A stretch of DNA of 64,000 nt, from assembly GCA_964342815.1 (NCBI GenBank), contig CAYFHS010000017.1, positions 1-64,000 of the forward strand, read 5' to 3'. The stretch comes from an uncultured archaeon (GTDB lineage Archaea > Thermoplasmatota > Penumbrarchaeia > JASLWR01). Shown here piece after piece: positions 1 through 64,000 of the stretch (its first letter is position 1; each line of letters begins with the position of its first letter). The notes under the pieces are model-generated. The model made no database searches. It saw only the letters and a list, made by a program, of their open reading frames with translations, and had not been told where the DNA came from. The translations under genes were made by a program, and so were the position numbers.

Positions 1-4
1 AACT

Positions 5-223
5 ATGAGACGATATTTTGATTTATGTTATGAACAATGGTCATTATATCATAACCATAAAAAAATTGATATCGAATTGTGGAGTGAATGGCAATATAAT
101 ATGATAGGTACGATCCGAAATCCTGCATTTATTGCATATTGGAAAGTTGTGAAAAAGAACACATATCTAGAAAAAGAATTTATAAAGTTTATTGATAAAA
201 ATACGATTGGCATTGTATCTTAA
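5..223 (+). CDS. 3' end of a hypothetical protein, probably cut by the window edge (weakly DUF4760-like)
   Basis: 72-aa ORF with no upstream stop in the window; AT-rich; aromatic-rich helical pattern YFDLCYEQW...W.EW. Confidence 0.45.
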   Translation: MRRYFDLCYEQWSLYHNHKKIDIELWSEWQYNMIGTIRNPAFIAYWKVVKKNTYLEKEFIKFIDKNTIGIVS

Positions 224-296
224 ATTATAGTCAAATTTTCCGGGGATTAGAAAATCTTCCATTCAATTTAGTAAAAATGATGGTCTGCATTATATA

Positions 297-734
297 CTAA
301 TATATAATGAATTCAAGGTTCTGATCGGTTGCCTGGAGACCTAAACTTATGGGACCGTATATCTGTCCCTTCACCGCCACCATATCCTTCGTTCCGGAAA
401 GATGTTCTTTCATGCTAGCGAGACCTACACTGCTTCGTTCTTTTATACCGAAGTAATCCAGGTTTTCCGCCGCTGCATTCGAATAGAACTTCTCCAGCTC
501 ATGTGCGGTTTCCAGTGAATCCGTATCCACCCTCAACTTTTCACTGTCGGAAGATAAACCCGGAAAGCTGTCAAGGTATTGGAAATTCATCTCTTCAGAT
601 CGTCTCAGTTTGGGAAGCTGAGGCCAGAAGGGGATAATAGAAAAATTCTTGAGAATATTTTCATATGCATCATGAACTGATGTGAAAGGAACACTTCCGA
701 TACCAGTGGCCCGGCAGTTAGCGTCGAAACTCAT
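297..734 (-). pseudogene. N-terminal half of a core (folate-independent, MesB-like) methionine synthase; truncated
   Basis: GGAG RBS then ATG 734 (MSFDANCRATGIGSVP); motifs TGIGS.P, FWPQLP, KGQ..GPIS.GL; stops after 145 aa where family members continue for roughly 200 aa with the Zn ligands. Confidence 0.65.
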
Positions 735-896
735 CCAATAACTCTCCCAATCCAAGACGAATATTTGTGTATGTATGAAGTGAGAAACGGACATATACAA
801 AAGTAAATAACAATGGCGAAAAACGGGCCGATGACGATAAAAGAATTCTTCATGCGACATCCCCGTTCATTTCAGTATAATTAAGGTAATAGATAG

Positions 897-1937
897 CTAC
901 ATTCCCAGATATTTCGAGTACAATGATTTGGCGGTCTTTTCGTCACTGGTCCCGTTTATGGTTGCCCGGCCATCTTTAAAGATCGTTATCTCGAAGCCTG
1001 GTAATTTGAACACGAGCGCGAATTCCCTGTATTCGACCTCTCCCACCTTCCCTAATTTGGCCCCCAGTTCATCAAGTGAAATATCACTTCGTTTTATTGG
1101 GCTTATCTGGACGACATCCTTCCCACATAGTGCCGTCACCATTGTCCGTTTCTTGACATTTAAGAATTCAAAATCATGCTCAACACAACATCTGCAATCG
1201 TTTTTTCTGGAAACATTTACTTTTTCCCAGCTATGCGTCCACGCGTCTATCATGAAAAGTCCATCATTTATGTTTTTACTATCCAAAAGCAGCTTTATCA
1301 CCTCAGCGCTCTCAACGGCTGCCACAATAGAGGTAACGGAATTCAATATCCCAGCGGTGTCGCAGGTACCCAGAGAACCAGCCGGAGGTATCCCCGGGAT
1401 GATACATTTCAGGCAGGGTGAATCATGGGGGATTATGGTCATGGTCATTCCCTGCGTCCCAATGGCTCCGGCATATATCCAAGGAATCTCATTCTTCACG
1501 CACACATCGTTTATGAGAAAACGCGTTTCCATATTATCGGTACCGTCCACAACTACATCTGTTCCCTTGATCATAAGCTCGGCATTGCTGAAATTCAAGT
1601 CTCGCAGATATGCATCAATCCTTATATCCGAATTGATTTTTTTCAGTTTTTCCGCAGCAACCATTACCTTTGAGCGGCCCACGTCATCTTCGTCATACAA
1701 TATCTGACGCTGCAGGTTGTTCAACTCAATTACATCCCGATCCACAAGTTTGATATGACCGATCCCAGCCCTAGCGAGGTTATTGGCGATATGCCCCCCC
1801 AATGCACCTAAACCTATAACCAACACCTTGGAATCCATTAAAAGTTTCTGACCATCAGGCCCTATCTCGGGTAAGAGCATCTGCCGTGAATACCTTTCGG
1901 TCCTGTTTATCGGTTCCTTGCTCCAATCATTCATCAT
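897..1937 (-). CDS. moeB: ThiF/MoeB/UbaA-family E1-like adenylyltransferase with C-terminal extension domain
   Basis: RYSRQ, GLGALGG, NNLQRQILY, VVDGTDN, CLKC...CRCC Zn pairs, catalytic Cys in GTCDTAG; GGTGAT RBS before ATG 1937. Confidence 0.9.
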   Translation of the reverse strand: MMNDWSKEPINRTERYSRQMLLPEIGPDGQKLLMDSKVLVIGLGALGGHIANNLARAGIGHIKLVDRDVIELNNLQRQILYDEDDVGRSKVMVAAEKLKKINSDIRIDAYLRDLNFSNAELMIKGTDVVVDGTDNMETRFLINDVCVKNEIPWIYAGAIGTQGMTMTIIPHDSPCLKCIIPGIPPAGSLGTCDTAGILNSVTSIVAAVESAEVIKLLLDSKNINDGLFMIDAWTHSWEKVNVSRKNDCRCCVEHDFEFLNVKKRTMVTALCGKDVVQISPIKRSDISLDELGAKLGKVGEVEYREFALVFKLPGFEITIFKDGRATINGTSDEKTAKSLYSKYLGM

Positions 1938-2084
1938 ATCACCCGAACACCGCATTTATTTCACCAAATCCATGGTTTTCCGGTGTTCTTATTATCGTTG
2001 CTGGTAATTCCATCCCCTGGAGGACTTGGCATGAAATTCAATTAATGAGATGTTATTCGTCTTCTAAAGTGTAAACGTAAATAC

Positions 2085-2094
2085 TATATATAAA
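2085..2094. promoter_or_regulatory. TATA box, possibly bidirectional (thi4 / moeB)
   Basis: TATATATAAA in the divergent intergenic region, ~60 nt upstream of the thi4 start. Confidence 0.55.
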
Positions 2095-2156
2095 TCTGTA
2101 CCATCCGCCTGACCAAAGTTTAGGGATTGAATTGTAATCAAGGAAGGTGTGAAAAA

Positions 2157-2939
2157 GTGATTTTTGGACAGGCAAGCGAAAGTGACGTCACGAAAGCGAT
2201 AATCAGACAATTCGCAAAGGACATGGACGAGTATATTGAAAGCGATGTTATAATCATCGGAGGCGGACCCAGCGGATTAATGGCAGCCAGGGAACTTGCA
2301 AGTAAAAACGTGAAAGTCCTTGTGGTCGAGAGAAATAATTATCTAGGGGGTGGATTCTGGATCGGTGGTTATCTCATGAACACAATCACTATTCGGGAAC
2401 CTGCCCAAAAAGTGTTGGATGAACTTGGTATAAGTTACGAAGCATATTCTGAGACTTTGTATATGACTCCGGGCCCATTGGCGTGTTCGAAATTGATCGC
2501 CGCAGCCTGTGAAGCCGGAGCCAAGATCCTAAATATGACTAAATTCGACGACATAGTGATCCGAGAAGGCAATCGGGTAGCAGGTGCTGTGATAAACTGG
2601 AGCCCAATCTCCGCATTGCCCAGAGAAATAACCTGTGTAGATCCCGTGGCTTTGGAATCTCGTATCGTGGTCGATGCCACCGGGCATGATGCAGTGGTAG
2701 TGAAAAAATTGGAGGAAAGGGGTTTGATTGAGACCGTTGGATTCGGTGCAATGTGGGTCGAAAAATCCGAAGATCTGGTTGTTGAACATACTGGTGAGGT
2801 CTATCCCGGCTTGATAGCCACCGGTATGTCGGTATCTACCACATACGGATTACCCCGAATGGGCCCAACCTTCGGTTCCATGCTTCTATCGGGCAAGAAA
2901 GGGGCTGAAATAGCCTATGACCTCCTCAATAATAAATAG
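2157..2939 (+). CDS. thi4: Thi4 thiazole biosynthetic enzyme (adenylated thiazole synthase), Cys-type
   Basis: [43 protein letters not shown]; GTG 2157 after AGGAAGGTG. Confidence 0.93.
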
Positions 2940-3777
2940 ACCCAGAACCGTTATACTCTATGATGATATTACTTCAGGAAACCTGGTTCTATCCGATTTA
3001 AAGAAGTTTATTACTGACCTTATTCCTGGTATCAAAGTGAATCTTAGGAAAGGATTCATTGCACATTTTCTTCCTACTGAAAATTATCAGGAATTCGCAG
3101 GTAAACTGGCTCGAATAAAAATCAGGGATCAAAAACGGATCATAGAGGATTTCAAACCATTACCCGGCGAGATACAATTTGAGAAAAAATTGCTGGATGA
3201 GTCGAAAATTCGAAGGATCGGTGTGGTATATGACGGCTTTGAATTTCAGGGATTATTGAGAGGCCTTTTAGCGGAAAACGAACTTAATATGGCCGTTATA
3301 CATATTGCATTTACCAACCGGCTCATAGCCACCTTCGATGATAATGACAGGCGCTATCACGCACGGGTGATCATATCGGGATACCCCTCGGTAATCTCCA
3401 CCAGCGGTGTTGTGGAGGCCCCGGCCAAACCCAGAGAATTCTACCGCATGAAACAGATGGGGATAATTCTTGGAAATACAACGGTTCCAGCCGAAATATT
3501 GAACCAGCATTTCGAAGGTAGGGTCATGGAGCACGACGACGGGAGACTGACCGAGGTTATGAAAGGATATATAATGCAAGCCGTCTTTTATCATACAACA
3601 GGCAGGGCCTTCTGCAATGATCAAAACTGTCGATTGTTCAACGCACACTGGCAGGATGAGCTGATACAAGCACAAGTGAAAAGCGGCAGGCTGTGTGATG
3701 ATCACAGCAGAATTATACAAGATTTAAAATTATCATTTGAACGCGATCCCGGTGGTACGCCACACTCTCAATCGTAG
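2917..3777 (+). CDS. Archaeal putative metallopeptidase (DUF6775-like)
   Basis: [13 protein letters not shown]-like [12 protein letters not shown]; FYHTTG..FC....C.LFNAHWQ.ELI.AQ...G.LC..H; start uncertain. Confidence 0.65.
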
Positions 3778-3823
3778 CCATAAGGGTTTGGGCATTCAAG
3801 CAAACGGTAGGTAGGGCACGAAA

Positions 3824-5035
3824 ATGGAAATCGAAAAAATACGAAAGGATTTTCCGTTACTGGATAAAAAGATAGATGAAAAACCCATCATATATCTCGA
3901 CAGCGCTTGCGTTACGCTGATGCCCCAGCAGGTTATGAATTCCATGAACGACTATTATACTAACATGGGGTCCTGCGGGGCACGAAGCGTTCACCGATTG
4001 GGTGTAGACGTAACGAGAAAATGCGAAGATGTCCGGGAAAATATCAGACGATTTCTCAATGCTGAGGATAGACGCGAAATAGTTTTTACGAAGAACTCCA
4101 CGGAAGCCATAAATTTGGTGGCCAATTCCTTGATATTTGAAAAGAATGATATGGTCATTACCACTGATCGGGAGCATAATTCCAATCAACTGGTCTGGCA
4201 GAATTTTGGGGAATTAGGGAAAATTAAACACGTTTCTTCAAGATCAAAAGAAGATGATACATTCGATCTAGAGGGATTCAAAGAATTATGTACCGGAAAC
4301 GTTAAGCTAGTAAGCATTTACCATACATCGAACCTGGACGGATATACTCTGCCCGTGAAAGAAATTACCGATATTGCTCATGAGAACAATGCTCTGGTCA
4401 TGCTTGATGCGGCTCAATCCGCGGGTCACAGAAAGATTGACGTGAAGAGCTTGGACATTGACCTTTTATGTTTTTCGTTTCACAAGATGCTGGGACCCAG
4501 CCTAGGTGTTCTTTACGGCAAGTCGGATGTGCTTGAAAAACTTTCACCATTCATTGTTGGTGGAGGAACCGCTGCAAAGATTGGGGACGAAGGAATCGAG
4601 TACGAAAAAACTCCGAGGAAATTCGAAGGCGGGCTCCAGAACTATGCTGGAATAATCGGAGGCGGGGCGGCCGTAGATTATATAGAGAACGTTGGCCGGG
4701 AAAGAATAAGGGAATACGAGAATACGCTTTGGAAATATGTTTCGAAAAGACTTGGGGATATCCAGGGGATATCTTTCTTGGGTGTGAATGATGCCGGGCA
4801 CTGCGGGGGTATATTAAATTTCAATATCGACGGGATGAATCCTCATGATGTCGCAATGTATCTGGACAGTTCGGCGAATATAATGGTTCGTTCAGGTATG
4901 CATTGTCTGCACAGCTGGTACAATAGAAAAAAGATCGACGGGAGCGTTCGGGCATCCTTCTATCTTTACAATACAATGGACGAAGCAAAAATATTTTGCG
5001 AAAAGATCGAGGAACTGCTGAGGGTATTGTGCTGA
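3824..5035 (+). CDS. Class II (SufS/CsdA-like) cysteine desulfurase, aminotransferase class V
   Basis: IRKDFP, IYLDSA, EH.SN, DAAQS, PLP lysine SFHKMLGP, catalytic Cys in RSGMHC, RASFYLYNT. Confidence 0.88.
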   Translation: MEIEKIRKDFPLLDKKIDEKPIIYLDSACVTLMPQQVMNSMNDYYTNMGSCGARSVHRLGVDVTRKCEDVRENIRRFLNAEDRREIVFTKNSTEAINLVANSLIFEKNDMVITTDREHNSNQLVWQNFGELGKIKHVSSRSKEDDTFDLEGFKELCTGNVKLVSIYHTSNLDGYTLPVKEITDIAHENNALVMLDAAQSAGHRKIDVKSLDIDLLCFSFHKMLGPSLGVLYGKSDVLEKLSPFIVGGGTAAKIGDEGIEYEKTPRKFEGGLQNYAGIIGGGAAVDYIENVGRERIREYENTLWKYVSKRLGDIQGISFLGVNDAGHCGGILNFNIDGMNPHDVAMYLDSSANIMVRSGMHCLHSWYNRKKIDGSVRASFYLYNTMDEAKIFCEKIEELLRVLC

Positions 5036-5036
5036 A

Positions 5037-5303
5037 ATGAGTTTCTATATGCTCGAGCTTTGCAGCTCCAAAGGCGCTTACGAAGCGGTACCAAATACGT
5101 CGATGAAGCTTGAACTTCCCAATCTGGAAGGTAGTTTCAAGGATAAAGGATCGAAAATAATCTGCAACGCGAGGGTTCTTCTTATCATAGAGCAGTTTTG
5201 TGAAGTCACCATTTATCCCGACGGAAGGCTTCTTATGAAGACCGATTCGGAAGAGGAAGCGAGAAAGACCGCCGAATGGGTTTATTCGGTTATTAGGACG
5301 TGA
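5037..5303 (+). CDS. Small protein homologous to the C-terminal extension domain of the MoeB at 897-1937
   Basis: 1-nt gap after the desulfurase stop; LELCSSK...EVTIYPDGRLLMKTDSEEEARK aligns by eye with TALCGKD...EITIFKDGRATINGTSDEKTAK. Confidence 0.75.
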   Translation: MSFYMLELCSSKGAYEAVPNTSMKLELPNLEGSFKDKGSKIICNARVLLIIEQFCEVTIYPDGRLLMKTDSEEEARKTAEWVYSVIRT

Positions 5304-5362
5304 TCAATTCGAAGATCTGTGAAAGTTTGTCAATGTTATGAGATAATACATAACCGAAAAAG

Positions 5363-5845
5363 TTATCTGCGGTACTTTCTCGAAAACAGTATTGCCACTC
5401 CCAAGAAAATTACGAGAGCCTCAATCCCAATAAATCCAGGAGAATCATCCTTGGAATCACCATTTGTATCATCCTCATTGACAGCCTGGGTGACAGTCAG
5501 TGTTATATACTCTTCATCCACCGTATTTGGTTCTTCGGTTATCTCACCGTCAATTACCGTGATCTCCAGCTGATATTCTCCTTCCGGAATGGTCGATGGC
5601 ACGGTTATAGTACAGGTAAACTTGCGCCTATCTTCATCATCCATGGATCCGTCGTCGGTCATTTTTACATTACCCTCATCAAGATCACCGAGATCGATGG
5701 TCACCTTATCAATGTCTGAAATACCGTTCTCATCTGCCACGATTACCGACAGGACAACCTCGGTCTCATCATCATTTGGGACTGAAGAGGGGGTCGCTCG
5801 GAGCTTTGAGAGGACCGGGATATAATTGAGCGGTGGTTTCCTCAA
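5363..5845 (-). pseudogene. Frameshift-separated C-terminal part of the choice-of-anchor X surface protein: last Ig-like repeat plus PGF-CTERM sorting signal
   Basis: Repeat PSSVPNDDETEVVL...MTDDG; ends SPGFIGIEALVIFLGVAILFSRKYRR; overlaps the upstream ORF out of frame. Confidence 0.75.
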
Positions 5846-7976
5846 CCCGCACAGTTATGCTGGTTTCAGCTTCAAATCCGTCCTTATCCACAGCCTGTAT
5901 GGTGATCTGGTAATCACCTTCATCGATATTGTCTGCCACGGTTATGGTTAAAGTATATGTTTCACTGCCATCATCATACTGCATTTCATAGTTGGATAAG
6001 AGACCCAAAGGAGTTAGATCTGCGAACACCGATTCCAGGTTATCATCTTCATCGTTGGCATCCACATAAAAGGTCAGTTCGGTTTCCCCATCGTTGGGAA
6101 CTGTTGGCGAAGACAGCTGAACGTCATCTATGGTGGGTGCATGAAGCTGCGCGCTTACAGTTATGGTAATATTCTGGTAAACATCCATGGGATTGATCCC
6201 GTCATCCCTCGCCGTTATCATTGCCACATATTCGTCGGGTTCGATGTAAGTCGGGACGATAAGCAAGCATGAATAGGTCCCGTCATCAGCAAGCTCGTCC
6301 CCGTCGTTTCCATCATCCGTCATAGGTGAGTATTTCGAACCGCCCAGATCCTTTAGATTTATCTCTACGGCATGGGAATCCTCCTCATCCGGGTCATCGA
6401 GCTCGACAGTTAGTAAATTTTCAGTGCTCCCATCATTTGGAACCGTTTCCAGCAGCGCCTTGGGATTGGAGAGCACCGGAGGATTATTGGCAATCAAAAC
6501 CTTAAGAGAGATTTGATCAAATACCTCTTCATCCGCCCAGTCCCTTGCTCTCACCGAGAGTTGATAGGTTCCCGGGATGGTATCGATATCAATTACCGTT
6601 CTTACAGAATAGATATCATCATCCTCGGAAACATCTCCTGCAGCACCGTTATCAAGCATAGGAGTGAACTCTTTACCTCCTATAGCCCTGAGATCCACGG
6701 TGACATCCTTCAACATCTTTTCATTTGCAGTATTTTGATCTGTGACCTCGGCGGTGAGAAGGACTTCGGTATCCTCATCGTTGGGCGCTTCCCCTGGATC
6801 TGCAGATGTTTCTTCAATTTCCGGTGGAAAATTTCTCAAAACCACTGTCAGCTGACCGAGAACTGTATCGTTGACCAATCCGTCTTTATCGCGGGCCGTT
6901 ATCGCTAAATTATAATCACCCGGAACAGTATCCGTGGAAACAGTGATTTCGATGGAATAATAATCATCGGAGGCGCTTGTATCGCCATGGGAACCGTCAT
7001 CATACATTTCTTGTGATGCATCCCCTCCCAGCTGCGATATGTCGATTATCACCGGATTGCTGCTGGCCAAACCCTCTCCATCGATAACCTTGACCTTTAA
7101 TAGAGTGGTTTCTAGTTCGTCATTTGCCACAGTATCAGGGTCTGCTGAAAACAAGCTAACCTGGGGTTTGTTATTTACTGCAATAGATGTATCGAAAAGT
7201 TCTTCAATACCTTTCTTCGTATCAGTATTGTTATAGGTTTCTTCATAATCAACATATAGAAATGTCCCGTAATCGACAGAATACCACCTGTTGTCTTTCT
7301 GGGCGGTTCCCGAAGCGGTAATTTTATAACATTGGACATTGGAAGCTGCAGGGACGCTCTTCGACTCGGTTCCCGAGCATTGGGCAGCCAGGTTTATGGT
7401 CGCTTGCTTTATCTTGTTGATGCTCATTCCCCCGGCATTTCCGACCTTGTGGACTGTCTTGGTCGTCATGACATTCCATGCATCCGGAAGTCCGTCGGGT
7501 TCGATGGGAAAGGCGTAATAATCCTCCACCGGGGAATAGCTTATGAAGTAATGATAGTAATAGTCCATTCCACCACCGCTGCCATCTTCGTACCTATATT
7601 CGTAAACCATGGCCAGGTCCGATTTTCGAATCAACCTGAACCCTGAATACGTCCCGGCTTTATTCATCGAGCTTCCCGCAGCGTTGAAGGTCCCGGAAAT
7701 CGTCAGGTTGTAACAGGTATGCCCGTCGTAGATGGACGTTCCCGCCACTGTATATTTTACGCGATTGTTCCAAGCATATTCCGAGGATCCCCCCATCCCA
7801 CTCACTTCTTTGGTGTTATACGCCTCATTATATTCCCAGTAATCACCGTTATTCCACACGGGTACCTGGGCGCTTGCTCTGGTACTCCCGGAACCGGTGG
7901 CCGAAAATTGCATTAATCCAGCGGTCAAAAACAATATCGCTATCAACAGTTGCGAACTCTTTTTCATTTTTTTCAC
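5772..7976 (-). CDS. Secreted surface protein with four choice-of-anchor X-like repeats (N-terminal part, frameshifted before its anchor)
   Basis: Signal peptide; P.W..GD.W.Y N-terminal domain; repeats with PND..TE.LL and M.DDG..GD..A.D..YS. Confidence 0.8.
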   Translation of the reverse strand: MKKMKKSSQLLIAILFLTAGLMQFSATGSGSTRASAQVPVWNNGDYWEYNEAYNTKEVSGMGGSSEYAWNNRVKYTVAGTSIYDGHTCYNLTISGTFNAAGSSMNKAGTYSGFRLIRKSDLAMVYEYRYEDGSGGGMDYYYHYFISYSPVEDYYAFPIEPDGLPDAWNVMTTKTVHKVGNAGGMSINKIKQATINLAAQCSGTESKSVPAASNVQCYKITASGTAQKDNRWYSVDYGTFLYVDYEETYNNTDTKKGIEELFDTSIAVNNKPQVSLFSADPDTVANDELETTLLKVKVIDGEGLASSNPVIIDISQLGGDASQEMYDDGSHGDTSASDDYYSIEITVSTDTVPGDYNLAITARDKDGLVNDTVLGQLTVVLRNFPPEIEETSADPGEAPNDEDTEVLLTAEVTDQNTANEKMLKDVTVDLRAIGGKEFTPMLDNGAAGDVSEDDDIYSVRTVIDIDTIPGTYQLSVRARDWADEEVFDQISLKVLIANNPPVLSNPKALLETVPNDGSTENLLTVELDDPDEEDSHAVEINLKDLGGSKYSPMTDDGNDGDELADDGTYSCLLIVPTYIEPDEYVAMITARDDGINPMDVYQNITITVSAQLHAPTIDDVQLSSPTVPNDGETELTFYVDANDEDDNLESVFADLTPLGLLSNYEMQYDDGSETYTLTITVADNIDEGDYQITIQAVDKDGFEAETSITVRVEETTAQLYPGPLKAPSDPLFSPK

Positions 7977-8102
7977 CCCTTACAGTCATATCTTCTACTT
8001 TCAAAGCTGTTTTGTCGTTATCATGATAAAATTCTTTCGAGACAGATAATGGAATATCATGGTCATACTTTATAATAGTTTTTGGTTGATACCAAATATA
8101 AT

Positions 8103-8879
8103 TCATGTAATTATTTTTCCATCACTGTATATATTCAACCTTCGGCCCCTAAGAAATCCGACCAATCCCATATCGTATCTTTTAGCAATACGCACGGCTG
8201 AATCGAGAACGGCGCTCCTGGAGACTATCACCGGGACCCTTGCGCGGAGGCATTTGAGACAGATGTCTGAGGTTATCCGACCGGTTACGTACAGTATTTT
8301 ATCTTCCATTCCAACCCCCCCTATCAATAGTTTACCAACCACCTTATCCACAGCGTTATGCCGACCGATGTCATACGCAAGATCGATCAAATTTATATCC
8401 TTGTCAAACAGGAATGCGTAATGAAAAGCCCCTGTCAGCTTGTGTTCCTCGGTCCTATCCTTTATCTCTGAATTGATCTTCAAAAGGTCCGAGCTCTTTA
8501 TATTCAGTCCTGTATCGAATTTGGTTAATCGGTCCCCGCTCCGCTTTATTCCGCTACCGCTTCCGCATTCGGTCCATATTATGTTGTAATTCCTCTTCAG
8601 TAACGATCTTTTTACCTCAAAATCCTTGATTCGGACGGTCACATAGATTACATCTTCCTTCTCCCATTCCCGGTATTCTTCCAGTTCATCCACAATTCGG
8701 ACAAAACCCTCCGTATACATATGGCCGTATACAAAAAACCGGATATCCCCAGGAGAAATTATTGTATCGAAACTCAATCCTTCTTGGATTTCTACATTGA
8801 GCATTCTCTCTTCGGCCAGGGTATCTTCTACCGTCTCTGTGCTTCCGTTTCTATATCGCAATATCGAAATTTTCTTTAT
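8103..8879 (-). CDS. fdhD: FdhD formate dehydrogenase accessory sulfurtransferase
   Basis: EE.ML, G.MYTEG, TGAFHYA, DIGRHNAVDKVVG, TGRI, SRSA, GFLRG; start either ATA 8879 (RBS GGTGAT) or TTG 8861. Confidence 0.9.
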   Translation of the reverse strand: MKKISILRYRNGSTETVEDTLAEERMLNVEIQEGLSFDTIISPGDIRFFVYGHMYTEGFVRIVDELEEYREWEKEDVIYVTVRIKDFEVKRSLLKRNYNIIWTECGSGSGIKRSGDRLTKFDTGLNIKSSDLLKINSEIKDRTEEHKLTGAFHYAFLFDKDINLIDLAYDIGRHNAVDKVVGKLLIGGVGMEDKILYVTGRITSDICLKCLRARVPVIVSRSAVLDSAVRIAKRYDMGLVGFLRGRRLNIYSDGKIIT

Positions 8880-9499
8880 GAAATCACCAGGCTTTCCATG
8901 GATAAATTCAACAATGAATCGATGTCGATCTTTTCTTCCTCGGCCAATATTCGACCCAACTCCGAACGGGTGGATGGTTTTTTCGGTACTATCGTGCAGC
9001 AGACTCCCGGTCTAATGGATATATCAAAAGTACCAATGTCTTTTGCGATATCAATAATCTCCACCTTGTCCATTCCAATGAGAGGCCGTAGTATCGGAAT
9101 CCTCACTGACTGGTTCTCCACTCTTATGTTTTCGATGGTCTGTGAAGCTACCTGTCCCAGGGACTCACCTGTGACGAGGGCAGAGGCACCAGTCATAGCG
9201 GCGATCTTCTCGCCTACACGCAGCATCATTCGACGGCACAGAACACACTGCAAGTGTCTGTTGCAGCTTCGGGCAAAGGCAACTTGGTTTTCCCTGTGGG
9301 ATACGAGATATTTTTTTATCACGGTGGAACAGAATTTCTCGAGATGTTTCACCAACGCAATTGCTTTATCAATTTCCCGCTCGTCGGTAAAAGGGCGGTT
9401 ATCCAGGTGCAGGGTGATCATTTCCACACCTTGTTTTACCATCAGATATGTTGCTACAGGGGAATCTATACCTCCCGAAACAAGGGATATCATTTTCAT
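8876..9499 (-). CDS. thiI: ThiI-family PP-loop sulfurtransferase, catalytic domain only (no THUMP, no rhodanese)
   Basis: SLVSGGIDSPVA, CVLCRR, VTGESLGQVASQT, RPLIGMDK.EI..IAKDIGT, CC.IVPKKP. Confidence 0.85.
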   Translation of the reverse strand: MKMISLVSGGIDSPVATYLMVKQGVEMITLHLDNRPFTDEREIDKAIALVKHLEKFCSTVIKKYLVSHRENQVAFARSCNRHLQCVLCRRMMLRVGEKIAAMTGASALVTGESLGQVASQTIENIRVENQSVRIPILRPLIGMDKVEIIDIAKDIGTFDISIRPGVCCTIVPKKPSTRSELGRILAEEEKIDIDSLLNLSMESLVIS

Positions 9500-9540
9500 A
9501 TTTTATTACCACCATGGACTGACGCAGTCTCGAAACCGCA

Positions 9541-9906
9541 TTATTTCTCATAATTTCGGGTCCCTTCATTTATCCATTGGAGGTATGCATCCAATCCACC
9601 AATGATGGGTATGACGACGACACATGGCAGTTCATAGCTGTGCAATTTCCTGATAAGCAATATGGCGTCATCGGCATTATCTTTAGTCGTTTTGGCGATC
9701 AATATGCATTCGTCACCCTCTTCTATGTTTCCCTTCCACCGGTATATCGATCTCATTTTTGGAATTATATTTGCACATGCTGCGAGCTTCTCCTCCACAA
9801 GGGCCCGGCCGATACGCTTTGCCTCGGCTTCGTCCGAAGTTGTCGAATAAAGGACCACTGTCTGCGCAGCTTGTTTGTCATTATCAGGCTCAACACACGG
9901 AATCAT
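9541..9906 (-). CDS. cutA: CutA divalent-cation tolerance protein
   Basis: LVEEKLAACANI, SIYRWKG.IE...E, HSYELPC. Confidence 0.92.
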   Translation of the reverse strand: MIPCVEPDNDKQAAQTVVLYSTTSDEAEAKRIGRALVEEKLAACANIIPKMRSIYRWKGNIEEGDECILIAKTTKDNADDAILLIRKLHSYELPCVVVIPIIGGLDAYLQWINEGTRNYEK

Positions 9907-9909
9907 CGA

Positions 9910-10839
9910 TTAGTCTCCCCTTCCGATATCCACCATTCTTTCCAGAGGTAAACGGGCACGTTGGATAATATCCGGAGGCAGTTCGATCATTGGCTCAAGC
10001 GTTTCAAGGCTATTCAATACATGCTCGAGTTTGATCTTTTTCATTGCTGTGCAAATTGCATTTTCAACTGGCCAGAATCTCTTGCCCGGATTCTCCTTAC
10101 GTAATCGATAGGCCATTTCTCTCTCGGTACCTAGGATGAATTCACGGAGCGGTGAATCTCTTGCGTGCTGCATCATTCCCTGTGTCGAAAAAACATGATC
10201 CGCCATATCGATTACTGCTGGGGGGCATTCCGGGTGTACCAATATCTCTGCTTCAGGGTGCTTCTCTTTTTGTTCTCGGAGGTCTTCCGTGTCAATATTC
10301 TGATGAACGTGGCAGTAACCACGCCAGAAGATAAATCTCTTTTCGGGAACGAACCTTTGGACGTATAATCCCAGATTTATATCGGGTACGAAAATGATAT
10401 CTTTGTTGGGCAAACTTCTTACAACCCGCACCGCATTGGAAGAAGTACAGCAAATATCGACTTCCGCCTTGACCTTAGCGGTGGTATTCACATACGCCAC
10501 CGTAGCAGCTTCCGGGTTGGCCTGCTGCAGTTCACGCAGGCTTTCAACATTTATCATGGCGGCCATGGGGCATGATGCTTCCTTTACGGGATGAATAACT
10601 ATCTTTTCGGGTGAGAGTATCTTTGCGCTCTCAGCCATGAAGTCCACCCCGCAGAATACGATCACATCCGCATCGGTCCCGGCAGCGATCTTGCTCAAAT
10701 TCAAGGAATCTCCAAGATAATCACCCACATCCTGGACCTCCGGCAACTGGTAATTGTGGGCTAGAATGATTGCATTCTTTTCCTTTTTAAGCTGTTGGAT
10801 CTTCTCAACTATATTTTCTTTTGATGTTATTTCAATCAC
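9910..10839 (-). CDS. nadA: Quinolinate synthase A
   Basis: ILAHNYQ, GDSL, FCGVDFMAE, CPMA, YVNT, CTSSNA, C.VH, HPEC, GTE, C.AMK. Confidence 0.95.
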   Translation of the reverse strand: MIEITSKENIVEKIQQLKKEKNAIILAHNYQLPEVQDVGDYLGDSLNLSKIAAGTDADVIVFCGVDFMAESAKILSPEKIVIHPVKEASCPMAAMINVESLRELQQANPEAATVAYVNTTAKVKAEVDICCTSSNAVRVVRSLPNKDIIFVPDINLGLYVQRFVPEKRFIFWRGYCHVHQNIDTEDLREQKEKHPEAEILVHPECPPAVIDMADHVFSTQGMMQHARDSPLREFILGTEREMAYRLRKENPGKRFWPVENAICTAMKKIKLEHVLNSLETLEPMIELPPDIIQRARLPLERMVDIGRGD

Positions 10840-10913
10840 CCCTCGGGAACTACACGGCGATATAACAGATATGAATAAAAATATTTTTTAGACCGTTTAA
10901 TTTTCTTTTTTTA

Positions 10914-12089
10914 TTACCCCCAAAGAGGGGACATATTTCTCAATTTTGACACGATATTGGGCAGTATCTCAAGAAGGTAATCGACCTCTTCTTCCGTATT
11001 CCTGCGGCCCAGGGTAAATCTCAGAGAACCATGTGCTTCCGCCGGATCGATGCCAATGGCCCTTAATGCCCGGGAAGGCTCCAGTTTTTTTGAAGAGCAG
11101 GCAGAGCCCGTTGAAGCTGCGATTCCCATGCTGTCAAGTAATAGCAACAAAGACTCACCTTCCACAGCAGTGAACCTGAAATGTGCATTGTTGGGCAGCC
11201 TGTTTACTGGATGTCCGTTGAGGAAAGATTGCTCAATGTTAGTCGAGATACCCCTGATCAATTTGTCCCGAAGATTAAGTAAATGCCTCGTTTCTTGTTC
11301 CATATGCGTCGTGACGATCTCGGCAGCCTTGGCAAGACCCACGATACCGGGAATGTTCTCCGTACCTGATCTAAAACCCCGTTCATGCCCACCACCGTGG
11401 ACTATGGGTCCTATGGTCATTCCCTTCCTGATATAAAGCGCCCCTACGCCTTTTGGACCATATATTTTATGACCCGACAGCGACAGGAGATCTATATTTT
11501 CCTTCCGAACGTCAATGGGAACCTTGCCGAAGGCCTGGACTGCATCGGAGTGAAAAGCGACACCCATTTCCCTGGTTATTTTACCGATCTCTCCGATGGG
11601 TTCAAGAGTGCCGATCTCATTATGCCCGTAGATTATTGAACAGAGAAATGTTGCAGGGGTGATGGCTTCCTGAATCTGGTTCACATCAACAATACCATAT
11701 TGATCAACATTTAGATATTTAACTTTGAAACCCAGCGTCTGGAGATACTTAGCTGTATTGAAAACTGCGGGATGCTCGAATGGAGTGGTTATAATATGAG
11801 GTCCCTTGGGATGCTCCTTTATAAATTTTTTATGCTTAAGGGCGATACCCAGAAGCGCAATGTTATCACTCTCGGTGCCCCCCGAAGTGAATATAATTTC
11901 ATTTTCATCGGCATTCAGAGAAGCAGCAATTTTTTCCCTTGATTCTTCCAGGGCTACCCCTGCTTCTCTGCCAAAAGAATGAAGTGAGGAAGAATTTCCG
12001 TAAAATTTCCTGTAAAAGGGCAACATTGCTTCGATAACTTCTGGATCGGGTGGCGTAGTTGCAGCGTTGTCAAAATATACGCTTCTCAT
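10914..12089 (-). CDS. iscS: Class I (IscS/NifS) cysteine desulfurase
   Basis: YFDNAATT, GNSSSLH, FTSGGTESDN, SGHKIYGPKG, STGSACSS; GGAG RBS before ATG 12089. Confidence 0.93.
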   Translation of the reverse strand: MRSVYFDNAATTPPDPEVIEAMLPFYRKFYGNSSSLHSFGREAGVALEESREKIAASLNADENEIIFTSGGTESDNIALLGIALKHKKFIKEHPKGPHIITTPFEHPAVFNTAKYLQTLGFKVKYLNVDQYGIVDVNQIQEAITPATFLCSIIYGHNEIGTLEPIGEIGKITREMGVAFHSDAVQAFGKVPIDVRKENIDLLSLSGHKIYGPKGVGALYIRKGMTIGPIVHGGGHERGFRSGTENIPGIVGLAKAAEIVTTHMEQETRHLLNLRDKLIRGISTNIEQSFLNGHPVNRLPNNAHFRFTAVEGESLLLLLDSMGIAASTGSACSSKKLEPSRALRAIGIDPAEAHGSLRFTLGRRNTEEEVDYLLEILPNIVSKLRNMSPLWG

Positions 12090-12122
12090 GTTCCATCTCC
12101 CAAAAAAGTTACGGTGCAATCA

Positions 12123-14849
12123 TTAGAAAACAATTGAGTAGTAAGCGACTAGATATACTCCGACGACGATAAGTATAATCCCACTTATACGTTTTATCCA
12201 TGCAGTTGACACTTTAAGTTTTTGTAGGAGGGTCCCGGCGGACATTGCTATCAAGATTGTGACGAGAACCATTAGTGCAGCCATGACGGAAGCAAGTATC
12301 AAAAAGATGAGCAAGGCCGTAAAAAAGTTCCCCGAACTGAAAGCGGTAAAGATGAGTGCTAAAAGGAGAGGTGCCGTACATCCCGCTGCCGCCCCCGCAT
12401 AACCAACTCCATACCAGAATAATTTCATGTAACCCTTTTTCTTCGCGGACTCAAATCGACTATTCAAATTGGATGGCTCTTTCTTCCTCACGAACATTTT
12501 CTTTACAGGTTCGGTTATTCTTGAAAATGGTATCGTGTAATTCGTAAGCATGACTATTCCAAGGAAAACTATAATAACACCCACGAAGGGTTCGATTACA
12601 GGTATGTATGGTGTGATTGCACTTCCACTAATTCCAACGATTACTCCCAACAACATATATAGAAGGACCAAACCAAGAGCTGCTGCGCCCCCTCCCATCA
12701 ACGCACGGCGGATGCTTCTGGATTTATCGAGCCCCATATAATATGACATATAGCCTGGTAGAAGCGGGAATGAACAAGGAGAAAAGAAGGAACCCACTCC
12801 CACCACCACCGCGAATCCGGCCAAACCCAAAGGGGTCGAACCCAGAGAAACAAGTGCCGCACCACCACCCAATGCCTTCTCCACCTCTTGTGTCAAAGTC
12901 GATTCCGGAACTGCACCCACGTGCGAAAATGTAACGCCACCGTTTTCTTCTATGATGACGATCTTGGGAATTGACACGATATTATATTTTGTTTTGAGAT
13001 CATCCGTATCTCTCGCAAATATCCAAGTTGCCTTATGTTTATTCATAAATTCCCGGAGCTGATCTTCATCTTCATTTTCATATACATCGATGGATATCAT
13101 TACGATATCGTCCCCGTATTTTTCATAAATGGCTCTTAGATCGGGCATTGCGTCATTGCAGGGACCGCATGAAACTGCCATGAAATCTATCACTACCACC
13201 TTCCCCTCGAAATCCGAGAGGCTGAATTCATTACCGTCAATATCTGTCAGAGTGAAATCAGGTGCTTTTTCCCCGCCTCGCATAGAAAGAAGATATATGG
13301 AACCGATGATCATTGCTAGAATGATCAGAGCAATGAACATGAAAAACATTTTCCTATTCTTCTTCAATGTTCCAAACATTGATCCATTCTCGGATCCATT
13401 CGCCTTCTGCTTACCTCTGGAAACAAAAAGGAAAATCGCAATTATTAAAACAAGCAGAATACCCAGTATCAAAAATACGGTTCCCATGGAGAATTGCCCG
13501 TCTGCTTCACTGCTCGAAACACCCTTCGAGATGGTGAAATCGTATATTGAAGAGCGCCCTTCCGCACCCAGACCTCCCGATTCGATCCCACTGCCATCGT
13601 ACGCAAGGATCATCAAATATATATTACCCGAATCGCTGACTTCGATGGTGGTGCTTGCGGTGCTGTCTCCATATGCATAGCATACTCCGGCGTCATCGCA
13701 AACCTCCTCCCCGGTAAGATTCATCTCCGCATACGACCATCGCGTGGAATTGGGTGCTTCGAAATTGTAAAGCACTACTGCTTTTGAGATTCCGTCAATG
13801 TCATCGATCTTTGCATTTACAGTTATTTTTCGGTCAACGACAGTATTGACCTTGGATATCACCGGCAGATCGTTCTCCCGGTCAAAGGCGCTGGACGCTG
13901 GGTTTGCCGACTGAATACACCGCGGCACCTGGGCATTGTTACCCTGGTTGCCTTCCTGGGAACTGGTATCGTCGAGATCGTAAATTGCAGCGACGGCCGT
14001 AAGGTTCCCTGGTCTGATAGGGACCTTTGCCTCAGGTATTTTCCATTCCACCGTGGTTATGAATGTGTCATCATTAGATAGGGTGAACTCCTGACCTTTT
14101 ATCGCATAATCTCTAAAGACGTTTCGATTTATGACCATACGGCCCTCAACGGTACTGAAGGCCTCGACATTCTCTTCCACCATGAAAACATACAAACTTG
14201 CTCGAAGCTGCTCATATGGCAGTATGGCATTGCTTCCGAGATAATGGACCTGAACATTGATTGCATAACTGTCTCCGTTATAAATTTGATCCACGAACAG
14301 ATCAACGTATTTGAAATTATTACCCAGCGATTGGAGAGGATGTCTCGGGTTGATATTTCGCTTGTATCGCTCCTTGGAATCCTCAACAGCCTGGACTGCA
14401 GTATTATAGTTCAGCGTTCCACCGGTCATTCCTCCCAGTTCGATATAACCACCGTCGAATTCCGTATCCGGCGTGCCGGACACACCCGGTTGATAATGCC
14501 GCATTCGTTCTTTCGAATCAGCAGTGGCAAGATCGTCCTCACCACCACCGTTCAACTCGTGAAAAACCACAAAATTGAATGGTTGTTCGGGATCTTCATA
14601 GTTCTCATCCCAAAGTTTATCAAGGTCATAGTGGGGCCCGTTCATGCATGACGGGCAGCTCAATCCAGTGAAGAACTCTATAAGCGGCCGGTGGCGGTAT
14701 CCGGAAGGTGCGGGTATGTTTATCGTTGAATCCAAATCCGGGATATCATCGTATTCCTGTACAGACCCAGCTTGTATGGTGTTTATGAATATTGACAATA
14801 CCAGAATTAATAGAACAATAATTACGATTTTTGTAGCTTTTCTTTTCAT
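12123..14849 (-). CDS. Membrane fusion protein: Omp28/thioredoxin-like CxxC domain + TlpA-like redoxin + CcdA/DsbD transmembrane domain
   Basis: Signal anchor; EFFTGLSCPSC; APDFTL.D..G..FSLSDF.GKVVVIDF...SCGPC; SFFSPCSFPLLPGY and AAGCTAP (CcdA cysteines). Confidence 0.85.
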   Translation of the reverse strand: MKRKATKIVIIVLLILVLSIFINTIQAGSVQEYDDIPDLDSTINIPAPSGYRHRPLIEFFTGLSCPSCMNGPHYDLDKLWDENYEDPEQPFNFVVFHELNGGGEDDLATADSKERMRHYQPGVSGTPDTEFDGGYIELGGMTGGTLNYNTAVQAVEDSKERYKRNINPRHPLQSLGNNFKYVDLFVDQIYNGDSYAINVQVHYLGSNAILPYEQLRASLYVFMVEENVEAFSTVEGRMVINRNVFRDYAIKGQEFTLSNDDTFITTVEWKIPEAKVPIRPGNLTAVAAIYDLDDTSSQEGNQGNNAQVPRCIQSANPASSAFDRENDLPVISKVNTVVDRKITVNAKIDDIDGISKAVVLYNFEAPNSTRWSYAEMNLTGEEVCDDAGVCYAYGDSTASTTIEVSDSGNIYLMILAYDGSGIESGGLGAEGRSSIYDFTISKGVSSSEADGQFSMGTVFLILGILLVLIIAIFLFVSRGKQKANGSENGSMFGTLKKNRKMFFMFIALIILAMIIGSIYLLSMRGGEKAPDFTLTDIDGNEFSLSDFEGKVVVIDFMAVSCGPCNDAMPDLRAIYEKYGDDIVMISIDVYENEDEDQLREFMNKHKATWIFARDTDDLKTKYNIVSIPKIVIIEENGGVTFSHVGAVPESTLTQEVEKALGGGAALVSLGSTPLGLAGFAVVVGVGSFFSPCSFPLLPGYMSYYMGLDKSRSIRRALMGGGAAALGLVLLYMLLGVIVGISGSAITPYIPVIEPFVGVIIVFLGIVMLTNYTIPFSRITEPVKKMFVRKKEPSNLNSRFESAKKKGYMKLFWYGVGYAGAAAGCTAPLLLALIFTAFSSGNFFTALLIFLILASVMAALMVLVTILIAMSAGTLLQKLKVSTAWIKRISGIILIVVGVYLVAYYSIVF

Positions 14850-14881
14850 GTATAACCCGGCACATGGCATATTGTCAATGG

Positions 14882-15264
14882 TGAAAATCTCGATGACCCC
14901 TGCGGGCTCATCTGACTTTCCCGCAGGTATGCTGTAAAGTCTCGAAAGAAAGTCGAGATTTTCAGCTTAGCAATGTTAGCGGAATCTCGGCCCGTAGGAA
15001 ACAAAATGTTTCCGAGGGCTCAGCAATGCCGAAGGTATTGCGGAATATAGTGGGAGCCTGTAGGTTTCCGAAGGAAATCGAAGGCTCAGGTGCATTTTTA
15101 ATGCACCGGAATCTGACCGGACACTTGCGGGCACCTGTAGGAACCTGAAGGGTTCTGAAGGTGCAGTTGCATCTCGATGCAACGGAGTAAAACGGGCAGG
15201 TCAGATGTGCCGTCAGGTACATCGAGATGTAATGGGAGCCCGTAGGGTCGATTCCGCCGAATAT
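14882..15264 (+). ncRNA. Candidate modular structured ncRNA / dispersed structured repeat, copy 1 (three tandem GUA/GA stem modules)
   Basis: Closing stem GCGGAATC 14979-14986 / GATTCCGC 15250-15257; three internal units with compensatory changes; homologous copy at ~43400-43633. Confidence 0.65.
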
Positions 15265-15591
15265 AACACTGTTAAAGTTCGATAACAATTCTTTGATACA
15301 TTAATCTTTTTGCCCCAATGGATTCCATAGAATCGGTGCATTTTGGTCGTATTTCCATCTGGTTATCTCAATCTAGATTCGATCCGACTTTGGGTTATTA
15401 ATAAACTCCATCAACCAAAATAGTTATGTGTGAATCATGGCGAGAATATCATATTAAAATCAACATAAGAAGATGCAGTATACGATAAATATATTCGGCT
15501 CGTACTTTTTATATATCATGAACATTATTAATTTAGCCACAAATAATTCCCAACGAAAATAACAAAAAATAACATTAACAGGTGAATAAAT

Positions 15592-18500
15592 ATGAAGAAC
15601 AGGAAAATCACAACTGGTTTCATAATAATCGGATTGTTTATAAGCGCTCTTACACTACTTGCCCCAACCGCAGTGGCAAAGGAGGAAACAAGGGCGGGTT
15701 CAGTAAATAACGTTGGTTTCAAAATTATCGAATGTACTCTTATACAAGGCAAATACGGACTTGGTTACTGGGAAATAAACGTTACGTTCACTGTTGCGGG
15801 CGACTCTGTAAACAATGCCAAAATAAAGGTCGAAGTTACAAGCCCCAACACCAATAATCAGGCCAATGAAACACCTGGGGGAACCTATTTACCGGGAAAT
15901 CATGATGTTCTCAACAGTATCTTTAATTTTTCAAAAGCAGATACGTACACTGTTAAAGCTACGGTTTCATATGACGGTGGAGGTCCAGCCACCCATCAGG
16001 ACGATCTTATCTTTCAGGAAGTGGTCGATTTTACTATCGATAATATCACTCTATATGAAGCACCGTATAACGCTGCAGGGGAATTCGGAATTCTAATGGC
16101 GAAGCCTCATATCATCAGTGCGGATATTACCAATATAGGCAATCACAAGTGCAGTGATATCAGCTCGAGATCAGGTACAAGACAAGAGGATGAGGGGTTG
16201 ACCTTCAACGTTACCGTCAAGACCGGTGGAAATCAAGAGAATGTTCAGCCCGGGGAATCCATGCTTGAGGGTTTCAAGTGTCCCGAACCGGGTGCAACCG
16301 TAAATCTGGTAGATGTCGACCTGAGATTCGAATGGCGTCCGTCGAAAGAGGCGACTTTCACCATCGAAATAAAGGTCACAGACGCGTGTACAGACACGAC
16401 AAAGACGGGCTCGGACAATGTTGTGATTAAAAATTCCACCCAACTGGCAATGGATGGCGTGAAAACAGAGCCAATGGACTCTGTGCTCCAAGGTGAAGTC
16501 TTTGACATCATTGTCGACCTGAACACCTCCGGCAGCAATTGTGATCCGATGATCGAGGTAGGATTTGAGATCAAGGACGATGGAAATAACGTGGTATTCA
16601 AAAATAATATTACCCAAGCCATAGAACCAATGGCGGCAGGGGGAGGTGGGGGCGGTACCAGCGGCGCTTCCGCCATAATGCCGATATATTTCACCGATGT
16701 CACCATAAATGATGCCGGTACCTATACCATATTCGCCTCGGTAACTGACCCCGTACTATCAGGTAGTACAAATATTGAAGTAACCCAGATCGCAAATGAT
16801 CCACCCGTTATCCTAGATATGACAAACCAGGATAGCCTGCTATCACTCAGAAAAGACGATCCCGTGTATTTCAAGTTGAAGTTCACAGATACTTTGTATG
16901 CAGAGAACGTCCACTGCTGGGTAGGAATCGACGAGGGAGACCTGGAAATGACCTGTCAAACGGATGAGTATTTGAGGAATTATACCGCAGGTGAAATCTT
17001 CGAATATGAGTGGAGTGCAACAGGAGGGGAGAACAATTACACCATGAAGGTAACGGATGGCATTCTGAACGTCTCTACGAATGTTTTCAATTTCCATGTT
17101 CTGGATGTACCGCCCGGTTATGGAATGATAAAAGGCGTTGTACGAAACGAGACCTCTAGCGACCCCATATCGGGAGCTACTGTAAAAATCGAGAACAAGG
17201 CCAATGGGAACACCACGGAAGTCCTCACGAATGAGACGGGCCATTATCAAGCGAAACTGGTATACGGCGTATACAAGATACAGGTGTCCAAAGCTGGCTA
17301 CAATACTACTTCAACGGAATTCTCCATCGCGGACGGAAAAGACGTTGAGGAAAAGAACTTTCTGATGTCAGCTGAAGGAGTTGGACCCACCGAATACGGT
17401 TATCTTGAAGGATATGTGAAAACCGTTGACGTTAACGGCTCGGAACATTTCATAGGCGGAGCCAGTATTAAACTCTCGGGCGCCGATGTCCACTGGGGTG
17501 AATCCGAGAACGGTACTGGCGAATATCTTATCAAACCCATGTCAATTGGCATTCCCGTTGGTACATACCAGGTTTTGGTAAAGAAGACGGGTTATAAGGA
17601 CATCGCGGATACCATAGTGATCAAGGCGGGCCAGAACCGGAAGGACTTTGACCTTGTACTAAAGGGAGACGACGATCCAGACCTCGATGATTCATTCGTA
17701 TTGACCATAATTGTCCTGTCCCCATACGATGCGCAAGTTCATATAGACGGAAATGCAATCGAAGTCGATATATCGGGCATGTATTATTTGACTCTCGCAC
17801 GAGGTCCCCACTATGTCGAGGTTATCAAGTCAGGTTACGAAACATATAAAAATGACGAGATCGACCTTCTTTCGAATTCCCGCATAGAGGTTACCTTGAA
17901 GAAATTGGGCGGTGACGACGACGAAGACGACGATGAACCCCCGGTATCCGAGGATTCCATTAAGATAAAGGACAGCAACGGGAATCCCGTGGTGGGTGCC
18001 GTGATTGAATTCAAAATAGGTAATGATACTTATACAGCTACTACCGACAGTGATGGAATCGCCAAATTCAACAGGACCATCCCAAAGGGAACCCAAATAA
18101 CTATTACGACAAAGGATGGTGAAGAAAGACCCGGAACTGTTGGTGATGACAATATCTACACTTGGATGGTGGAAAGCAAGGATCCTGAAGCAAGCGATGA
18201 GGGGATATCCCCGACACTTATCTACATCATCATAGGAATAGTGGTGTTGGTTGTGATATTCATATTGGTTTTCATCATAATCAAGAAAAAGGGGAGCGGC
18301 GACGATGATGACGATGATTATGAGGAAGACGATGAAGAGGAGTACGAGGAGGAGACAAGGAGTAGTGGGCCGGGTCCCTCCATTCCTGCTGTTACAACGG
18401 TCAGTATGGGTTCATGTACCAAATGCGGTACTGTAGTACCACAGGGAACAACATTCTGTCCCCAGTGCGGTAACAACATGAAAGCAGCTCCGCCTGCAAC

Positions 18501-18810
18501 ACTACAGTGCAGAGGGTGCGGGACCCAGGTTAAGAAAGGGGTTGGTTTCTGTCCAAATTGCGGAATGAATATGACCCAAGGTCAATTACCAGTTGCAGGC
18601 ATGCAGCCCGGGGTACCGCAACTGCCTCAGCAAACCACCGTTCCCGGAGGATTCGGCCCGCAGGCAGCAGGAGCTCCACCGGTCCAACAGCAACAGCAGC
18701 AGGCGCTTCCACCTGGTCCGGCACAATCCAGCGGTCCATCTCTCGATGATCTCATGGCATCTGCAACCGTGGGTTCCAGCGAACCGCCATTACCACCGCC
18801 ACCCGAATAA
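15592..18810 (+). CDS. Single-pass surface protein with carboxypeptidase-regulatory-like/PEGA beta domains, TM helix, acidic tract, double zinc ribbons and Pro/Gln tail
   Basis: AGGTGA RBS; signal peptide; G.V.......PI.GA.V repeats; TM LIYIIIGIVVLVVIFILVFIII; CTKC..FCPQCG and CRGC..FCPNCG. Confidence 0.85.
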   Translation: MKNRKITTGFIIIGLFISALTLLAPTAVAKEETRAGSVNNVGFKIIECTLIQGKYGLGYWEINVTFTVAGDSVNNAKIKVEVTSPNTNNQANETPGGTYLPGNHDVLNSIFNFSKADTYTVKATVSYDGGGPATHQDDLIFQEVVDFTIDNITLYEAPYNAAGEFGILMAKPHIISADITNIGNHKCSDISSRSGTRQEDEGLTFNVTVKTGGNQENVQPGESMLEGFKCPEPGATVNLVDVDLRFEWRPSKEATFTIEIKVTDACTDTTKTGSDNVVIKNSTQLAMDGVKTEPMDSVLQGEVFDIIVDLNTSGSNCDPMIEVGFEIKDDGNNVVFKNNITQAIEPMAAGGGGGGTSGASAIMPIYFTDVTINDAGTYTIFASVTDPVLSGSTNIEVTQIANDPPVILDMTNQDSLLSLRKDDPVYFKLKFTDTLYAENVHCWVGIDEGDLEMTCQTDEYLRNYTAGEIFEYEWSATGGENNYTMKVTDGILNVSTNVFNFHVLDVPPGYGMIKGVVRNETSSDPISGATVKIENKANGNTTEVLTNETGHYQAKLVYGVYKIQVSKAGYNTTSTEFSIADGKDVEEKNFLMSAEGVGPTEYGYLEGYVKTVDVNGSEHFIGGASIKLSGADVHWGESENGTGEYLIKPMSIGIPVGTYQVLVKKTGYKDIADTIVIKAGQNRKDFDLVLKGDDDPDLDDSFVLTIIVLSPYDAQVHIDGNAIEVDISGMYYLTLARGPHYVEVIKSGYETYKNDEIDLLSNSRIEVTLKKLGGDDDEDDDEPPVSEDSIKIKDSNGNPVVGAVIEFKIGNDTYTATTDSDGIAKFNRTIPKGTQITITTKDGEERPGTVGDDNIYTWMVESKDPEASDEGISPTLIYIIIGIVVLVVIFILVFIIIKKKGSGDDDDDDYEEDDEEEYEEETRSSGPGPSIPAVTTVSMGSCTKCGTVVPQGTTFCPQCGNNMKAAPPATLQCRGCGTQVKKGVGFCPNCGMNMTQGQLPVAGMQPGVPQLPQQTTVPGGFGPQAAGAPPVQQQQQQALPPGPAQSSGPSLDDLMASATVGSSEPPLPPPPE

Positions 18811-18876
18811 ATAATCCGCGGTCTTAATGGAATGACCAAACGGGAAAAATCCATAATCGAGGTTCTGGGAAAAATT

Positions 18877-21800
18877 TTATTCCGGTACCAATTCGGGCAA
18901 TTCATCCTCCTTTTCGCCCCCTGAGTCCCCGTGCCTATTTTTCAGGTCATCGAACCACGATCGTACTGATCGGCTAGCATCCCCTTCGACATTTGGATCA
19001 TCAACGGACGCTGCAGCAATATCCGCGTTCAGCGAATGCTCTTTTATATGAGGTTTATCTTTCTTTTCAGATACTTTATTTGAGGCAGCATTCTGAAACT
19101 TATTTATCAGGAAGTCCAGTCGTTCCTTCGTCTTCCCGTTTAAAACCATCTGTTTATCCCCGCGTCCAGCTTCATTTACCATATCCTCTTTTTCGAATAT
19201 CTTCTCCTTGGATTCTGGAACTGCGGCAGGCTCTTTAATATTTTGAGAGCTCACAACAATCCTCGGGAGCTTCGCTCCCCCAATATCCTCCGATTTAAGT
19301 TCTCGAATGATCCGGGGAGCCTTACTCTTTTTTGGCTTGCCGGACTCGGCTTTGACCTCTCGGATGATCTTCGGTAACTTTTTTTCCTTTTTCCCACCAG
19401 GCAATTCATCGTCCAAATAGTCAGGCTTCTTTCCCTCGAACTTCAAGAATGGTTTCTCCTGAAGCTCATAGGCTTGAAGAGATATTTCCTCCGGGAATTT
19501 CCCCTTTATCTCTTCGGATGGAAAAGCAGGCACGGAACCTGTTTCCACGGCGGTTAACTCCGGCAATAAAAGTTCGGGCTGAGGACTTTTTACAGCCGAT
19601 CCCTGCCCAAAGGAATCAGGGAACTTTGGAACTATCATCGCACTTTCATCGATGATCTTGCCCGATTTCGAATATTTGAATCCCTTTTGAAATGATGGAT
19701 CCGACGGAACAACCCTTCCGGTCTCATCCTTTGATGATTTTTTCTTCTGCCGCGAATAATCTATCTTTACTTCCCGGGGTTCCATATCCTCAATGATCGA
19801 CCTTTTCCTGCTCTTCCTCCTCGATATAACAATAAACAGCACAATTATGAACAACAATACGATCCCAATACCTCCCAACAAGTAGTAATACCAGCCTGAA
19901 AGTTGGCTCGAAACACTCCCGTCAACGCTCTCGCCCATCTGCTTTTCCTTTACTTTGATCTCCAGTAGTATGAAATCTCCGGGCTTCTCTTCTGAATCCC
20001 TCAACTGGAGCCGAGCGATGTATGTACCTGCCTGTGAATATGAATATGTGGTTTCCTCATTCTTTATCCATTCGGTTGTGTCACCATCGCCAAACACGAA
20101 AAGGAATTCTTCAGCTTCTTCACGGTGATTTATCGACCGAAACGTTACAATCTCTCCTACAACGGGCGTCTCCGGTATCACTATGAGATAAGCGTCGAGC
20201 CGGTTCTTTGTTGAAAGAACTGTCAGATTGTAGCTAATTTCAGAGGACCACAATCCATGGCTATCCTTTAATTTGAAATAAATGATATGTTCTCCTGCAC
20301 TCAACGTTTTTTCGAATTCGGGATCATCTGATAGAAAACCATCCAACGAGGAACGCCATGAATACTCTTCAAACTGACCGCTGCCACCTGAACCACGGCC
20401 TCTAAAGGTTATTTCATCCTCTTCCTTTGGAAGGGCGGGCTCCATCAGCTCGATCCTCGCAACGGGAGCGCCTTCTTTCCCCTCTACCACCAGCAAGCTC
20501 TGGAAAGGAGGGGACAACCTAGCACCCGAATCCCTGACGCGGAGGCTGATGATATGGTGTCCAACGGAGAGTGATTTTATCTTGAACGAAGCGGTTCTTG
20601 CCAGCTCCCCGTCAATGTCTGAGAACCAGATATATTCCACGATCTCCCCGGTTTTTGCCTCACCGCGACCTATTAGCGCGACTTCCCCATCCTGGACGGA
20701 TGGATTTGGATGGATATTTTCGATAGATGCAGTTGGGGCTGCATCGGTATCCATGACCAAAAGCTCCTTCTTTACCTCGGCGGACCATAGGCTGGCCGAG
20801 TCCCTGACCGAAAAAAATATGACATGTCTTCCGGCGGTTAACGAGGAACTTGTGAAGGTGTCGCTACTCGAAAGCAAACCATCTCGATCGGAACGCCAGC
20901 GGAATTCAATGTGGATACCGGTTCCGCCATTTCCTTTTCCCATGAAAGAAACAGCTTCTCCCGTATACAATGGCGAAGGTGCGATGGAAATTATCTCTGC
21001 AATGGGTGCATCGTCGTCCATCCTGATCGTTACAGAACCGGTAACTTCTGAGGACCAGCGTGCTTTACTGTCCTGAACCTTGAAATATATGATATGATCA
21101 CCGACAGAGAGGTTGTTGGCCATGAAGGCAGCTTTACCGGATATGGTTCCATCGATGTCGGAACGCCACATATACTTAATATAAGTGCCGCTGCCCCCTT
21201 TGGCTGAACCTTCGAAGGACACTTTTTCTCCGTAACTGCATTCTGCAGGTGAAATCGATTCTATTTGAGCAGTGGCGGCACCCGGATCGGCTTTTACAGT
21301 AAAGACCTGTGTGGCCGATTCACTCCAGACGCCGTGTGAATCCCCGCACTGGAAATAAATAGTATGAATTCCAACGGAAAGAGTCCCGGTAGAAAATTCC
21401 GCCATGTCTGATATATATCCGTCGATGGACGACTGCCATTTATATTCAGTTATCCCGCCGGTCCCACCAGTCCCGGCACCCGATAAGCTTACCTCACCGC
21501 CGTATGTAGTTGTCGATGGTGAGATACTTTTTATTATCGCTGTGGGTAGGGGATTAATGTCGATATCCACTGTGGTCGGCAAGGACCACACTCCAAGTCC
21601 GTCCCTGACCTTGAAAGAGACATGATATGTCCCTGCCTCCTCGTACCCATGTGAAGGGGAAGAACTTTGATCTGCGATGTCATCCCCGAAATCCCATTGA
21701 TATTCTTTGATCCCGGCGGTACCTCTAGTACCAGAACCGGAGAACTGGATCTCCTCTGAGACCGTGGCGGGATTGAGGCTTACGGATTCCAAAACCGCAA

Positions 21801-24357
21801 GCGGTAGTGGATTGATCTCGACGGTACGCGTAATGAGCTGAGACCATATATCATGGGAATCCTTTACTTTAAAAGTTACCGTGTACGTGCCTTCTTTCAC
21901 GTATGCATGATCCACGTTAGCGGCATCGTCTGCATCCGAGTCGCCGAAGTCCCACATAAATCCGACAACACCGCCAGTTCCCCCGGAACCCGAGCCTGAA
22001 AATGAAACGGGAATTCCCACCGTGGCCGGATTCGGAGCCATAGATAAAATTTCCCCCAAGGGTAGGGGATTTATCAGTACCGTACCCGACACCGGCACCG
22101 ACCAGATGTTGTGGGAATCCTTTACCTTGAGAGTGATAGTGTAAGTACCCGGCTTTGCGTAAATATGTGTGGGTTCCTGGATATTCGATGTAGAAGTGTC
22201 ACCCAGGTCCCAGTAGTACTCACCTATGCCTCCGGTTCCCCCGGAGGCGGCTGCAATTAGCTTTACCGGTTCCGTGAGGGTGGCAGCGGCCGGGGCAATC
22301 GAGCTTATCTCGGCAGTGGGTCTTTCATTCACTGTAACAGCCACCGAGGCCACGGGAGACCAAACGTCTTGGCTGTCCTGGACCTTCAATTTAACGGAGT
22401 AGCTTCCCTCCCGATTGTATGCATGGGTGGGATTCTGTGCCGATGAGGAAGAACCGTCGTCGAAATCCCAGAGGTAGCTCAATGAGCCGGTCCCCCGTGA
22501 GCCGCTTCCCGAAAATGAGATTATCTCAGTTGCCGTTGCGGGATTGGACCTCACCGATATTATGGTCGCCTGAGGGATTTGATTTACCACCACGGTGGAG
22601 GTCGCAGCTGCTGACCAGATATTATGGTTGTCTTTTACTCTGAAAGATACCGTATATGTACCAGCAGTCGAATAGCTGTGTGTGGGCGTGCGTGAGGACG
22701 ATGTCTTGGTATCGCCGAAATCCCATTCGTATGAGAGTGAGCCCGTGCCGTGGGCTCCGGTCCCGGTGAAACTGATACTAACGCCGACAGTAGCCGGATT
22801 GGGAGAGAGCCCGCTTATGGTTGCCGTGGGTTTGCGGTTTATGGTTATCTGGTAATTCACCCATGGAGTGTAGGTATCGTGACTGTCCTTTGCCCTGAAT
22901 TTGACCGTAAAGGTACCATGACCCGTGTAAACGTGATTTGGCGCCTCGCCGGTGGTGGTGCTGCCATCACCGAAATTCCAGTCTGCCATGCTCATGGGCC
23001 CCCACCCTCCTGACATGCTGCCCTTGAACGACACTCTCTCGGAGACAGTGGCTGGGTCCGGCGAAACCGTATCTATGGATGCTGCGGGCTTGGCGTGTAC
23101 TACAATGGTTTTAATATCGGAATCGGTCCGAGCCTGGTCATCGGTTACTGTTAGCTGTACGTTAAATGTGCCTGGATTGTTGAATCTGTGCGACGGGTTG
23201 ACCGACTGTGAGGTTCCCCCGTCCCCAAAATTCCAGCGGTAGGAATATGGTGACAAACCGCCCTTGGTACTCGAAGAAAAGCTTACGTCGAATGGAGCAT
23301 ATCCCTCCGCCGTATTTGCAGAAACTGTGGTTGCCAGGTCGGTGGCGGTGTAATCAAGGCTGATCCAGACGTCATCTAGCCAGAATTTGAAATATTCGAA
23401 ATTGTAAGGCCATGAGCCATATAAACGGGTTTGGAGACCAAAGATAAGAACGAATTCCCTGCTGTTCACGGCATGTGTGTTAAAAAAATTAGGCAGGTTC
23501 CCGCCTCCGCTGAGAGAGTCCAGTAACTTATTGTTAACGCTCACGGAAGGATTGGTAACACCTGAGGCCTGATCGTTTGGATCCCAGAAATCCAGGCACT
23601 TCCCGTTGCTGTCGGCCAATGGATCGGATGACGTCTTGAAATGTTCCAACATGGGATAGGTATTGCCATCCCCAATGAACGACGTCAGTATCACAAAATT
23701 GTTATTGTGATCGAAATCACCGCTGGATATCTTGTAATCGGCCCATACCCTGGCACCGGTTATGGTGTAATCGTCCCAGTATATGTAGTCGTCAAGGTCG
23801 AACCATCGGTAACACCGGGCATATCCCCTGCTGTCCTCGCTTACGGCAATACCCCCGTTCTCACCGGCTTGTACGCACCAGGCGCCGGCGGCACCCGTGC
23901 CATCCGCAAGATCTTCATCGGGCCTGACACGACTGTATATTCCCTCGCCGTTGGTCCAGGTCTGGGGTACGTCCTCGGTATCGTCAAAATCATCATTGGT
24001 TATGGCTTCCTGAGTGATCCAGCCATTCTTGTGGGCCAGAGACCAGTCACCTGGATGATTGTGATTACCATCCTCGAAATTCATACCCTGGCCTCCCTGA
24101 CCAGGTGTGAAATCCATTCCAACATTGGCGTTCACGGCCCTAGACAGAGGGATTTTTACGGTCCCCTGCATATCATGGTTCGCGGGCTCATCATGGTCCT
24201 CCTCAAGAGACAAATCAACGATCGTGGATACCGGTGAGTTTTTCTCTTTTCCCGCAGTAGATCCAAAATTGGTTGCGAGGAGAGCTAATGATGCAATGAT
24301 GATTACGGTAAAGACTATAATAGTCGTTCTTGACCCGACCTGGTCTGTTTTTCCCAT
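18877..24357 (-). CDS. Giant PKD-repeat surface protein with C-terminal TM and charged cytoplasmic tail
   Basis: About a dozen PKD-like repeats (Y.WDFGDG.....P.H.Y...GTY.V...V.D; later variants Y.W.S..DG); TM YYYLLGGIGIVLLFIIVLFIVIS. Confidence 0.9.
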   Translation of the reverse strand: MGKTDQVGSRTTIIVFTVIIIASLALLATNFGSTAGKEKNSPVSTIVDLSLEEDHDEPANHDMQGTVKIPLSRAVNANVGMDFTPGQGGQGMNFEDGNHNHPGDWSLAHKNGWITQEAITNDDFDDTEDVPQTWTNGEGIYSRVRPDEDLADGTGAAGAWCVQAGENGGIAVSEDSRGYARCYRWFDLDDYIYWDDYTITGARVWADYKISSGDFDHNNNFVILTSFIGDGNTYPMLEHFKTSSDPLADSNGKCLDFWDPNDQASGVTNPSVSVNNKLLDSLSGGGNLPNFFNTHAVNSREFVLIFGLQTRLYGSWPYNFEYFKFWLDDVWISLDYTATDLATTVSANTAEGYAPFDVSFSSSTKGGLSPYSYRWNFGDGGTSQSVNPSHRFNNPGTFNVQLTVTDDQARTDSDIKTIVVHAKPAASIDTVSPDPATVSERVSFKGSMSGGWGPMSMADWNFGDGSTTTGEAPNHVYTGHGTFTVKFRAKDSHDTYTPWVNYQITINRKPTATISGLSPNPATVGVSISFTGTGAHGTGSLSYEWDFGDTKTSSSRTPTHSYSTAGTYTVSFRVKDNHNIWSAAATSTVVVNQIPQATIISVRSNPATATEIISFSGSGSRGTGSLSYLWDFDDGSSSSAQNPTHAYNREGSYSVKLKVQDSQDVWSPVASVAVTVNERPTAEISSIAPAAATLTEPVKLIAAASGGTGGIGEYYWDLGDTSTSNIQEPTHIYAKPGTYTITLKVKDSHNIWSVPVSGTVLINPLPLGEILSMAPNPATVGIPVSFSGSGSGGTGGVVGFMWDFGDSDADDAANVDHAYVKEGTYTVTFKVKDSHDIWSQLITRTVEINPLPLAVLESVSLNPATVSEEIQFSGSGTRGTAGIKEYQWDFGDDIADQSSSPSHGYEEAGTYHVSFKVRDGLGVWSLPTTVDIDINPLPTAIIKSISPSTTTYGGEVSLSGAGTGGTGGITEYKWQSSIDGYISDMAEFSTGTLSVGIHTIYFQCGDSHGVWSESATQVFTVKADPGAATAQIESISPAECSYGEKVSFEGSAKGGSGTYIKYMWRSDIDGTISGKAAFMANNLSVGDHIIYFKVQDSKARWSSEVTGSVTIRMDDDAPIAEIISIAPSPLYTGEAVSFMGKGNGGTGIHIEFRWRSDRDGLLSSSDTFTSSSLTAGRHVIFFSVRDSASLWSAEVKKELLVMDTDAAPTASIENIHPNPSVQDGEVALIGRGEAKTGEIVEYIWFSDIDGELARTASFKIKSLSVGHHIISLRVRDSGARLSPPFQSLLVVEGKEGAPVARIELMEPALPKEEDEITFRGRGSGGSGQFEEYSWRSSLDGFLSDDPEFEKTLSAGEHIIYFKLKDSHGLWSSEISYNLTVLSTKNRLDAYLIVIPETPVVGEIVTFRSINHREEAEEFLFVFGDGDTTEWIKNEETTYSYSQAGTYIARLQLRDSEEKPGDFILLEIKVKEKQMGESVDGSVSSQLSGWYYYLLGGIGIVLLFIIVLFIVISRRKSRKRSIIEDMEPREVKIDYSRQKKKSSKDETGRVVPSDPSFQKGFKYSKSGKIIDESAMIVPKFPDSFGQGSAVKSPQPELLLPELTAVETGSVPAFPSEEIKGKFPEEISLQAYELQEKPFLKFEGKKPDYLDDELPGGKKEKKLPKIIREVKAESGKPKKSKAPRIIRELKSEDIGGAKLPRIVVSSQNIKEPAAVPESKEKIFEKEDMVNEAGRGDKQMVLNGKTKERLDFLINKFQNAASNKVSEKKDKPHIKEHSLNADIAAASVDDPNVEGDASRSVRSWFDDLKNRHGDSGGEKEDELPELVPE

Positions 24358-24605
24358 TTAAATCCCTCGACAATCGGTAAAATTATAAGTCGAACAAAGC
24401 CAATACATAGAAATCGGTCATTATAAAGGTTTCTTTTCAATTGACTGCATACCTAAAGGCTGTTTCATATGGATTTTCATATCACCGAAATATTAATCTA
24501 TCTAATATCCATATACACTTTACGCCCCCCAGAAGGCTGTTTTGAAAGGTATGAACACCGTTTTCGGCGCTTTATTCCTGGTAGGTAAATGCTTATCATA
24601 TGATA

Positions 24606-24730
24606 TCCAGTGCAAGGCGGGGGCAATAACCGGTCCAGTATGGGTCCCCGGTCGACCGTGGTTTTAAACCTGGAATGAGACAAGGGCCAACCCCTGGACC
24701 GCACAAGCCCCCGTCGGGTCAGTGCATGGA
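24606..24730. ncRNA. Candidate ~125-nt long irregular hairpin RNA of unknown function
   Basis: Nested stems TCCA-TGCA/TGCATGGA, GCGGGGGC/GCCCCCGT, CGGTCCAG/CTGGACCG; GC-rich stretch in an AT-rich intergenic region. Confidence 0.4.
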
Positions 24731-24885
24731 GAATTGTCTATGAAGATGCATGTTAAGATGGGGGTATACTTTTTTTGGGGACCAATATAATTCTCGTTGG
24801 TGATTTCTCCACTACACGCAGTCGGGGTTAAATCTAAATATCAACTATGCGATTAGCGAGATATAGTAATTTCAGAGGTTATCTC

Positions 24886-25794
24886 ATGGCTGCCAAAGAC
24901 ACAGACTCTCTTATTGAAGAAGGTTTTAACAGTATAGAGAATGGAAAGTATAAAAAGGCGATCAAGACCTTCGACAAAGTGATAAAACAATCCCCCAACG
25001 ACCCTCTGGGTTATTTCGGGAAAGCCGAGGCTTCCGTGGGAGATACACGCCTTTCGTTGATGGACCTCTCGAAGCTTTACCGGAAGGCAACTGAGCTGGA
25101 GCCACTCAATGACCAGTATCTCTCGGCCTATGCGGATTTTTGTCTCTCGAACGGGCTTCTAGACAAGGGTGCTCAATTGTACGAGAAGGTCGCCGAACTG
25201 GTACCCGAGAACGCACCGGCGGTGTATATCGATCTCGCGTACGGTTACTGTAATTATGGTATGCTGTTTCTGGAGAGGCAGCCTGGAAAGGAGAAAGAAG
25301 ACATTTACCGGGAATCATTCGGATATCTTAAAAAAGGACTTGGCCTTGGAGAAGAAGAAGTTACTACATATCTAGATAAACTGGTGAAATACGAGGAGAG
25401 CGGCACAGACGGTTTGCTGGAACTGTCTTTTGGAGAAAAGCTAGCCGAAAGCGAAAGGAAAGCTATAAAGGAGGATTCTCAATTGGAAGAACTTGACGTG
25501 ATGTGCTCGAATTCACAAGACCCTCTCACGTTATTGGAATTTGGCCAGGAGTTCTTCTTTGCCGGACTACCCCTGACCGGAGAAAAATATTATCTGGAGG
25601 CCGCAGGAATGGATGAGGAAATGGGTTTCGAGATATACAACGATCTTGCGTCTCTTCTATACATGGCAGGTGGAGAAATGTCGGAAAGAGGAGTCATTGC
25701 AGGAGATGAGTCTGACGAAATTAAAGCGAAATCCCTCTATTATTCCATTAGAGCGATGAAACTCAGTGTCGGTAAAATAAGGGGCATTTTGTAA
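24886..25794 (+). CDS. TPR-containing protein with internal duplication
   Basis: GAGGT RBS before ATG 24886; TPR helices G.Y.KA...FDKVI...PNDP.GYFGKA. Confidence 0.8.
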   Translation: MAAKDTDSLIEEGFNSIENGKYKKAIKTFDKVIKQSPNDPLGYFGKAEASVGDTRLSLMDLSKLYRKATELEPLNDQYLSAYADFCLSNGLLDKGAQLYEKVAELVPENAPAVYIDLAYGYCNYGMLFLERQPGKEKEDIYRESFGYLKKGLGLGEEEVTTYLDKLVKYEESGTDGLLELSFGEKLAESERKAIKEDSQLEELDVMCSNSQDPLTLLEFGQEFFFAGLPLTGEKYYLEAAGMDEEMGFEIYNDLASLLYMAGGEMSERGVIAGDESDEIKAKSLYYSIRAMKLSVGKIRGIL

Positions 25795-25870
25795 GGCAAG
25801 GCAACGGGTAATTAAAAAATTTCAATAAATACAAGTCCATTTAACGCTGCTAACAGTATCGGGTGATATT

Positions 25871-26374
25871 ATGATCTGCGAATTATGCGGTAATGACGCT
25901 CCGAGATTGAGCGCGACACTTATTGAAGAGAGCATTCTGCAAGTTTGTTCAAGGTGCTCAAGGTACGGTGTGCGCCAGGGGAGACCGGCGGAAGATAAGA
26001 CTTCCGAGGACGGAGATTCCGTGGAGGAACGTTTGGAAAAGAGGGAAAGGAGACAAAAAGGCCGGGACATATATACCAATATCACAAACGAGCTGGTAAC
26101 TGATTATGATCTCAAGATACGCCAGGGACGGCAGAAAATGGGACTTAACCAGAAAAAACTGGCCAGGCTGATACAGGAAAAACAATCGATAATCGCCAAG
26201 CTGGAAACGAAATCCATAAGACCTGATGATCGGCTAGTAAAAAAGTTAGAATCAGCTCTTGGTATCAAACTCACCGAGAATGTGGAGGTCTCCACTGAGA
26301 AAAGGAGAACTTCATCGGCGGGACTCACCATCGGCGAAATGATAATGATGCAGATGAAGGGTAATAAAAAGTGA
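25871..26374 (+). CDS. mbf1: Archaeal multiprotein bridging factor aMBF1 (Zn ribbon + HTH)
   Basis: MICELCG, VCSRC..YG, IRQGRQKMGLNQ..LA, LESALGIKL, LTIGE; GGTGAT RBS. Confidence 0.92.
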   Translation: MICELCGNDAPRLSATLIEESILQVCSRCSRYGVRQGRPAEDKTSEDGDSVEERLEKRERRQKGRDIYTNITNELVTDYDLKIRQGRQKMGLNQKKLARLIQEKQSIIAKLETKSIRPDDRLVKKLESALGIKLTENVEVSTEKRRTSSAGLTIGEMIMMQMKGNKK

Positions 26375-26380
26375 TTTTCC

Positions 26381-27202
26381 ATGTCTGCGGATATCTTCAT
26401 TAGCGTGGTGGTGACGGTTTTCAACGAAGAGAATAACATGCCTGATTTTCTGGATTCATTCATCAATCAGGAAAGCCCTTTCGAGGTCCTCATTGTGGAT
26501 GCAGGGTCTGCAGATGATACTCAGAGGATAGTTCGCTCCTATGAAAGAAAATACGATTTTATTAAACTGGAGATATTCCCCGGTACCAGAGGCGAGAGCA
26601 GGAATAGAGGTATTGAGATCGCCCAAGGAGATGTTATTGCATTCATTGACGGGGACACAATGGCGCACCCGTTCTGGTTGAAAGAATTGAGAAAAAGTTT
26701 CTTGCGGTCTGATGTGGTTGGAGGCCGGCTGGTCAATTTTGGGTACCAGCCCTTTGTGGAACTTGGGAGGGTGGAGGTTTTCTATAAAGGGTATGATCTG
26801 TCGCTTCCCTCATGCAATCTTGCCTTTAAAAAGAAAGTACTGGATCAGGTTGGCGGTTTCGATCCGGTTTTCATAACAGCTGAAGATATGGACCTTAACC
26901 TGAGATCGGTGATGGCGGGATATTCCATTGAATACAATGAAAACGCTATCGTATATCACCACGCGCGGTCCACCATTGTTGCATTTTTCAAGCAAGCCTT
27001 CTGGAACGGCGTTGGGAGAAAGCAGCTTGAGATGAAACACGGAAGTCTCTGGGGGAGTTATGATATAGGAGAGCTTCTCACAAGAAAGACCAATGTCTGG
27101 TATTTTATCAGGATGGGGGTGGGGATCGGGGGATACGTAGCATGTACTCTTACCCGGGAAAAAAAATATTTTCCGAAACCGTCAAAAGCTAAGGAGAATT
27201 AG
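26381..27202 (+). CDS. Family 2 glycosyltransferase
   Basis: ISVVVTVFNEE, VDAGSADDT, SRNRG, FIDGD, GGFDP.F..AEDMDL. Confidence 0.9.
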   Translation: MSADIFISVVVTVFNEENNMPDFLDSFINQESPFEVLIVDAGSADDTQRIVRSYERKYDFIKLEIFPGTRGESRNRGIEIAQGDVIAFIDGDTMAHPFWLKELRKSFLRSDVVGGRLVNFGYQPFVELGRVEVFYKGYDLSLPSCNLAFKKKVLDQVGGFDPVFITAEDMDLNLRSVMAGYSIEYNENAIVYHHARSTIVAFFKQAFWNGVGRKQLEMKHGSLWGSYDIGELLTRKTNVWYFIRMGVGIGGYVACTLTREKKYFPKPSKAKEN

Positions 27203-27305
27203 CTAAACATCATAGCTGAGATATGCATCGCAAGGTACATATGTATCATATTCCTTCACCCGTAAGAGATTTATATATTAACCTGCTAATCAAGGGTTGA
27301 TTTTG

Positions 27306-30300
27306 ATGAATGAAAATGAACAAGCTAAGCAACCTTCAGCCGTAAAGAAGAGAGCTGTTAAGAAGGCTGTAAAAAAGGCCGTAAAAAAGAAGGTTAGGAC
27401 TCCAAAGGGAACTCCAGCCAAAGCTCAGCCAACAAAGCTCGACAAACTTATCGCCAAGAGTCGGAAAATTTACCGGGACTACGTTCGAAAGATCGAGCTT
27501 CTGGAAGGATCCGGAGCGGATATGAGCAGTATCGCCATTAACAGGGAAAGTGCCGCTCAGATGGTGGATTCCATCGTGTCCACTGCCGAATTGAAACAGT
27601 TCTTCGCTATATGCAAGGAACTGAACAGCGGTCTTGGAGACATTCAGAAGACATTTACCACCGATCTCATCAATGCTTTAAAGGGCGGTGTGGAAACGCT
27701 GGAATCCCTGGGAAAGGACGTTTCACTTGTAAATGAATCCATTGCGGCTGAGGAGGCAGCAGTTCAGAATGTTAAAATGAGCAATAAAGAACTTGAAGCC
27801 GCATTAAATCAGATCAACGAGATACGCCTCTGGATAAAAACAGAGACACAGAGGGAACCCGAAACCGATGACAAGACCGTAACAGAGGAGGAAACGGTGG
27901 TTGAGGCAGCTCCAATAGAGGCCGAAATGGACACTGCTGTGGAGACGCGGGAAGAACCTGTTTCTGAAGATGAGACCGCAACCGAGACAGAAACAACATC
28001 AGCTGAAGCAGAAACAGCTGTTGACGATACAGCTGCAGAGGAACATGAGAAAGAGAAAGTAGAGGAAACCGCGGAAGCCGAATCACCATCTCCCGAGGAA
28101 ATAGAACGAGAACAACTGAGGCGGAAGATGGCAGAGCTTGTCAATAATGCATATTTGAGCATCCAGAGCGCACAAGAAGAGAACTCGCTTCAATTCGGTG
28201 AAGCCTTGGAGATGGTTGAGAGGGCCGGGAACCTTATCTCGTCCGGTAATTATGACGACGTCGAAAGTCTGCTTCAGATGGTCCCACTTTCGATAGACAC
28301 CGAGATCGAGCTTTGGAAGAGCGTCGGAAATAAGTTGGAAAAATGCCGAAAAGATCTGATCCAGGCAACGCAGCAGGGAATCAACTGCGACGAGATCAAG
28401 CTCAAGTTCACTGCTACAAGGGAATTATTCGATTCCGGAAAATTTTCCGAAGCAAATGAATCAGCGACTACTTTGGACACCGAGATTGCTCAAATCGTGG
28501 AGGATTTCAACCATACTGTAAAGAAGATCGAAGAGGTCAAATCCAACGTCACACTTGCAAGACAGGAAGAAATTGATGTATCTGAAGAGATCGGTAAATT
28601 CCAGTTCCTCAAATCATTTATGGCGGCAGGAGAATACAAACGGGCACAGGACACTCTCTTGGTTGTAAATGAAGCCGTAATGAAAAAGAGAAAGTATCGG
28701 GTAAGTGAAGAGATCAATCAGACAAAGATAATCCTGGGGAAGGCCCCTGAGTATATCGATGTGACGGAGCCTTTGTCCATACTTGATCGAGCCGGGGAAG
28801 AGCTTGAAAATGACGAGATCGATAAGGCCCTGGAAAGCGTCAAGGAGAGCAAAGAGCTGTCCATGAATATCAGGGAAAAGTACCTGGAACTCGTGGAAAA
28901 ATCAAATTCCATATCAAGCAGGATTCAGGAATTGAGTGAATTCGGCATCGATACCGGGGGGATACTGGAGGAATATTCCATTGGAAAGGAAGAACTGAAA
29001 AAGGGAGATTTTGGTCTATGTTCAGAGCACTTTGAGCTAGCCTTAAATGAAATAGAATCCCTGGAAAGTGGGGCAAGAGACAAGAACAAGGGGACAATCA
29101 TAGAGGATCTGAACACGTTAGGGTCCGAGATTGCGGAGTTGGAGGAAGAATATCCGGATGATGACACCTCCGGATTGAAAGAAGAACACACCCAATATCA
29201 GGAAGAATTTGAAGAGGCGCAAAGCCTGGATGATATCAGGAATTTGAAAAACAGCGTTGATGAGCTTGGGAAGAAAATCGGGGAAAAGAAGCAAGAATTG
29301 GCACGGTTGGCCCTGGAAAAGAGAGAACGGGCAATTCAGGGTGAATACAATGAAAAGGTTCAGCGATGCAGAATGCTCATGGAGGATATCGGTCTGCAGA
29401 CGGATATAGAAAATGAGAAAAAAAAGGTACAAGACAGTATTATAAAAGCACAAGGTGGGGATATCACCGAGGCGCTAACGTCCATCAACCAGATATACAA
29501 CGAGCTAATAGAGAAGAAAAAAGAACTGGATATCCGGGTGGAGATAGGTCTTGGAGGAAAAGGGTTCGAAGTGGGCATGTGGGGAGAAGCTCTCGTAAAG
29601 GCCGGTAACGTTGGCAGCTTCCCTATCTCGGGACTCTCGGTTCGACTTGAAGGTCCTTTCGAGATGAGGAGAGGGATCAGTTTCGACCGTATCGATCCCC
29701 AAGATATAAAGACCACCTCTGTTGCCATCAAGTTCACCGGCGTCGGCCGTATCCCGGTTGACATAACTCTGGATTTCACCTCGGAGCCCGACGGTGTCAC
29801 ACGTCATAAAACGTTGATGCGATGGGCTGAAGTGAACAAGAAAGCGCCCTATGAAGTAAACATGGACTTTCAAGAGCCTGAAAAGAAAAAAGCAATACAA
29901 AAAAGTTCTTCTGCCCTGAAGGAAAAGACGTCAATGAGAATGATACCAAAGGAAAGCCGAAAACCGATAAAGGCATCACCCCTCGATACCTGCCCCGTGT
30001 GCCGGATGGCCGTGGAAAAGGGAGCGCTGAAATACCTCTGCGGTTGTACCCAGATGTATCACAAGAAATGCGCAGAAAAGGTGAACAATAACAGCTGTCT
30101 TTCCTGCGGTGTAGCGCTCTTCGAAAACGATAAAATGATCTTGACGTCGTGTTCGATATGTCAAATGGACGTTTGGCACGATGACGAGATGATTGCTCAC
30201 GACTGTGGAGAGTACTATCACAGGAACTGCATCCTCTCTGCCGGAAGCTGCAAGAACTGCTTTGCCCCCGTGGATTCCAGTACCGGTTTTATTCTGTCCA

Positions 30301-30785
30301 CATGCATGGTATGCCACGAAATAGTAAGGGATGACGACGACCACCGAAGATGCAAATGCGGTGAAGCATATCACACTCCCTGTTACGCTAGGGTGAACTT
30401 CTGCGTCAGGTGCGGTATTAATATAAATCCTTCCGCAATGGCAAAATACCCACCAATCACAGAGGCCGAGGAGACAAGAGACCAAAAACCAGCGGAGAAA
30501 AAGTCAGCCATCATGGCACCCGTTGCCGTGGAAAGTAAAAAACCCGTGCAAATAAAGCCGGAAATGAAACCGGTTGTAAGAGAAGGTGTCACTACAGACA
30601 CCACCCCGGATCAAAGCACTTCGACCTCAGCTGATGACAGTGCTAAAGTGGAGACAGAAAGCCCAAAGGCTGAAAAAGAGGAAAAGGAAGCAGAAAGCTC
30701 GGAAGAGGTTTCGGCCGAGTCCGGAGACACTGAATTAGGGGATGACCTTGATTCACTTCTAGACGACCTCGAGGAAACGTTATAG
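27306..30785 (+). CDS. Large coiled-coil protein with an Ig/CARDB-like domain and three tandem RING/PHD-like Zn fingers
   Basis: Long E/K-rich helical region; beta domain ALVKAGNVG...IPVDITLDF; three C-x2-C-x12-C/H-x-C-x4-H-x2-C-x6-8-C-x2-C units; acidic tail; TATA TTTATATA upstream. Confidence 0.8.
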   Translation: MNENEQAKQPSAVKKRAVKKAVKKAVKKKVRTPKGTPAKAQPTKLDKLIAKSRKIYRDYVRKIELLEGSGADMSSIAINRESAAQMVDSIVSTAELKQFFAICKELNSGLGDIQKTFTTDLINALKGGVETLESLGKDVSLVNESIAAEEAAVQNVKMSNKELEAALNQINEIRLWIKTETQREPETDDKTVTEEETVVEAAPIEAEMDTAVETREEPVSEDETATETETTSAEAETAVDDTAAEEHEKEKVEETAEAESPSPEEIEREQLRRKMAELVNNAYLSIQSAQEENSLQFGEALEMVERAGNLISSGNYDDVESLLQMVPLSIDTEIELWKSVGNKLEKCRKDLIQATQQGINCDEIKLKFTATRELFDSGKFSEANESATTLDTEIAQIVEDFNHTVKKIEEVKSNVTLARQEEIDVSEEIGKFQFLKSFMAAGEYKRAQDTLLVVNEAVMKKRKYRVSEEINQTKIILGKAPEYIDVTEPLSILDRAGEELENDEIDKALESVKESKELSMNIREKYLELVEKSNSISSRIQELSEFGIDTGGILEEYSIGKEELKKGDFGLCSEHFELALNEIESLESGARDKNKGTIIEDLNTLGSEIAELEEEYPDDDTSGLKEEHTQYQEEFEEAQSLDDIRNLKNSVDELGKKIGEKKQELARLALEKRERAIQGEYNEKVQRCRMLMEDIGLQTDIENEKKKVQDSIIKAQGGDITEALTSINQIYNELIEKKKELDIRVEIGLGGKGFEVGMWGEALVKAGNVGSFPISGLSVRLEGPFEMRRGISFDRIDPQDIKTTSVAIKFTGVGRIPVDITLDFTSEPDGVTRHKTLMRWAEVNKKAPYEVNMDFQEPEKKKAIQKSSSALKEKTSMRMIPKESRKPIKASPLDTCPVCRMAVEKGALKYLCGCTQMYHKKCAEKVNNNSCLSCGVALFENDKMILTSCSICQMDVWHDDEMIAHDCGEYYHRNCILSAGSCKNCFAPVDSSTGFILSTCMVCHEIVRDDDDHRRCKCGEAYHTPCYARVNFCVRCGININPSAMAKYPPITEAEETRDQKPAEKKSAIMAPVAVESKKPVQIKPEMKPVVREGVTTDTTPDQSTSTSADDSAKVETESPKAEKEEKEAESSEEVSAESGDTELGDDLDSLLDDLEETL

Positions 30786-30844
30786 GAGCCGCTGGGGAAT
30801 CATAAAATAATTTTTTTCTATAATCGATAGTAGTGTGAATTAAA

Positions 30845-32380
30845 ATGACCGAGGATAAAGGAGCACAGGATCGAACGCTTGGAAACTGGCGTCGAACCCA
30901 TTACTGCGGCGACATATGGAAATATTCCTACGGGAGAACGGTTGTGGTAGGCGGGTGGATACAAGAGCTGAGGAACCTAGGAGGAGTGGCGTTTTTAAAG
31001 CTGCGGGACCGGACAGGAACCCTGCAGATCACTCTTGAAAAGAGCACGATACCGGAAATTTTCGACTCTCTCTCGGACCTCTCGAGAGAAAGCGTGATAA
31101 TGGTAAAGGGAAAGGTTATGGAAAATCCACGTGCTCCAAGGGGTTTCGAGATCATACCTGAGGAGGTGAAGGTTCTGGCCGAGTCCGCAGTACCCCTGCC
31201 GCTGGGTGTGTCAGACAAGGTGTTTGCAGAGCTGGACACGCGGCTGGATAAGCGATTTCTGGATCTCAGAAAGAGAGAAATTTATTCTATCTTCAAGATA
31301 AAGGGCGAGATACTGGATGCCATGGTCAGGGGACTTCAGGGGCTGGGTTTCGTTCAAGTGCAGACACCCAAGATCGTCGCCACGGCTACCGAAGGAGGTA
31401 CCGAGCTTTTCGAGGTAGATTATTTCAAGAACAAATGTTATCTGAACCAGTCGCCACAGCTGTACAAGCAAATGCTCATGGGTGCCGGTTTCGACCGGGT
31501 GTTCGAAATAGGCCCGGCCTTCAGGGCGGAAGAGCATGATACGGTCAGACATTTAAACGAGTTCATTTCCATAGATATCGAAATGTCCTTTGCGGACGAG
31601 TGGGATGCAATGGACGTTCTCGAGAAGGTGGTCCGTTCCGCCGTTGAGAGAGCTTCCGAATGCAAAAAGGAGATCGAGTCCATAAACGACGGCCGGAAAA
31701 CGCTTAATAAACTCATAAACAAGGTAAATCAAAACGTGGCTGTCACTAATAAAAGAATCAAAAAGGAGAACCAGAGGGCGAAGGCGGTAGGTGAAGAGCC
31801 AAAACAGCTGTTGAAACCAAAAGAAAAGTTTGATACACTCGACATCAAGCCAATCGAAAAGACGATTCTAAGCTACATGGACAACTACGATGCGGAAAAG
31901 GCAAAGAAAGCCGGAATGCCGAGAGTGAAATACGAGGAATGCATCGAAATTGCGCAGGCCAAGAGAATAGACGTCGATTTCGGCGAGGACCTTTCAATGG
32001 AGGCCATGAAGGTAATAGCGGAAGTTTACCCGTCGTATTATTTCATTACGCACTGGCCTACGGAGATAAAACCATTTTACGTACAGCCTTACGAGAACAC
32101 GCCTGAGGTCTGCCGGTCCTTCGACCTGAACTTCGGGCCAAAAGAGATCACTTCGGGGGCACAGCGCGTTCACGACATAGAGTTACTGGAATCGAATTTG
32201 AAGGCAAAAAACCTTGATCCAAAGAATTTCGATTTTTATCTTGACCCGTTCAGGTTCGGAATGCCGCCGCATGCAGGGTGGGGGCTTGGTCTCGAGCGCT
32301 TGATGATGGTTCTGACGGGGGTTCGAAATGTGCGGGAGGTCGTGCTGTTCCCGAGGGATAGATATAGGCTTGTACCGTGA
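30845..32380 (+). CDS. aspS: Archaeal-type aspartate-tRNA(Asp/Asn) ligase, probably non-discriminating, with an internal insertion
   Basis: RRTHY, TRLDKRFLDLR, ATEGGTELF, LNQSPQLYKQ, FRAEEH...RHLNEF, GMPPHAGWGLGLER, FPRDR. Confidence 0.95.
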   Translation: MTEDKGAQDRTLGNWRRTHYCGDIWKYSYGRTVVVGGWIQELRNLGGVAFLKLRDRTGTLQITLEKSTIPEIFDSLSDLSRESVIMVKGKVMENPRAPRGFEIIPEEVKVLAESAVPLPLGVSDKVFAELDTRLDKRFLDLRKREIYSIFKIKGEILDAMVRGLQGLGFVQVQTPKIVATATEGGTELFEVDYFKNKCYLNQSPQLYKQMLMGAGFDRVFEIGPAFRAEEHDTVRHLNEFISIDIEMSFADEWDAMDVLEKVVRSAVERASECKKEIESINDGRKTLNKLINKVNQNVAVTNKRIKKENQRAKAVGEEPKQLLKPKEKFDTLDIKPIEKTILSYMDNYDAEKAKKAGMPRVKYEECIEIAQAKRIDVDFGEDLSMEAMKVIAEVYPSYYFITHWPTEIKPFYVQPYENTPEVCRSFDLNFGPKEITSGAQRVHDIELLESNLKAKNLDPKNFDFYLDPFRFGMPPHAGWGLGLERLMMVLTGVRNVREVVLFPRDRYRLVP

Positions 32381-32428
32381 TTAATGTATAGCGGATTCGC
32401 GAAGTTGCGGGGGCGGCAGGTTTCTTTC

Positions 32429-32848
32429 TCATAACCCGATTATCGGTATTTCTTTGACATTTCTGAATTCAGAATCAGTAGTAATGATATAATCTGCCTC
32501 ATGCTCCATAGCAGTAGCAAGGCAAAATGCGTCGCCCCATGCAAAAGGCTCCTTCGAGGAGGCGTATTTCTGCTTCTTTATAGATGCCAAACAGGCAGTT
32601 TCAACACTCGGTGTAACAATATACAATCGGGATTCTCTCAGCCAGGTGACATACTTATCGGCTTTCTCTTCGGAAATGATCCTTGTCATAGCTCTATGGA
32701 ATTCAGCCAGGTTCACAACCGACAATATCCCTTCATATTTACCCTTTTCAATGTTAACCATAATCCTTTCGATGTCCTTGCTAACCGTATCATCGGTTAT
32801 ATAAACAACCAGGGCAGTAGCATCAAAGCAGTATTTCATATGATTCAC
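32429..32848 (-). CDS. vapC: VapC PIN-domain toxin
   Basis: CFDATAL, VNLAEF, WGDAFCLATA, IITTDSEF; GTGA overlap with the upstream antitoxin. Confidence 0.88.
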   Translation of the reverse strand: MNHMKYCFDATALVVYITDDTVSKDIERIMVNIEKGKYEGILSVVNLAEFHRAMTRIISEEKADKYVTWLRESRLYIVTPSVETACLASIKKQKYASSKEPFAWGDAFCLATAMEHEADYIITTDSEFRNVKEIPIIGL

Positions 32849-33105
32849 TTCCCTTGTTCAGCGTTTATCTCCTCATTTCTCAAATCCTCGAGAATCTTCC
32901 TGACATTCTTATTTGTCTTTATAGAGCCCCGCATCTTCTGAAGTGGATTGCTGGGTACTTTGAACATCACTATTTCATCACCCTTCTTAAGAAATGAAAT
33001 GTTGTCTCCTACCTTCAAATCAGTTGTTTTCCGAATTTCCTTTGGGATCGTGATTCGAAATCTAGGTGATACGCATACGACAGTCATTATATCCCTCAAT
33101 TTCAT
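32845..33105 (-). CDS. AbrB/MazE/SpoVT-family antitoxin
   Basis: VSPRFRITIPKEIRK...LKVGD.I.F. Confidence 0.88.
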   Translation of the reverse strand: MKLRDIMTVVCVSPRFRITIPKEIRKTTDLKVGDNISFLKKGDEIVMFKVPSNPLQKMRGSIKTNKNVRKILEDLRNEEINAEQGK

Positions 33106-33136
33106 TTTTTACTGATATAATTAATAAATGTCCAAC

Positions 33137-33148
33137 AACATATATGTT
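33137..33148. promoter_or_regulatory. Perfect 12-bp palindrome overlapping a TATA-like box; candidate TA autoregulatory operator
   Basis: AACATATATGTT, 32-43 nt upstream of the antitoxin start. Confidence 0.4.
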
Positions 33149-33272
33149 TTACGGGTAAATTATTATTAATGTGGGTTTTGAGTGAATCCCTAGCAATGGA
33201 CACATGGAATAGCTCTGAATGATTTTATACATAAAGATATAAGATAGCATGATGATAGTAAAAATGATATAT

Positions 33273-33518
33273 ATGCATGATACACAAGTAATCTTCAGGA
33301 TCGATTAGGGTTTGCCGACGCAACTGGACAGTAGAATACATATTTCCGGATACAAAACGAGAAACGAATGGTTCAAAGCGGAAGTAAGAGAATTTGTTAA
33401 AGAAGTCGATAAAAGGAAAATGCTCAAGAAGTTGGAAAAATTAACAATCGAGGATATTACCGCGGATGAATTTGTCCAGATGGTCAAGGATTGGCGCAAG
33501 GGTAAGGGGAGTAATTGA
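33273..33518 (+). pseudogene. Ribbon-helix-helix antitoxin interrupted by an in-frame TAG
   Basis: MHDTQVIFRID*GLPTQLDSRIHISGYKTRNEWFKAEVREFV; TAG at 33306-33308. Confidence 0.6.
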
Positions 33519-33616
33519 GGATAATAACTGATACAAACGTCCTTATAGCGATGCTGATCAAAACGGGTTTAGTAAGAAAAACGATTATAAACAATCTTGT
33601 GGTACATGGGCTGTAG
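33515..33616 (+). pseudogene. Truncated N-terminus of a PIN-family toxin
   Basis: TTGA overlap with the RHH stop; (M)RIITDTNVLIAMLIKTG..R matches the PIN start motif hhhDTNVLh; stops after 33 aa. Confidence 0.6.
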
Positions 33617-33637
33617 CGTGCGCTTCCTCTGTATGTA

Positions 33638-34591
33638 TTAGTGAAATTTAGTCACAAACTTATGTAAAAAAAGAACAGCTATAAATAAGCCTATGACCAA
33701 ATAGGATAACTCAAATCCCGGTATGATTTCATCATCCGCCATCTCACCCCCCGACTTCATCTTTCCATCTCCATTCGTACCATTTTCCTCCCCGGTTATA
33801 TTCAGGAAAAGCTCATAGACCTGTTCATCCATCTCATCTCCAGTGCGCAGGACCGTATAAACGTCGAATGAGTTCAAATTTATAAGGGCGTTTGTAGGAA
33901 CAGACACGGTAATACCGACTAATTCTTCACGACTCTTATCTATAATAAAATTAGATTTATCATTTTCAAAAGTCCAGCTCTGCTCGACCATATCATCTAT
34001 TTCATTTATTTCCATGCTAATGCTTGCTTCTGCATTTCCATCATTTTTTACTTTCAACTGGAACAAAACACTTTCTCCGGGTAACGCTTCAATATATGGA
34101 TCCCAACATGAAACAGTTAACATGGCGTACTCGGCTATTCGAATTATTCCCTTTGCAGACGGAAGGTTCGATAATAATGCACCAGGATATGTCTTTATCG
34201 TACCATTGATAATGATCTCTTCTACCCGAGTGGCTGAAGTAAAGTTCGGAACCCTAACTACCGCTTCAAATTCTTTAGGAACATCTGTCTCCTGTGGATC
34301 CCAGCTCATGGTTGTGGGTGAAATGGAGGCAGGCCAAGGAGCTTCTATTGTTAATGATACCACTACCATCTGCACATTTTTCCCAATTCCGGTCAAGTTC
34401 ACCTTAACTTCACCAGTGAAGTTTACTATGCCATCCTCACCGGGCCCGACCTCGGCGACCTGTTCAGATTGATGTAGAATTATCTCCCCTGAAGGTTGAG
34501 ATGCAATCGACATCTCGGGAATAATTATTATTGTCAATGTAATTAAGAAGATAACGAATAGGAAAACAGTGAAGAACCGGCTTATGTTCAT
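33638..34591 (-). CDS. Choice-of-anchor T-like surface protein with PGF-CTERM-like anchor
   Basis: GGAGG RBS; signal anchor; V.PG..G.V.FTG.V, W.ASISP..M; ends IPGFELSYLVIGLFIAVLFLHK. Confidence 0.75.
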   Translation of the reverse strand: MNISRFFTVFLFVIFLITLTIIIIPEMSIASQPSGEIILHQSEQVAEVGPGEDGIVNFTGEVKVNLTGIGKNVQMVVVSLTIEAPWPASISPTTMSWDPQETDVPKEFEAVVRVPNFTSATRVEEIIINGTIKTYPGALLSNLPSAKGIIRIAEYAMLTVSCWDPYIEALPGESVLFQLKVKNDGNAEASISMEINEIDDMVEQSWTFENDKSNFIIDKSREELVGITVSVPTNALINLNSFDVYTVLRTGDEMDEQVYELFLNITGEENGTNGDGKMKSGGEMADDEIIPGFELSYLVIGLFIAVLFLHKFVTKFH

Positions 34592-34773
34592 TCGGATTCC
34601 TCCAATAATAAAATACAATTTCTTTCATATAAATATCCTTTGTCAAGTTTAGAAAAATAAAGTTTTGTTCGACAACTATTGATTCTTACTTGTTGATTCG
34701 CTTGTACTCTATTATTTATATAATGAAAACCTTATTTTACAATGTATCTCGACAAAATCCTAAAGGAATTGCC

Positions 34774-37428
34774 ATGTATTTGAAAAAAACGGTTACTCTG
34801 GCGTTGACTCTGCTCCTCCTCTCATCATATTGTATCATCGGTTTTGATCTAACTCAACCAGAGAAAAGGGAAGCGCACCTATCAACTAGCGTGATACAGA
34901 GTAAAGATGATCCATACATAAGAACCAGGTTCGCAGGCGGGGATGGTACTAAAGAAAATCCGTATCAGATATCTAATGTTACGCAGCTGCAGGATATGAA
35001 TTTGGATTTGTCTGCGAATTATACTTTAACTAATAACATTGATGCTTCAGAGACGACGACTTGGGATTCTGGTAAAGGATTCGAATCCATTGGGGACGAT
35101 TACAAAGCTAGATTCATCGGAAAAATAGATGGCCAAGGGTATCAAATCTCAGACCTTTATATTGAAAGACCGACCGAGAATCCTGTTGGACTTTTCGAAT
35201 GTATAGGTAATGGAGGACATATCAGCAATATTTCAATAGTTGATAGTCAAGTTGTTGGCGATTGGAATGTTGGAGTGATGGTGGGATTGAATTATGGTAT
35301 AGTTCAGAATTGCCTGGGAACAGGATATATGAGCGGAGAATGGAGCGTAGGTGGGTTAGTAGGTGAGAATAGAGGTATGGTTAACAATTGCTTGGCAATA
35401 GGAAATGTGTGGGGCGGATTTATGATTGGTGGATTAGTGGGTGAGAATACAGAGACTGTTCAGAACAGCTCAGCAACAGGAAATGTGAATGGAGAATCGG
35501 ATGTTGGGGGTTTAGTGGGTTGGAATACTGGAGTGGTTCAGAACAGTTCTTCAGCGGGGAATGTGAGTGGAGAGTATGGCATTGGCGGATTAGTGGGATA
35601 TAATTCAGACACGATACAGAATTGCTTTTCAAACACTAATATATCTGGATATGCGGAAATCGGAGGACTGGTGGGATTAAACTATGAGAGAATCGAAAAT
35701 TCGTTCTATTGTATTAATACAACCACTATAAATCGAAGAAACGTAATTTCTCGCTATGGAATCCTTAAAAAACAATTTGATCAGTGGATAGTTAATGGAA
35801 AAACACTCAACATAGATGATTATCTTTCCAAGATCATTGGTTCGGATTACTACAATATTTCAAATACATCAGATATAAAAGAAATGCTTCCTTTCGCGGC
35901 ATATGGTGAGTATAATTTTAAACAGACCGCCGATATCGATATGTTATCCGAACCTAACCTATACATTCCCATATTAAATTCAGGAAAATATGATGGATCC
36001 GGTTATTTGATATCGAACATGAAAGTCACTATTCGTGAGTTTTCAAAAATTGGATTTTTTGGGATTCTTGGTAAAAAAGCAACTATTACTAATGTTACAC
36101 TAATTAAGAATAACATACATGGTTTTGATTATATTGGCGGTCTTGTGGGTCATAATTATGGTGAAATCAAGAACTGTACGATTAGTGGAAACATTGCGGG
36201 TCGCAGAGATGTCGGAGGGCTTGTAGGAGTGAATACTGGCATTATTGAGAACTCATCCTCACGTGCAAATACATCAGGCGATAGGAATATTGGTGGATTG
36301 GTAGGCTCTAACTATATAAACATAATAAATTCGTTCTCAATGGGTAATATATATGGAATTATTGGATGGAACTTTAGTAATGTTGGAGGATTTGTTGGGT
36401 ATAATCATGGAACAATAAAACGATGTATTACAAAAACTAATGTATTTGGAAATTATGGTGTTGGTGGTTTTGTTGGAGAGAACTCAGGTGGATTTGAAGG
36501 TGGTATTATTAAAAAATCATCAACGACTGCGAATGTATCCGGTATTGGATATGTTGGTGGATTCGTTGGGGAAAATAGTGGAGCCATAAAAGAAAGTTAT
36601 TCAGATACAAATGTATCTGGTGAATATTATGTTGGAGGATTTGTTGGATTGTATTCCGGTGGATCGTCATTGTTTTGTATTATTGAAAACTGCTATTCAA
36701 AAAGCATAGTTTTTGGGAATTTTAGTGTCGGTGGTTTTGTTGGAAACCATACAAATCGCTCAATACGCCCGGGTGTTTTCAAAAATTGTTATTCAATAGG
36801 TAAACTGTATGGTAACTATTCTATTGGAGGTTTTTTAGGGGGGGAAACTAGCCCGATAATCAATAATAGTTACTGGGATATAGAAGCATCCGGTATAAGT
36901 TCAAGTGGAGCTGGCAAGGGGATAATGACCTTTGAAATGATGACCAAAAGCACTTTCACAGAGGCGGGTTGGGATTTTGGTGAAATATGGGCAATTAACG
37001 AATATGTCGAACCCCCTCATTTTCAATGGGAAAAACGACCATCTATTGTAGCTGATGATTCCGATAATGACAGTATTCCAGATATCATAGACGATTTTCC
37101 TCTTGATCCTTCTGCATCCTTAGATCTGGACAACGACAAGAAACCGGACCGGTGGAATCCCGGTATGAACCAAAGTGACTCAACGTCGACCCCTCCATTA
37201 GAACTGGATATATACCCAAACGATCCTGAAAACAAAGCACCGGATGAAGATGGTCCTGAAATCCCAACAGATAGTAGTTCAAAGACCTGGATTTGGATCT
37301 CGGTGACCGTTGTGGTTATATTATTTAACGCCATTATTATTGTTGTATCAGTCAAGGGTAAAAGAAAGCCACCGGAAAATGAAGAAAAAGATAATCTTGG
37401 TAGGGTTAACGCCAATAAAGACCGTTAG
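34774..37428 (+). CDS. GLUG-motif surface protein with TSP3-like Ca-binding repeat and C-terminal TM
   Basis: FAGGDGTKENPYQISN..QLQ; many GG(L/F)VG.N repeats; DSDNDSIPD..D.FP.DP; TM WIWISVTVVVILFNAIIIVVSV. Confidence 0.88.
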   Translation: MYLKKTVTLALTLLLLSSYCIIGFDLTQPEKREAHLSTSVIQSKDDPYIRTRFAGGDGTKENPYQISNVTQLQDMNLDLSANYTLTNNIDASETTTWDSGKGFESIGDDYKARFIGKIDGQGYQISDLYIERPTENPVGLFECIGNGGHISNISIVDSQVVGDWNVGVMVGLNYGIVQNCLGTGYMSGEWSVGGLVGENRGMVNNCLAIGNVWGGFMIGGLVGENTETVQNSSATGNVNGESDVGGLVGWNTGVVQNSSSAGNVSGEYGIGGLVGYNSDTIQNCFSNTNISGYAEIGGLVGLNYERIENSFYCINTTTINRRNVISRYGILKKQFDQWIVNGKTLNIDDYLSKIIGSDYYNISNTSDIKEMLPFAAYGEYNFKQTADIDMLSEPNLYIPILNSGKYDGSGYLISNMKVTIREFSKIGFFGILGKKATITNVTLIKNNIHGFDYIGGLVGHNYGEIKNCTISGNIAGRRDVGGLVGVNTGIIENSSSRANTSGDRNIGGLVGSNYINIINSFSMGNIYGIIGWNFSNVGGFVGYNHGTIKRCITKTNVFGNYGVGGFVGENSGGFEGGIIKKSSTTANVSGIGYVGGFVGENSGAIKESYSDTNVSGEYYVGGFVGLYSGGSSLFCIIENCYSKSIVFGNFSVGGFVGNHTNRSIRPGVFKNCYSIGKLYGNYSIGGFLGGETSPIINNSYWDIEASGISSSGAGKGIMTFEMMTKSTFTEAGWDFGEIWAINEYVEPPHFQWEKRPSIVADDSDNDSIPDIIDDFPLDPSASLDLDNDKKPDRWNPGMNQSDSTSTPPLELDIYPNDPENKAPDEDGPEIPTDSSSKTWIWISVTVVVILFNAIIIVVSVKGKRKPPENEEKDNLGRVNANKDR

Positions 37429-37646
37429 AATTCCAATCCCTTACGTACTTCTTTATGTGTTTTAAAATTCCCAGATTCAATTTCTTTAAGAGAATTTGCG
37501 ATCTCTCGTTTTGTTTTATCATTCAATTTCTGCATATCTTCCATTAATCTCTCGAGAACATCGTTGTACGATTCACGCTCATACAATTTAAGATTGTTAA
37601 GTTGGTCCCGCATTTCGTTTGATATTTGTATCATAGATGACATCAT
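37425..37646 (-). CDS. Orphan archaeal antitoxin-like protein (DUF7557/VapB-like)
   Basis: MIQISNEMRDQL..LK.Y.RESYNDVLERL...EI.SG.FKTH.EVRK.L; no toxin ORF follows. Confidence 0.65.
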   Translation of the reverse strand: MMSSMIQISNEMRDQLNNLKLYERESYNDVLERLMEDMQKLNDKTKREIANSLKEIESGNFKTHKEVRKGLEF

Positions 37647-37749
37647 TGATATATATGGTCAAACAAGCATTTATAGTCTACTGTTGCCCGGTCTAACTGA
37701 TTTTAAAGAAGGAATTTCAGGACGGTAAATCCCCTAACCATGAAGTTCT

Positions 37750-40125
37750 TCAAGTTATAATCCTCTGCCTTATTGTATCGGCAAGATTTGCCTTGATTAT
37801 ATGCCGTCCCGAGATCATGGAGGCCGCAACGGTGGCAATTGCCGCAATTACCGCAGTCAGCACGTAGACGGATAAACCTATCTCCATCTCAAAATACATC
37901 AGGTCCTGCACAAGATATGACATGGTCCACTTGGTGGTAAGCAGGCCCAGGGGAAGACCGATCACCACCCCGCCCACCAGCACTATCAAACTTTCTCCCA
38001 CCACCATGTTCCTCACCCTGCCGGGAGTGGCCCCGATGGCCCTCAATGAAAGAAACTCCATTTCCCGGTCAAGGACATTGAGAACAACCGTGGTGGAAAC
38101 GAAAAGAACTTCCGCCATCATTCCGAACCCGATAAATACGAAAAACATAGAGGTAAGACTGGCCATCATGGTTTCCATACCGTCCACAGCATCCTGCGTA
38201 TAGGAAAATGATGCGATGGGAAGCTCATCCCGTAGCTTTTCCTCAAGATCGTCCCGGCTCAGCTCACCCTGGTCTATTAAGACCGCATTCACGTTCCCTT
38301 CGTTATATAATAATTTTTCAGCCTGGTAAAGCGTCATGAATATGCTTTCATCCAAAAGTTCTCCGGTAATTCCGGTCACTGTGGCCGTTGAAGTGTCGTT
38401 TCCTATGACGAACCAGAGCTGTGATCCCGGTTTCAGATCCAGCTTGTTGGCCAGTATCGAGCCCACAAGTACACCTTTATCGAAGTCTTTTTCTCCTTCA
38501 ATGACGTGAAAGTTACGGAGTTTCGATCCGTTGACGAACGCCTGAACGTGGGCAAAGTTCATCTTGTCCTTCAAGCTCACCGGAACGTAATCATTCAAAT
38601 AAGGCTCACCAAGGATTCCCTGAAAACCTGGTGAACTTAGAATATCCTTCACTTCATTCTGATCCATATATCCCGTCAATCCCGCTTCCAGGTCCCAGGT
38701 TTCGTACTCGTCATAATTCTTCTCGATGGGCTGCAGAAAGTTCAGGGCCAGGGCCAGCGTGGAAAACACCAGTATCATGGAAAAACCAAGAGCGACAACC
38801 GTGAGAAGCGTCCTGGCCCTGTTCCTGAAAAGGTTGCGGACCGTTATCCTCGGCATTATCTTTCGGTTACGAGCCAATGCATCGAACAGCTTTTCCACTA
38901 CCGGCTTTTTTGAGAATACCTGAGCATGGTAGTTTGAGCTCAGCGCTTCCCGGGGACCTATCTTTACAGCCTTCAAAGCTCCAAAGAATCCGGCTCCGGT
39001 ACAAATAAAAACTCCCGCAAGCACGAAAATGACCGGATAGATCCAGAATATCGTGTAAACCGGATTATGAAGACCAAGTATGCTCGAGTAACCGTATACG
39101 ATGAGATAGGACATGCCGATACCTGCAAATAGCCCCAGGAACGAGCCGAGAATTCCCATGAACAGGCCGAACATGGTATAATGAAGCAGAATGGCGCTCC
39201 GTTTGCCTCCCAAGGCCCCCATGACCCCAATGTACGAGCGCTGTGATGAAATAAGGCGGGTCATTGTATTGTAGATGACCACTCCGGTAACTATCAAAAT
39301 GATGATGCCGAAAGCCCAGCCCATCTTACCCATCCCGTCGGCGTCGGCCTGCGAGAACTGGTAATCCATCTCCTCCGTTCCCAGGATCGACCTGGTAATC
39401 CGCACATCTTTTTGTGCCAATTTCTCCTCGATCCGCTCTTTTATCTCTTTCACATCACGGCCCTTCTCGACGCGGATCAACAACTCGTTGTATGTCCCTT
39501 CCTCCAATCCAAGCTCCTCTACGGCCATTTCGTAGCTTGTAAAAAGTGGAAGCAGAAGAGAAGGTTGGGGCCACCCGGCGTCCGACACTACATAGATGTA
39601 TTCGGGAGAGCCGACGATTCCGGAGACATTCAGCTCAAATGACACGTTCCCATGCAATATTGTCAGTGCCGTACTGGTCTCGATACCGTTCTCCTTGGCG
39701 AATAAATTTCCAATCAATCCTTCCGGTGAATTTTTATTATTAAAATAATTACCATCCACGAGGGTGTACCCGTTGATCTGTGAGTACGGCTCCTGCGGAT
39801 AGAACGGAGCGGATATCCAGTGTGCCTCATATTTATTCCCGGCAATCCGGACCTGGGTGGGAATGAACAGGCGTCCCATGGCCGTTTCAACACCCTCGAT
39901 TTCATTGATCTCGGATATGTTGACGTTGCCAATCTCAAAATGTATGTCGATATCCTCGTAATTCGTGTCGTCGAACCTGCCGTTGAAGGTCTCGAAGGCG
40001 TCCTGGGTGGCATTCACGAGACCTATACCCATCCCCACGGACAGGATTATCGCTAGGATGATGGAAATTGTGCGCAGTTTCGCATGCCAAAGGTCCCGCA
40101 ATGCCTTTTTTACCAGTATTATCAT
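37750..40125 (-). CDS. ABC transporter permease, FtsX/MacB-like (two repeats)
   Basis: LRDLW..KLRT; QRSYIG.M.ALG; RE...LRAIGA; two periplasmic-core + 4-TM halves. Confidence 0.9.
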   Translation of the reverse strand: MIILVKKALRDLWHAKLRTISIILAIILSVGMGIGLVNATQDAFETFNGRFDDTNYEDIDIHFEIGNVNISEINEIEGVETAMGRLFIPTQVRIAGNKYEAHWISAPFYPQEPYSQINGYTLVDGNYFNNKNSPEGLIGNLFAKENGIETSTALTILHGNVSFELNVSGIVGSPEYIYVVSDAGWPQPSLLLPLFTSYEMAVEELGLEEGTYNELLIRVEKGRDVKEIKERIEEKLAQKDVRITRSILGTEEMDYQFSQADADGMGKMGWAFGIIILIVTGVVIYNTMTRLISSQRSYIGVMGALGGKRSAILLHYTMFGLFMGILGSFLGLFAGIGMSYLIVYGYSSILGLHNPVYTIFWIYPVIFVLAGVFICTGAGFFGALKAVKIGPREALSSNYHAQVFSKKPVVEKLFDALARNRKIMPRITVRNLFRNRARTLLTVVALGFSMILVFSTLALALNFLQPIEKNYDEYETWDLEAGLTGYMDQNEVKDILSSPGFQGILGEPYLNDYVPVSLKDKMNFAHVQAFVNGSKLRNFHVIEGEKDFDKGVLVGSILANKLDLKPGSQLWFVIGNDTSTATVTGITGELLDESIFMTLYQAEKLLYNEGNVNAVLIDQGELSRDDLEEKLRDELPIASFSYTQDAVDGMETMMASLTSMFFVFIGFGMMAEVLFVSTTVVLNVLDREMEFLSLRAIGATPGRVRNMVVGESLIVLVGGVVIGLPLGLLTTKWTMSYLVQDLMYFEMEIGLSVYVLTAVIAAIATVAASMISGRHIIKANLADTIRQRIIT

Positions 40126-40847
40126 TACTCCATCACCTTTTTGGTCAAAGGCTCCACTGATTTCTTAGAGGATATCTCACCGTCCATGAGATGTATCACA
40201 CGGTCTGCGATCTCGGTAATGCTCAGCTCATGTGATACTACAACGAATGTGATTTTTTCCTTCAGGTTCAACTCCTTCATGAGCTTAGCAATCTTCATAC
40301 CCGTTGCCCAGTCCAGATTACCGGTTGGTTCGTCTGCGAGAACTATCTTCGGTTTTTTTACTAAAGCTCTCGCAATGGCAACCCTCTGCTGCTCCCCGCC
40401 GGAAAGCTGCGACGGAAACATATTGGCCTTATCCGGGATCCCCACCTCCCTGAGTGCTTCCAGGCTTCTCTCCATTATATTTTTTCGATCATTTGCCATC
40501 TCGAGTGCCAGGGCCACGTTCTCCACAGCCGTTAACGACGGGATCAGATTGAAGAACTGAAATATCCATCCGACGGTTTTTCTTCGGTACCCGGATAATT
40601 GTTTTTCGTCATAAGTGCCAATATCATGACCGTCCACAATGACCGTGCCGGTGGTGGGAGTATCTATACCTCCGAGAATATTGAGTAGCGTCGTCTTTCC
40701 CGAACCGCTGGGGCCCAATATCACGAGGAAATCCCCCTGCTCCACGGTGAGTGTCAATCCGCGAAGAGCCTTTACCTCAACCTCTCCAAGATTGTACGTT
40801 CTTCCTATATCCTTTGCCGAGATCAGATATTTTCGGTCGCCATCCAT
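40125..40847 (-). CDS. ABC transporter ATP-binding protein, LolD/MacB family
   Basis: GPSGSGKTT, LSGGEQQRVAIARAL, ADEPTGNLD, VVSHE. Confidence 0.95.
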   Translation of the reverse strand: MDGDRKYLISAKDIGRTYNLGEVEVKALRGLTLTVEQGDFLVILGPSGSGKTTLLNILGGIDTPTTGTVIVDGHDIGTYDEKQLSGYRRKTVGWIFQFFNLIPSLTAVENVALALEMANDRKNIMERSLEALREVGIPDKANMFPSQLSGGEQQRVAIARALVKKPKIVLADEPTGNLDWATGMKIAKLMKELNLKEKITFVVVSHELSITEIADRVIHLMDGEISSKKSVEPLTKKVME

Positions 40848-40886
40848 TTAATTCACCCAATTATTGAATCTTCGATAAATTCAAGA

Positions 40887-41597
40887 CTACAGTTTAACGT
40901 TCCGATGGCCAAGTATCGCAGTACCTACCCTCACCATTGTCGCCCCTTCCTCAATGGCGATGCCGTAATCACTGCTCATGCCCATGGACAGCTCCGGGAG
41001 ATTCCAATTCGTCATCTCCTCAAGGGTATCGCGGGTTTCCCTCAGTACGCGGAAACAGTCTCCCACAACAATTTCGTCATCTGTAAAGGGGGCCATTGTC
41101 ATAAGACCTTTTATCGCTACATTCTCCAGGCCGGTAAGTTCCTCCAGAGTATCGGTTTCCATTAGCGACCGCGGTGTAAATCCCTGCTTAGTCCCCTCAC
41201 CCGACGTGTTCACCTGCAGCAATATTTTCTGTCGAATCCCGAGCTGTTCCGCGGTAAAATCAATCTTCTTCGCTAGACGCAGCGAATCAACCGAATGAAT
41301 AAAATCCGCCTTACCCACAACCTTTGGAGTGTGCTTGCGGTACAGGTGCCCGATAAAATGCCATCGAACGGTATCATTTTCGTACCGAGGAAATTTCGCT
41401 TTGAACTCGTCCACGTAGGATTCTCCCACGTCCTTAATCCCAAGTTTACGCAAATTTGTGATTACCTCGTGCGGATGGGTCTTTGTCACCACGATCAGGG
41501 AAACTGACGAAGTCGGTCGATCTGAAATTTCACAATATCGGGCAATCTTTGCCCTGACAACGTCCAATGAGCTTTTAATACCGCTGTAATCTGCCAC
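40887..41597 (-). CDS. yggS: YggS/PLPBP pyridoxal-phosphate homeostasis protein
   Basis: VVTKTH (PLP Lys), GESYV, WHFIGHL, IHSVDS, GLMTM, LSMGMSSDY..AIEEGATMVRVG. Confidence 0.93.
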   Translation of the reverse strand: MADYSGIKSSLDVVRAKIARYCEISDRPTSSVSLIVVTKTHPHEVITNLRKLGIKDVGESYVDEFKAKFPRYENDTVRWHFIGHLYRKHTPKVVGKADFIHSVDSLRLAKKIDFTAEQLGIRQKILLQVNTSGEGTKQGFTPRSLMETDTLEELTGLENVAIKGLMTMAPFTDDEIVVGDCFRVLRETRDTLEEMTNWNLPELSMGMSSDYGIAIEEGATMVRVGTAILGHRNVKL

Positions 41598-41635
41598 TTA
41601 ATTCTCCCCCTCTGTCCTTATATAGATGTTAAAGA

Positions 41636-42670
41636 TCATACTAGATAGACCTCCTCATCCTTTACTATGACATCAACCTCGGTCCCCTCACGGGGAATTT
41701 CAATTTTTTCTGGTACTATCACTTCCAACGACTTGAAAGTATGCGGATGGAGAAGCATTATTTCTCTGGAGCCGGTCACATGCGAGGTCACTACGGCCTT
41801 TTCTACGATCTCCTCGTTTCCCAGTATATCCACACCCCGCAGCTTACGCCGGTCCACAGACAGCTTTTTCGCCTCCAATAGATCCAACATCACTACCTTT
41901 TTCGTGTTTACACGCTCCACACGGCAGCCTCGGCCTCCAAAAATTATGAAATCCCCTGCCCGGTAGGGCGGAATCCGAACTAGATACGTGACCCTGTACA
42001 CATCCTTGCCTTCCCGCCGCCCTATAAGAGAAGAAGATTCCGTGATCCTGCTGCCAAACCTTTGGCCGAGCAGCTTAGCAATGTTCCGACCGTCCGCAAT
42101 ACGTCCTAGGTAGAAATCCATCCCGGAATGCATATCTTTCTCATCCGATATGAAAGAACCCCGATCCTTCTTTGCCGTCCTTTCTATCTCGTCCCACACC
42201 ATCCTTCTGACCGTTTCCAAAGTACTGTTGTCCAGCGAAAATCCTTCGCCGCGAACCTGCAATATGCTCTCGTAATATTTCCCGGCGATCCTGGAGCACT
42301 TTTCACACACGCCTCTTTTCAAGTGAACTAGAACGGAAAGGTTCTCTACGAGACTCATGCCTCCCACGTTCCCCTTTAGAATGACATGCATTTCCCTGCT
42401 GTTTTCGTCACGTGGATTGTGAGCAATCTCCATGTTTTCAAGGGACAGGTTGGAATCAATGCGGATTTTTGATACTATCTTGCTCTCGATCAATTCGTCA
42501 AGGTCTGTGTAATTATCCCATCTTTTTTTATCGAGGAATGAATTGCATCTTGTACAAATCGTGATGGGAAATGATGGTACGATCTTTGCGAGATTCCCTC
42601 TTCGGGAGTAACATGCGGCACAGAGACTATCGAATAAGATTCCCTCGGCCCCACAGTTAACACAGAACAT
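41636..42670 (-). CDS. NMD3-related ribosomal large-subunit export/biogenesis protein
   Basis: GGTGAT RBS then MFCVNCG; LCAAC; CTRC; CEKCSR..G.YYESILQVR; G.DFYLG; YRVTYLVRIP. Confidence 0.92.
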   Translation of the reverse strand: MFCVNCGAEGILFDSLCAACYSRRGNLAKIVPSFPITICTRCNSFLDKKRWDNYTDLDELIESKIVSKIRIDSNLSLENMEIAHNPRDENSREMHVILKGNVGGMSLVENLSVLVHLKRGVCEKCSRIAGKYYESILQVRGEGFSLDNSTLETVRRMVWDEIERTAKKDRGSFISDEKDMHSGMDFYLGRIADGRNIAKLLGQRFGSRITESSSLIGRREGKDVYRVTYLVRIPPYRAGDFIIFGGRGCRVERVNTKKVVMLDLLEAKKLSVDRRKLRGVDILGNEEIVEKAVVTSHVTGSREIMLLHPHTFKSLEVIVPEKIEIPREGTEVDVIVKDEEVYLV

Positions 42671-42717
42671 ATCTATCACCCGACCGGCGAGGGCAGCCCG
42701 ATATTGAGGAGAAAAAA

Positions 42718-42933
42718 TCACAAGGGGGCGATGCTTACGACGTTGTTACCCCTGAGCACCACCATCCCGAGCCGTTTCTTGACTTCGTTCAGATCCTCCT
42801 CGGTTTCGGAAAGCACCATGTTCATGTAATCATCGTAACCCGTAAGAGTTCCAGTAAGTTTTCTACCATCTTTCAAAAGCAGGACGATCTTTTTATTGAG
42901 CGTCTTTTCAAGTATCTCCAAAGGCATCGGCAT
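42718..42933 (-). CDS. Archaeal Sm (LSm) protein
   Basis: PL..L...LNK.I...LKDGR...G.L.GYD.YMNMVL...LG.VVLRGNNVV. Confidence 0.93.
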   Translation of the reverse strand: MPMPLEILEKTLNKKIVLLLKDGRKLTGTLTGYDDYMNMVLSETEEDLNEVKKRLGMVVLRGNNVVSIAPL

Positions 42934-42966
42934 GATAATTACCTGGCCCTGGGAACACAAAAGGCC

Positions 42967-42980
42967 GATATAAATCTTTC
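42967..42980 (-). promoter_or_regulatory. BRE/TATA promoter for the Sm-NMD3 genes
   Basis: Minus-strand GAAAGA TTTATATC about 35 nt upstream of the Sm start. Confidence 0.55.
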
Positions 42981-43357
42981 CTCCGAGATGGTCAGTGAAA
43001 AATCCTGAAATGACCTTTGGAGCTGATACGGTCGAATAATAATATTCGTTTCAAGTCAAAACTGGGTTCCTAGAGTATATCCGAGGTGAATTGACCAGGG
43101 AAAAGAGAGATATTTCGGGATACATCGGGGATTGTTGGGCTTCTCCAACCATATTATGTCTATTTGTGGGGTCAATCGCCTTCATTTCAACCCAATTTCA
43201 ACGATAATCCTTCATCGAATAAGAGTATTAAGGCAGGTGTGACTTTTTGATAGGTCTCGTGGTTCATGTGAGTAATGTTAAATATAACATTAATAATGTG
43301 GTAGGAAAATCTAATAGGGCAATTCATGGGCACTAATAATATTATCTGGCAAGTAAG

Positions 43358-43371
43358 AGAGAACATATAAG
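43358..43371 (+). promoter_or_regulatory. BRE/TATA-like promoter upstream of the structured aglB leader
   Basis: Purine-rich AGAGAA followed by CATATAAG; predicted start site ~43392-43400. Confidence 0.4.
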
Positions 43372-43399
43372 ACTCTTAAAATTGAAAAAAACAGATATT

Positions 43400-43633
43400 C
43401 TATCGATGCCCGTATATTGTCAAATGGACAAACATCGACTTTTATCGATGTTTGCATATGATAATGTTCGCAGAATCGCAGCCCGTAGGTGCCTGAAGAA
43501 CGAAGTTCTTCTACACCCTAATAGAATCTCAGATTCTATGTCGGGAAACAGAATGTTTCTGAGGGCACAGCAACGCCCGAAAGGTGTTGCGAAGTGGAAC
43601 GGGTGCCCGAAGGGACCGATTCTGCTGAATATT
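43400..43633 (+). ncRNA. Candidate structured ncRNA / cis-regulatory leader, copy 2 of the element at 14882-15264
   Basis: Closing stem AATGTTCGCAGAATCG 43463-43478 / CGATTCTGC-T-GAATATT 43617-43633; shared GCCCGTAGG, GAAACARAATGTTTC, GAGGGCWCA-hairpin; ends just before the aglB RBS. Confidence 0.65.
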
Positions 43634-43648
43634 CAACAGGTGGATCTG

Positions 43649-46600
43649 ATGGTGAAAGAGATACCAAGAACGAAGAAATGGGAAAAAACGTTATCATCAG
43701 CGTCGGGGAAAAAGGCAGAAAAAGAAAGCCTGGTCACCAAATTCAAAACCTATTTCGGTATTGGAGCTTACGAGGGAAAGGATACTTGGTTCTCTCGTAA
43801 TTGGTGGTTACTATTGGCGCTGGCGGGAATATTTCTGGTGGGTATGTTCCTGAGATCTTACTTCTATTTTCCCATGGCACAGGACGTGGGCTTTTCAGGG
43901 AACGACCCCTATTATCACAAAAGAGTAGTAGATTACATCCAGCAATCTCATTCACATCTGATAGAGGACAACATGCTGAATTATCCGGTTGGTGGCGCTA
44001 ATCCGCGACCTCCGTTCTACAACTGGTTCGTTGCGGTTTTCGGCATCATTCTTTCACCGTTATTCGGATTCAATGTAAAACTCGCCACGGAATCTATCAT
44101 GTATCTAGCACCTTCCTTCTGGGGAGCATTGACAGTATTTCCGGTCTATTTCCTCGCCAAGGATATGTTTGGTAAAAAGGCGGGCGTAATAAGCGCATTT
44201 CTCATGGCATTCATGCCTTCCCATATCGAAAGGTCTCCTTCGGGATTCTCGGATCACGATTCTATAGTCGTCTTCTTCGTGGTGTTGTCGATATTCCTGC
44301 TGTTCAGGGCATATCGCACACTTAAGCACGAGGACTGGGTAAAGGACTGGCGAAGCACGAATTCGATCTATAAGGGATTTTCAACCTTCTTCAGAAAAAA
44401 TAAGGTATCACTGTATTACTCGCTTCTTTCGGGCGTTTCGCTGGCAACCATCGCACTTACCTGGAAAGGTTTTCCGTACGCTCTTGTGATCATAATCATA
44501 TATTACATGCTTCAGCTTCTTTTCGATCGCTTCAGACACGTTGATTCAACCGGCGTTTTTATTTGTACTTTTCTGGCTCTTTTCTCTGCTTTGGCCATCT
44601 CGTTTCCGTACTATTACGTTCTCAGTTTCGGAACCTGGGCCACACCGGTCTATTTCCTTGCGGCTGTGGTTGTGATCGGAGTTTTGCTTATACCCACTCG
44701 TGATTATCCATGGATCATAGTGCTGCCTCTGGGAGTGATAGTGTCCCTTGTTGGCTATCTCTTCCTGAGCATCATTGCACCTGCAGCTGCCGAAGCTCTG
44801 ATAACGGGACAGGGTTATTTCGTGAAGACGAAACTGTACTCCACAATTGCTGAGGCTCAGCCTCCCGCATTTTCCAAGCTTATCGTGTCGTACGCAATGA
44901 TCGTGTTCTTCCTCGCAGTGATAGGGATCGTGAAAGCGGCTTTTCAGGTGCCGAAACACTGGAAGAGGGAATTTGTCTTCATCGTTGTTTGGGCCATCGT
45001 TGCCGTGTACATGGCCATGTCGGCCGCTCGTTTCATGTTCAACGCGACACCTGTGATAGCCATTGTTGCCGGATGGGTGCTGTACGACCTGATCCAAAAG
45101 ATAAACCTGAAGAGCAAGATATTGATATTCTATACTCTGATGCTTGGCCTGTCCCTGCTATTGCTGGGATGGTGGGGGATAAATCATGGATTCGGATACA
45201 AGTACACATTGTTTGTCTTTATGGCAGCGATCGCAATGGCAGCCATTCCAATTATCGTGGCCGTCTATGATAATTACGATAAAAGACCCGCCATAATGAT
45301 AATGGTTGCCATGTGTGCAATTTGGACCGTTGCGGTCATAGTTATGATTATTTTGGATGAAAACCTAAAATGGGACAACTTCGGAACTGTCATGCTGGAT
45401 AATATTAACATTTGGTATTTCGGCCTTGCTGCCCTGGGGATAATGGTCCTCCCGATACTCATATTTATAACCAAAAGGACTTTTGCGATTCTTCATATAA
45501 TATTGATCACATCGGCCACATTTCTAATAATCGGACTCAAAGATACAGGTTCCTTCGACAGCTTGTTCACTTGGAAACCAATGGTTGTGGCGGTGGGATA
45601 TTCCATAATTCCCTGTGGAATATTGTTATTCAATATCTATTTCCTGTTCTCGGATAAATCTTACAGGAAGGAAACGGGCCGAAAGGTGCTTTTCGTAGGA
45701 CTGGAACTCTGGGTGCTTTCCTTTTTCTTCGATCCGCAAATATACACGGGACTCGCGGCCTTTGCTCTTTTCGTGATTAATCTTTACCTGCTAACTCCCT
45801 ACAGGAAAACTTTCAAGCACAAGACCAAACCAATGCATGTGATTATCACTCTATTCATCGTATTTATCGTAATATTCCCCACCTGCTGGTTTGCGATAGA
45901 TGCTTCCCTGCCTTATGAAAAGAAATTTGAGATGAATAACAGAGTTGCAAGGTCAATTCCCGATTTCATTAAAAGTGATACGGCTTCGAACAACAAATAT
46001 TTCGGGGCCTTCGGTCACGGATTCACATCGGAATACTGGAGAAATGCATTTGATTGGCTTAGTAAACAGGACGTGGACAGGCCACCGGAGGAAAGACCCG
46101 GTTTCGTTAGCTGGTGGGATTACGGTTTCTGGTGCGCCTATCTCGGACAACATCCCACGGCTGCAGATAATTTCCAGTACGGTTACCAGTTTGCTGGAAG
46201 TTTCATCGCCTCCCAGAATGAATCGGAGGCAGTTGGATTGATGGTTGCCAGAACTATAGAAGGCGGTATCAAGGATCCTAAAATGAAAGAGGAGATCTCT
46301 GACATCCTCGATAGCGATAAATATTTCGGGCCCGAGAAAAAATTCAAGAGCAACATCGATTCGTCCGATCTCAGCGCAAGTGAAAAGATATTCGAGATGT
46401 TGTTATATCCCGAGGAATACATAGAAGAGATAAAGAATAACCCGGAAAAATACGGCAAATACCTGCAGCTGCTCTATGGGAATGCCAGGTATGCATCGGT
46501 AAGAGGAATGCTGATGCCGCTAGGAGAGGATAAGATAATCGATCTAATGGCTGATATCGAGGGGATCACAGACAAGTGCATAAGATATTTCGCAGTGGAT

Positions 46601-49600
46601 TATCGCCTTTTCCCGTTCACGGCACAGAACACTGGTATCTTTTATGCTCCAATTAAACTGGCGGACAAGGATGTGGAGGATTTTCTGGAATATATTGCTG
46701 TTACCACAGAAGGCGATATGACCATGACGGAACTGGAAGAAAGGATATTACAAGAACCCGAATTCCGAGATCAGGTGACAGACTACAAATTGAAATACAC
46801 CGATCAATTCTACGATTCCATGTTCTACAGGTGTTATATAGGCTACAGCGGTAAAGACCTCGGTGCAGGTGATCTCGGGGTACCCCTGCTTTCCCCCACG
46901 GGTGAATTCGCCTCGAACCAGTATTTTCAACCGATGCAGGGATGGAACATGAGCCATTTCAGGCTCGTGTACCGGACTACCTACTACACCCCCATGGATC
47001 CCCAAAACGCATCGTTCCCGGAAGATTTCACCGCCATGAACTCCGATGAAGCATACGAACTGTACGCCGAGCAAGGCGGATATCAGATATCCGGTCTCAG
47101 ACAGGGCGCCTTCTTTCTCAAATACTACCACGGTGCGCAGCTGGTGGGAAAATTGAGAGCGGAAGGGGAGGACGGAACACCCATGCCAGGGGTCCGAATA
47201 ACCGCAGTGGATGAATACGGTATTCTCCACGATGTATCAATCACGGATGAGAACGGTAATTACAATCTGACCCTTCCATTCGGAGAGGTTACGGTTGTGG
47301 CATCCAAGGACGGATACGACGAAGAAAACGAGCTCTTCTCAAAATTAATGGGAAATGAGAAAACTGTACTGAACCGAACGGTTTTGCAGATCACTGATGA
47401 CCAGGCAATGAGGCGCGGCAACTGGATCATTAAAAAAGACCTCACCATAAAAAGATCCTCCATTGATGGTAAAGTGTACTACGATGACAATGACGACGGT
47501 GAATATGATATTTTCGATACATTGGCTACAGAAGCGGTTGTGGAGATCGTATCTAAGGACGGTCGTGAAATAACCTACAATGACAGTCTGGAAAACGGTG
47601 AATTCAACATCACGAACGTGCTGCCCGCCGAATACGATATAAGGGTGATGACGGACGGTCATACGGTGAAGATCAAAGATCCGTTCTCGGTGGTACCAAA
47701 CGAAAATCAGCGGTTCAATGCTTTCACATTGCACCTTTTACTGCCAATGGGGAACATTTCCGGGAACATAACGTTCGATAACGGGACCCGGGCGCCTTCG
47801 ATACACGTGGAACTGAGAGATAATGAAAACGGTACCTTATATCATACCGACACGAACAAAACAGGCTTTTTTAATTTTGGTTCCCTTCTCCCGGGAAACT
47901 ACTCCCTGGTGGTAGACCATACCCTGTACAAGAGGCTCATGAAGGATATCGACCTCGAAGAGGGAGCTCTTTTCCAGCACAACTTTACCTTGACCGAGGT
48001 GGTTCCCGTATCCGGCGAAGTCTATTATGAAGGGATTGATGATAATAAGCAGCCGCTTCCGAACGCCAGAATACAGTTCATTGACGAGCTGTACCCGGAA
48101 AACATAATAGTGGTCACATCCGATAAAAACGGCCAATACCTTGCTAATCTATCTCTCGGGAACTACACTATATATGCTGATTATACGAAAGGTAATGAGC
48201 ACTACACTTGCTTGGAAGAAGCCGAGTTCCGTGCTGGTGTGGAATATTCTAAGGATATTGAGTTAAGCAGCTCAATAAAGATAATGGGTACTCTTGGCAT
48301 TCATGATGAGATCGATGTGGAGGAGGATAATTCAACAAAGGGGGTACTTGTCCGTTTCAGAGGAGAGTCCGGCAATTACTTCGCTCCCACCAACGACAGC
48401 AGCTATTTTTCGGTCTATCTGCCAGAAGGTGAATATCAGATATCCGCCGATCTTTTCCTAAAAGGGGATTATGGCGTAGCCGCAAAACACGTATCGGGAA
48501 CCGGAGGTGAAGAAATCACCATTGACCTCATCGCTAAGTGGGCTTATCCCGTTTACGGTTTCGTTTTCTGGGATAGAAACGGCGACATGAACTTGACCAT
48601 TGGGAACAGTACTATCGATATAATGCGGCTATCGGAACAGTTTAGGGAGACTGAACCGGAATTGGAAGAGAACGATGAGATCCCCGAGGAATTTGAAGAT
48701 TCCACAAGTTCCATCGCCGAAACTGACGACAGCGGTACAAGAGCGGACGAAAATGTGACCGAGGGTGAAGAAGAAACCCCATTCAGCGTGGATAACGTCA
48801 CCCTCCCCAATGCAACCAATGATACCGTGGAAGCACCGCCGTTATATGAGAACCTAACCCCTGCACACGTGGAATTCCGGCAAGGAGAGAATGTCTTTAC
48901 TGCCGATACTAACCAAAGCGGGTTTTTCACACGCTTACTCCCTCTGGGAGATTATGTAATGCGGATTGAAACAGATGAAATTTCTCTGTATGAAACCACC
49001 GTAACCGTGTTTGACGGGAAAGATGACGTAATACAGCCTCCGATACGACCAAAAAATGTCACCTTCGACATATTCCTGGGAGTTGATCGGGACCTTGACG
49101 GGCAGCTTAAGGAAGACGAGCTCCTGAAGAGCTACGAACTGGAGTTTTCAGGCACAACTCCGGCTGCCGTGAATGCCACGTACAACTTCAGGCAGGGAAA
49201 TCCCAAGAAAGGGGCACTGGTACCAGGCGAATATAAAGTAAAATATCTGAAAGAATTCATACTGTCCGGGACTGATGTCCGCCAGGAGATGGAAACCAAC
49301 ATAACCCTGCATCTGGGTGAGAGTGATCGGCAGCTTATCTTCCTCGTGGATGAAACGGTACGCTTCTCTGGGAAGGCTAAGACTGAAACTGACAGCCCTG
49401 CAGACAACGCGACCCTGACCCTGAGATCCATACACTTCAACACCACCACCGAGGTAAATTGTGACAAGCAGGGGAATTTCGATGAAAATGTTCCCTTCGG
49501 AATGTATTTCGTAAGAACCAGTATCATTGAGGGCTCTTCGAACTTCCTCTTCAGGAAGATCATGGACATCTCCCCTGGAAACAGCCCATTCTCCATCATT

Positions 49601-51880
49601 CTGAAAAAAGCTCGTCCCTTCAACATAACGGTCTATTTCGACATTAATCAGGACGGCGGATTCCAGGGTGCTGAAAAACTGCTCAGCGTTCCCGTTAGCA
49701 TATCCGCTGATATCACATCCACTCACACAACGGATTACAACGGCTTCATCAGCACATCGCTTTTACCCGGTAAGACCTACAACATATCCATAGATCACCT
49801 GACATCCGACTCTTCTTTTAAGTATACCGCGAAACTGGTAATTGTAATGCCTGACGAACCTTACGAGATCTATCTTCCGGTAACGAAATACATCAAGGTG
49901 AAAGGGAAGACATTCTGGGACAAAGATGCGGATAATACCTTCGATACGGGAGAGGAGATTGCTGATGCAGATATCAGCGTAAGCCCCGTGGGAAGTCCTG
50001 GAGACTACACCGCCCGTTCGAATGCAGACGGCCAGTGGAACGTTTTCCTGCCCATTTACCTTGACAATAAACGGGAATATCAGTTCTCGACAAGCTCGGA
50101 AAGTTTCATACCGGATATTTTCTCAAGGGAAGTATCCTTGGACAATAAAACATTCGACATTGCTTTGGGGCCCCGTAAACTCGAATATCACGGTACCGTC
50201 TTCATGGATATATATCGAAATGACACAATGGATCCCGACGAGCTACCAGCACCTCTTAATACCATTATCAAATTTACCACGAATTCCAAGACAGGTCGAA
50301 ATACAAACGCCACCACTGATGTTAATGGTTATTATTCCACGGAATTATACCCGGGAGAATATTTCGTTGAGATACTCTCCATCGATGATGACGTTATATA
50401 TATCTATGAAGCCGAGGAAACGGTCGCCCTTGGTGAGGACAAACTCTATTCCATTCCCATGGACCCGGGAGCGAACGTCTACGGGGCTGTGAAATATACG
50501 GACACCGATCTGGTCGAACACAGGGAAATCGATTCTCAGGATAACAACATTACAATAAAGGGTGTAGGAAACGATATCGAAAGGGAACTCACATTCCAGG
50601 ATGGTTTTTACGAGACCTATCTGCCCTTTGGAGAGTATAAAATCGAAATGAAGGGTTATACCAGCAATGAATATGGAATGGAAATGGTATACGAGTATCC
50701 CGAAACCGATCATTATGTGGATTTCAATCCCTTTATCCTGGATTTCACCCTGTCAAAGGTGTACGATCGAACGCTGGAGCTGTCTATCCGGGAAGTGGTT
50801 GGAGAGGAGAATTTCGAAAAAACCGTCAATCAGGGAGAGACCGTTGAGCTTCATTTGAATGTTGAGAACAAGGGAAACGTAAAGCAGGAAGTTACACTCA
50901 ACGGGAAGGATCTACCCGAGGGGTGGTCCACCGATATCACGCCAAGAGAACAAGAACTGGATATTGGCGAATCTTTCGAAGCGAAGATTGTCGTACGAAC
51001 CTCATTCGATTCATTCCGGCTCAATGAATTCAAAATCGAAGCAAAGAATGAGGCAGGGGATACCGAAGAAATAACTTTGAACATAAACACCCACCCGAAA
51101 TACGACGTCGAAATATTTTCCCAGGACTTGCTCGCCAGGGGTTTTCGATCCAACGAGACAAAAAGATTCAACATAACCGTGATGAACAAGGGAAATGCTG
51201 CGGACGAGATAAAATTCTATCTCAAGCAGGATGCATCCCCGCTCTGGAATATAACGATGCAGGATGAGCCGCTCAATACCACTGGGATCCTTCACAGTTA
51301 TGAGCAGGACGACGTTTACAAGAACGTATCGTTCAAGATAACCGCTCCAAACCTTACCAAAAGCAGCGCAACCTTCAATATAGGAGTGGCCGGATTGGGT
51401 ATCAAGGAGAAAATAATAACCGTAAATGCTGTTATTGCAACTCCTGACATCAGCATTGCCGACATAAGCTTTGCAAACCTTGATATGGCTGACGAGGATA
51501 AGAACGTCACCATGTATGTCACAATTCACTGCGACCAGGCCGATGTTGGTAAATTCGATTTTAATGTATATCTCGACGATGAGAAGGTAGATGAGCTTTC
51601 AGATAACATAGAAGGAATTCTACAGGACGACGATCACAAACTGGTGTTCGACTGGAACCTCTCGGACAAGTTGGGGAAACACAAACTTGAGATTAAGGTT
51701 GACGAGGATGACCAGATCCGTGAGAGGGATGACATCACTAACAACAACAGAGAGATAACAATTCATGTGGGCCCGGACGAATCAGAGGGATTCAACTGGC
51801 GTATAGTAATAGCCATATTCGTGGTCGTTATCTTGATCATCGTTGCCATGGTGGTTTGGAAGAAAAAGCAGATAGTGTAA
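43649..51880 (+). CDS. aglB: Giant AglB/STT3 oligosaccharyltransferase fused to a very large extracellular beta-repeat region and a C-terminal TM anchor
   Basis: AGGTG RBS before ATG 43649; DPYYH, FSDHD, TIAE, SWWDYG, DNFQ; carboxypeptidase-regulatory-like and CARDB-like repeats; terminal TM + KKK. Confidence 0.92.
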   Translation: MVKEIPRTKKWEKTLSSASGKKAEKESLVTKFKTYFGIGAYEGKDTWFSRNWWLLLALAGIFLVGMFLRSYFYFPMAQDVGFSGNDPYYHKRVVDYIQQSHSHLIEDNMLNYPVGGANPRPPFYNWFVAVFGIILSPLFGFNVKLATESIMYLAPSFWGALTVFPVYFLAKDMFGKKAGVISAFLMAFMPSHIERSPSGFSDHDSIVVFFVVLSIFLLFRAYRTLKHEDWVKDWRSTNSIYKGFSTFFRKNKVSLYYSLLSGVSLATIALTWKGFPYALVIIIIYYMLQLLFDRFRHVDSTGVFICTFLALFSALAISFPYYYVLSFGTWATPVYFLAAVVVIGVLLIPTRDYPWIIVLPLGVIVSLVGYLFLSIIAPAAAEALITGQGYFVKTKLYSTIAEAQPPAFSKLIVSYAMIVFFLAVIGIVKAAFQVPKHWKREFVFIVVWAIVAVYMAMSAARFMFNATPVIAIVAGWVLYDLIQKINLKSKILIFYTLMLGLSLLLLGWWGINHGFGYKYTLFVFMAAIAMAAIPIIVAVYDNYDKRPAIMIMVAMCAIWTVAVIVMIILDENLKWDNFGTVMLDNINIWYFGLAALGIMVLPILIFITKRTFAILHIILITSATFLIIGLKDTGSFDSLFTWKPMVVAVGYSIIPCGILLFNIYFLFSDKSYRKETGRKVLFVGLELWVLSFFFDPQIYTGLAAFALFVINLYLLTPYRKTFKHKTKPMHVIITLFIVFIVIFPTCWFAIDASLPYEKKFEMNNRVARSIPDFIKSDTASNNKYFGAFGHGFTSEYWRNAFDWLSKQDVDRPPEERPGFVSWWDYGFWCAYLGQHPTAADNFQYGYQFAGSFIASQNESEAVGLMVARTIEGGIKDPKMKEEISDILDSDKYFGPEKKFKSNIDSSDLSASEKIFEMLLYPEEYIEEIKNNPEKYGKYLQLLYGNARYASVRGMLMPLGEDKIIDLMADIEGITDKCIRYFAVDYRLFPFTAQNTGIFYAPIKLADKDVEDFLEYIAVTTEGDMTMTELEERILQEPEFRDQVTDYKLKYTDQFYDSMFYRCYIGYSGKDLGAGDLGVPLLSPTGEFASNQYFQPMQGWNMSHFRLVYRTTYYTPMDPQNASFPEDFTAMNSDEAYELYAEQGGYQISGLRQGAFFLKYYHGAQLVGKLRAEGEDGTPMPGVRITAVDEYGILHDVSITDENGNYNLTLPFGEVTVVASKDGYDEENELFSKLMGNEKTVLNRTVLQITDDQAMRRGNWIIKKDLTIKRSSIDGKVYYDDNDDGEYDIFDTLATEAVVEIVSKDGREITYNDSLENGEFNITNVLPAEYDIRVMTDGHTVKIKDPFSVVPNENQRFNAFTLHLLLPMGNISGNITFDNGTRAPSIHVELRDNENGTLYHTDTNKTGFFNFGSLLPGNYSLVVDHTLYKRLMKDIDLEEGALFQHNFTLTEVVPVSGEVYYEGIDDNKQPLPNARIQFIDELYPENIIVVTSDKNGQYLANLSLGNYTIYADYTKGNEHYTCLEEAEFRAGVEYSKDIELSSSIKIMGTLGIHDEIDVEEDNSTKGVLVRFRGESGNYFAPTNDSSYFSVYLPEGEYQISADLFLKGDYGVAAKHVSGTGGEEITIDLIAKWAYPVYGFVFWDRNGDMNLTIGNSTIDIMRLSEQFRETEPELEENDEIPEEFEDSTSSIAETDDSGTRADENVTEGEEETPFSVDNVTLPNATNDTVEAPPLYENLTPAHVEFRQGENVFTADTNQSGFFTRLLPLGDYVMRIETDEISLYETTVTVFDGKDDVIQPPIRPKNVTFDIFLGVDRDLDGQLKEDELLKSYELEFSGTTPAAVNATYNFRQGNPKKGALVPGEYKVKYLKEFILSGTDVRQEMETNITLHLGESDRQLIFLVDETVRFSGKAKTETDSPADNATLTLRSIHFNTTTEVNCDKQGNFDENVPFGMYFVRTSIIEGSSNFLFRKIMDISPGNSPFSIILKKARPFNITVYFDINQDGGFQGAEKLLSVPVSISADITSTHTTDYNGFISTSLLPGKTYNISIDHLTSDSSFKYTAKLVIVMPDEPYEIYLPVTKYIKVKGKTFWDKDADNTFDTGEEIADADISVSPVGSPGDYTARSNADGQWNVFLPIYLDNKREYQFSTSSESFIPDIFSREVSLDNKTFDIALGPRKLEYHGTVFMDIYRNDTMDPDELPAPLNTIIKFTTNSKTGRNTNATTDVNGYYSTELYPGEYFVEILSIDDDVIYIYEAEETVALGEDKLYSIPMDPGANVYGAVKYTDTDLVEHREIDSQDNNITIKGVGNDIERELTFQDGFYETYLPFGEYKIEMKGYTSNEYGMEMVYEYPETDHYVDFNPFILDFTLSKVYDRTLELSIREVVGEENFEKTVNQGETVELHLNVENKGNVKQEVTLNGKDLPEGWSTDITPREQELDIGESFEAKIVVRTSFDSFRLNEFKIEAKNEAGDTEEITLNINTHPKYDVEIFSQDLLARGFRSNETKRFNITVMNKGNAADEIKFYLKQDASPLWNITMQDEPLNTTGILHSYEQDDVYKNVSFKITAPNLTKSSATFNIGVAGLGIKEKIITVNAVIATPDISIADISFANLDMADEDKNVTMYVTIHCDQADVGKFDFNVYLDDEKVDELSDNIEGILQDDDHKLVFDWNLSDKLGKHKLEIKVDEDDQIRERDDITNNNREITIHVGPDESEGFNWRIVIAIFVVVILIIVAMVVWKKKQIV

Positions 51881-51894
51881 AAAAAGGTGGACCC

Positions 51895-52170
51895 ATGAAA
51901 GTTTATCTGAGATCCTACAAGATACCCACGGTGCTTATAATCATGGGAGCTCTAATGTGTATCGCTGCAAGCCTTACGATTGCGGAGCATTATATTGGCG
52001 AACTGTTCTGGTTCGGTTCCATATGTCTCGCACTGGGTATACTTGGATGGTTATCGGTGCAGCTGGGGAACTTCTTGTCCAGGCGAAGACTGAGGGTAAA
52101 AGCCATGGAGAAAGCCAAAGCGAAACCTGCCGTCAAGACTGCATCGAGAACCCGGAAATATCCTTTTTAG
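51895..52170 (+). CDS. Small two-TM membrane protein
   Basis: AAGGTGG RBS before ATG 51895; two hydrophobic helices and a basic tail. Confidence 0.7.
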   Translation: MKVYLRSYKIPTVLIIMGALMCIAASLTIAEHYIGELFWFGSICLALGILGWLSVQLGNFLSRRRLRVKAMEKAKAKPAVKTASRTRKYPF

Positions 52171-52171
52171 C

Positions 52172-54697
52172 CTAAAGGTCCTTCCACTGGCTCCTGATTA
52201 TCTCGACCCGTTTCCTGGCACCAACCTTTTCGAAACATTCCAGGGCTTTCTTCATGCAGGGTTTGGCACTTTTCCGATCACCCTTGTCCATGTACATCAT
52301 GCCGTACTCGTAATTTGCATAACCCATCTCGAAGGGGGTGTCCAATTCCGATAGTATGGAAATGCTCTTTTCGAAATATTCAACTGCTCGGTCCCAGTCC
52401 GATTTTAACCGATATATGGTCCCATAGTTCCGGTAGATGGCAGATATACCCACCTTGTCTTTCAGTGGTTCGAGTAATTCCAGTGCGGAGTCATTCTTCT
52501 CCAATGCCTTGTTGAAGTCCCCCGTGTTGGCATAGCATTCCGCCTGGTTGAAAGATGACCATCCCATCATGTACTTGCTTCCGATCTTTCTCGAGGTGTC
52601 CTCCGACCTTTTACAGTACATTATGGCCTTTTCCCAATCCTCTCTCTGGATGTATATGTCACCGAGATTATTGTAAGCCCGCCCCATTTCTCTCAGATCC
52701 CCTTGCTCACCAAGCGTCTCGATGCTCTTTTCATAGTATTCCACAGCCCTCAGCCAATCTCCCTGGCTGTTATACACGTTCCCCAGTTCTATAAACAGAA
52801 CCCCTCCAACTGCCGGGTCGTTGATCTTTTCAATATTATCGATACTTTCCTTGTAATGGGATATGGCATCGTCATACTCGCCTTTCCTCCAGTGAATATA
52901 ACCCAGACCGCGGTTCGCCTCAGCTATACCGCCAAGATCCCCGGTCCCGGACGCAATATCCAGGGCCTCGTCATAATACTTGACAGCCTCATCCCAGTCT
53001 GCCTGATATCTCTTGATATAGCCAAGTTCACGATACGCTTCGGCTCTTCGTTCATCCCACCAACTTTCCTTGAGCATCTCACTTGGGAAGAATCCCAGTT
53101 CACGCGGTTCGGAGGCACTGGCGCTTATCTCGTGTTTCGCTTCCTCTAGCTGCACCAGGGTCTTTTTGTGATATTCTTCTGCCATCTGCCATTTCCCAAT
53201 TATCTGACAAATCCTGCCGAGTCGGCCGAATACGGTAATCATCCGCTGCCGGTTATCCAAACTTCCATCCAACTCAGAAAGAGCCTTGAAAGCCAGATCA
53301 TAATATTTTTCAGCCTCCGCGAGAGCATATAACGATTCCGCGGTCTTTCCGGCACTTATCAAATAGGGGGCAGCCTTTGCGTAATCCTTTCCCCGGTAGA
53401 AATGTCGGGCCAGATCATAGATGTCCAGAGCAGTCTTGTCTTCGTAGAGATTTTCAATAATTTCGGCGATCTTCCTGTGAACTACGCGTCTTCTGCTCCT
53501 GCTGAGGTCCGCACAGGCTACATCGTTTATGATTGTATTATCGAATTTGTAAGTCTCCTCTTCAGATTCCATATCCTCGTGAATCAACCGGGCTCCCACC
53601 AGATCGTCCAGACAATCCAACAACCTCTCCTCGTCAATTCCCATAAGTCTGAATAATACCCGATAGTCGAAGACACGACCGATAAGCGCAGCATAACGAA
53701 GTACCTTTATGGCATCCTTTTCCAGCCGATTGATCCTCCTTATTATCACATCCTTTATGGTCTCGGGTACCCGAACCTGGGACGTATCTATCGTCCGATA
53801 CCAATCCTTATCAGCAAGGTCCACAATTTTTTCTTCCATAAACGAGCGAAGAACCTCTTCCACGAAATACGGATTACCTTCGGTGGTTTCGTATATGTGG
53901 TTGATAAAACCCTGGGGCAGACCTCTTCGTCCGAATATTAGTGAGATCATTTTTTCAACATCATGCCGCTCCAGTCTTCTCAGGGAGATCTTGCTCATCA
54001 ATTTTTCCCGTTTCATCCTGTGCAGAATCTCAATCAGAGGATGTGCTTTGCCCCCGACCTTTTGCAGCTCCTCGGGACGATAAGCCCCGATGATCAGTAC
54101 CCCTGCATTCTTCGTATGCCGAGCAAGATACTGGATCAGGTGCAATGAGGGATTGTCGGCCCAGTGGATGTCATCCAGAAAAAGGATCAAAGGTTTCTCT
54201 GAGGCAATATTGATAAGTAACTGGGTGGTATTTTCGAACATTTGGTCTCTTTCCTGGCGAAGATGATCAAGGTCTATTATCTTGGTACTGCCAACTGCAG
54301 GGGTGGGAAGGTAGGGTTGATTCAAATCGTCAAGATCCTCAACCCGCATTAGAAGAGTAGGGGTGACATCGTACCAACCGGAAGACTGTTCATAGTAGCC
54401 TTTCAGAGCGTCCATGAACGGCAGGTAGGGATCCCCGCTGCCGTGATGCATGCATCGGCTGGTTAGATACCTTATCTCTGCATTTGATTCTTCGATCCAT
54501 CTGTGGATCTCCTCCACCAATCGGGATTTGCCGATACCAATCTCCCCTTCTATCAATAACAAGTTACCCTTACGTTTCATTGCTCCCTTGACCAAACCCT
54601 GTAATATCGCCACATCATTTTCACGATTGACGAAAGGTGTTTTGAACTCACCATCACCGATGATCGTTTTATTCCCTCCTTTGATTTTTTTTCTCAA
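52172..54697 (-). CDS. STAND-type (AAA_16-like) NTPase with C-terminal TPR array
   Basis: FVNRENDV, Walker A GEIGIGKSRL, Walker B LILFLDDIHWAD, GAYR, TEGNPYFVEE; about 8 TPRs. Confidence 0.9.
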   Translation of the reverse strand: MRKKIKGGNKTIIGDGEFKTPFVNRENDVAILQGLVKGAMKRKGNLLLIEGEIGIGKSRLVEEIHRWIEESNAEIRYLTSRCMHHGSGDPYLPFMDALKGYYEQSSGWYDVTPTLLMRVEDLDDLNQPYLPTPAVGSTKIIDLDHLRQERDQMFENTTQLLINIASEKPLILFLDDIHWADNPSLHLIQYLARHTKNAGVLIIGAYRPEELQKVGGKAHPLIEILHRMKREKLMSKISLRRLERHDVEKMISLIFGRRGLPQGFINHIYETTEGNPYFVEEVLRSFMEEKIVDLADKDWYRTIDTSQVRVPETIKDVIIRRINRLEKDAIKVLRYAALIGRVFDYRVLFRLMGIDEERLLDCLDDLVGARLIHEDMESEEETYKFDNTIINDVACADLSRSRRRVVHRKIAEIIENLYEDKTALDIYDLARHFYRGKDYAKAAPYLISAGKTAESLYALAEAEKYYDLAFKALSELDGSLDNRQRMITVFGRLGRICQIIGKWQMAEEYHKKTLVQLEEAKHEISASASEPRELGFFPSEMLKESWWDERRAEAYRELGYIKRYQADWDEAVKYYDEALDIASGTGDLGGIAEANRGLGYIHWRKGEYDDAISHYKESIDNIEKINDPAVGGVLFIELGNVYNSQGDWLRAVEYYEKSIETLGEQGDLREMGRAYNNLGDIYIQREDWEKAIMYCKRSEDTSRKIGSKYMMGWSSFNQAECYANTGDFNKALEKNDSALELLEPLKDKVGISAIYRNYGTIYRLKSDWDRAVEYFEKSISILSELDTPFEMGYANYEYGMMYMDKGDRKSAKPCMKKALECFEKVGARKRVEIIRSQWKDL

Positions 54698-54858
54698 TGA
54701 TATTAATTCTATTTAATAATATAATTCTTTGTATTCATTTTCGCCCGAACAGTTTTCCTAGAACAAAGAGCGATAGAGTAGAAAGAGTATAGTAATTGGT
54801 ATCGTAAGAATACGATGAACCAATGTGTCCGTACCGAGATTCAGGAAATCCATTATAA

Positions 54859-54900
54859 GGACGGAAAGGAGCGCACCCTGGAGAGTGCGCTCCACCGTCC
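54859..54900. other. Strong GC-rich stem-loop downstream of dnaG
   Basis: GGACGG-AAA-GGAGCGCAC / GTGCGCTCC-A-CCGTCC. Confidence 0.6.
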
Positions 54901-54980
54901 GAACTAAATTCCCTTCCCAATTCATTGAGCTGGTCACAATACTGGTCCTAGTCAGTACCGCTTCAGGGTATACCTTGATC

Positions 54981-56252
54981 TTATAGCAGATCTTTCTTGG
55001 TAAGTACGGTCACGTCGGTAGGTTTTTTATCGATATTCCCCCCCAGTTTGACCCCTATTAGGTTTGCTATCTTATTGGTGGTAGCAATTTCAAGAAGTCT
55101 GGGAGTGATTACACCGTCGAATATCACGGTGTGAACACCCTTCACCTTCGATTTCAGAGTGGCGGCCAATTCCTTGACCTGAACCTCAGAAATCTCTTTG
55201 GCATTCTTATCGAGAAGCTTTGCCTTTAATTTTCCAGAAAGGTCGTTCAGTATCGTCTTAAATGTTTGGTGGTCATTAGAAAGGCTTTTGGAAACACTTC
55301 TACTCCTCTCAGTCCTAGCGGACTCGCGTTTCGTCTTCTTGGACGATTTATATCGTGGCGAAGGGCTTTGAGCCGATTCCTTGGTGCTTCTCTTTGATTT
55401 ATTTCCATTCTTATGTGAAACCACTGGATACATCTCTATGAACTGCTCTGCGGGAACTTTGTTGCGAAGCGCCTTGATTATCTGTTTTTGGGTAAGCTCC
55501 TCAACTTCCTTCGCCCTGGGAGCTCTTGCGATAAAATCCACTTCTGCGACCTGAAGCAGCTCCTTGAGTATCAATTCACCGCCCCGGTCACCGTCTGTGA
55601 AAGCGGTCACGATTCTTTCTTTGGTCAGATCCCTCACCGTGGTGGGAATATTTGTTCCACCCACAGCGATTGAGTTCTTAATACCATACTTTAAAAGATT
55701 CAGAACGTCACTGCGCCCTTCGACGACTATGACGGCATCGGAAGTCTCGATATTGGGTCCACCGGGACACTTGTCCGGACCGTACAGTGAGATCTCCTCC
55801 ACCTGAACAGCCTGCCTCACAGTCTCTGTGAGATTTGCTCCAGATGTTTTCGATTCCTTCATCATCTTGCGAAGCAGTTCCTTGGCCCTGTCGATAATTT
55901 TCAATTTCTTCTCTGATCTCACATCGTTCACGGATGAAACGGTAATTGTGGCCTTGCAGGGACCGACTCGATCGATACTTTCCAGTGCTGAAGCCAGTAT
56001 GGCCGTCTCCACCTGATCGAGACTTGATGGTAAGCTAATTATTCCATCGCTCTTTCCCTTGGTTGAATGCATCTCCACTTCGATTCTCCCCATCCGTCCA
56101 GTTTTTTGCAGTTCTCTAAGATCGAGCTCATCTCCTATCAGCCCGTCGGTTTGACCAAATATCGCACCCACCACATCAGGTTTTTCTACAACACCCTCCG
56201 CTTTTATCTTTGCGACTATCAAATATTTTGTTGTGCTTGGATCAATTGTCAT
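54981..56252 (-). CDS. dnaG: Archaeal DnaG (TOPRIM primase-like, exosome-associated)
   Basis: GVVEKPDVVGAIFGQTDGL.G.ELDLRELQKTGR.GRI, VVEGRSDV, TDGDRGG; GAGGAG RBS. Confidence 0.95.
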   Translation of the reverse strand: MTIDPSTTKYLIVAKIKAEGVVEKPDVVGAIFGQTDGLIGDELDLRELQKTGRMGRIEVEMHSTKGKSDGIISLPSSLDQVETAILASALESIDRVGPCKATITVSSVNDVRSEKKLKIIDRAKELLRKMMKESKTSGANLTETVRQAVQVEEISLYGPDKCPGGPNIETSDAVIVVEGRSDVLNLLKYGIKNSIAVGGTNIPTTVRDLTKERIVTAFTDGDRGGELILKELLQVAEVDFIARAPRAKEVEELTQKQIIKALRNKVPAEQFIEMYPVVSHKNGNKSKRSTKESAQSPSPRYKSSKKTKRESARTERSRSVSKSLSNDHQTFKTILNDLSGKLKAKLLDKNAKEISEVQVKELAATLKSKVKGVHTVIFDGVITPRLLEIATTNKIANLIGVKLGGNIDKKPTDVTVLTKKDLL

Positions 56253-57079
56253 GTTATTTCTCCTCTTTATTCTTTGCAAATCATATTTGTCCTGTTAATT
56301 GAGATTGATGAGTACACTACTTTTCCAGCATTTTCTGTCGTTGGTGGACTTTACTTTCAATGGTCCTTGCTATTCCTATCCATCAGTCTACATCCAATTT
56401 ATCAGGACGTTCTTTTCCATTTGTTTTTTCCGGTCATACTCCTGGTGAGGTGGTACGACCTACAAGTCTATGGAAACTTTTCTCTGGTGATATACCCATG
56501 GGAAACCCATGAACACATCGTTTTCATTCCGGAGTGACATGCAATTTGGGTTAGCTAGAAATGTTTCCATCAACCTTCGCTGATCTTGCATTTTACACCG
56601 GATATGACTTCATGTGAGAGATAAGACATCCTTGCTTTATTTGGCAGGTCACTACATGTCAATGGTGACTCACCGTCAAGTGTGTCTTTATTATAAAATC
56701 AAAAACCAGTTCATACCACCTTACTTCAAATTACTGCTGTAACCTTCTCCGCCGCCAGAGTTATATTATCTCTCGAAGCCCGAAATGGGAAATTCCCATG
56801 TATTGAGAGAGGAGGATGTTGAAGTGTTATCTTGGAATTACCATCACCGGTAATGCCTTAACCGGTAGCAATATTAATTTATTATCGCAAGGTGATCAAA
56901 CTAGTTGTATGATTTTATTATATTAGATCATTTCCAAATTACTTGTGTTCCCTCTTATATCGTCCAAATCCTATAAATACATTATGAGATAAATTAGTTA
57001 TAGATTAAATTAAATTAGGGGGGTATATTCGCAGTGGTACGACAACGAGAACGGATATAAATTTATCGAGGGAATTCCA

Positions 57080-58087
57080 ATGACTTTGGCCACCCAGACG
57101 TGGAAGAACATCAACTTCTTTTCGGAATACGGCTTCTATGATAAGATAATCGGTACTCTAAAACTCATCGAAAGAGGCCAGGACATGCGGCAGATATTTG
57201 CATATTTCAATATAGAGGAATCTTCAGCATTCAAATCCCAAAAGGAAATGGAAAAAAAATTGATCGATAAACTGTTTGTCGAGACACTGCACTTTATCGA
57301 GAAAAAGGAAGACTCTTTAGCGTTGACCGAAGACGGTGTTATCATATTGGAAAACCACAAGTCAGGAGAAGTAAGTTACAATAAGCAACTTGTATTTCTG
57401 TACCTAGCCAGGAACTCCGGTGGTTTTCTCAATATCTTTTACAGCCTACGGGAAGGGGGCCGCATCGGACGGGAAGAAATAATAACCAAGGTCAACTCAG
57501 AAAGAGAAAAGGAGGAATTCTCATCCAGAAAAAGATGGCGGGATTTTCAGGAAAGATTGAGGTGGTTCCAGGAACTTGGTATAGTGAAGGAGTTCGATGA
57601 CGGTAGTTTCATGCTGACCTATTCGGGTAAACAATTATTCGCTCGTATGCAGAAAAAGAAAAGCGGATCTGATAATATTAAGAATGAACCGTTGAAAACG
57701 GAAAAAGAGCCGGAAATGAGCAGTAAAACCCTACCCGTAAATACCCTCAACCAGCTACCTGTGGAAAACAGGGATCGGATCACGGGCAAGATAAACAATA
57801 GGCGGTTTGGGATACGAATCGACGACGATGTTATCGTATATATCGTGGGAGGGGATACCCTGAGGGTAATAGAGGGCAGAGTCCTTCATCACAAGAGCGG
57901 GCTTCATCTGGTGGATTCTGACGGTTATTATCACCGGATATCCTACGATTGGGTAACCGACATAGTTATCAAGAAACACAACAGGCCCCATCCAAAGGAC
58001 GACAAGGAGCGGGTCACGCGGAAAAAAAGAAAGACCAAACCGGCGAAACCCAAAGAACCGGATAATCTCAACACTGCCTATCTTTGA
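57080..58087 (+). CDS. Hypothetical protein with tandem winged-helix domains and a C-terminal small beta (Sm/SH3-like) domain
   Basis: Two wHTH-wing motifs (LHFIEK...LALTEDG; RLRWFQELGIV.....FMLTYSG), linker, all-beta C-domain. Confidence 0.7.
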   Translation: MTLATQTWKNINFFSEYGFYDKIIGTLKLIERGQDMRQIFAYFNIEESSAFKSQKEMEKKLIDKLFVETLHFIEKKEDSLALTEDGVIILENHKSGEVSYNKQLVFLYLARNSGGFLNIFYSLREGGRIGREEIITKVNSEREKEEFSSRKRWRDFQERLRWFQELGIVKEFDDGSFMLTYSGKQLFARMQKKKSGSDNIKNEPLKTEKEPEMSSKTLPVNTLNQLPVENRDRITGKINNRRFGIRIDDDVIVYIVGGDTLRVIEGRVLHHKSGLHLVDSDGYYHRISYDWVTDIVIKKHNRPHPKDDKERVTRKKRKTKPAKPKEPDNLNTAYL

Positions 58088-58094
58088 GCTGCCA

Positions 58095-59624
58095 TTGTCG
58101 AACATATTCTTTTTTTACGACTTGGGGGATTTTCGGTTGGAGAAGAGAGCGGCTGAACTTGCAAGAATTATAGATAAAAAGGATTTCGTAAAGATCGTGA
58201 CGCATATAGATGCTGACGGTATAACAGCGGGATCCATAGCGTCAGTGGTGCTGGAAAGGAGGGGAATTCCCCACAAAGTAGAATTCCTGAAACAACTGGA
58301 CATTGCTGCAATAGACCGTTTAAAGAACGAAAAAAATCCTCTGGTGTGGTTCACGGACCTGGGTGCCGGAATGCTTGAGCACCTGGAGGGACTCCAGTGC
58401 ATTATTTGCGACCATCATGTTCCCTCCGCGGCTAAGCCCAGTAAACCACCGAAGCTGGAGCGTGATCAGATCACCGATATACTGGCCTTCAGCGAAGCTA
58501 TTGCGAGTAACAGCGGAGATGATGATACAGTCCAACCACTTCAGCTTAATCCACACCTTTTCGGGTGGGATGGCTCCAATGACTTGTCCGGTGCAGGTGC
58601 AGCCTACCTCGTGGGTAAGGCCTTATCGATGAAAAACCGTGACCTCGCCGCACTTGCCATAGTGGGGGCTGTTGGGGATATACAAGCGGAAAAGGAACGA
58701 AAGCTAACCGGTACAAATAGAGATATCCTTCGGGACGGGATCGAATCAGGAGTGGTGAACGCGTTGACCGACATTTACCTTTTTGGAAGGGAAACAAGGC
58801 CGGTTTACAAGTTATTACAGTATTCATCCGACATTATTCTGCCTGGTCTTAGCAACCACGAGCGGAATTGCGTAGCATTTCTCGAGAACCTCGATATAGA
58901 ACAGAAGGACGGGGAGAGATGGTTATCATGGACCGAGCTTTCACCGGAAAACAGGAGAAAGATCATTTCAGAGCTGGTAAGATTGTTGATCGAAAAGGGA
59001 TTCGGTCACAGCAGCGCGATGAAGCTTATCGGAGAGGTGTACGAACTGCCGCGGGAAAAGGAAAACACCGAACTTCGTGACGCAAAGGAATTTTCAACCC
59101 TGCTGAATTCATGCGGCAGGTACAAGAACGCATACGTGGGATACAAGGTCTGTGTCGGAGACAGGGGAGAATATCTCCAGAAGGCCCTGGGTCTCCTTAG
59201 GGGTCACAGACAGACCCTGGTAGACTGCTTGAAGACTTTAAAGGAGAACGGGCTTGTTGTAATGGAGAAACTGCAGTATTTCGACGGTGGGGATCGGATA
59301 CCCGAAAGCGTTGTTGGAATCGTGGCCAACATGGTGCTGTCACAGGATGAAGTGGATTCATCACTACCCGTCTTCGGGTTTGCAAACAGCGAGGATGACG
59401 GGATGATCAAAGTGTCCGCAAGGGGAAGCCAGACTCTGGTCTCAAATGGATTGAAACTGAACGAAGTTATGAATGCCGCTGCCAAGCAACTTGGTGGTAT
59501 CGGTGGAGGACATAATATTGCTGCAGGAGCCACCATTCCGGAGAACAGAAAAGAAGAATTTTTAAGGGTGGCAGAGACGATGATTGTTAAGCAACTCCAT
59601 AAAGGTGGAAAGCTGATAAAATAG
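58095..59624 (+). CDS. RecJ-like DHH/DHHA1 phosphoesterase (archaeal RecJ/GAN family)
   Basis: THIDADG, FTDLGAG, CDHH, DLSGAG, GAVGD, KVSARG, GGGH..AAGA; true start may be TTG 58137. Confidence 0.9.
   Translation: MSNIFFFYDLGDFRLEKRAAELARIIDKKDFVKIVTHIDADGITAGSIASVVLERRGIPHKVEFLKQLDIAAIDRLKNEKNPLVWFTDLGAGMLEHLEGLQCIICDHHVPSAAKPSKPPKLERDQITDILAFSEAIASNSGDDDTVQPLQLNPHLFGWDGSNDLSGAGAAYLVGKALSMKNRDLAALAIVGAVGDIQAEKERKLTGTNRDILRDGIESGVVNALTDIYLFGRETRPVYKLLQYSSDIILPGLSNHERNCVAFLENLDIEQKDGERWLSWTELSPENRRKIISELVRLLIEKGFGHSSAMKLIGEVYELPREKENTELRDAKEFSTLLNSCGRYKNAYVGYKVCVGDRGEYLQKALGLLRGHRQTLVDCLKTLKENGLVVMEKLQYFDGGDRIPESVVGIVANMVLSQDEVDSSLPVFGFANSEDDGMIKVSARGSQTLVSNGLKLNEVMNAAAKQLGGIGGGHNIAAGATIPENRKEEFLRVAETMIVKQLHKGGKLIK
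58107..58116 (+). terminator. Oligo(dT) archaeal terminator-like tract after the wHTH gene
   Basis: TTCTTTTTTT about 20 nt after the stop at 58087. Confidence 0.35.
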
Positions 59625-59642
59625 TCCAAGCGGAGCGATATA

Positions 59643-60611
59643 TCATAATCTGTCATGGACGTCCAAAACGATCCTGAGCATTTTTCGATCCAGGTTGCTT
59701 CCAGAAAGTATCACAGCAGTAGGTCCCGCAGGTTTATAACTTTCCGACAGCAGTGCTGCAACGCCCGCAGCCCCCGAGGGCTCCACCACCAGTTTAAGTT
59801 CTTCATGACAGAAGCGGGTGGCGGCAAAGATCGCTTTTTCCGTTACTTTCACCGGAGCCGGCCCATCTTTTAGTATCTGAAATGCTATTGCACCGATCTT
59901 TCTGGTGTGAAGCCCCTCGGCGCAGGTGGGTTTGGGCTCGATCTCAACCAATTCTCCAGCACTATGAGCAGCCGAGAAGGAGGCGCAGTTCTCCGGCTCA
60001 ACCCCAATTACATCTACATTCGGCCTGGTATGAGCCAAACCCAGGTTTACACCCGAGATCAGACCTCCGCCGCCCACGGGAACCAGTACTGCGTGAAGGT
60101 CGGAAGGTGCGTCCTCGTTCAACTCGAGTCCCACGGTTCCTTGTCCTGCCAGAACCTGCGGGATGTTGAACGGGTGCAGAAAATAGTAACCTTCTCCAGC
60201 CAATTCCTCGGCTTTCCCCTCGCAATCATCGTAATTTTCACCGAAACGCAAAACCCTGGCGCCCGCATTCTTTATTATTTCTACTTTATTCGAAGGAGCA
60301 TCTTCGGGTACGATAATAAACGCTTTCACACCGGCCCTCTCGGCTGCCAGTGCCACCGCTATCCCGTGGTTTCCCGAGGAAGCCGTTATCACTCCCTTTA
60401 GTCTAGCCTCCTTGCTCAATAGAGAAATTGCATTGGTAGCGCCGCGGTACTTGAAAGCCCCTCCCGGCTGGAGACACTCGGGTTTGAGATAGATATCCCA
60501 ACCGGTGATCTCCGACAATATCCCCGAGTAAATAAGAGGCGTACGGAGGGCTTTTCCACGAATCCTTTTTGCCGCAGTCTGTATATCTTCCAGGGTGGGA
60601 ATTGAATTCAC
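59643..60611 (-). CDS. ilvA: PLP-dependent threonine/serine dehydratase (short form, no ACT domain)
   Basis: RTPL, K.ECLQ.GGAFKYRGA, SSGNHG, HPF......AGQGTVG.E, VPVGGGGL.SG, VEPSGAAG.AA, SGSN. Confidence 0.92.
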   Translation of the reverse strand: MNSIPTLEDIQTAAKRIRGKALRTPLIYSGILSEITGWDIYLKPECLQPGGAFKYRGATNAISLLSKEARLKGVITASSGNHGIAVALAAERAGVKAFIIVPEDAPSNKVEIIKNAGARVLRFGENYDDCEGKAEELAGEGYYFLHPFNIPQVLAGQGTVGLELNEDAPSDLHAVLVPVGGGGLISGVNLGLAHTRPNVDVIGVEPENCASFSAAHSAGELVEIEPKPTCAEGLHTRKIGAIAFQILKDGPAPVKVTEKAIFAATRFCHEELKLVVEPSGAAGVAALLSESYKPAGPTAVILSGSNLDRKMLRIVLDVHDRL

Positions 60612-60717
60612 GCACCTGCTGAATGTCGGATTTGTTAAAATAGATATTCATATATTACGTGGAAAGATTAAAAAGAGTTTCCGTTATTACCTCCTTGAAT
60701 TTTAATGGTGGTTTCAG

Positions 60718-61689
60718 ATGGGATTGTTCGGAAAAGGAAAGGAGAAACGGGTCAATCTCGATTTCAGGGCAGTCAATCGGATGGAAAGAGAAAAATTTTT
60801 TCATCTTTTACGGCAGCAGGGTTGGTCCGAAATGGAAAACTCATTCGAATTCGACAAGAACTGGGAAGTGGAAAGGATAAGAAGAGCTGCAAAGGCCTAT
60901 GCACAAAAACTGGGAGCAGAGCTGTTGGTGGAGATCGAAGATCCGGCATTTTCCTCGAATCCCTACAACGATCTCGTCTATTATGTTTTCAAAAAAGGGG
61001 CACAAGCGAATACAACCACTCCTGCAAATCAACGCCAGCAGCTAAACCAGTCTTGGTACAGACATCAGCAGCCACCACAGCAAGCCCAGGCCCAGAATCC
61101 AAGCTACCCGACTTACCCTCAGAGAAATCCAGCCAACAACTGGAACTCGCAGAATTATCCCCAGACATCCAGCTATGATCCACGCTCCCAGATGTCAAGC
61201 CCCCGGAACACAGGGCCGCAGATAGATCCTTCCGCCGCATCCTTTCTTCCACCTGCGAACGCAAAACCCACGGAATTGTATCTGAGATCCACCTATCCCA
61301 GTTACTCCGAAATCTTTGTGGACTGCATGTCCAACATATCTAAGATGCTTTGTATGAAGCCCTGCCCCCTGCCCTTTGTCGACAACAAGGAATACATAGG
61401 TAAGAACGTGGTGCTGGCCAGAGGCGGATACAACCACATTGGGTCCCGAATGATGGACATCGTTCTTGTCAACCCCGAGACCGACGTGTATAATATGTAC
61501 GGCGATGAAGGGCACGACCCCAGTTTAAGAAGAGTACAATACATGAGGGACCACCTGGCGATAATCAAGACCGAAGGCCTGCCCAGGTTCGATACCCTAC
61601 CGGATTACGATAAGTTGGAAGAGACCCAGAAAAGTGATATCGCAAAATCCCTCTATACATACCTGGAACGATATCTTCCAAAAATATAA
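60718..61689 (+). CDS. Hypothetical protein: two globular domains joined by a Q/N/P/S/Y-rich low-complexity linker
   Basis: 323-aa ORF; GGTGG RBS-like sequence; protein-like composition; no recognised family. Confidence 0.7.
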   Translation: MGLFGKGKEKRVNLDFRAVNRMEREKFFHLLRQQGWSEMENSFEFDKNWEVERIRRAAKAYAQKLGAELLVEIEDPAFSSNPYNDLVYYVFKKGAQANTTTPANQRQQLNQSWYRHQQPPQQAQAQNPSYPTYPQRNPANNWNSQNYPQTSSYDPRSQMSSPRNTGPQIDPSAASFLPPANAKPTELYLRSTYPSYSEIFVDCMSNISKMLCMKPCPLPFVDNKEYIGKNVVLARGGYNHIGSRMMDIVLVNPETDVYNMYGDEGHDPSLRRVQYMRDHLAIIKTEGLPRFDTLPDYDKLEETQKSDIAKSLYTYLERYLPKI

Positions 61690-61702
61690 TTATTCTAATA
61701 AT

Positions 61703-64000
61703 CTAAATCTTTCTCTTGAGCAAAGAGGCCTCATTTATGACATCTATGAGGTCCTTTATTAGTACGTTCTGTTCGTCCAACTTGTTCTCGATTCGGTTTT
61801 CCAGCTCAGCCATTTCTTTCTGGCTTGCCGTACCATCGCTGATTATGCTTCTTTTCCGCCATCTTCTTTCCAAGAGAAACAGTATTACCGAGAATACAAG
61901 GAAAACTCCGGTTATTATCATTATTAAAAATAGGTTGTCCCATAACCTTACCAGCTCTCCTTCGGTAACCGTGGTTTCCATGACAGAGTTGTCCATGGTA
62001 TCTTTCAGGGCCCCACCGACAATCCTCGGATTCGTCCCATTGTAATATTCATGAAGATTGGTAACACCGTCTCGATTGGCATCTTTCTGTGCGTCGTTGG
62101 AATTGTATGGATCCAGGGAATAGCGGTTTTCCCACCAATCAGGCATTCCGTCGTAATCCGAATCTACGAAGACAAGGTCATAAGTGGAAGTTATGGGATT
62201 TGAATTTCTTAAATACTCTTCAAGGTTCGTTCTACCGTTATTGTTCCAGTCCTCGTTGGCATCCCCCGGTGCGGCGGGGTCCAATCCGTATCTCTTTTCC
62301 CACCAATCGGGAATCCCATCGCTGTCCGTATCGACGTTTTCCCCAAATTCCCTTGGTTCAACCACCATGAGACTAACTTGAATGCTCGCGGTTTTCCAAT
62401 CAAGGTCCATTGCGGTTATGGTGAGATTATAGGAGCCGGGCATTATCTCCGGGCCAACCGTCAGATCGATGGCAGCCTGACCTTTATGTAATAACATTCC
62501 TTTTGGTACTGCAATACCCAGATCCGTAAGGTCGATCTTAATCCAGTTAATATTATCCTCCTTATCATAATAATCCACGGTTATCCTGACCAGATCAAAT
62601 CCATCATTCATTACGCTGGAGGAAACCGCAGCATCGGTTAACTCAGGCGGGGAGCCAACGCTTACCACATCCAAATACACGCTTACGATACTGGAAGCAC
62701 CGGCACTGTCCACCGCCGTAATGTCCAATATTAACGTGGTATATGAATAGTTTTTCCAGACTGTAATCTCCAATGAATAAACGTAATCACCCGCCAATTC
62801 GTCTCCATGACTTCCATCATCATAGAGCGGTTCCGCACTCTCGCCACCGATTTGGCTTAGGTCTACAAGAACATTGTCAAGATTATCCTCCCGATCTATC
62901 ACCTCTACTGAGATGAGTGTCATATCTTCCCCGTCGTTTTTTACACTTTCAACCGCCAGGGGAGTAATCTCGGGAGCCTTGTTCCAGTCAAGAATCATAA
63001 GTGAGATAAATGCGCTGATTTCGTTGTTCCCGTTGTCTCTGATCCTGATCTCAAGGAGTTTTGCTCCTCCGGTACTGTTCAACGAAGCAGTTACCTCAAG
63101 TGAGAAAGTTCCATCGTCGGGATGAGTATCGCCGTGGGTTCCATCATCGTACATCAGGGCCTCTGGGATTCCCCCTAAAGGCGTTAGATCCACTGTTACT
63201 TCTCCCAGGCCGTTGTCATCTTCCACCTTCACGGAAAGAAGTGAAAACTCCGTTCCATCATTCTTTATAACCACGGGAGAAGAGGACATCTCCGTTGCCA
63301 TGGGAGGGAGATCCCTGAAATCACTTACTCTCATCTCCACTATACCCCCTACCTCATTACCGGACCAGTCTCGAACCGTCACAGGGAGATAATAGCTCAG
63401 AGGAGTGGTTGTTGTGGATATACCTGTCAATGTAAAGATACCGTCGTGCTTGAGGACATCACCATTGGCACCATCGTCATACATCTCTATATGATCGCCC
63501 ATACCAAGGGATGAGAGGTCGATGAAAACGTCCTTTATATCCAACAATCCATCTTTGTCAGATACCTCCACAGTGGCGTTCCCTTGGTGGACTCCATCAT
63601 TTATTAACTGATCGGAATGGACAGCTTCGATCACCGGCAGCTCTGAGCTATAACTGTAATCGGTCAGTACCTCGGTGGACTGGATCGTGTATTCATTAGT
63701 ACCCGACCATCCTGACCACAGATTATTTATTACCTGTTTCGTATAGAAACCGGTTTCAGCTGAAAAATATGTTACCACGGTTCCTCCCGACGGGGGACTG
63801 ATCGAATCTCCATCGGAATGGTATCCCCCAATATCAGTCCCACTGACCTTCCAACAATCGAAAGAACTCCCTGCTAAATGATAAGAAGCACCAGATTCAT
63901 AAGTCCCGGAGGGTATCGTCACAGACTGGGTCGAATCACTTATCCTACGCTGCATATCTATGTGATGTGACTCGTCCACGGCCTCATCGCCGTTGGTCTG
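61703..64000 (-). CDS. Choice-of-anchor X surface protein with TSP3-like DxDxDG repeats and TM anchor; 5' end outside the window
   Basis: Frame open to the window edge; MYDDG.(N/H)GD...D.(I/T/V)(F/Y) repeats; DSDGIPDWWE, DYDGMPDWWE; TM near the C-terminus. Confidence 0.85.
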   Translation of the reverse strand, partial: QTNGDEAVDESHHIDMQRRISDSTQSVTIPSGTYESGASYHLAGSSFDCWKVSGTDIGGYHSDGDSISPPSGGTVVTYFSAETGFYTKQVINNLWSGWSGTNEYTIQSTEVLTDYSYSSELPVIEAVHSDQLINDGVHQGNATVEVSDKDGLLDIKDVFIDLSSLGMGDHIEMYDDGANGDVLKHDGIFTLTGISTTTTPLSYYLPVTVRDWSGNEVGGIVEMRVSDFRDLPPMATEMSSSPVVIKNDGTEFSLLSVKVEDDNGLGEVTVDLTPLGGIPEALMYDDGTHGDTHPDDGTFSLEVTASLNSTGGAKLLEIRIRDNGNNEISAFISLMILDWNKAPEITPLAVESVKNDGEDMTLISVEVIDREDNLDNVLVDLSQIGGESAEPLYDDGSHGDELAGDYVYSLEITVWKNYSYTTLILDITAVDSAGASSIVSVYLDVVSVGSPPELTDAAVSSSVMNDGFDLVRITVDYYDKEDNINWIKIDLTDLGIAVPKGMLLHKGQAAIDLTVGPEIMPGSYNLTITAMDLDWKTASIQVSLMVVEPREFGENVDTDSDGIPDWWEKRYGLDPAAPGDANEDWNNNGRTNLEEYLRNSNPITSTYDLVFVDSDYDGMPDWWENRYSLDPYNSNDAQKDANRDGVTNLHEYYNGTNPRIVGGALKDTMDNSVMETTVTEGELVRLWDNLFLIMIITGVFLVFSVILFLLERRWRKRSIISDGTASQKEMAELENRIENKLDEQNVLIKDLIDVINEASLLKRKI

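Follow-up and report, generated by a model that had tools for sequence, protein, structure and literature searches.

A modular hairpin repeat of uncultured Thermoplasmatota that is probably a non-autonomous mobile element acting as a folded single strand

In this study, we analysed a window of 64,000 nucleotides (the whole stretch of DNA under examination) from an archaeal genome of 4.35 Mb (G000; 116 contigs, 45% G+C, 89% complete). The presence of genes for NMD3 and an STT3/AglB oligosaccharyltransferase in the window identifies the host as an archaeon, and readings of the conserved left end of the repeat described below as a sigma-54 or other bacterial promoter were dropped on that ground. 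Two copies of the repeat lie in the window, both on the plus strand. Copy 1 (14871–15262; 392 nt, ATTGTCAATGG ... GATTCCGCCGAAT) is antisense to a divergent Redoxin/thioredoxin/DsbD-like gene, ~20 nt upstream of the probable start of that gene (an ATG that is the complement of 14847–14849), and a same-strand gene of 1072 aa begins 330 nt downstream of the element. Copy 2 (43416–43630; 215 nt) is in sense, 18 nt before the ATG (43649) of an aglB/STT3-like gene with STT3/AglB domains, and that ATG is preceded by GGTGG, a ribosome-binding-like site. The open reading frame that follows copy 2 is large (43649–51880, about 2740 aa) and begins with its STT3/AglB domains, as found by a Pfam search of the first 1000 residues; another large open reading frame, of 1826 aa, occupies the minus strand at 18877–24357. 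Both window copies are situated within ~20 nt of a start codon (14847–14870 and 43631–43651), a position from which the family probably reshapes promoters and leaders.

A preliminary description of the locus had placed the left border of copy 1 at 14973. The true start is 14871 and the end is 15262; the region described earlier is the right-hand two thirds of the element and missed its first hairpin, P1. This hairpin spans 14869–14976, its base formed by ATATTGTC paired with (A)GCAATGT, and it is recovered when the copy is folded as DNA. The P1 apex carries an extra insert at ~14896–14937, on either side of which nhmmer matches the two halves of the hairpin (14869–14895 and 14938–14988). P1 is followed by the second hairpin, P2, whose closing stem is present as it had been described, with the 5' arm GCGGAATC (14979–14986, read from the sequence) paired with GATTCCGC at 15250–15257; the 3' arm and tail together occupy 15250–15262, where GATTCCGC is followed by CGAAT and the element ends in AT. 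The three units reported within this stem, of the form stem-GTA-hairpin-GA-stem-A-hairpin-GGA(A/G)T, are likewise there, and represent three 58-nt modules (M) carried as cargo in the P2 apex in addition to the one insert in the P1 apex. They are located at 14989–15046 (M1; GGCCC-GTA-hairpin-GA-GGGCT-CA-hairpin-GGAAT in the pair table), 15055–15112 (M2) and 15132–15188 (M3), and are matched by a covariance model of M (R2) with E values of 6.8e-17, 5.3e-17 and 6.6e-17, respectively. The nesting of the third unit stood in part: the two arms of the possible enclosing helix are present (ATCTGACC at 15111–15118 and GGTCAGAT at 15199–15206), but the minimum free energy fold pairs these positions otherwise. 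The apex ends in a terminal hairpin, GAGCCC-GTA-GGGTC (15236–15249), which from its sequence and a comparison with minimal copies corresponds to the module stem minus its inserted hairpins; a hairpin of this type is the sole apex of the minimal copies. A second covariance model (R1) matches copy 1 at 14869–15020. At gathering thresholds Rfam had no match in any part of the window, as had been anticipated, and at a permissive setting (E <= 10) on 14800–15450 it returned a single chance microRNA match (E = 5.2).

The folding of copy 1 is strong and depends on the strand. As RNA, 14960–15275 folds at -138.3 kcal/mol (z = -8.8; none of 100 shuffles equalled it), compared to -109.4 kcal/mol for the opposite strand, and the fold of the whole copy reaches -172.3 kcal/mol (z = -9.9). 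The same preference is found with DNA parameters, under which the plus strand of copy 1 folds at -83.5 kcal/mol and the minus strand at -73.6 kcal/mol. The fold of copy 2 has a z of -5.2.

Comparison of copies throughout the genome revealed a common chassis, present in every copy, that is composed of the hairpin P1 (ATTGTCAA/TTGACAAT), the hairpin P2 (CGCGGAATCG/CGATTCCGC) and a 3' tail ending in AT. At the base of P1, AUAUUGUC pairs with GACAAUGU, and one or two unpaired bases then precede P2, in which CGCGGAAUCG pairs with CGAUUCCGC; the tail is UGAAU, or UUCAU in one subfamily. Anchored alignments place the left border sharply at (AT)ATTGTCAATGG, with no conservation upstream. Minimal copies measure 77–98 nt and have a small hairpin such as GCCC-GGA-GGG as the P2 apex, while larger copies, with apical inserts in P2, P1 or both, reach about 450 nt. 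One P2-only copy (G000, contig C2, 742–840) consists of the closing stem and one M module with the usual ...GCTGAAT end and no upstream P1, so the right half of the element can exist alone.

An alignment of 18 minimal copies (A1; mean column identity 73%) supported both hairpins by covariation. Across the 29 pairs of P1 and P2, 95.7% of cells are paired and eight pairs have changed on both sides, values matched by none, or at most one, of 500 shuffles; when the partners are displaced by one, two or three columns, pairing falls to 27–43%. The nine-pair P2 stem taken by itself is 96.9% paired, with three pairs changed on both sides. Almost all one-sided changes in A1 give G-U (~30 cells beyond one invariant U-G pair, versus ~3 A-C cells), and in all 36 complete copies the plus strand is the more stable, by a mean of 9.7 kcal/mol and with 176 versus 65 G-U pairs. 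The plus-strand specificity claimed in the preliminary description is therefore borne out. As the elements occur in both genome orientations, this asymmetry is a property of the element, and one strand is the strand that must fold. The further argument that it shows selection at the RNA level was not supported, since a single-stranded DNA intermediate explains the bias equally well. Three-nucleotide loops, which are unusual for functional RNAs and more typical of DNA palindromes, close 39 of 84 distinct hairpins.

The modular build that had been proposed is well founded, the 58-nt M modules being separable from the chassis. In each M, the first strand of a 5-bp stem leads into GTA, a hairpin and GA; the return strand then completes the stem and is followed by CA, a second hairpin and GGARY. 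Among 27 modules of the source genome, all stem positions but two exhibit several pair types, the unpaired GUA, GA, CA and GGARY are conserved, and the pair beside GTA/GA varies in the manner first reported, being C-G in 15 modules and U-A in 10. The covariation of the units was confirmed in ten modules from this genome and its kin, in which 97% of cells are paired and 14 of 17 pairs have changed on both sides, with no shuffle matching; these modules were selected with a pairing grammar, which in part predetermines the percentage paired but not the variety of pair types. The model search from the units that had been suggested found more than 100 modules in each of three genomes: R2 has 105 matches in the source genome, 123 in a sister species of the same genus (G001) and 121 in a further relative (G003), versus one in a member of the same family (G002) and none in another relative (G005). 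That last genome has 68 copies of the chassis, and in the source genome M is also present in other repeat frameworks; the occurrence of M without chassis and of chassis without M demonstrates that the two are separable.

A paralog of copy 1 on contig C15 (11450–11906) is 97% identical to it over the P2 cargo, lacks M1 and has a different P1, which indicates that recombination between tandem units adds or removes modules and that elements swap parts. On contig C13 (108105–108159) an M module apparently lies within an acidic, repeat-rich coding region, possibly as an in-frame insertion. Another repeat family, with units of the form CTTTACCAAGAAGACGGTCACTTTGTTCC...TTTACGTGTAAAGCCGACCCATTCTGGC, is interleaved with M on contigs C14 (~76600–77100), C18 (~31200–31700) and C19 (~5800–6300), indicating that several repeat frameworks of this genome share the module. 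The 3-by-2 GUA/GA loop between Watson-Crick pairs in every M resembles the bulged-G motif of the sarcin-ricin loop and loop E (5'-GUA-3' opposite 5'-GA-3') and has the orientation given in the preliminary description. The motif in M is known by its sequence signature, however, and GUA/GA could instead be a feature by which a DNA hairpin is recognised. A K-turn reading of the same loop was rejected on inspection, as the bulged strand has no G-A step after its 3-nt bulge.

Both copies that had been distinguished in the window exist, but they are merely two of about 50 in the genome. A BLAST search with the region first described returned 47 matches from the same genome, spread over many contigs and both strands and in several cases at contig ends, and nhmmer together with R1 gave 56 matches, representing about 50 elements after exclusion of reverse-strand shadows of the palindromic P1. 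R1 also has 81 matches in G001, 89 in G003 and 68 in G005, with one to 11 in a small number of other members of the class; G002 and most other relatives searched have none. A scan of species genomes with 17-mers returned, among the matches listed, mostly chance bacterial hits, with several per genome only in MAGs of Thermoplasmatota or labelled 'uncultured archaeon'. Orientation relative to genes is near random: by rough ORF calls, the gene downstream is on the same strand for 27 copies and on the opposite strand for 22. A general role as a cis-regulatory leader was rejected for this reason.

The elements have been gained or lost between the sister species. Copy 1 is absent at the orthologous site in G001 (contig C22, ~67865–67885), where the flanks join gap-free without 14871–15262 and the target dinucleotide AT, found at 14869–14870 to the left of copy 1, occurs once in the junction alignment. 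This pattern, with AT to the left of the insert, is repeated at insertions in the sister species and at copy 2, which has AT at 43414–43415 and is absent at G001 contig C105 (~22576–22582): the filled site reads ATGCCCGTAT[ATTGTC...CTGAAT]ATTCAACAGG and the empty site ATGCCCGAATATTTAACAGG. In the sister species an A+T-rich stretch precedes this empty site, and copy 2 is located downstream of that stretch. In the reverse test, 20 copies of the sister species were taken with their flanks, and both flanks were located on one contig of the source genome for 13. One of these 13 sites is occupied (C2, 73297–73391) and at least eight are empty, with gaps of 12–53 nt that are too short for an element and clean junctions in those printed.

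Filled sites follow the rule X-AT-[ATTGTC ... GAAT or ...TCAT]-Y, versus X-AT-Y when empty, and the junctions fit insertion 3' of AT without duplication and a 2-bp AT duplication alike. The ends of the element have only ATT in common, and terminal inverted repeats are lacking. A+T content is 73% in the right flank, compared to 55% for the left flank and the genome, which makes the target asymmetric. Together, the AT-ending tail and the A+T-rich right flank rebuild a sequence like that of the original site (AATATT). A head-to-tail or circle junction (GCTGAATATTGTCAATGG) had no true case in the source genome, and its 44 metagenome matches were all due to chance, with no R1 match. The preliminary description had set identity with a MITE or REP against its reading of the locus; the element proves to be of that kind, though no described family matches it.

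An enzyme that might mobilise the family was sought among several classes. The HUH/RAYT or TnpB gene that the preliminary description had suggested looking for near other copies was not found: in the source genome there is no Y1 HUH transposase (PF01797), RAYT gene or TnpB zinc ribbon (PF07282). Y1 genes in G001, G003 and other genomes are flanked by other hairpins that have no R1 match, and across 41 relatives the presence of Y1 genes does not track the copy number of the element; G005, with its 68 elements, has no Y1 match. A search for the Y2 transposase of IS91 (PF04986) gave no match and is uninformative, as the control was silent everywhere as well. Among other candidates, IS110 was represented by one match, a DEDD transposase on contig C110 (1579 bp), which with 63% G+C in a genome of 45% is probably a binning contaminant. 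Two resolvase genes neither adjoin an element nor carry its ends, and the one DDE_Tnp_1 match is weak and on a 1.7-kb contig. Pfam searches of ten chosen multi-copy protein families identified no transposase among them, six having metabolic, regulatory or repeat domains, one a weak sub-threshold regulator match and three no Pfam match, and no copy with an ORF between P1 and P2 was found. MAGs often lose IS copies during assembly, and for that reason the absence of an enzyme is weak evidence.

The source genome does contain a true mini-element of the IS200/IS605 type, with two like hairpins (CCGCAGCTTGCTGCGG), at contig C40 (4976–5110) and contig C36 (~43058–43130), and tnpA-bearing copies with the same ends occur in G001 (contig C65, 2976–3338). 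A likeness between the M tail (GAAGTG...AACG...GGG) and the right end of this resident element was considered and found too weak to build on.

We consider the family to be most probably, at roughly 70%, a mobile element that is non-autonomous and works in the form of a folded single strand, as do the IS200/IS605-derived or REP elements. This reading is built on the dispersal and copy number of the element, its presence or absence at orthologous sites, its AT junctions, the lack of terminal inverted repeats and its strand-specific folding and covariation. The combination of a hairpin at each end, no inverted repeats, precise insertion after a short fixed sequence and folding of one strand argues for single-stranded-DNA processing of the HUH type; the single-stranded DNA intermediate, the guide pairing and the kind of enzyme are inferred.

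In the proposed mechanism, the plus ('top') strand would fold and be processed by a hairpin-recognising nuclease or transposase, in the manner of the 'peel and paste' elements of the IS200/IS605 type and of REP elements, and the element would land immediately 3' of an AT, with its own end being AT also. A single GU, situated in the P1–P2 joint, could pair with each of these dinucleotides, and the joint would then serve as an internal guide for both cut sites. The AU of the left flank would pair with the GU that closes P1 (as the invariant U-G and A-U pairs), and the terminal AU would pair with the same GU if P2 were extended by pairing GUUC with GAAU around a bulged U. The apical loops of P1 and P2 accept passenger sequence, and the number of modules changes through recombination or duplication between tandem modules. 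There is precedent for such a scheme in IS608, whose cleavage sites are recognised via short guide sequences 5' of the hairpin foot and not by the protein (PMC3201880), and whose top strand is released in the form of a circle that goes on to re-insert 3' of its target (PMC5027513).

The tail co-varies with the joint across subfamilies of the repeat: the joint TGTTCGC always occurs with the tail GCTGAAT and the joint TGTGCGC with GCTTCAT, a switch that amounts to exchange of U-A for G-C in the extended P2 helix. On these sequences, a shared guide for both cut sites is possible. The co-variation may equally reflect simple linkage within subfamilies, and one of the two changes disrupts a pair.

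Several findings count against the single-strand reading. No mobilising enzyme was found by the Y1 and TnpB searches of the source genome, and the Y1 genes of relatives have other flanking hairpins. P1 and P2 differ from each other, unlike the end hairpins of IS200/IS605 elements, and the sequence that would pair with the AT of the left flank is 3' of P1, unlike the geometry of IS608. The AT on both sides suits a 2-bp target duplication just as well. With a mean column identity of 73%, the copies are also more diverged than would be typical for a mobile element after a recent burst, a degree of divergence compatible with selection for some cellular function. Insertion of a copy in a leader, such as that of copy 2 before aglB, would lead to its transcription, and its structure may affect expression, which we read as a side effect; some copies may have a secondary role as RNA.

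The preliminary description took the locus for a discrete structured RNA gene, and the broader form of that explanation is a family of structured non-coding RNAs, stand-alone or acting as cis leaders, whose GUA/GA bulged-G loops bind a protein or form tertiary contacts and whose genes have multiplied. Much of what is described above would suit it, including the plus-strand-specific folding with its many G-U pairs, the rich covariation of the modules, the retention of unpaired GUA, GA, CA and GGARY in 27 modules and of structure in diverged copies, and the position of copy 2, in sense in the probable aglB leader 18 nt from the ATG. Single-stranded DNA accounts for the strand bias equally, however, and the rest of the evidence speaks against RNA genes as the primary explanation: nothing is conserved upstream of the element that could be a shared promoter, the copies are dispersed, some of them at contig ends, and are oriented both ways to genes (27 sense versus 22 antisense), and copy 1 is antisense to a gene 20 nt away. 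In addition, presence and absence are precise at orthologous sites, gains and losses between the sister species are rapid and affect unrelated loci, close relatives have anywhere from no copies (as in G002) to 89, triloops dominate and Rfam has no match. We therefore regard this explanation as unlikely.

Two explanations based on duplex-acting enzymes address the junctions. The flanking ATs could be the target-site duplication left by the 2-bp staggered cut of a DDE transposase acting in trans on a classical cut-and-paste MITE, for which a single AT at each empty site and an AT flanking the element on either side at each filled site would be the expected result, and a small, non-coding, high-copy, intergenic element is what such a MITE looks like. 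Nevertheless, its terminal inverted repeats would be at most 3 nt, the one-stranded folding is not required by a double-strand mechanism, the composition of the flanks is asymmetric, no copy containing an ORF was found, the sole DDE_Tnp_1 match is on a 1.7-kb contig, and the ten multi-copy families checked include no transposase; we find it improbable, to about the same degree as the RNA explanation. Alternatively, AT could be the 2-bp crossover core of a serine recombinase (IS607-like) or other site-specific recombinase, which would leave 2-bp identity at both junctions without inverted repeats, and two resolvase-domain genes exist in the source genome. As neither of those genes is associated with an element or its ends, the TnpB partner was not found in that genome and a duplex-acting enzyme leaves the strand-specific folding unexplained, this is by far the least probable of the explanations considered.

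Within the preferred reading of a mobile folded single strand, a bolder version may be formulated, namely that the family represents an undescribed class of archaeal mobile element that operates as a folded single strand without a recognisable transposase, selects AT sites via a 2–4-nt guide shared by its ends, and carries self-propagating modules of the bulged-G type that may work as RNA or as protein-binding DNA hairpins. We consider this doubtful. If true, the enzyme of such a class would reveal a new hairpin-guided nuclease or transposase, or an RNA-based route of mobility.

Our results convert an apparent orphan structured RNA into a testable mobile-element family of poorly known marine archaea, whose ends are precisely defined, whose target follows a rule, for which two covariance models exist and in which gain and loss between sister species are clear. 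As no known transposase accounts for the family, it is a lead to a new hairpin-recognising enzyme, and the identity of that enzyme is the question that would raise the value of the family. There is also a warning for RNA discovery, in that strong folding, covariation and G-U bias together are insufficient to establish an RNA gene if the sequence is itself a repeat that acts as a single strand.

The family differs from its nearest known kinds, the PATEs and the REP/BIME sequences, by its dissimilar end hairpins, a target of AT alone, nested modules that are repeats in their own right, an archaeal host and the lack of a matching HUH enzyme, and we found no earlier description of it, nor any of such repeats in Thermoplasmatota in the literature. 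More distant comparisons can be made with rolling-circle elements of the Helitron/IS91 type, which the AT site and 3' hairpin fit and for which the PF04986 search, with its silent control, was uninformative, and with the MITEs SM1–SM4 of Sulfolobus, in which the terminal inverted repeats match a resident IS and the target duplications are longer. The archaeal repeat described here is similarly non-autonomous, dispersed, intergenic and variable between strains, but has neither terminal inverted repeats nor longer target duplications.

REP, BIME and REPIN sequences of bacteria, which are associated with the RAYT protein (TnpA-REP), share with the family their high copy number, extragenic hairpins, structure that is kept while sequence drifts, mosaics and variable numbers. 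A GTAG tag is a feature of REPs, and the opening bases of M, GTA(G/A), similarly lie immediately 5' of the foot of a hairpin. A complex of a REP with its nuclease has been described (PMC3479197). The differences from REPs are substantial, however, as the units measure 77–450 nt and have two different hairpins and fixed ends, compared to a tagged palindrome of 20–40 nt, and they form clean single-copy insertions at AT in an archaeal host in which no RAYT was found.

The PATEs derived from IS200/IS605 (of the IS608 and ISDra2 type) are moved by a Y1 HUH transposase as single-stranded circles of the top strand. They resemble the family in being small and non-coding, in lacking terminal inverted repeats, in having a hairpin near each end and in folding on one strand. 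The resemblance extends to precise insertion after a short fixed sequence, to last element bases that are like the target, and to the possible pairing of cut sites with internal sequence beside a hairpin foot (PMC3201880, PMC5027513). On the other hand, the end hairpins of IS200/IS605 are alike, whereas P1 (ATTGTCAA...) and P2 (CGCGGAATCG...) are not, the target of the family is only AT, and its apices carry nested modules of up to 300 nt. The source genome has no Y1 gene and those of its relatives have other ends, and the true IS200-type PATE resident in the source genome (contig C40, 4976–5110, and contig C36, ~43058) looks quite unlike the repeat family.

Follow-up and report, generated by a model that had tools for sequence, protein, structure and literature searches.

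A folded, non-coding repeat family of marine Thermoplasmatota, probably mobile, supplies the structured element upstream of an archaeal aglB gene

To our knowledge, transposase-free hairpin repeats have barely been described in archaea outside the haloarchaea, and a literature search on Thermoplasmatota and miniature inverted-repeat elements found no paper. By design, the described system nearest to the element analyzed here is the BOX repeat of Streptococcus pneumoniae, a small, non-coding, dispersed, and strongly folding sequence of the form boxA-boxB(n)-boxC with no known dedicated transposase (PMC3049150). By habit, the nearest are the REP/BIME/REPIN sequences, GTAG-tagged palindromes with RAYT transposases (PMC3733652), and the haloarchaeal PATEs and SMR-A, small mobile repeats of Haloquadratum walsbyi (PMC3119063). 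Correia, ERIC, and RUP are further structured bacterial repeats that alter neighboring genes (summarized in PMC3049150).

The window analyzed here is a 64,000-nt stretch of DNA from a marine Thermoplasmatota MAG (G000; 4.35 Mb in 116 contigs, 88.9% complete). The original prediction had recognized in it a structured element in two copies and had read the second (copy 2) as a leader specific to aglB, with alternative helices that would form a conformational switch. The observation behind this reading is real but incomplete. Copies 1 and 2 are homologous and their stems do differ by compensatory changes: the closing stem is GCAGAATC (43470-77)/GATTCTGC (43618-25) in copy 2 and GCGGAATC/GATTCCGC in copy 1, the hairpin GCAACGCC/GGTGTTGC corresponds to GCAATGCC/GGTATTGC, and GGGCAC (43563-68)/GTGCCC (43603-08) corresponds to GGGCTC/GAGCCC. 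The two hairpins said to be extra in copy 2 (GAAGAAC/GTTCTTC and ATAGAATC/GATTCTAT) are present, GCCC and GGGC lie where they had been placed (43481-84 and 43563-66), and the GTA/GA modules number three in copy 1 and one in copy 2. The element also ends before the aglB ribosome-binding site as described, whereas its start is at 43414 rather than near 43400 or at the GCAGAATC stem (Table 1). The whole of domain 1 (box ATATTGTCAAATGG and its hairpin), which is conserved in the family, had been overlooked.

Table 1. Coordinates in the window of the aglB-proximal element (copy 2), its parts and surroundings, and copy 1
Feature	Position	Strand	Basis
Whole inserted element (copy 2), 215 nt, ATATTGTC to GCTGA	43414..43628	+	Empty site in G001 and family alignment
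Domain 1: 5' box ATATTGTCAAATGG, inner hairpin ACAAACATCGA/TCGATGTTTG, and TGATAATGT back-paired to the box	43414..43467	+	Consensus structure (17 minimal copies) and MFE fold
Domain 2 terminal stem, 5' arm GTTC-GCAGAATC-G	43466..43478	+	Co-varies with the 3' arm across copies
Variable interior of copy 2	43481..43612	+	Sequence reading, fold, and module comparison
Terminal stem 3' arm and element end (CGATTCTGC-TGA)	43617..43628	+	Family alignment and consensus structure
ATATT, target sequence	43629..43633	+	Single in the G001 empty site; its AT matches that at 43414-15
aglB ribosome-binding site GGTGGATC and start ATG (43649)	43639..43651	+	Outside the element; conserved in G001
Copy 1, same family, ~394 nt, enlarged domain 1, three GTA/GA modules	14869..15262	+	Family search and module comparison

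What had been taken for a two-copy element belongs to a dispersed family. A BLAST search of the element against its own genome returned 48 matching places, among them a copy at C25:15708-15833 that is 87% identical to copy 2 (E = 1.4e-37). Pairing of the two conserved ends in G000 gave 47 candidate pairs, of which three were chance pairs, leaving 44 copies. R1, a covariance model derived from 17 minimal copies, gave 44-60 matches in the same genome, about 45-50 of them sense copies, and matched copy 2 at 43409-43523 (E = 2.7e-6). The copies range from 72 to 461 nt and share constant ends around interiors of zero to three or more modules. According to an alignment of upstream flanks, domain 1 combines a box ATATTGTCAATGG and a hairpin with GCTTGACAAT, and the last of these base-pairs with the box. 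In domain 2, the terminal stem GCRGWATC/GATWCYGC is conserved, taking the forms GCGGAATC, GCAGAATC, and GCGGTATC in different copies, and encloses an interior that in G000 extends from 16 nt (~26 minimal copies) to ~290 nt. The interior of copy 2 is made up of one GTA/GA module (GCCC..GGGC), the hairpin GCAACGCC/GGTGTTGC, a linker, and GTGCCC-GAA-GGG, together with two sub-module hairpins that are common to the copies at C25 and C33.

The family is unevenly distributed among the roughly 40 relatives searched with R1. There were 65 matches in G001, which belongs to the same genus as G000; 77 in G003; 39 in G005, from another family; and between one and nine in each of six genomes of family f7. 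No match was found in G002, a member of the same family as G000, or in about 30 other genomes. Two other MAGs, JASLWR01 (ETNP2_MAG_1) and CAYRFL01, contain the exact 22-mer of the domain junction, and an exact-pattern scan of viral contigs with the junction 20-mer gave no match. Taken with the insertion sites described below, this makes it likely that copy 2 is one copy of a non-coding, non-autonomous family of mobile repeats carried by certain marine Thermoplasmatota.

Comparison with the sister species G001, whose AglB is 93% identical over 500 aa, shows the aglB site in its empty state. The upstream regions align base for base, and G001 reads gcccga-ATATT-taacaggtggatctgATG, with no element, where the window reads gcccgt-(ATATTGTC...GCTGA)-ATATT-caacaggtggatctgATG; the promoter region, ribosome-binding site, and start codon of aglB are the same in both. 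The site of copy 1 is likewise empty in G001, with a spacer of 68 nt against 588 nt in G000. Conversely, four sites are filled in G001 and empty in G000 (C6:71529, C22:61461, C1:27819, and C2:52378), as is a fifth with more diverged flanks (C2:136155), for a total of seven filled/empty pairs. Empty sites have one AT, and filled sites have the form AT-ATTGTC...GCTGA-AT, in five clean cases and one more diverged. This pattern represents either a 2-bp duplication of AT or the insertion, 5' of an AT, of an element that itself starts with AT, two events that leave the same sequence. The leader reading thus fails on the very observation that the original prediction had set against it, namely, many copies with target duplications, as in a MITE.

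Searching 14 aglB loci with R1 without filters gave matches in G000 and G003 only; the element is absent from the aglB loci of G001, G002, and ten further relatives. The copy in G003, which is of another genus, is a minimal one in sense orientation, ~130 nt upstream of the start codon and within other flanks (L057 ~3124-3226, minus strand), and is therefore a separate insertion. The presence of copies before aglB in both G003 and G000 may be a coincidence or may reflect a favored landing zone. In G003, a further GC-rich, hairpin-like stretch of 130 nt lies between this copy and the start codon.

The element is strongly folded. The 247-nt region of copy 2 has a predicted energy of -89.1 kcal/mol (z = -5.4), which none of 200 shuffled sequences equaled, and the opposite strand reaches a comparable stability (z = -6.6), which is expected of a palindromic element. 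The strand that matters can be told from the family. In the consensus structure of the 17 minimal copies, 8 of the 26 pairs show double compensatory changes, and among the non-consensus cells in stems there are 28 G-U against 2 A-C; one U-G pair is invariant in 17/17 copies. Since G-U pairs on one strand are C-A mismatches on the other, selection acts on the ATATTGTC...GCTGA strand. It is thus as a single strand, and in that orientation, that the element folds; for copy 2, this is the sense strand of aglB. The excess of G-U cannot distinguish between RNA and single-stranded DNA.

The alternative pairings of GGGC on which the proposed switch was built do exist, and both registers co-vary across the family: GCCC/GGGC, GCCT/AGGC, and ACCT/AGGT in the first and GGGCTC/GAGCCC, GGGCAC/GTGCCC, and AGGCTC/GAGCCT in the second. 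Yet a simpler explanation requires no switch. Direct repeats of GCCC-GTA-GG border every GTA/GA module, and the middle arm (GGGC, AGGC, or AGGT) pairs with the 5' copy or, two bases longer, with the 3' copy, so that two co-varying registers arise from the repeats. With many copies in the genome, AT duplications around them, and no element at orthologous aglB sites, neither a conformational switch nor an aglB-specific leader is upheld. The TATA-like box at 43364-71, noted about 30 nt before the proposed leader, is not conserved in G001. We also considered a K-turn, and with it L7Ae binding, for the GTA/GA loop. The K-turn consensus is a 3-nt bulge followed by tandem sheared G-A/A-G pairs; the loop has a 3x2 geometry (GTA opposite GA) between G-C pairs, and its bulged strand has no GA after the bulge, so this motif was rejected.

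Copies 1 and 2 both face envelope genes, as had been noted, judging by the domains of the flanking genes. Copy 1 is flanked by genes for a redoxin/DsbD fusion and for a CarboxypepD_reg/PEGA/zinc-ribbon protein. The AglB downstream of copy 2 is a giant fusion of ~2740 aa (window 43649-51880), in which Pfam places STT3 and AglB_core at the N terminus, followed by CarboxypepD_reg, transthyretin-like, and CARDB domains; its divergent neighbors encode an LSM protein and NMD3. For aglB, open frames of ~2400-2800 aa occur in nearly all of the 30 relatives searched, indicating that this architecture is class-wide. The gene starts at the ATG behind GGTGGATC. A longer ORF of 2832 aa from TTG 43382 exceeds it by 89 codons and runs through the element because one of the three frames of copy 2 has no stop (the other two have five and three). 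We rejected the idea that the element is built for in-frame read-through, as the sense frames are open in only 3, 9, and 7 of 35 copies. The antisense frames of the 35 full copies in G000 lack stops in 39% of cases, against 10.5% in shuffled sequences, which may matter for copies that land inside genes.

One public metatranscriptome run, available as contigs only and at low depth (12 of 30 bins covered), bears on transcription. A 229-nt contig from this RNA library matches 43484-43708 with no mismatch, joining the 3' two thirds of the element to the ribosome-binding site and the start of aglB; the contigs carry neither strand nor end information, and DNA carry-over is possible. Other contigs match stretches of aglB and of genes upstream, and none covers 42935-43468, a gap that at such depth says nothing about where transcription starts. 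On the strength of the bridging contig, the element is probably located in the 5' untranslated region (UTR) of aglB, in agreement with the original prediction, but as a lineage-specific insertion.

The orientation of the copies relative to their neighbors depends on their length. Short copies in G000 show no bias, with 12 co-oriented with the downstream gene and 9 convergent. Among long copies (domain 2 of at least 100 nt), 14 are co-oriented and 4 convergent in G000 after two hand corrections, while the 16 long copies of G001 and G003 taken together, nearly all at sites that are empty in G000, include 11 co-oriented and 4 convergent. Combined, this amounts to 25 against 8 (binomial P of ~0.005), for a length split made post hoc, with crude ORF calls and copies that are not fully independent. 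Many long copies, like copy 2, end 15-40 nt before the downstream start codon. About a quarter of all copies lie antisense between two genes, and spacers between convergent genes are the rarest context. We treat the bias of the long copies as a lead rather than a result; it may point to a role, or a bias, that operates on RNA. There is a small chance that long, module-bearing copies act in mRNA, for instance as protective 5' structures or through protein-binding GTA/GA modules, and have for this reason been retained or have grown in sense orientation before start codons. If so, the family would be a mobile, modular supplier of RNA structure for archaeal 5' UTRs, with the aglB copy as a working example.

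The most probable alternative holds that the element, in origin a mobile insertion, is now kept as a structured 5' leader of aglB that modulates translation or the stability of the mRNA, perhaps through a switch between the two GGGC registers or a protein bound to the GTA/GA loops. The bridging RNA contig and the coincidence of the folding strand with the aglB sense strand would suit such a leader, although in the MFE fold the ribosome-binding site and start codon remain outside the structure. The co-variation of both registers is also expected from the direct repeats around the modules, and the preference of long copies for a co-oriented position shortly before start codons is subject to the caveats given above. 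A second sense copy upstream of aglB in G003 points in the same direction, yet it differs from that of G000 in both form and position. Against a gene-specific leader or riboswitch, the element is missing in G001 despite an intact promoter region and ribosome-binding site, it is missing at 12 of the 14 aglB loci, with no conservation upstream of the orthologues, and no Rfam family matched the window at the gathering score, copies 1 and 2 giving only noise at E values of up to 10. We consider this alternative unlikely.

Resident copies change in a manner of their own. Four sites are occupied in both G000 and G001. At C2:73297, 2 of 95 positions differ between the two species, while the flanks are about 80% identical or less; C24:2709 shows 2 differences over the 63 positions of the conserved parts and 8 over the 16 of the inner hairpin; and at C36:3216 and C13:8425, whole modules in both domains distinguish the copies of the two species. 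The conserved parts of orthologous copies are thus ~97% identical, against ~80% for the flanking genes, which is unlike decaying junk and needs selection, gene conversion, or re-insertion. Together with the swapped hairpins and modules, this conservation suggests gene conversion or re-insertion rather than simple decay, and modules seem to be added and lost at the GCCC-GTA-GG repeats. The same conservation, the strand-specific maintenance of structure with its excess of G-U, and the recurrence of the 3x2 internal loops could instead mark small structured RNAs that are transcribed on their own, for instance protein-binding or guide-like ones, with genes that multiply and a position at aglB that is incidental. 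Such genes would be hard to reconcile with the absence of a shared promoter (nothing is conserved among copies upstream of the 5' box). Nor do interiors of 16 to ~290 nt with variable content, the antisense position of about a quarter of the copies, a patchy spread that leaves out G002, or the lack of an Rfam match fit them, and we hold this explanation to be highly unlikely. Finally, an array of double-stranded DNA sites for a host protein (nucleoid, topology, or replication), without a single-stranded stage and similar to proposed roles of REP/BIME, would agree with intergenic, dispersed copies with conserved ends, but it is extremely improbable given that the 28:2 asymmetry between G-U and A-C is meaningless in duplex DNA, that inner stems keep pairing while their sequence changes, and that the distribution among lineages is patchy.

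Under the preferred reading, a mobile repeat family, the element would move, or be recognized, as a folded single strand, most likely of DNA, through an enzyme acting in trans. Copy 2 would have inserted 20 nt ahead of the aglB start codon once the lineage had separated from G001, and it would now sit passively in the 5' UTR, where it forms a very stable structure; an influence on aglB expression would then be a by-product of the insertion and not the work of a dedicated switch. Resident copies would acquire and lose modules, probably through recombination or nested insertion at the GCCC-GTA-GG repeats, and the competing helices would result from this. Several points count against this reading: the searches described below found no mobilizing enzyme and, in G000, no ORF-bearing version, orthologous copies are conserved at ~97%, long copies are biased in orientation, G003 also has a copy at aglB, and the excess of G-U suits RNA as well as single-stranded DNA.

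To look for the enzyme, we compared families of mobilizing proteins in repeat-rich genomes with those in the repeat-free G002, none of these genomes being complete. The Y1 transposase (PF01797) was found in G001 and G003 and not in G000, G002, G005, or G030; TnpB was found in none of five genomes; reverse transcriptase (RVT_1) and DDE_3 were each found in G003 and G005 only; IS110 was found in G000 only; and Resolvase was found in all five genomes, including G002. No family among these six tracks the repeat, and no matching transposase was found. R1 found no copy within about 1.5 kb of the Y1 genes of G001 and G003, and the Y1 gene of G003 has its own IS200-like GCCAG...CTGG hairpins, unrelated to the family. 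An autonomous version, sought in G000 as a 5' box and a 3' end that are separated by 0.5-8 kb and enclose an ORF, did not appear; the lengths of paired ends stop at ~460 nt, and longer pairs look like chance. In G001, a cccc-GTAG-hairpin-CGA unit lies just downstream of a 155-aa Y1 (IS200-like) gene (L069 ~1400-1460, minus strand). Its syntax is that of the GTA/GA modules, and a link to a REP/RAYT-like system is possible. The contigs C110 (1.6 kb) and C76 (3 kb) of G000 carry a lone IS110-type transposase and an extra 201-aa resolvase, neither of which turned up in G001 or G003; both are probably mobile DNA that escaped assembly.

How does the family compare with the systems introduced above? 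As in BOX, conserved end modules surround a variable number of self-folding internal modules, without sequence homology between the two; members of both frequently form 5' or 3' extensions of operon transcripts, and neither has a known dedicated transposase. The family differs in being archaeal and unrelated in sequence, and its modules are nested in hairpin loops, whereas those of BOX stand in tandem. It has empty sites that carry AT on both sides when filled, while nothing comparable was found for BOX, and BOX is over-represented between convergent genes, where our family is rarest (PMC3049150).

The family lacks the defining features of REP-RAYT, PATE, and classical MITE systems. It resembles REP sequences in its short palindromes, co-varying stems, and frequent G-T pairs, in its tendency to cluster and nest, and in its uneven presence among relatives; its inner modules even have GTAG beside a stem and a 3-nt CGA/TGA tail. 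In contrast to an unpaired end tag, this GTAG is an internal loop in a longer helix, found only inside GTA/GA modules, and the ends of the family are ATATTGTC and GCTGA. A generic population of GTAG-REPs was discarded because, across the genome, GTAG comes 238th among 256 hairpin tags. Family copies do not flank any RAYT-like gene, and G000 and G005 have repeats with no Y1 gene found. With PATEs and SMR-A, the family shares an archaeal host, the lack of a transposase, hairpins, tens of copies, insertions specific to strains or species, and elements inserted into the palindromes of other elements; the mobilization of SMR-A is likewise unexplained. PATEs derive from IS605 and share its near-terminal palindromes (PMC3119063), while here there is no IS605/TnpB and the Y1 hairpins differ. 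The haloarchaeal repeats show no target duplication and SMR-A copies are >95% uniform (PMC3119063), in contrast to the AT on both sides and the high modularity of the present family.

The likeness to MITEs and to Correia, ERIC, and RUP lies in a length of <500 bp, the lack of coding capacity, many copies (~45-77 per genome), presence/absence polymorphism, and a short target duplication, the AT on both sides being equally explicable by an AT-starting element inserted 5' of AT, as well as in the ability to occupy 5' UTRs and alter the fate of transcripts. The outer ends share only ATATT/AATAT, so that inverted repeats extend no further than about 5 nt, and no parent insertion sequence with matching ends occurs among the families tested. 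Tc1/IS630 elements duplicate TA; a 2-bp duplication of AT is not a signature of the usual partners of MITEs. Overall, no known mobilization system accounts for the combination of BOX-like modularity, a 2-bp AT duplication, strand-specific folding, and ~97% conservation within ~80% identical surroundings.

The family thus places very stable structures in 5' UTRs, for example, that of the gene for a giant AglB oligosaccharyltransferase. We see no aglB riboswitch here, and masking of the family is advisable before structured RNAs or long N-terminal extensions are called. Sister species with and without the insert also offer a natural experiment on 5' UTR structure and expression in archaea.

Two minor observations concern other genes of the window. 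An ORF of 912 aa at 34690-37428 consists of many 78-nt (26-aa) repeats with a GG-x-VG-x-N motif (families D1-D5) and looks like a repeat-rich surface protein. At the site of copy 1, the AT that opens the element completes an additional in-frame ATG of the redoxin/DsbD gene on the minus strand (window 14847-14870); the longest ORF of this gene accordingly starts at 14870, ~7 codons beyond the start conserved in G001 (~14849).
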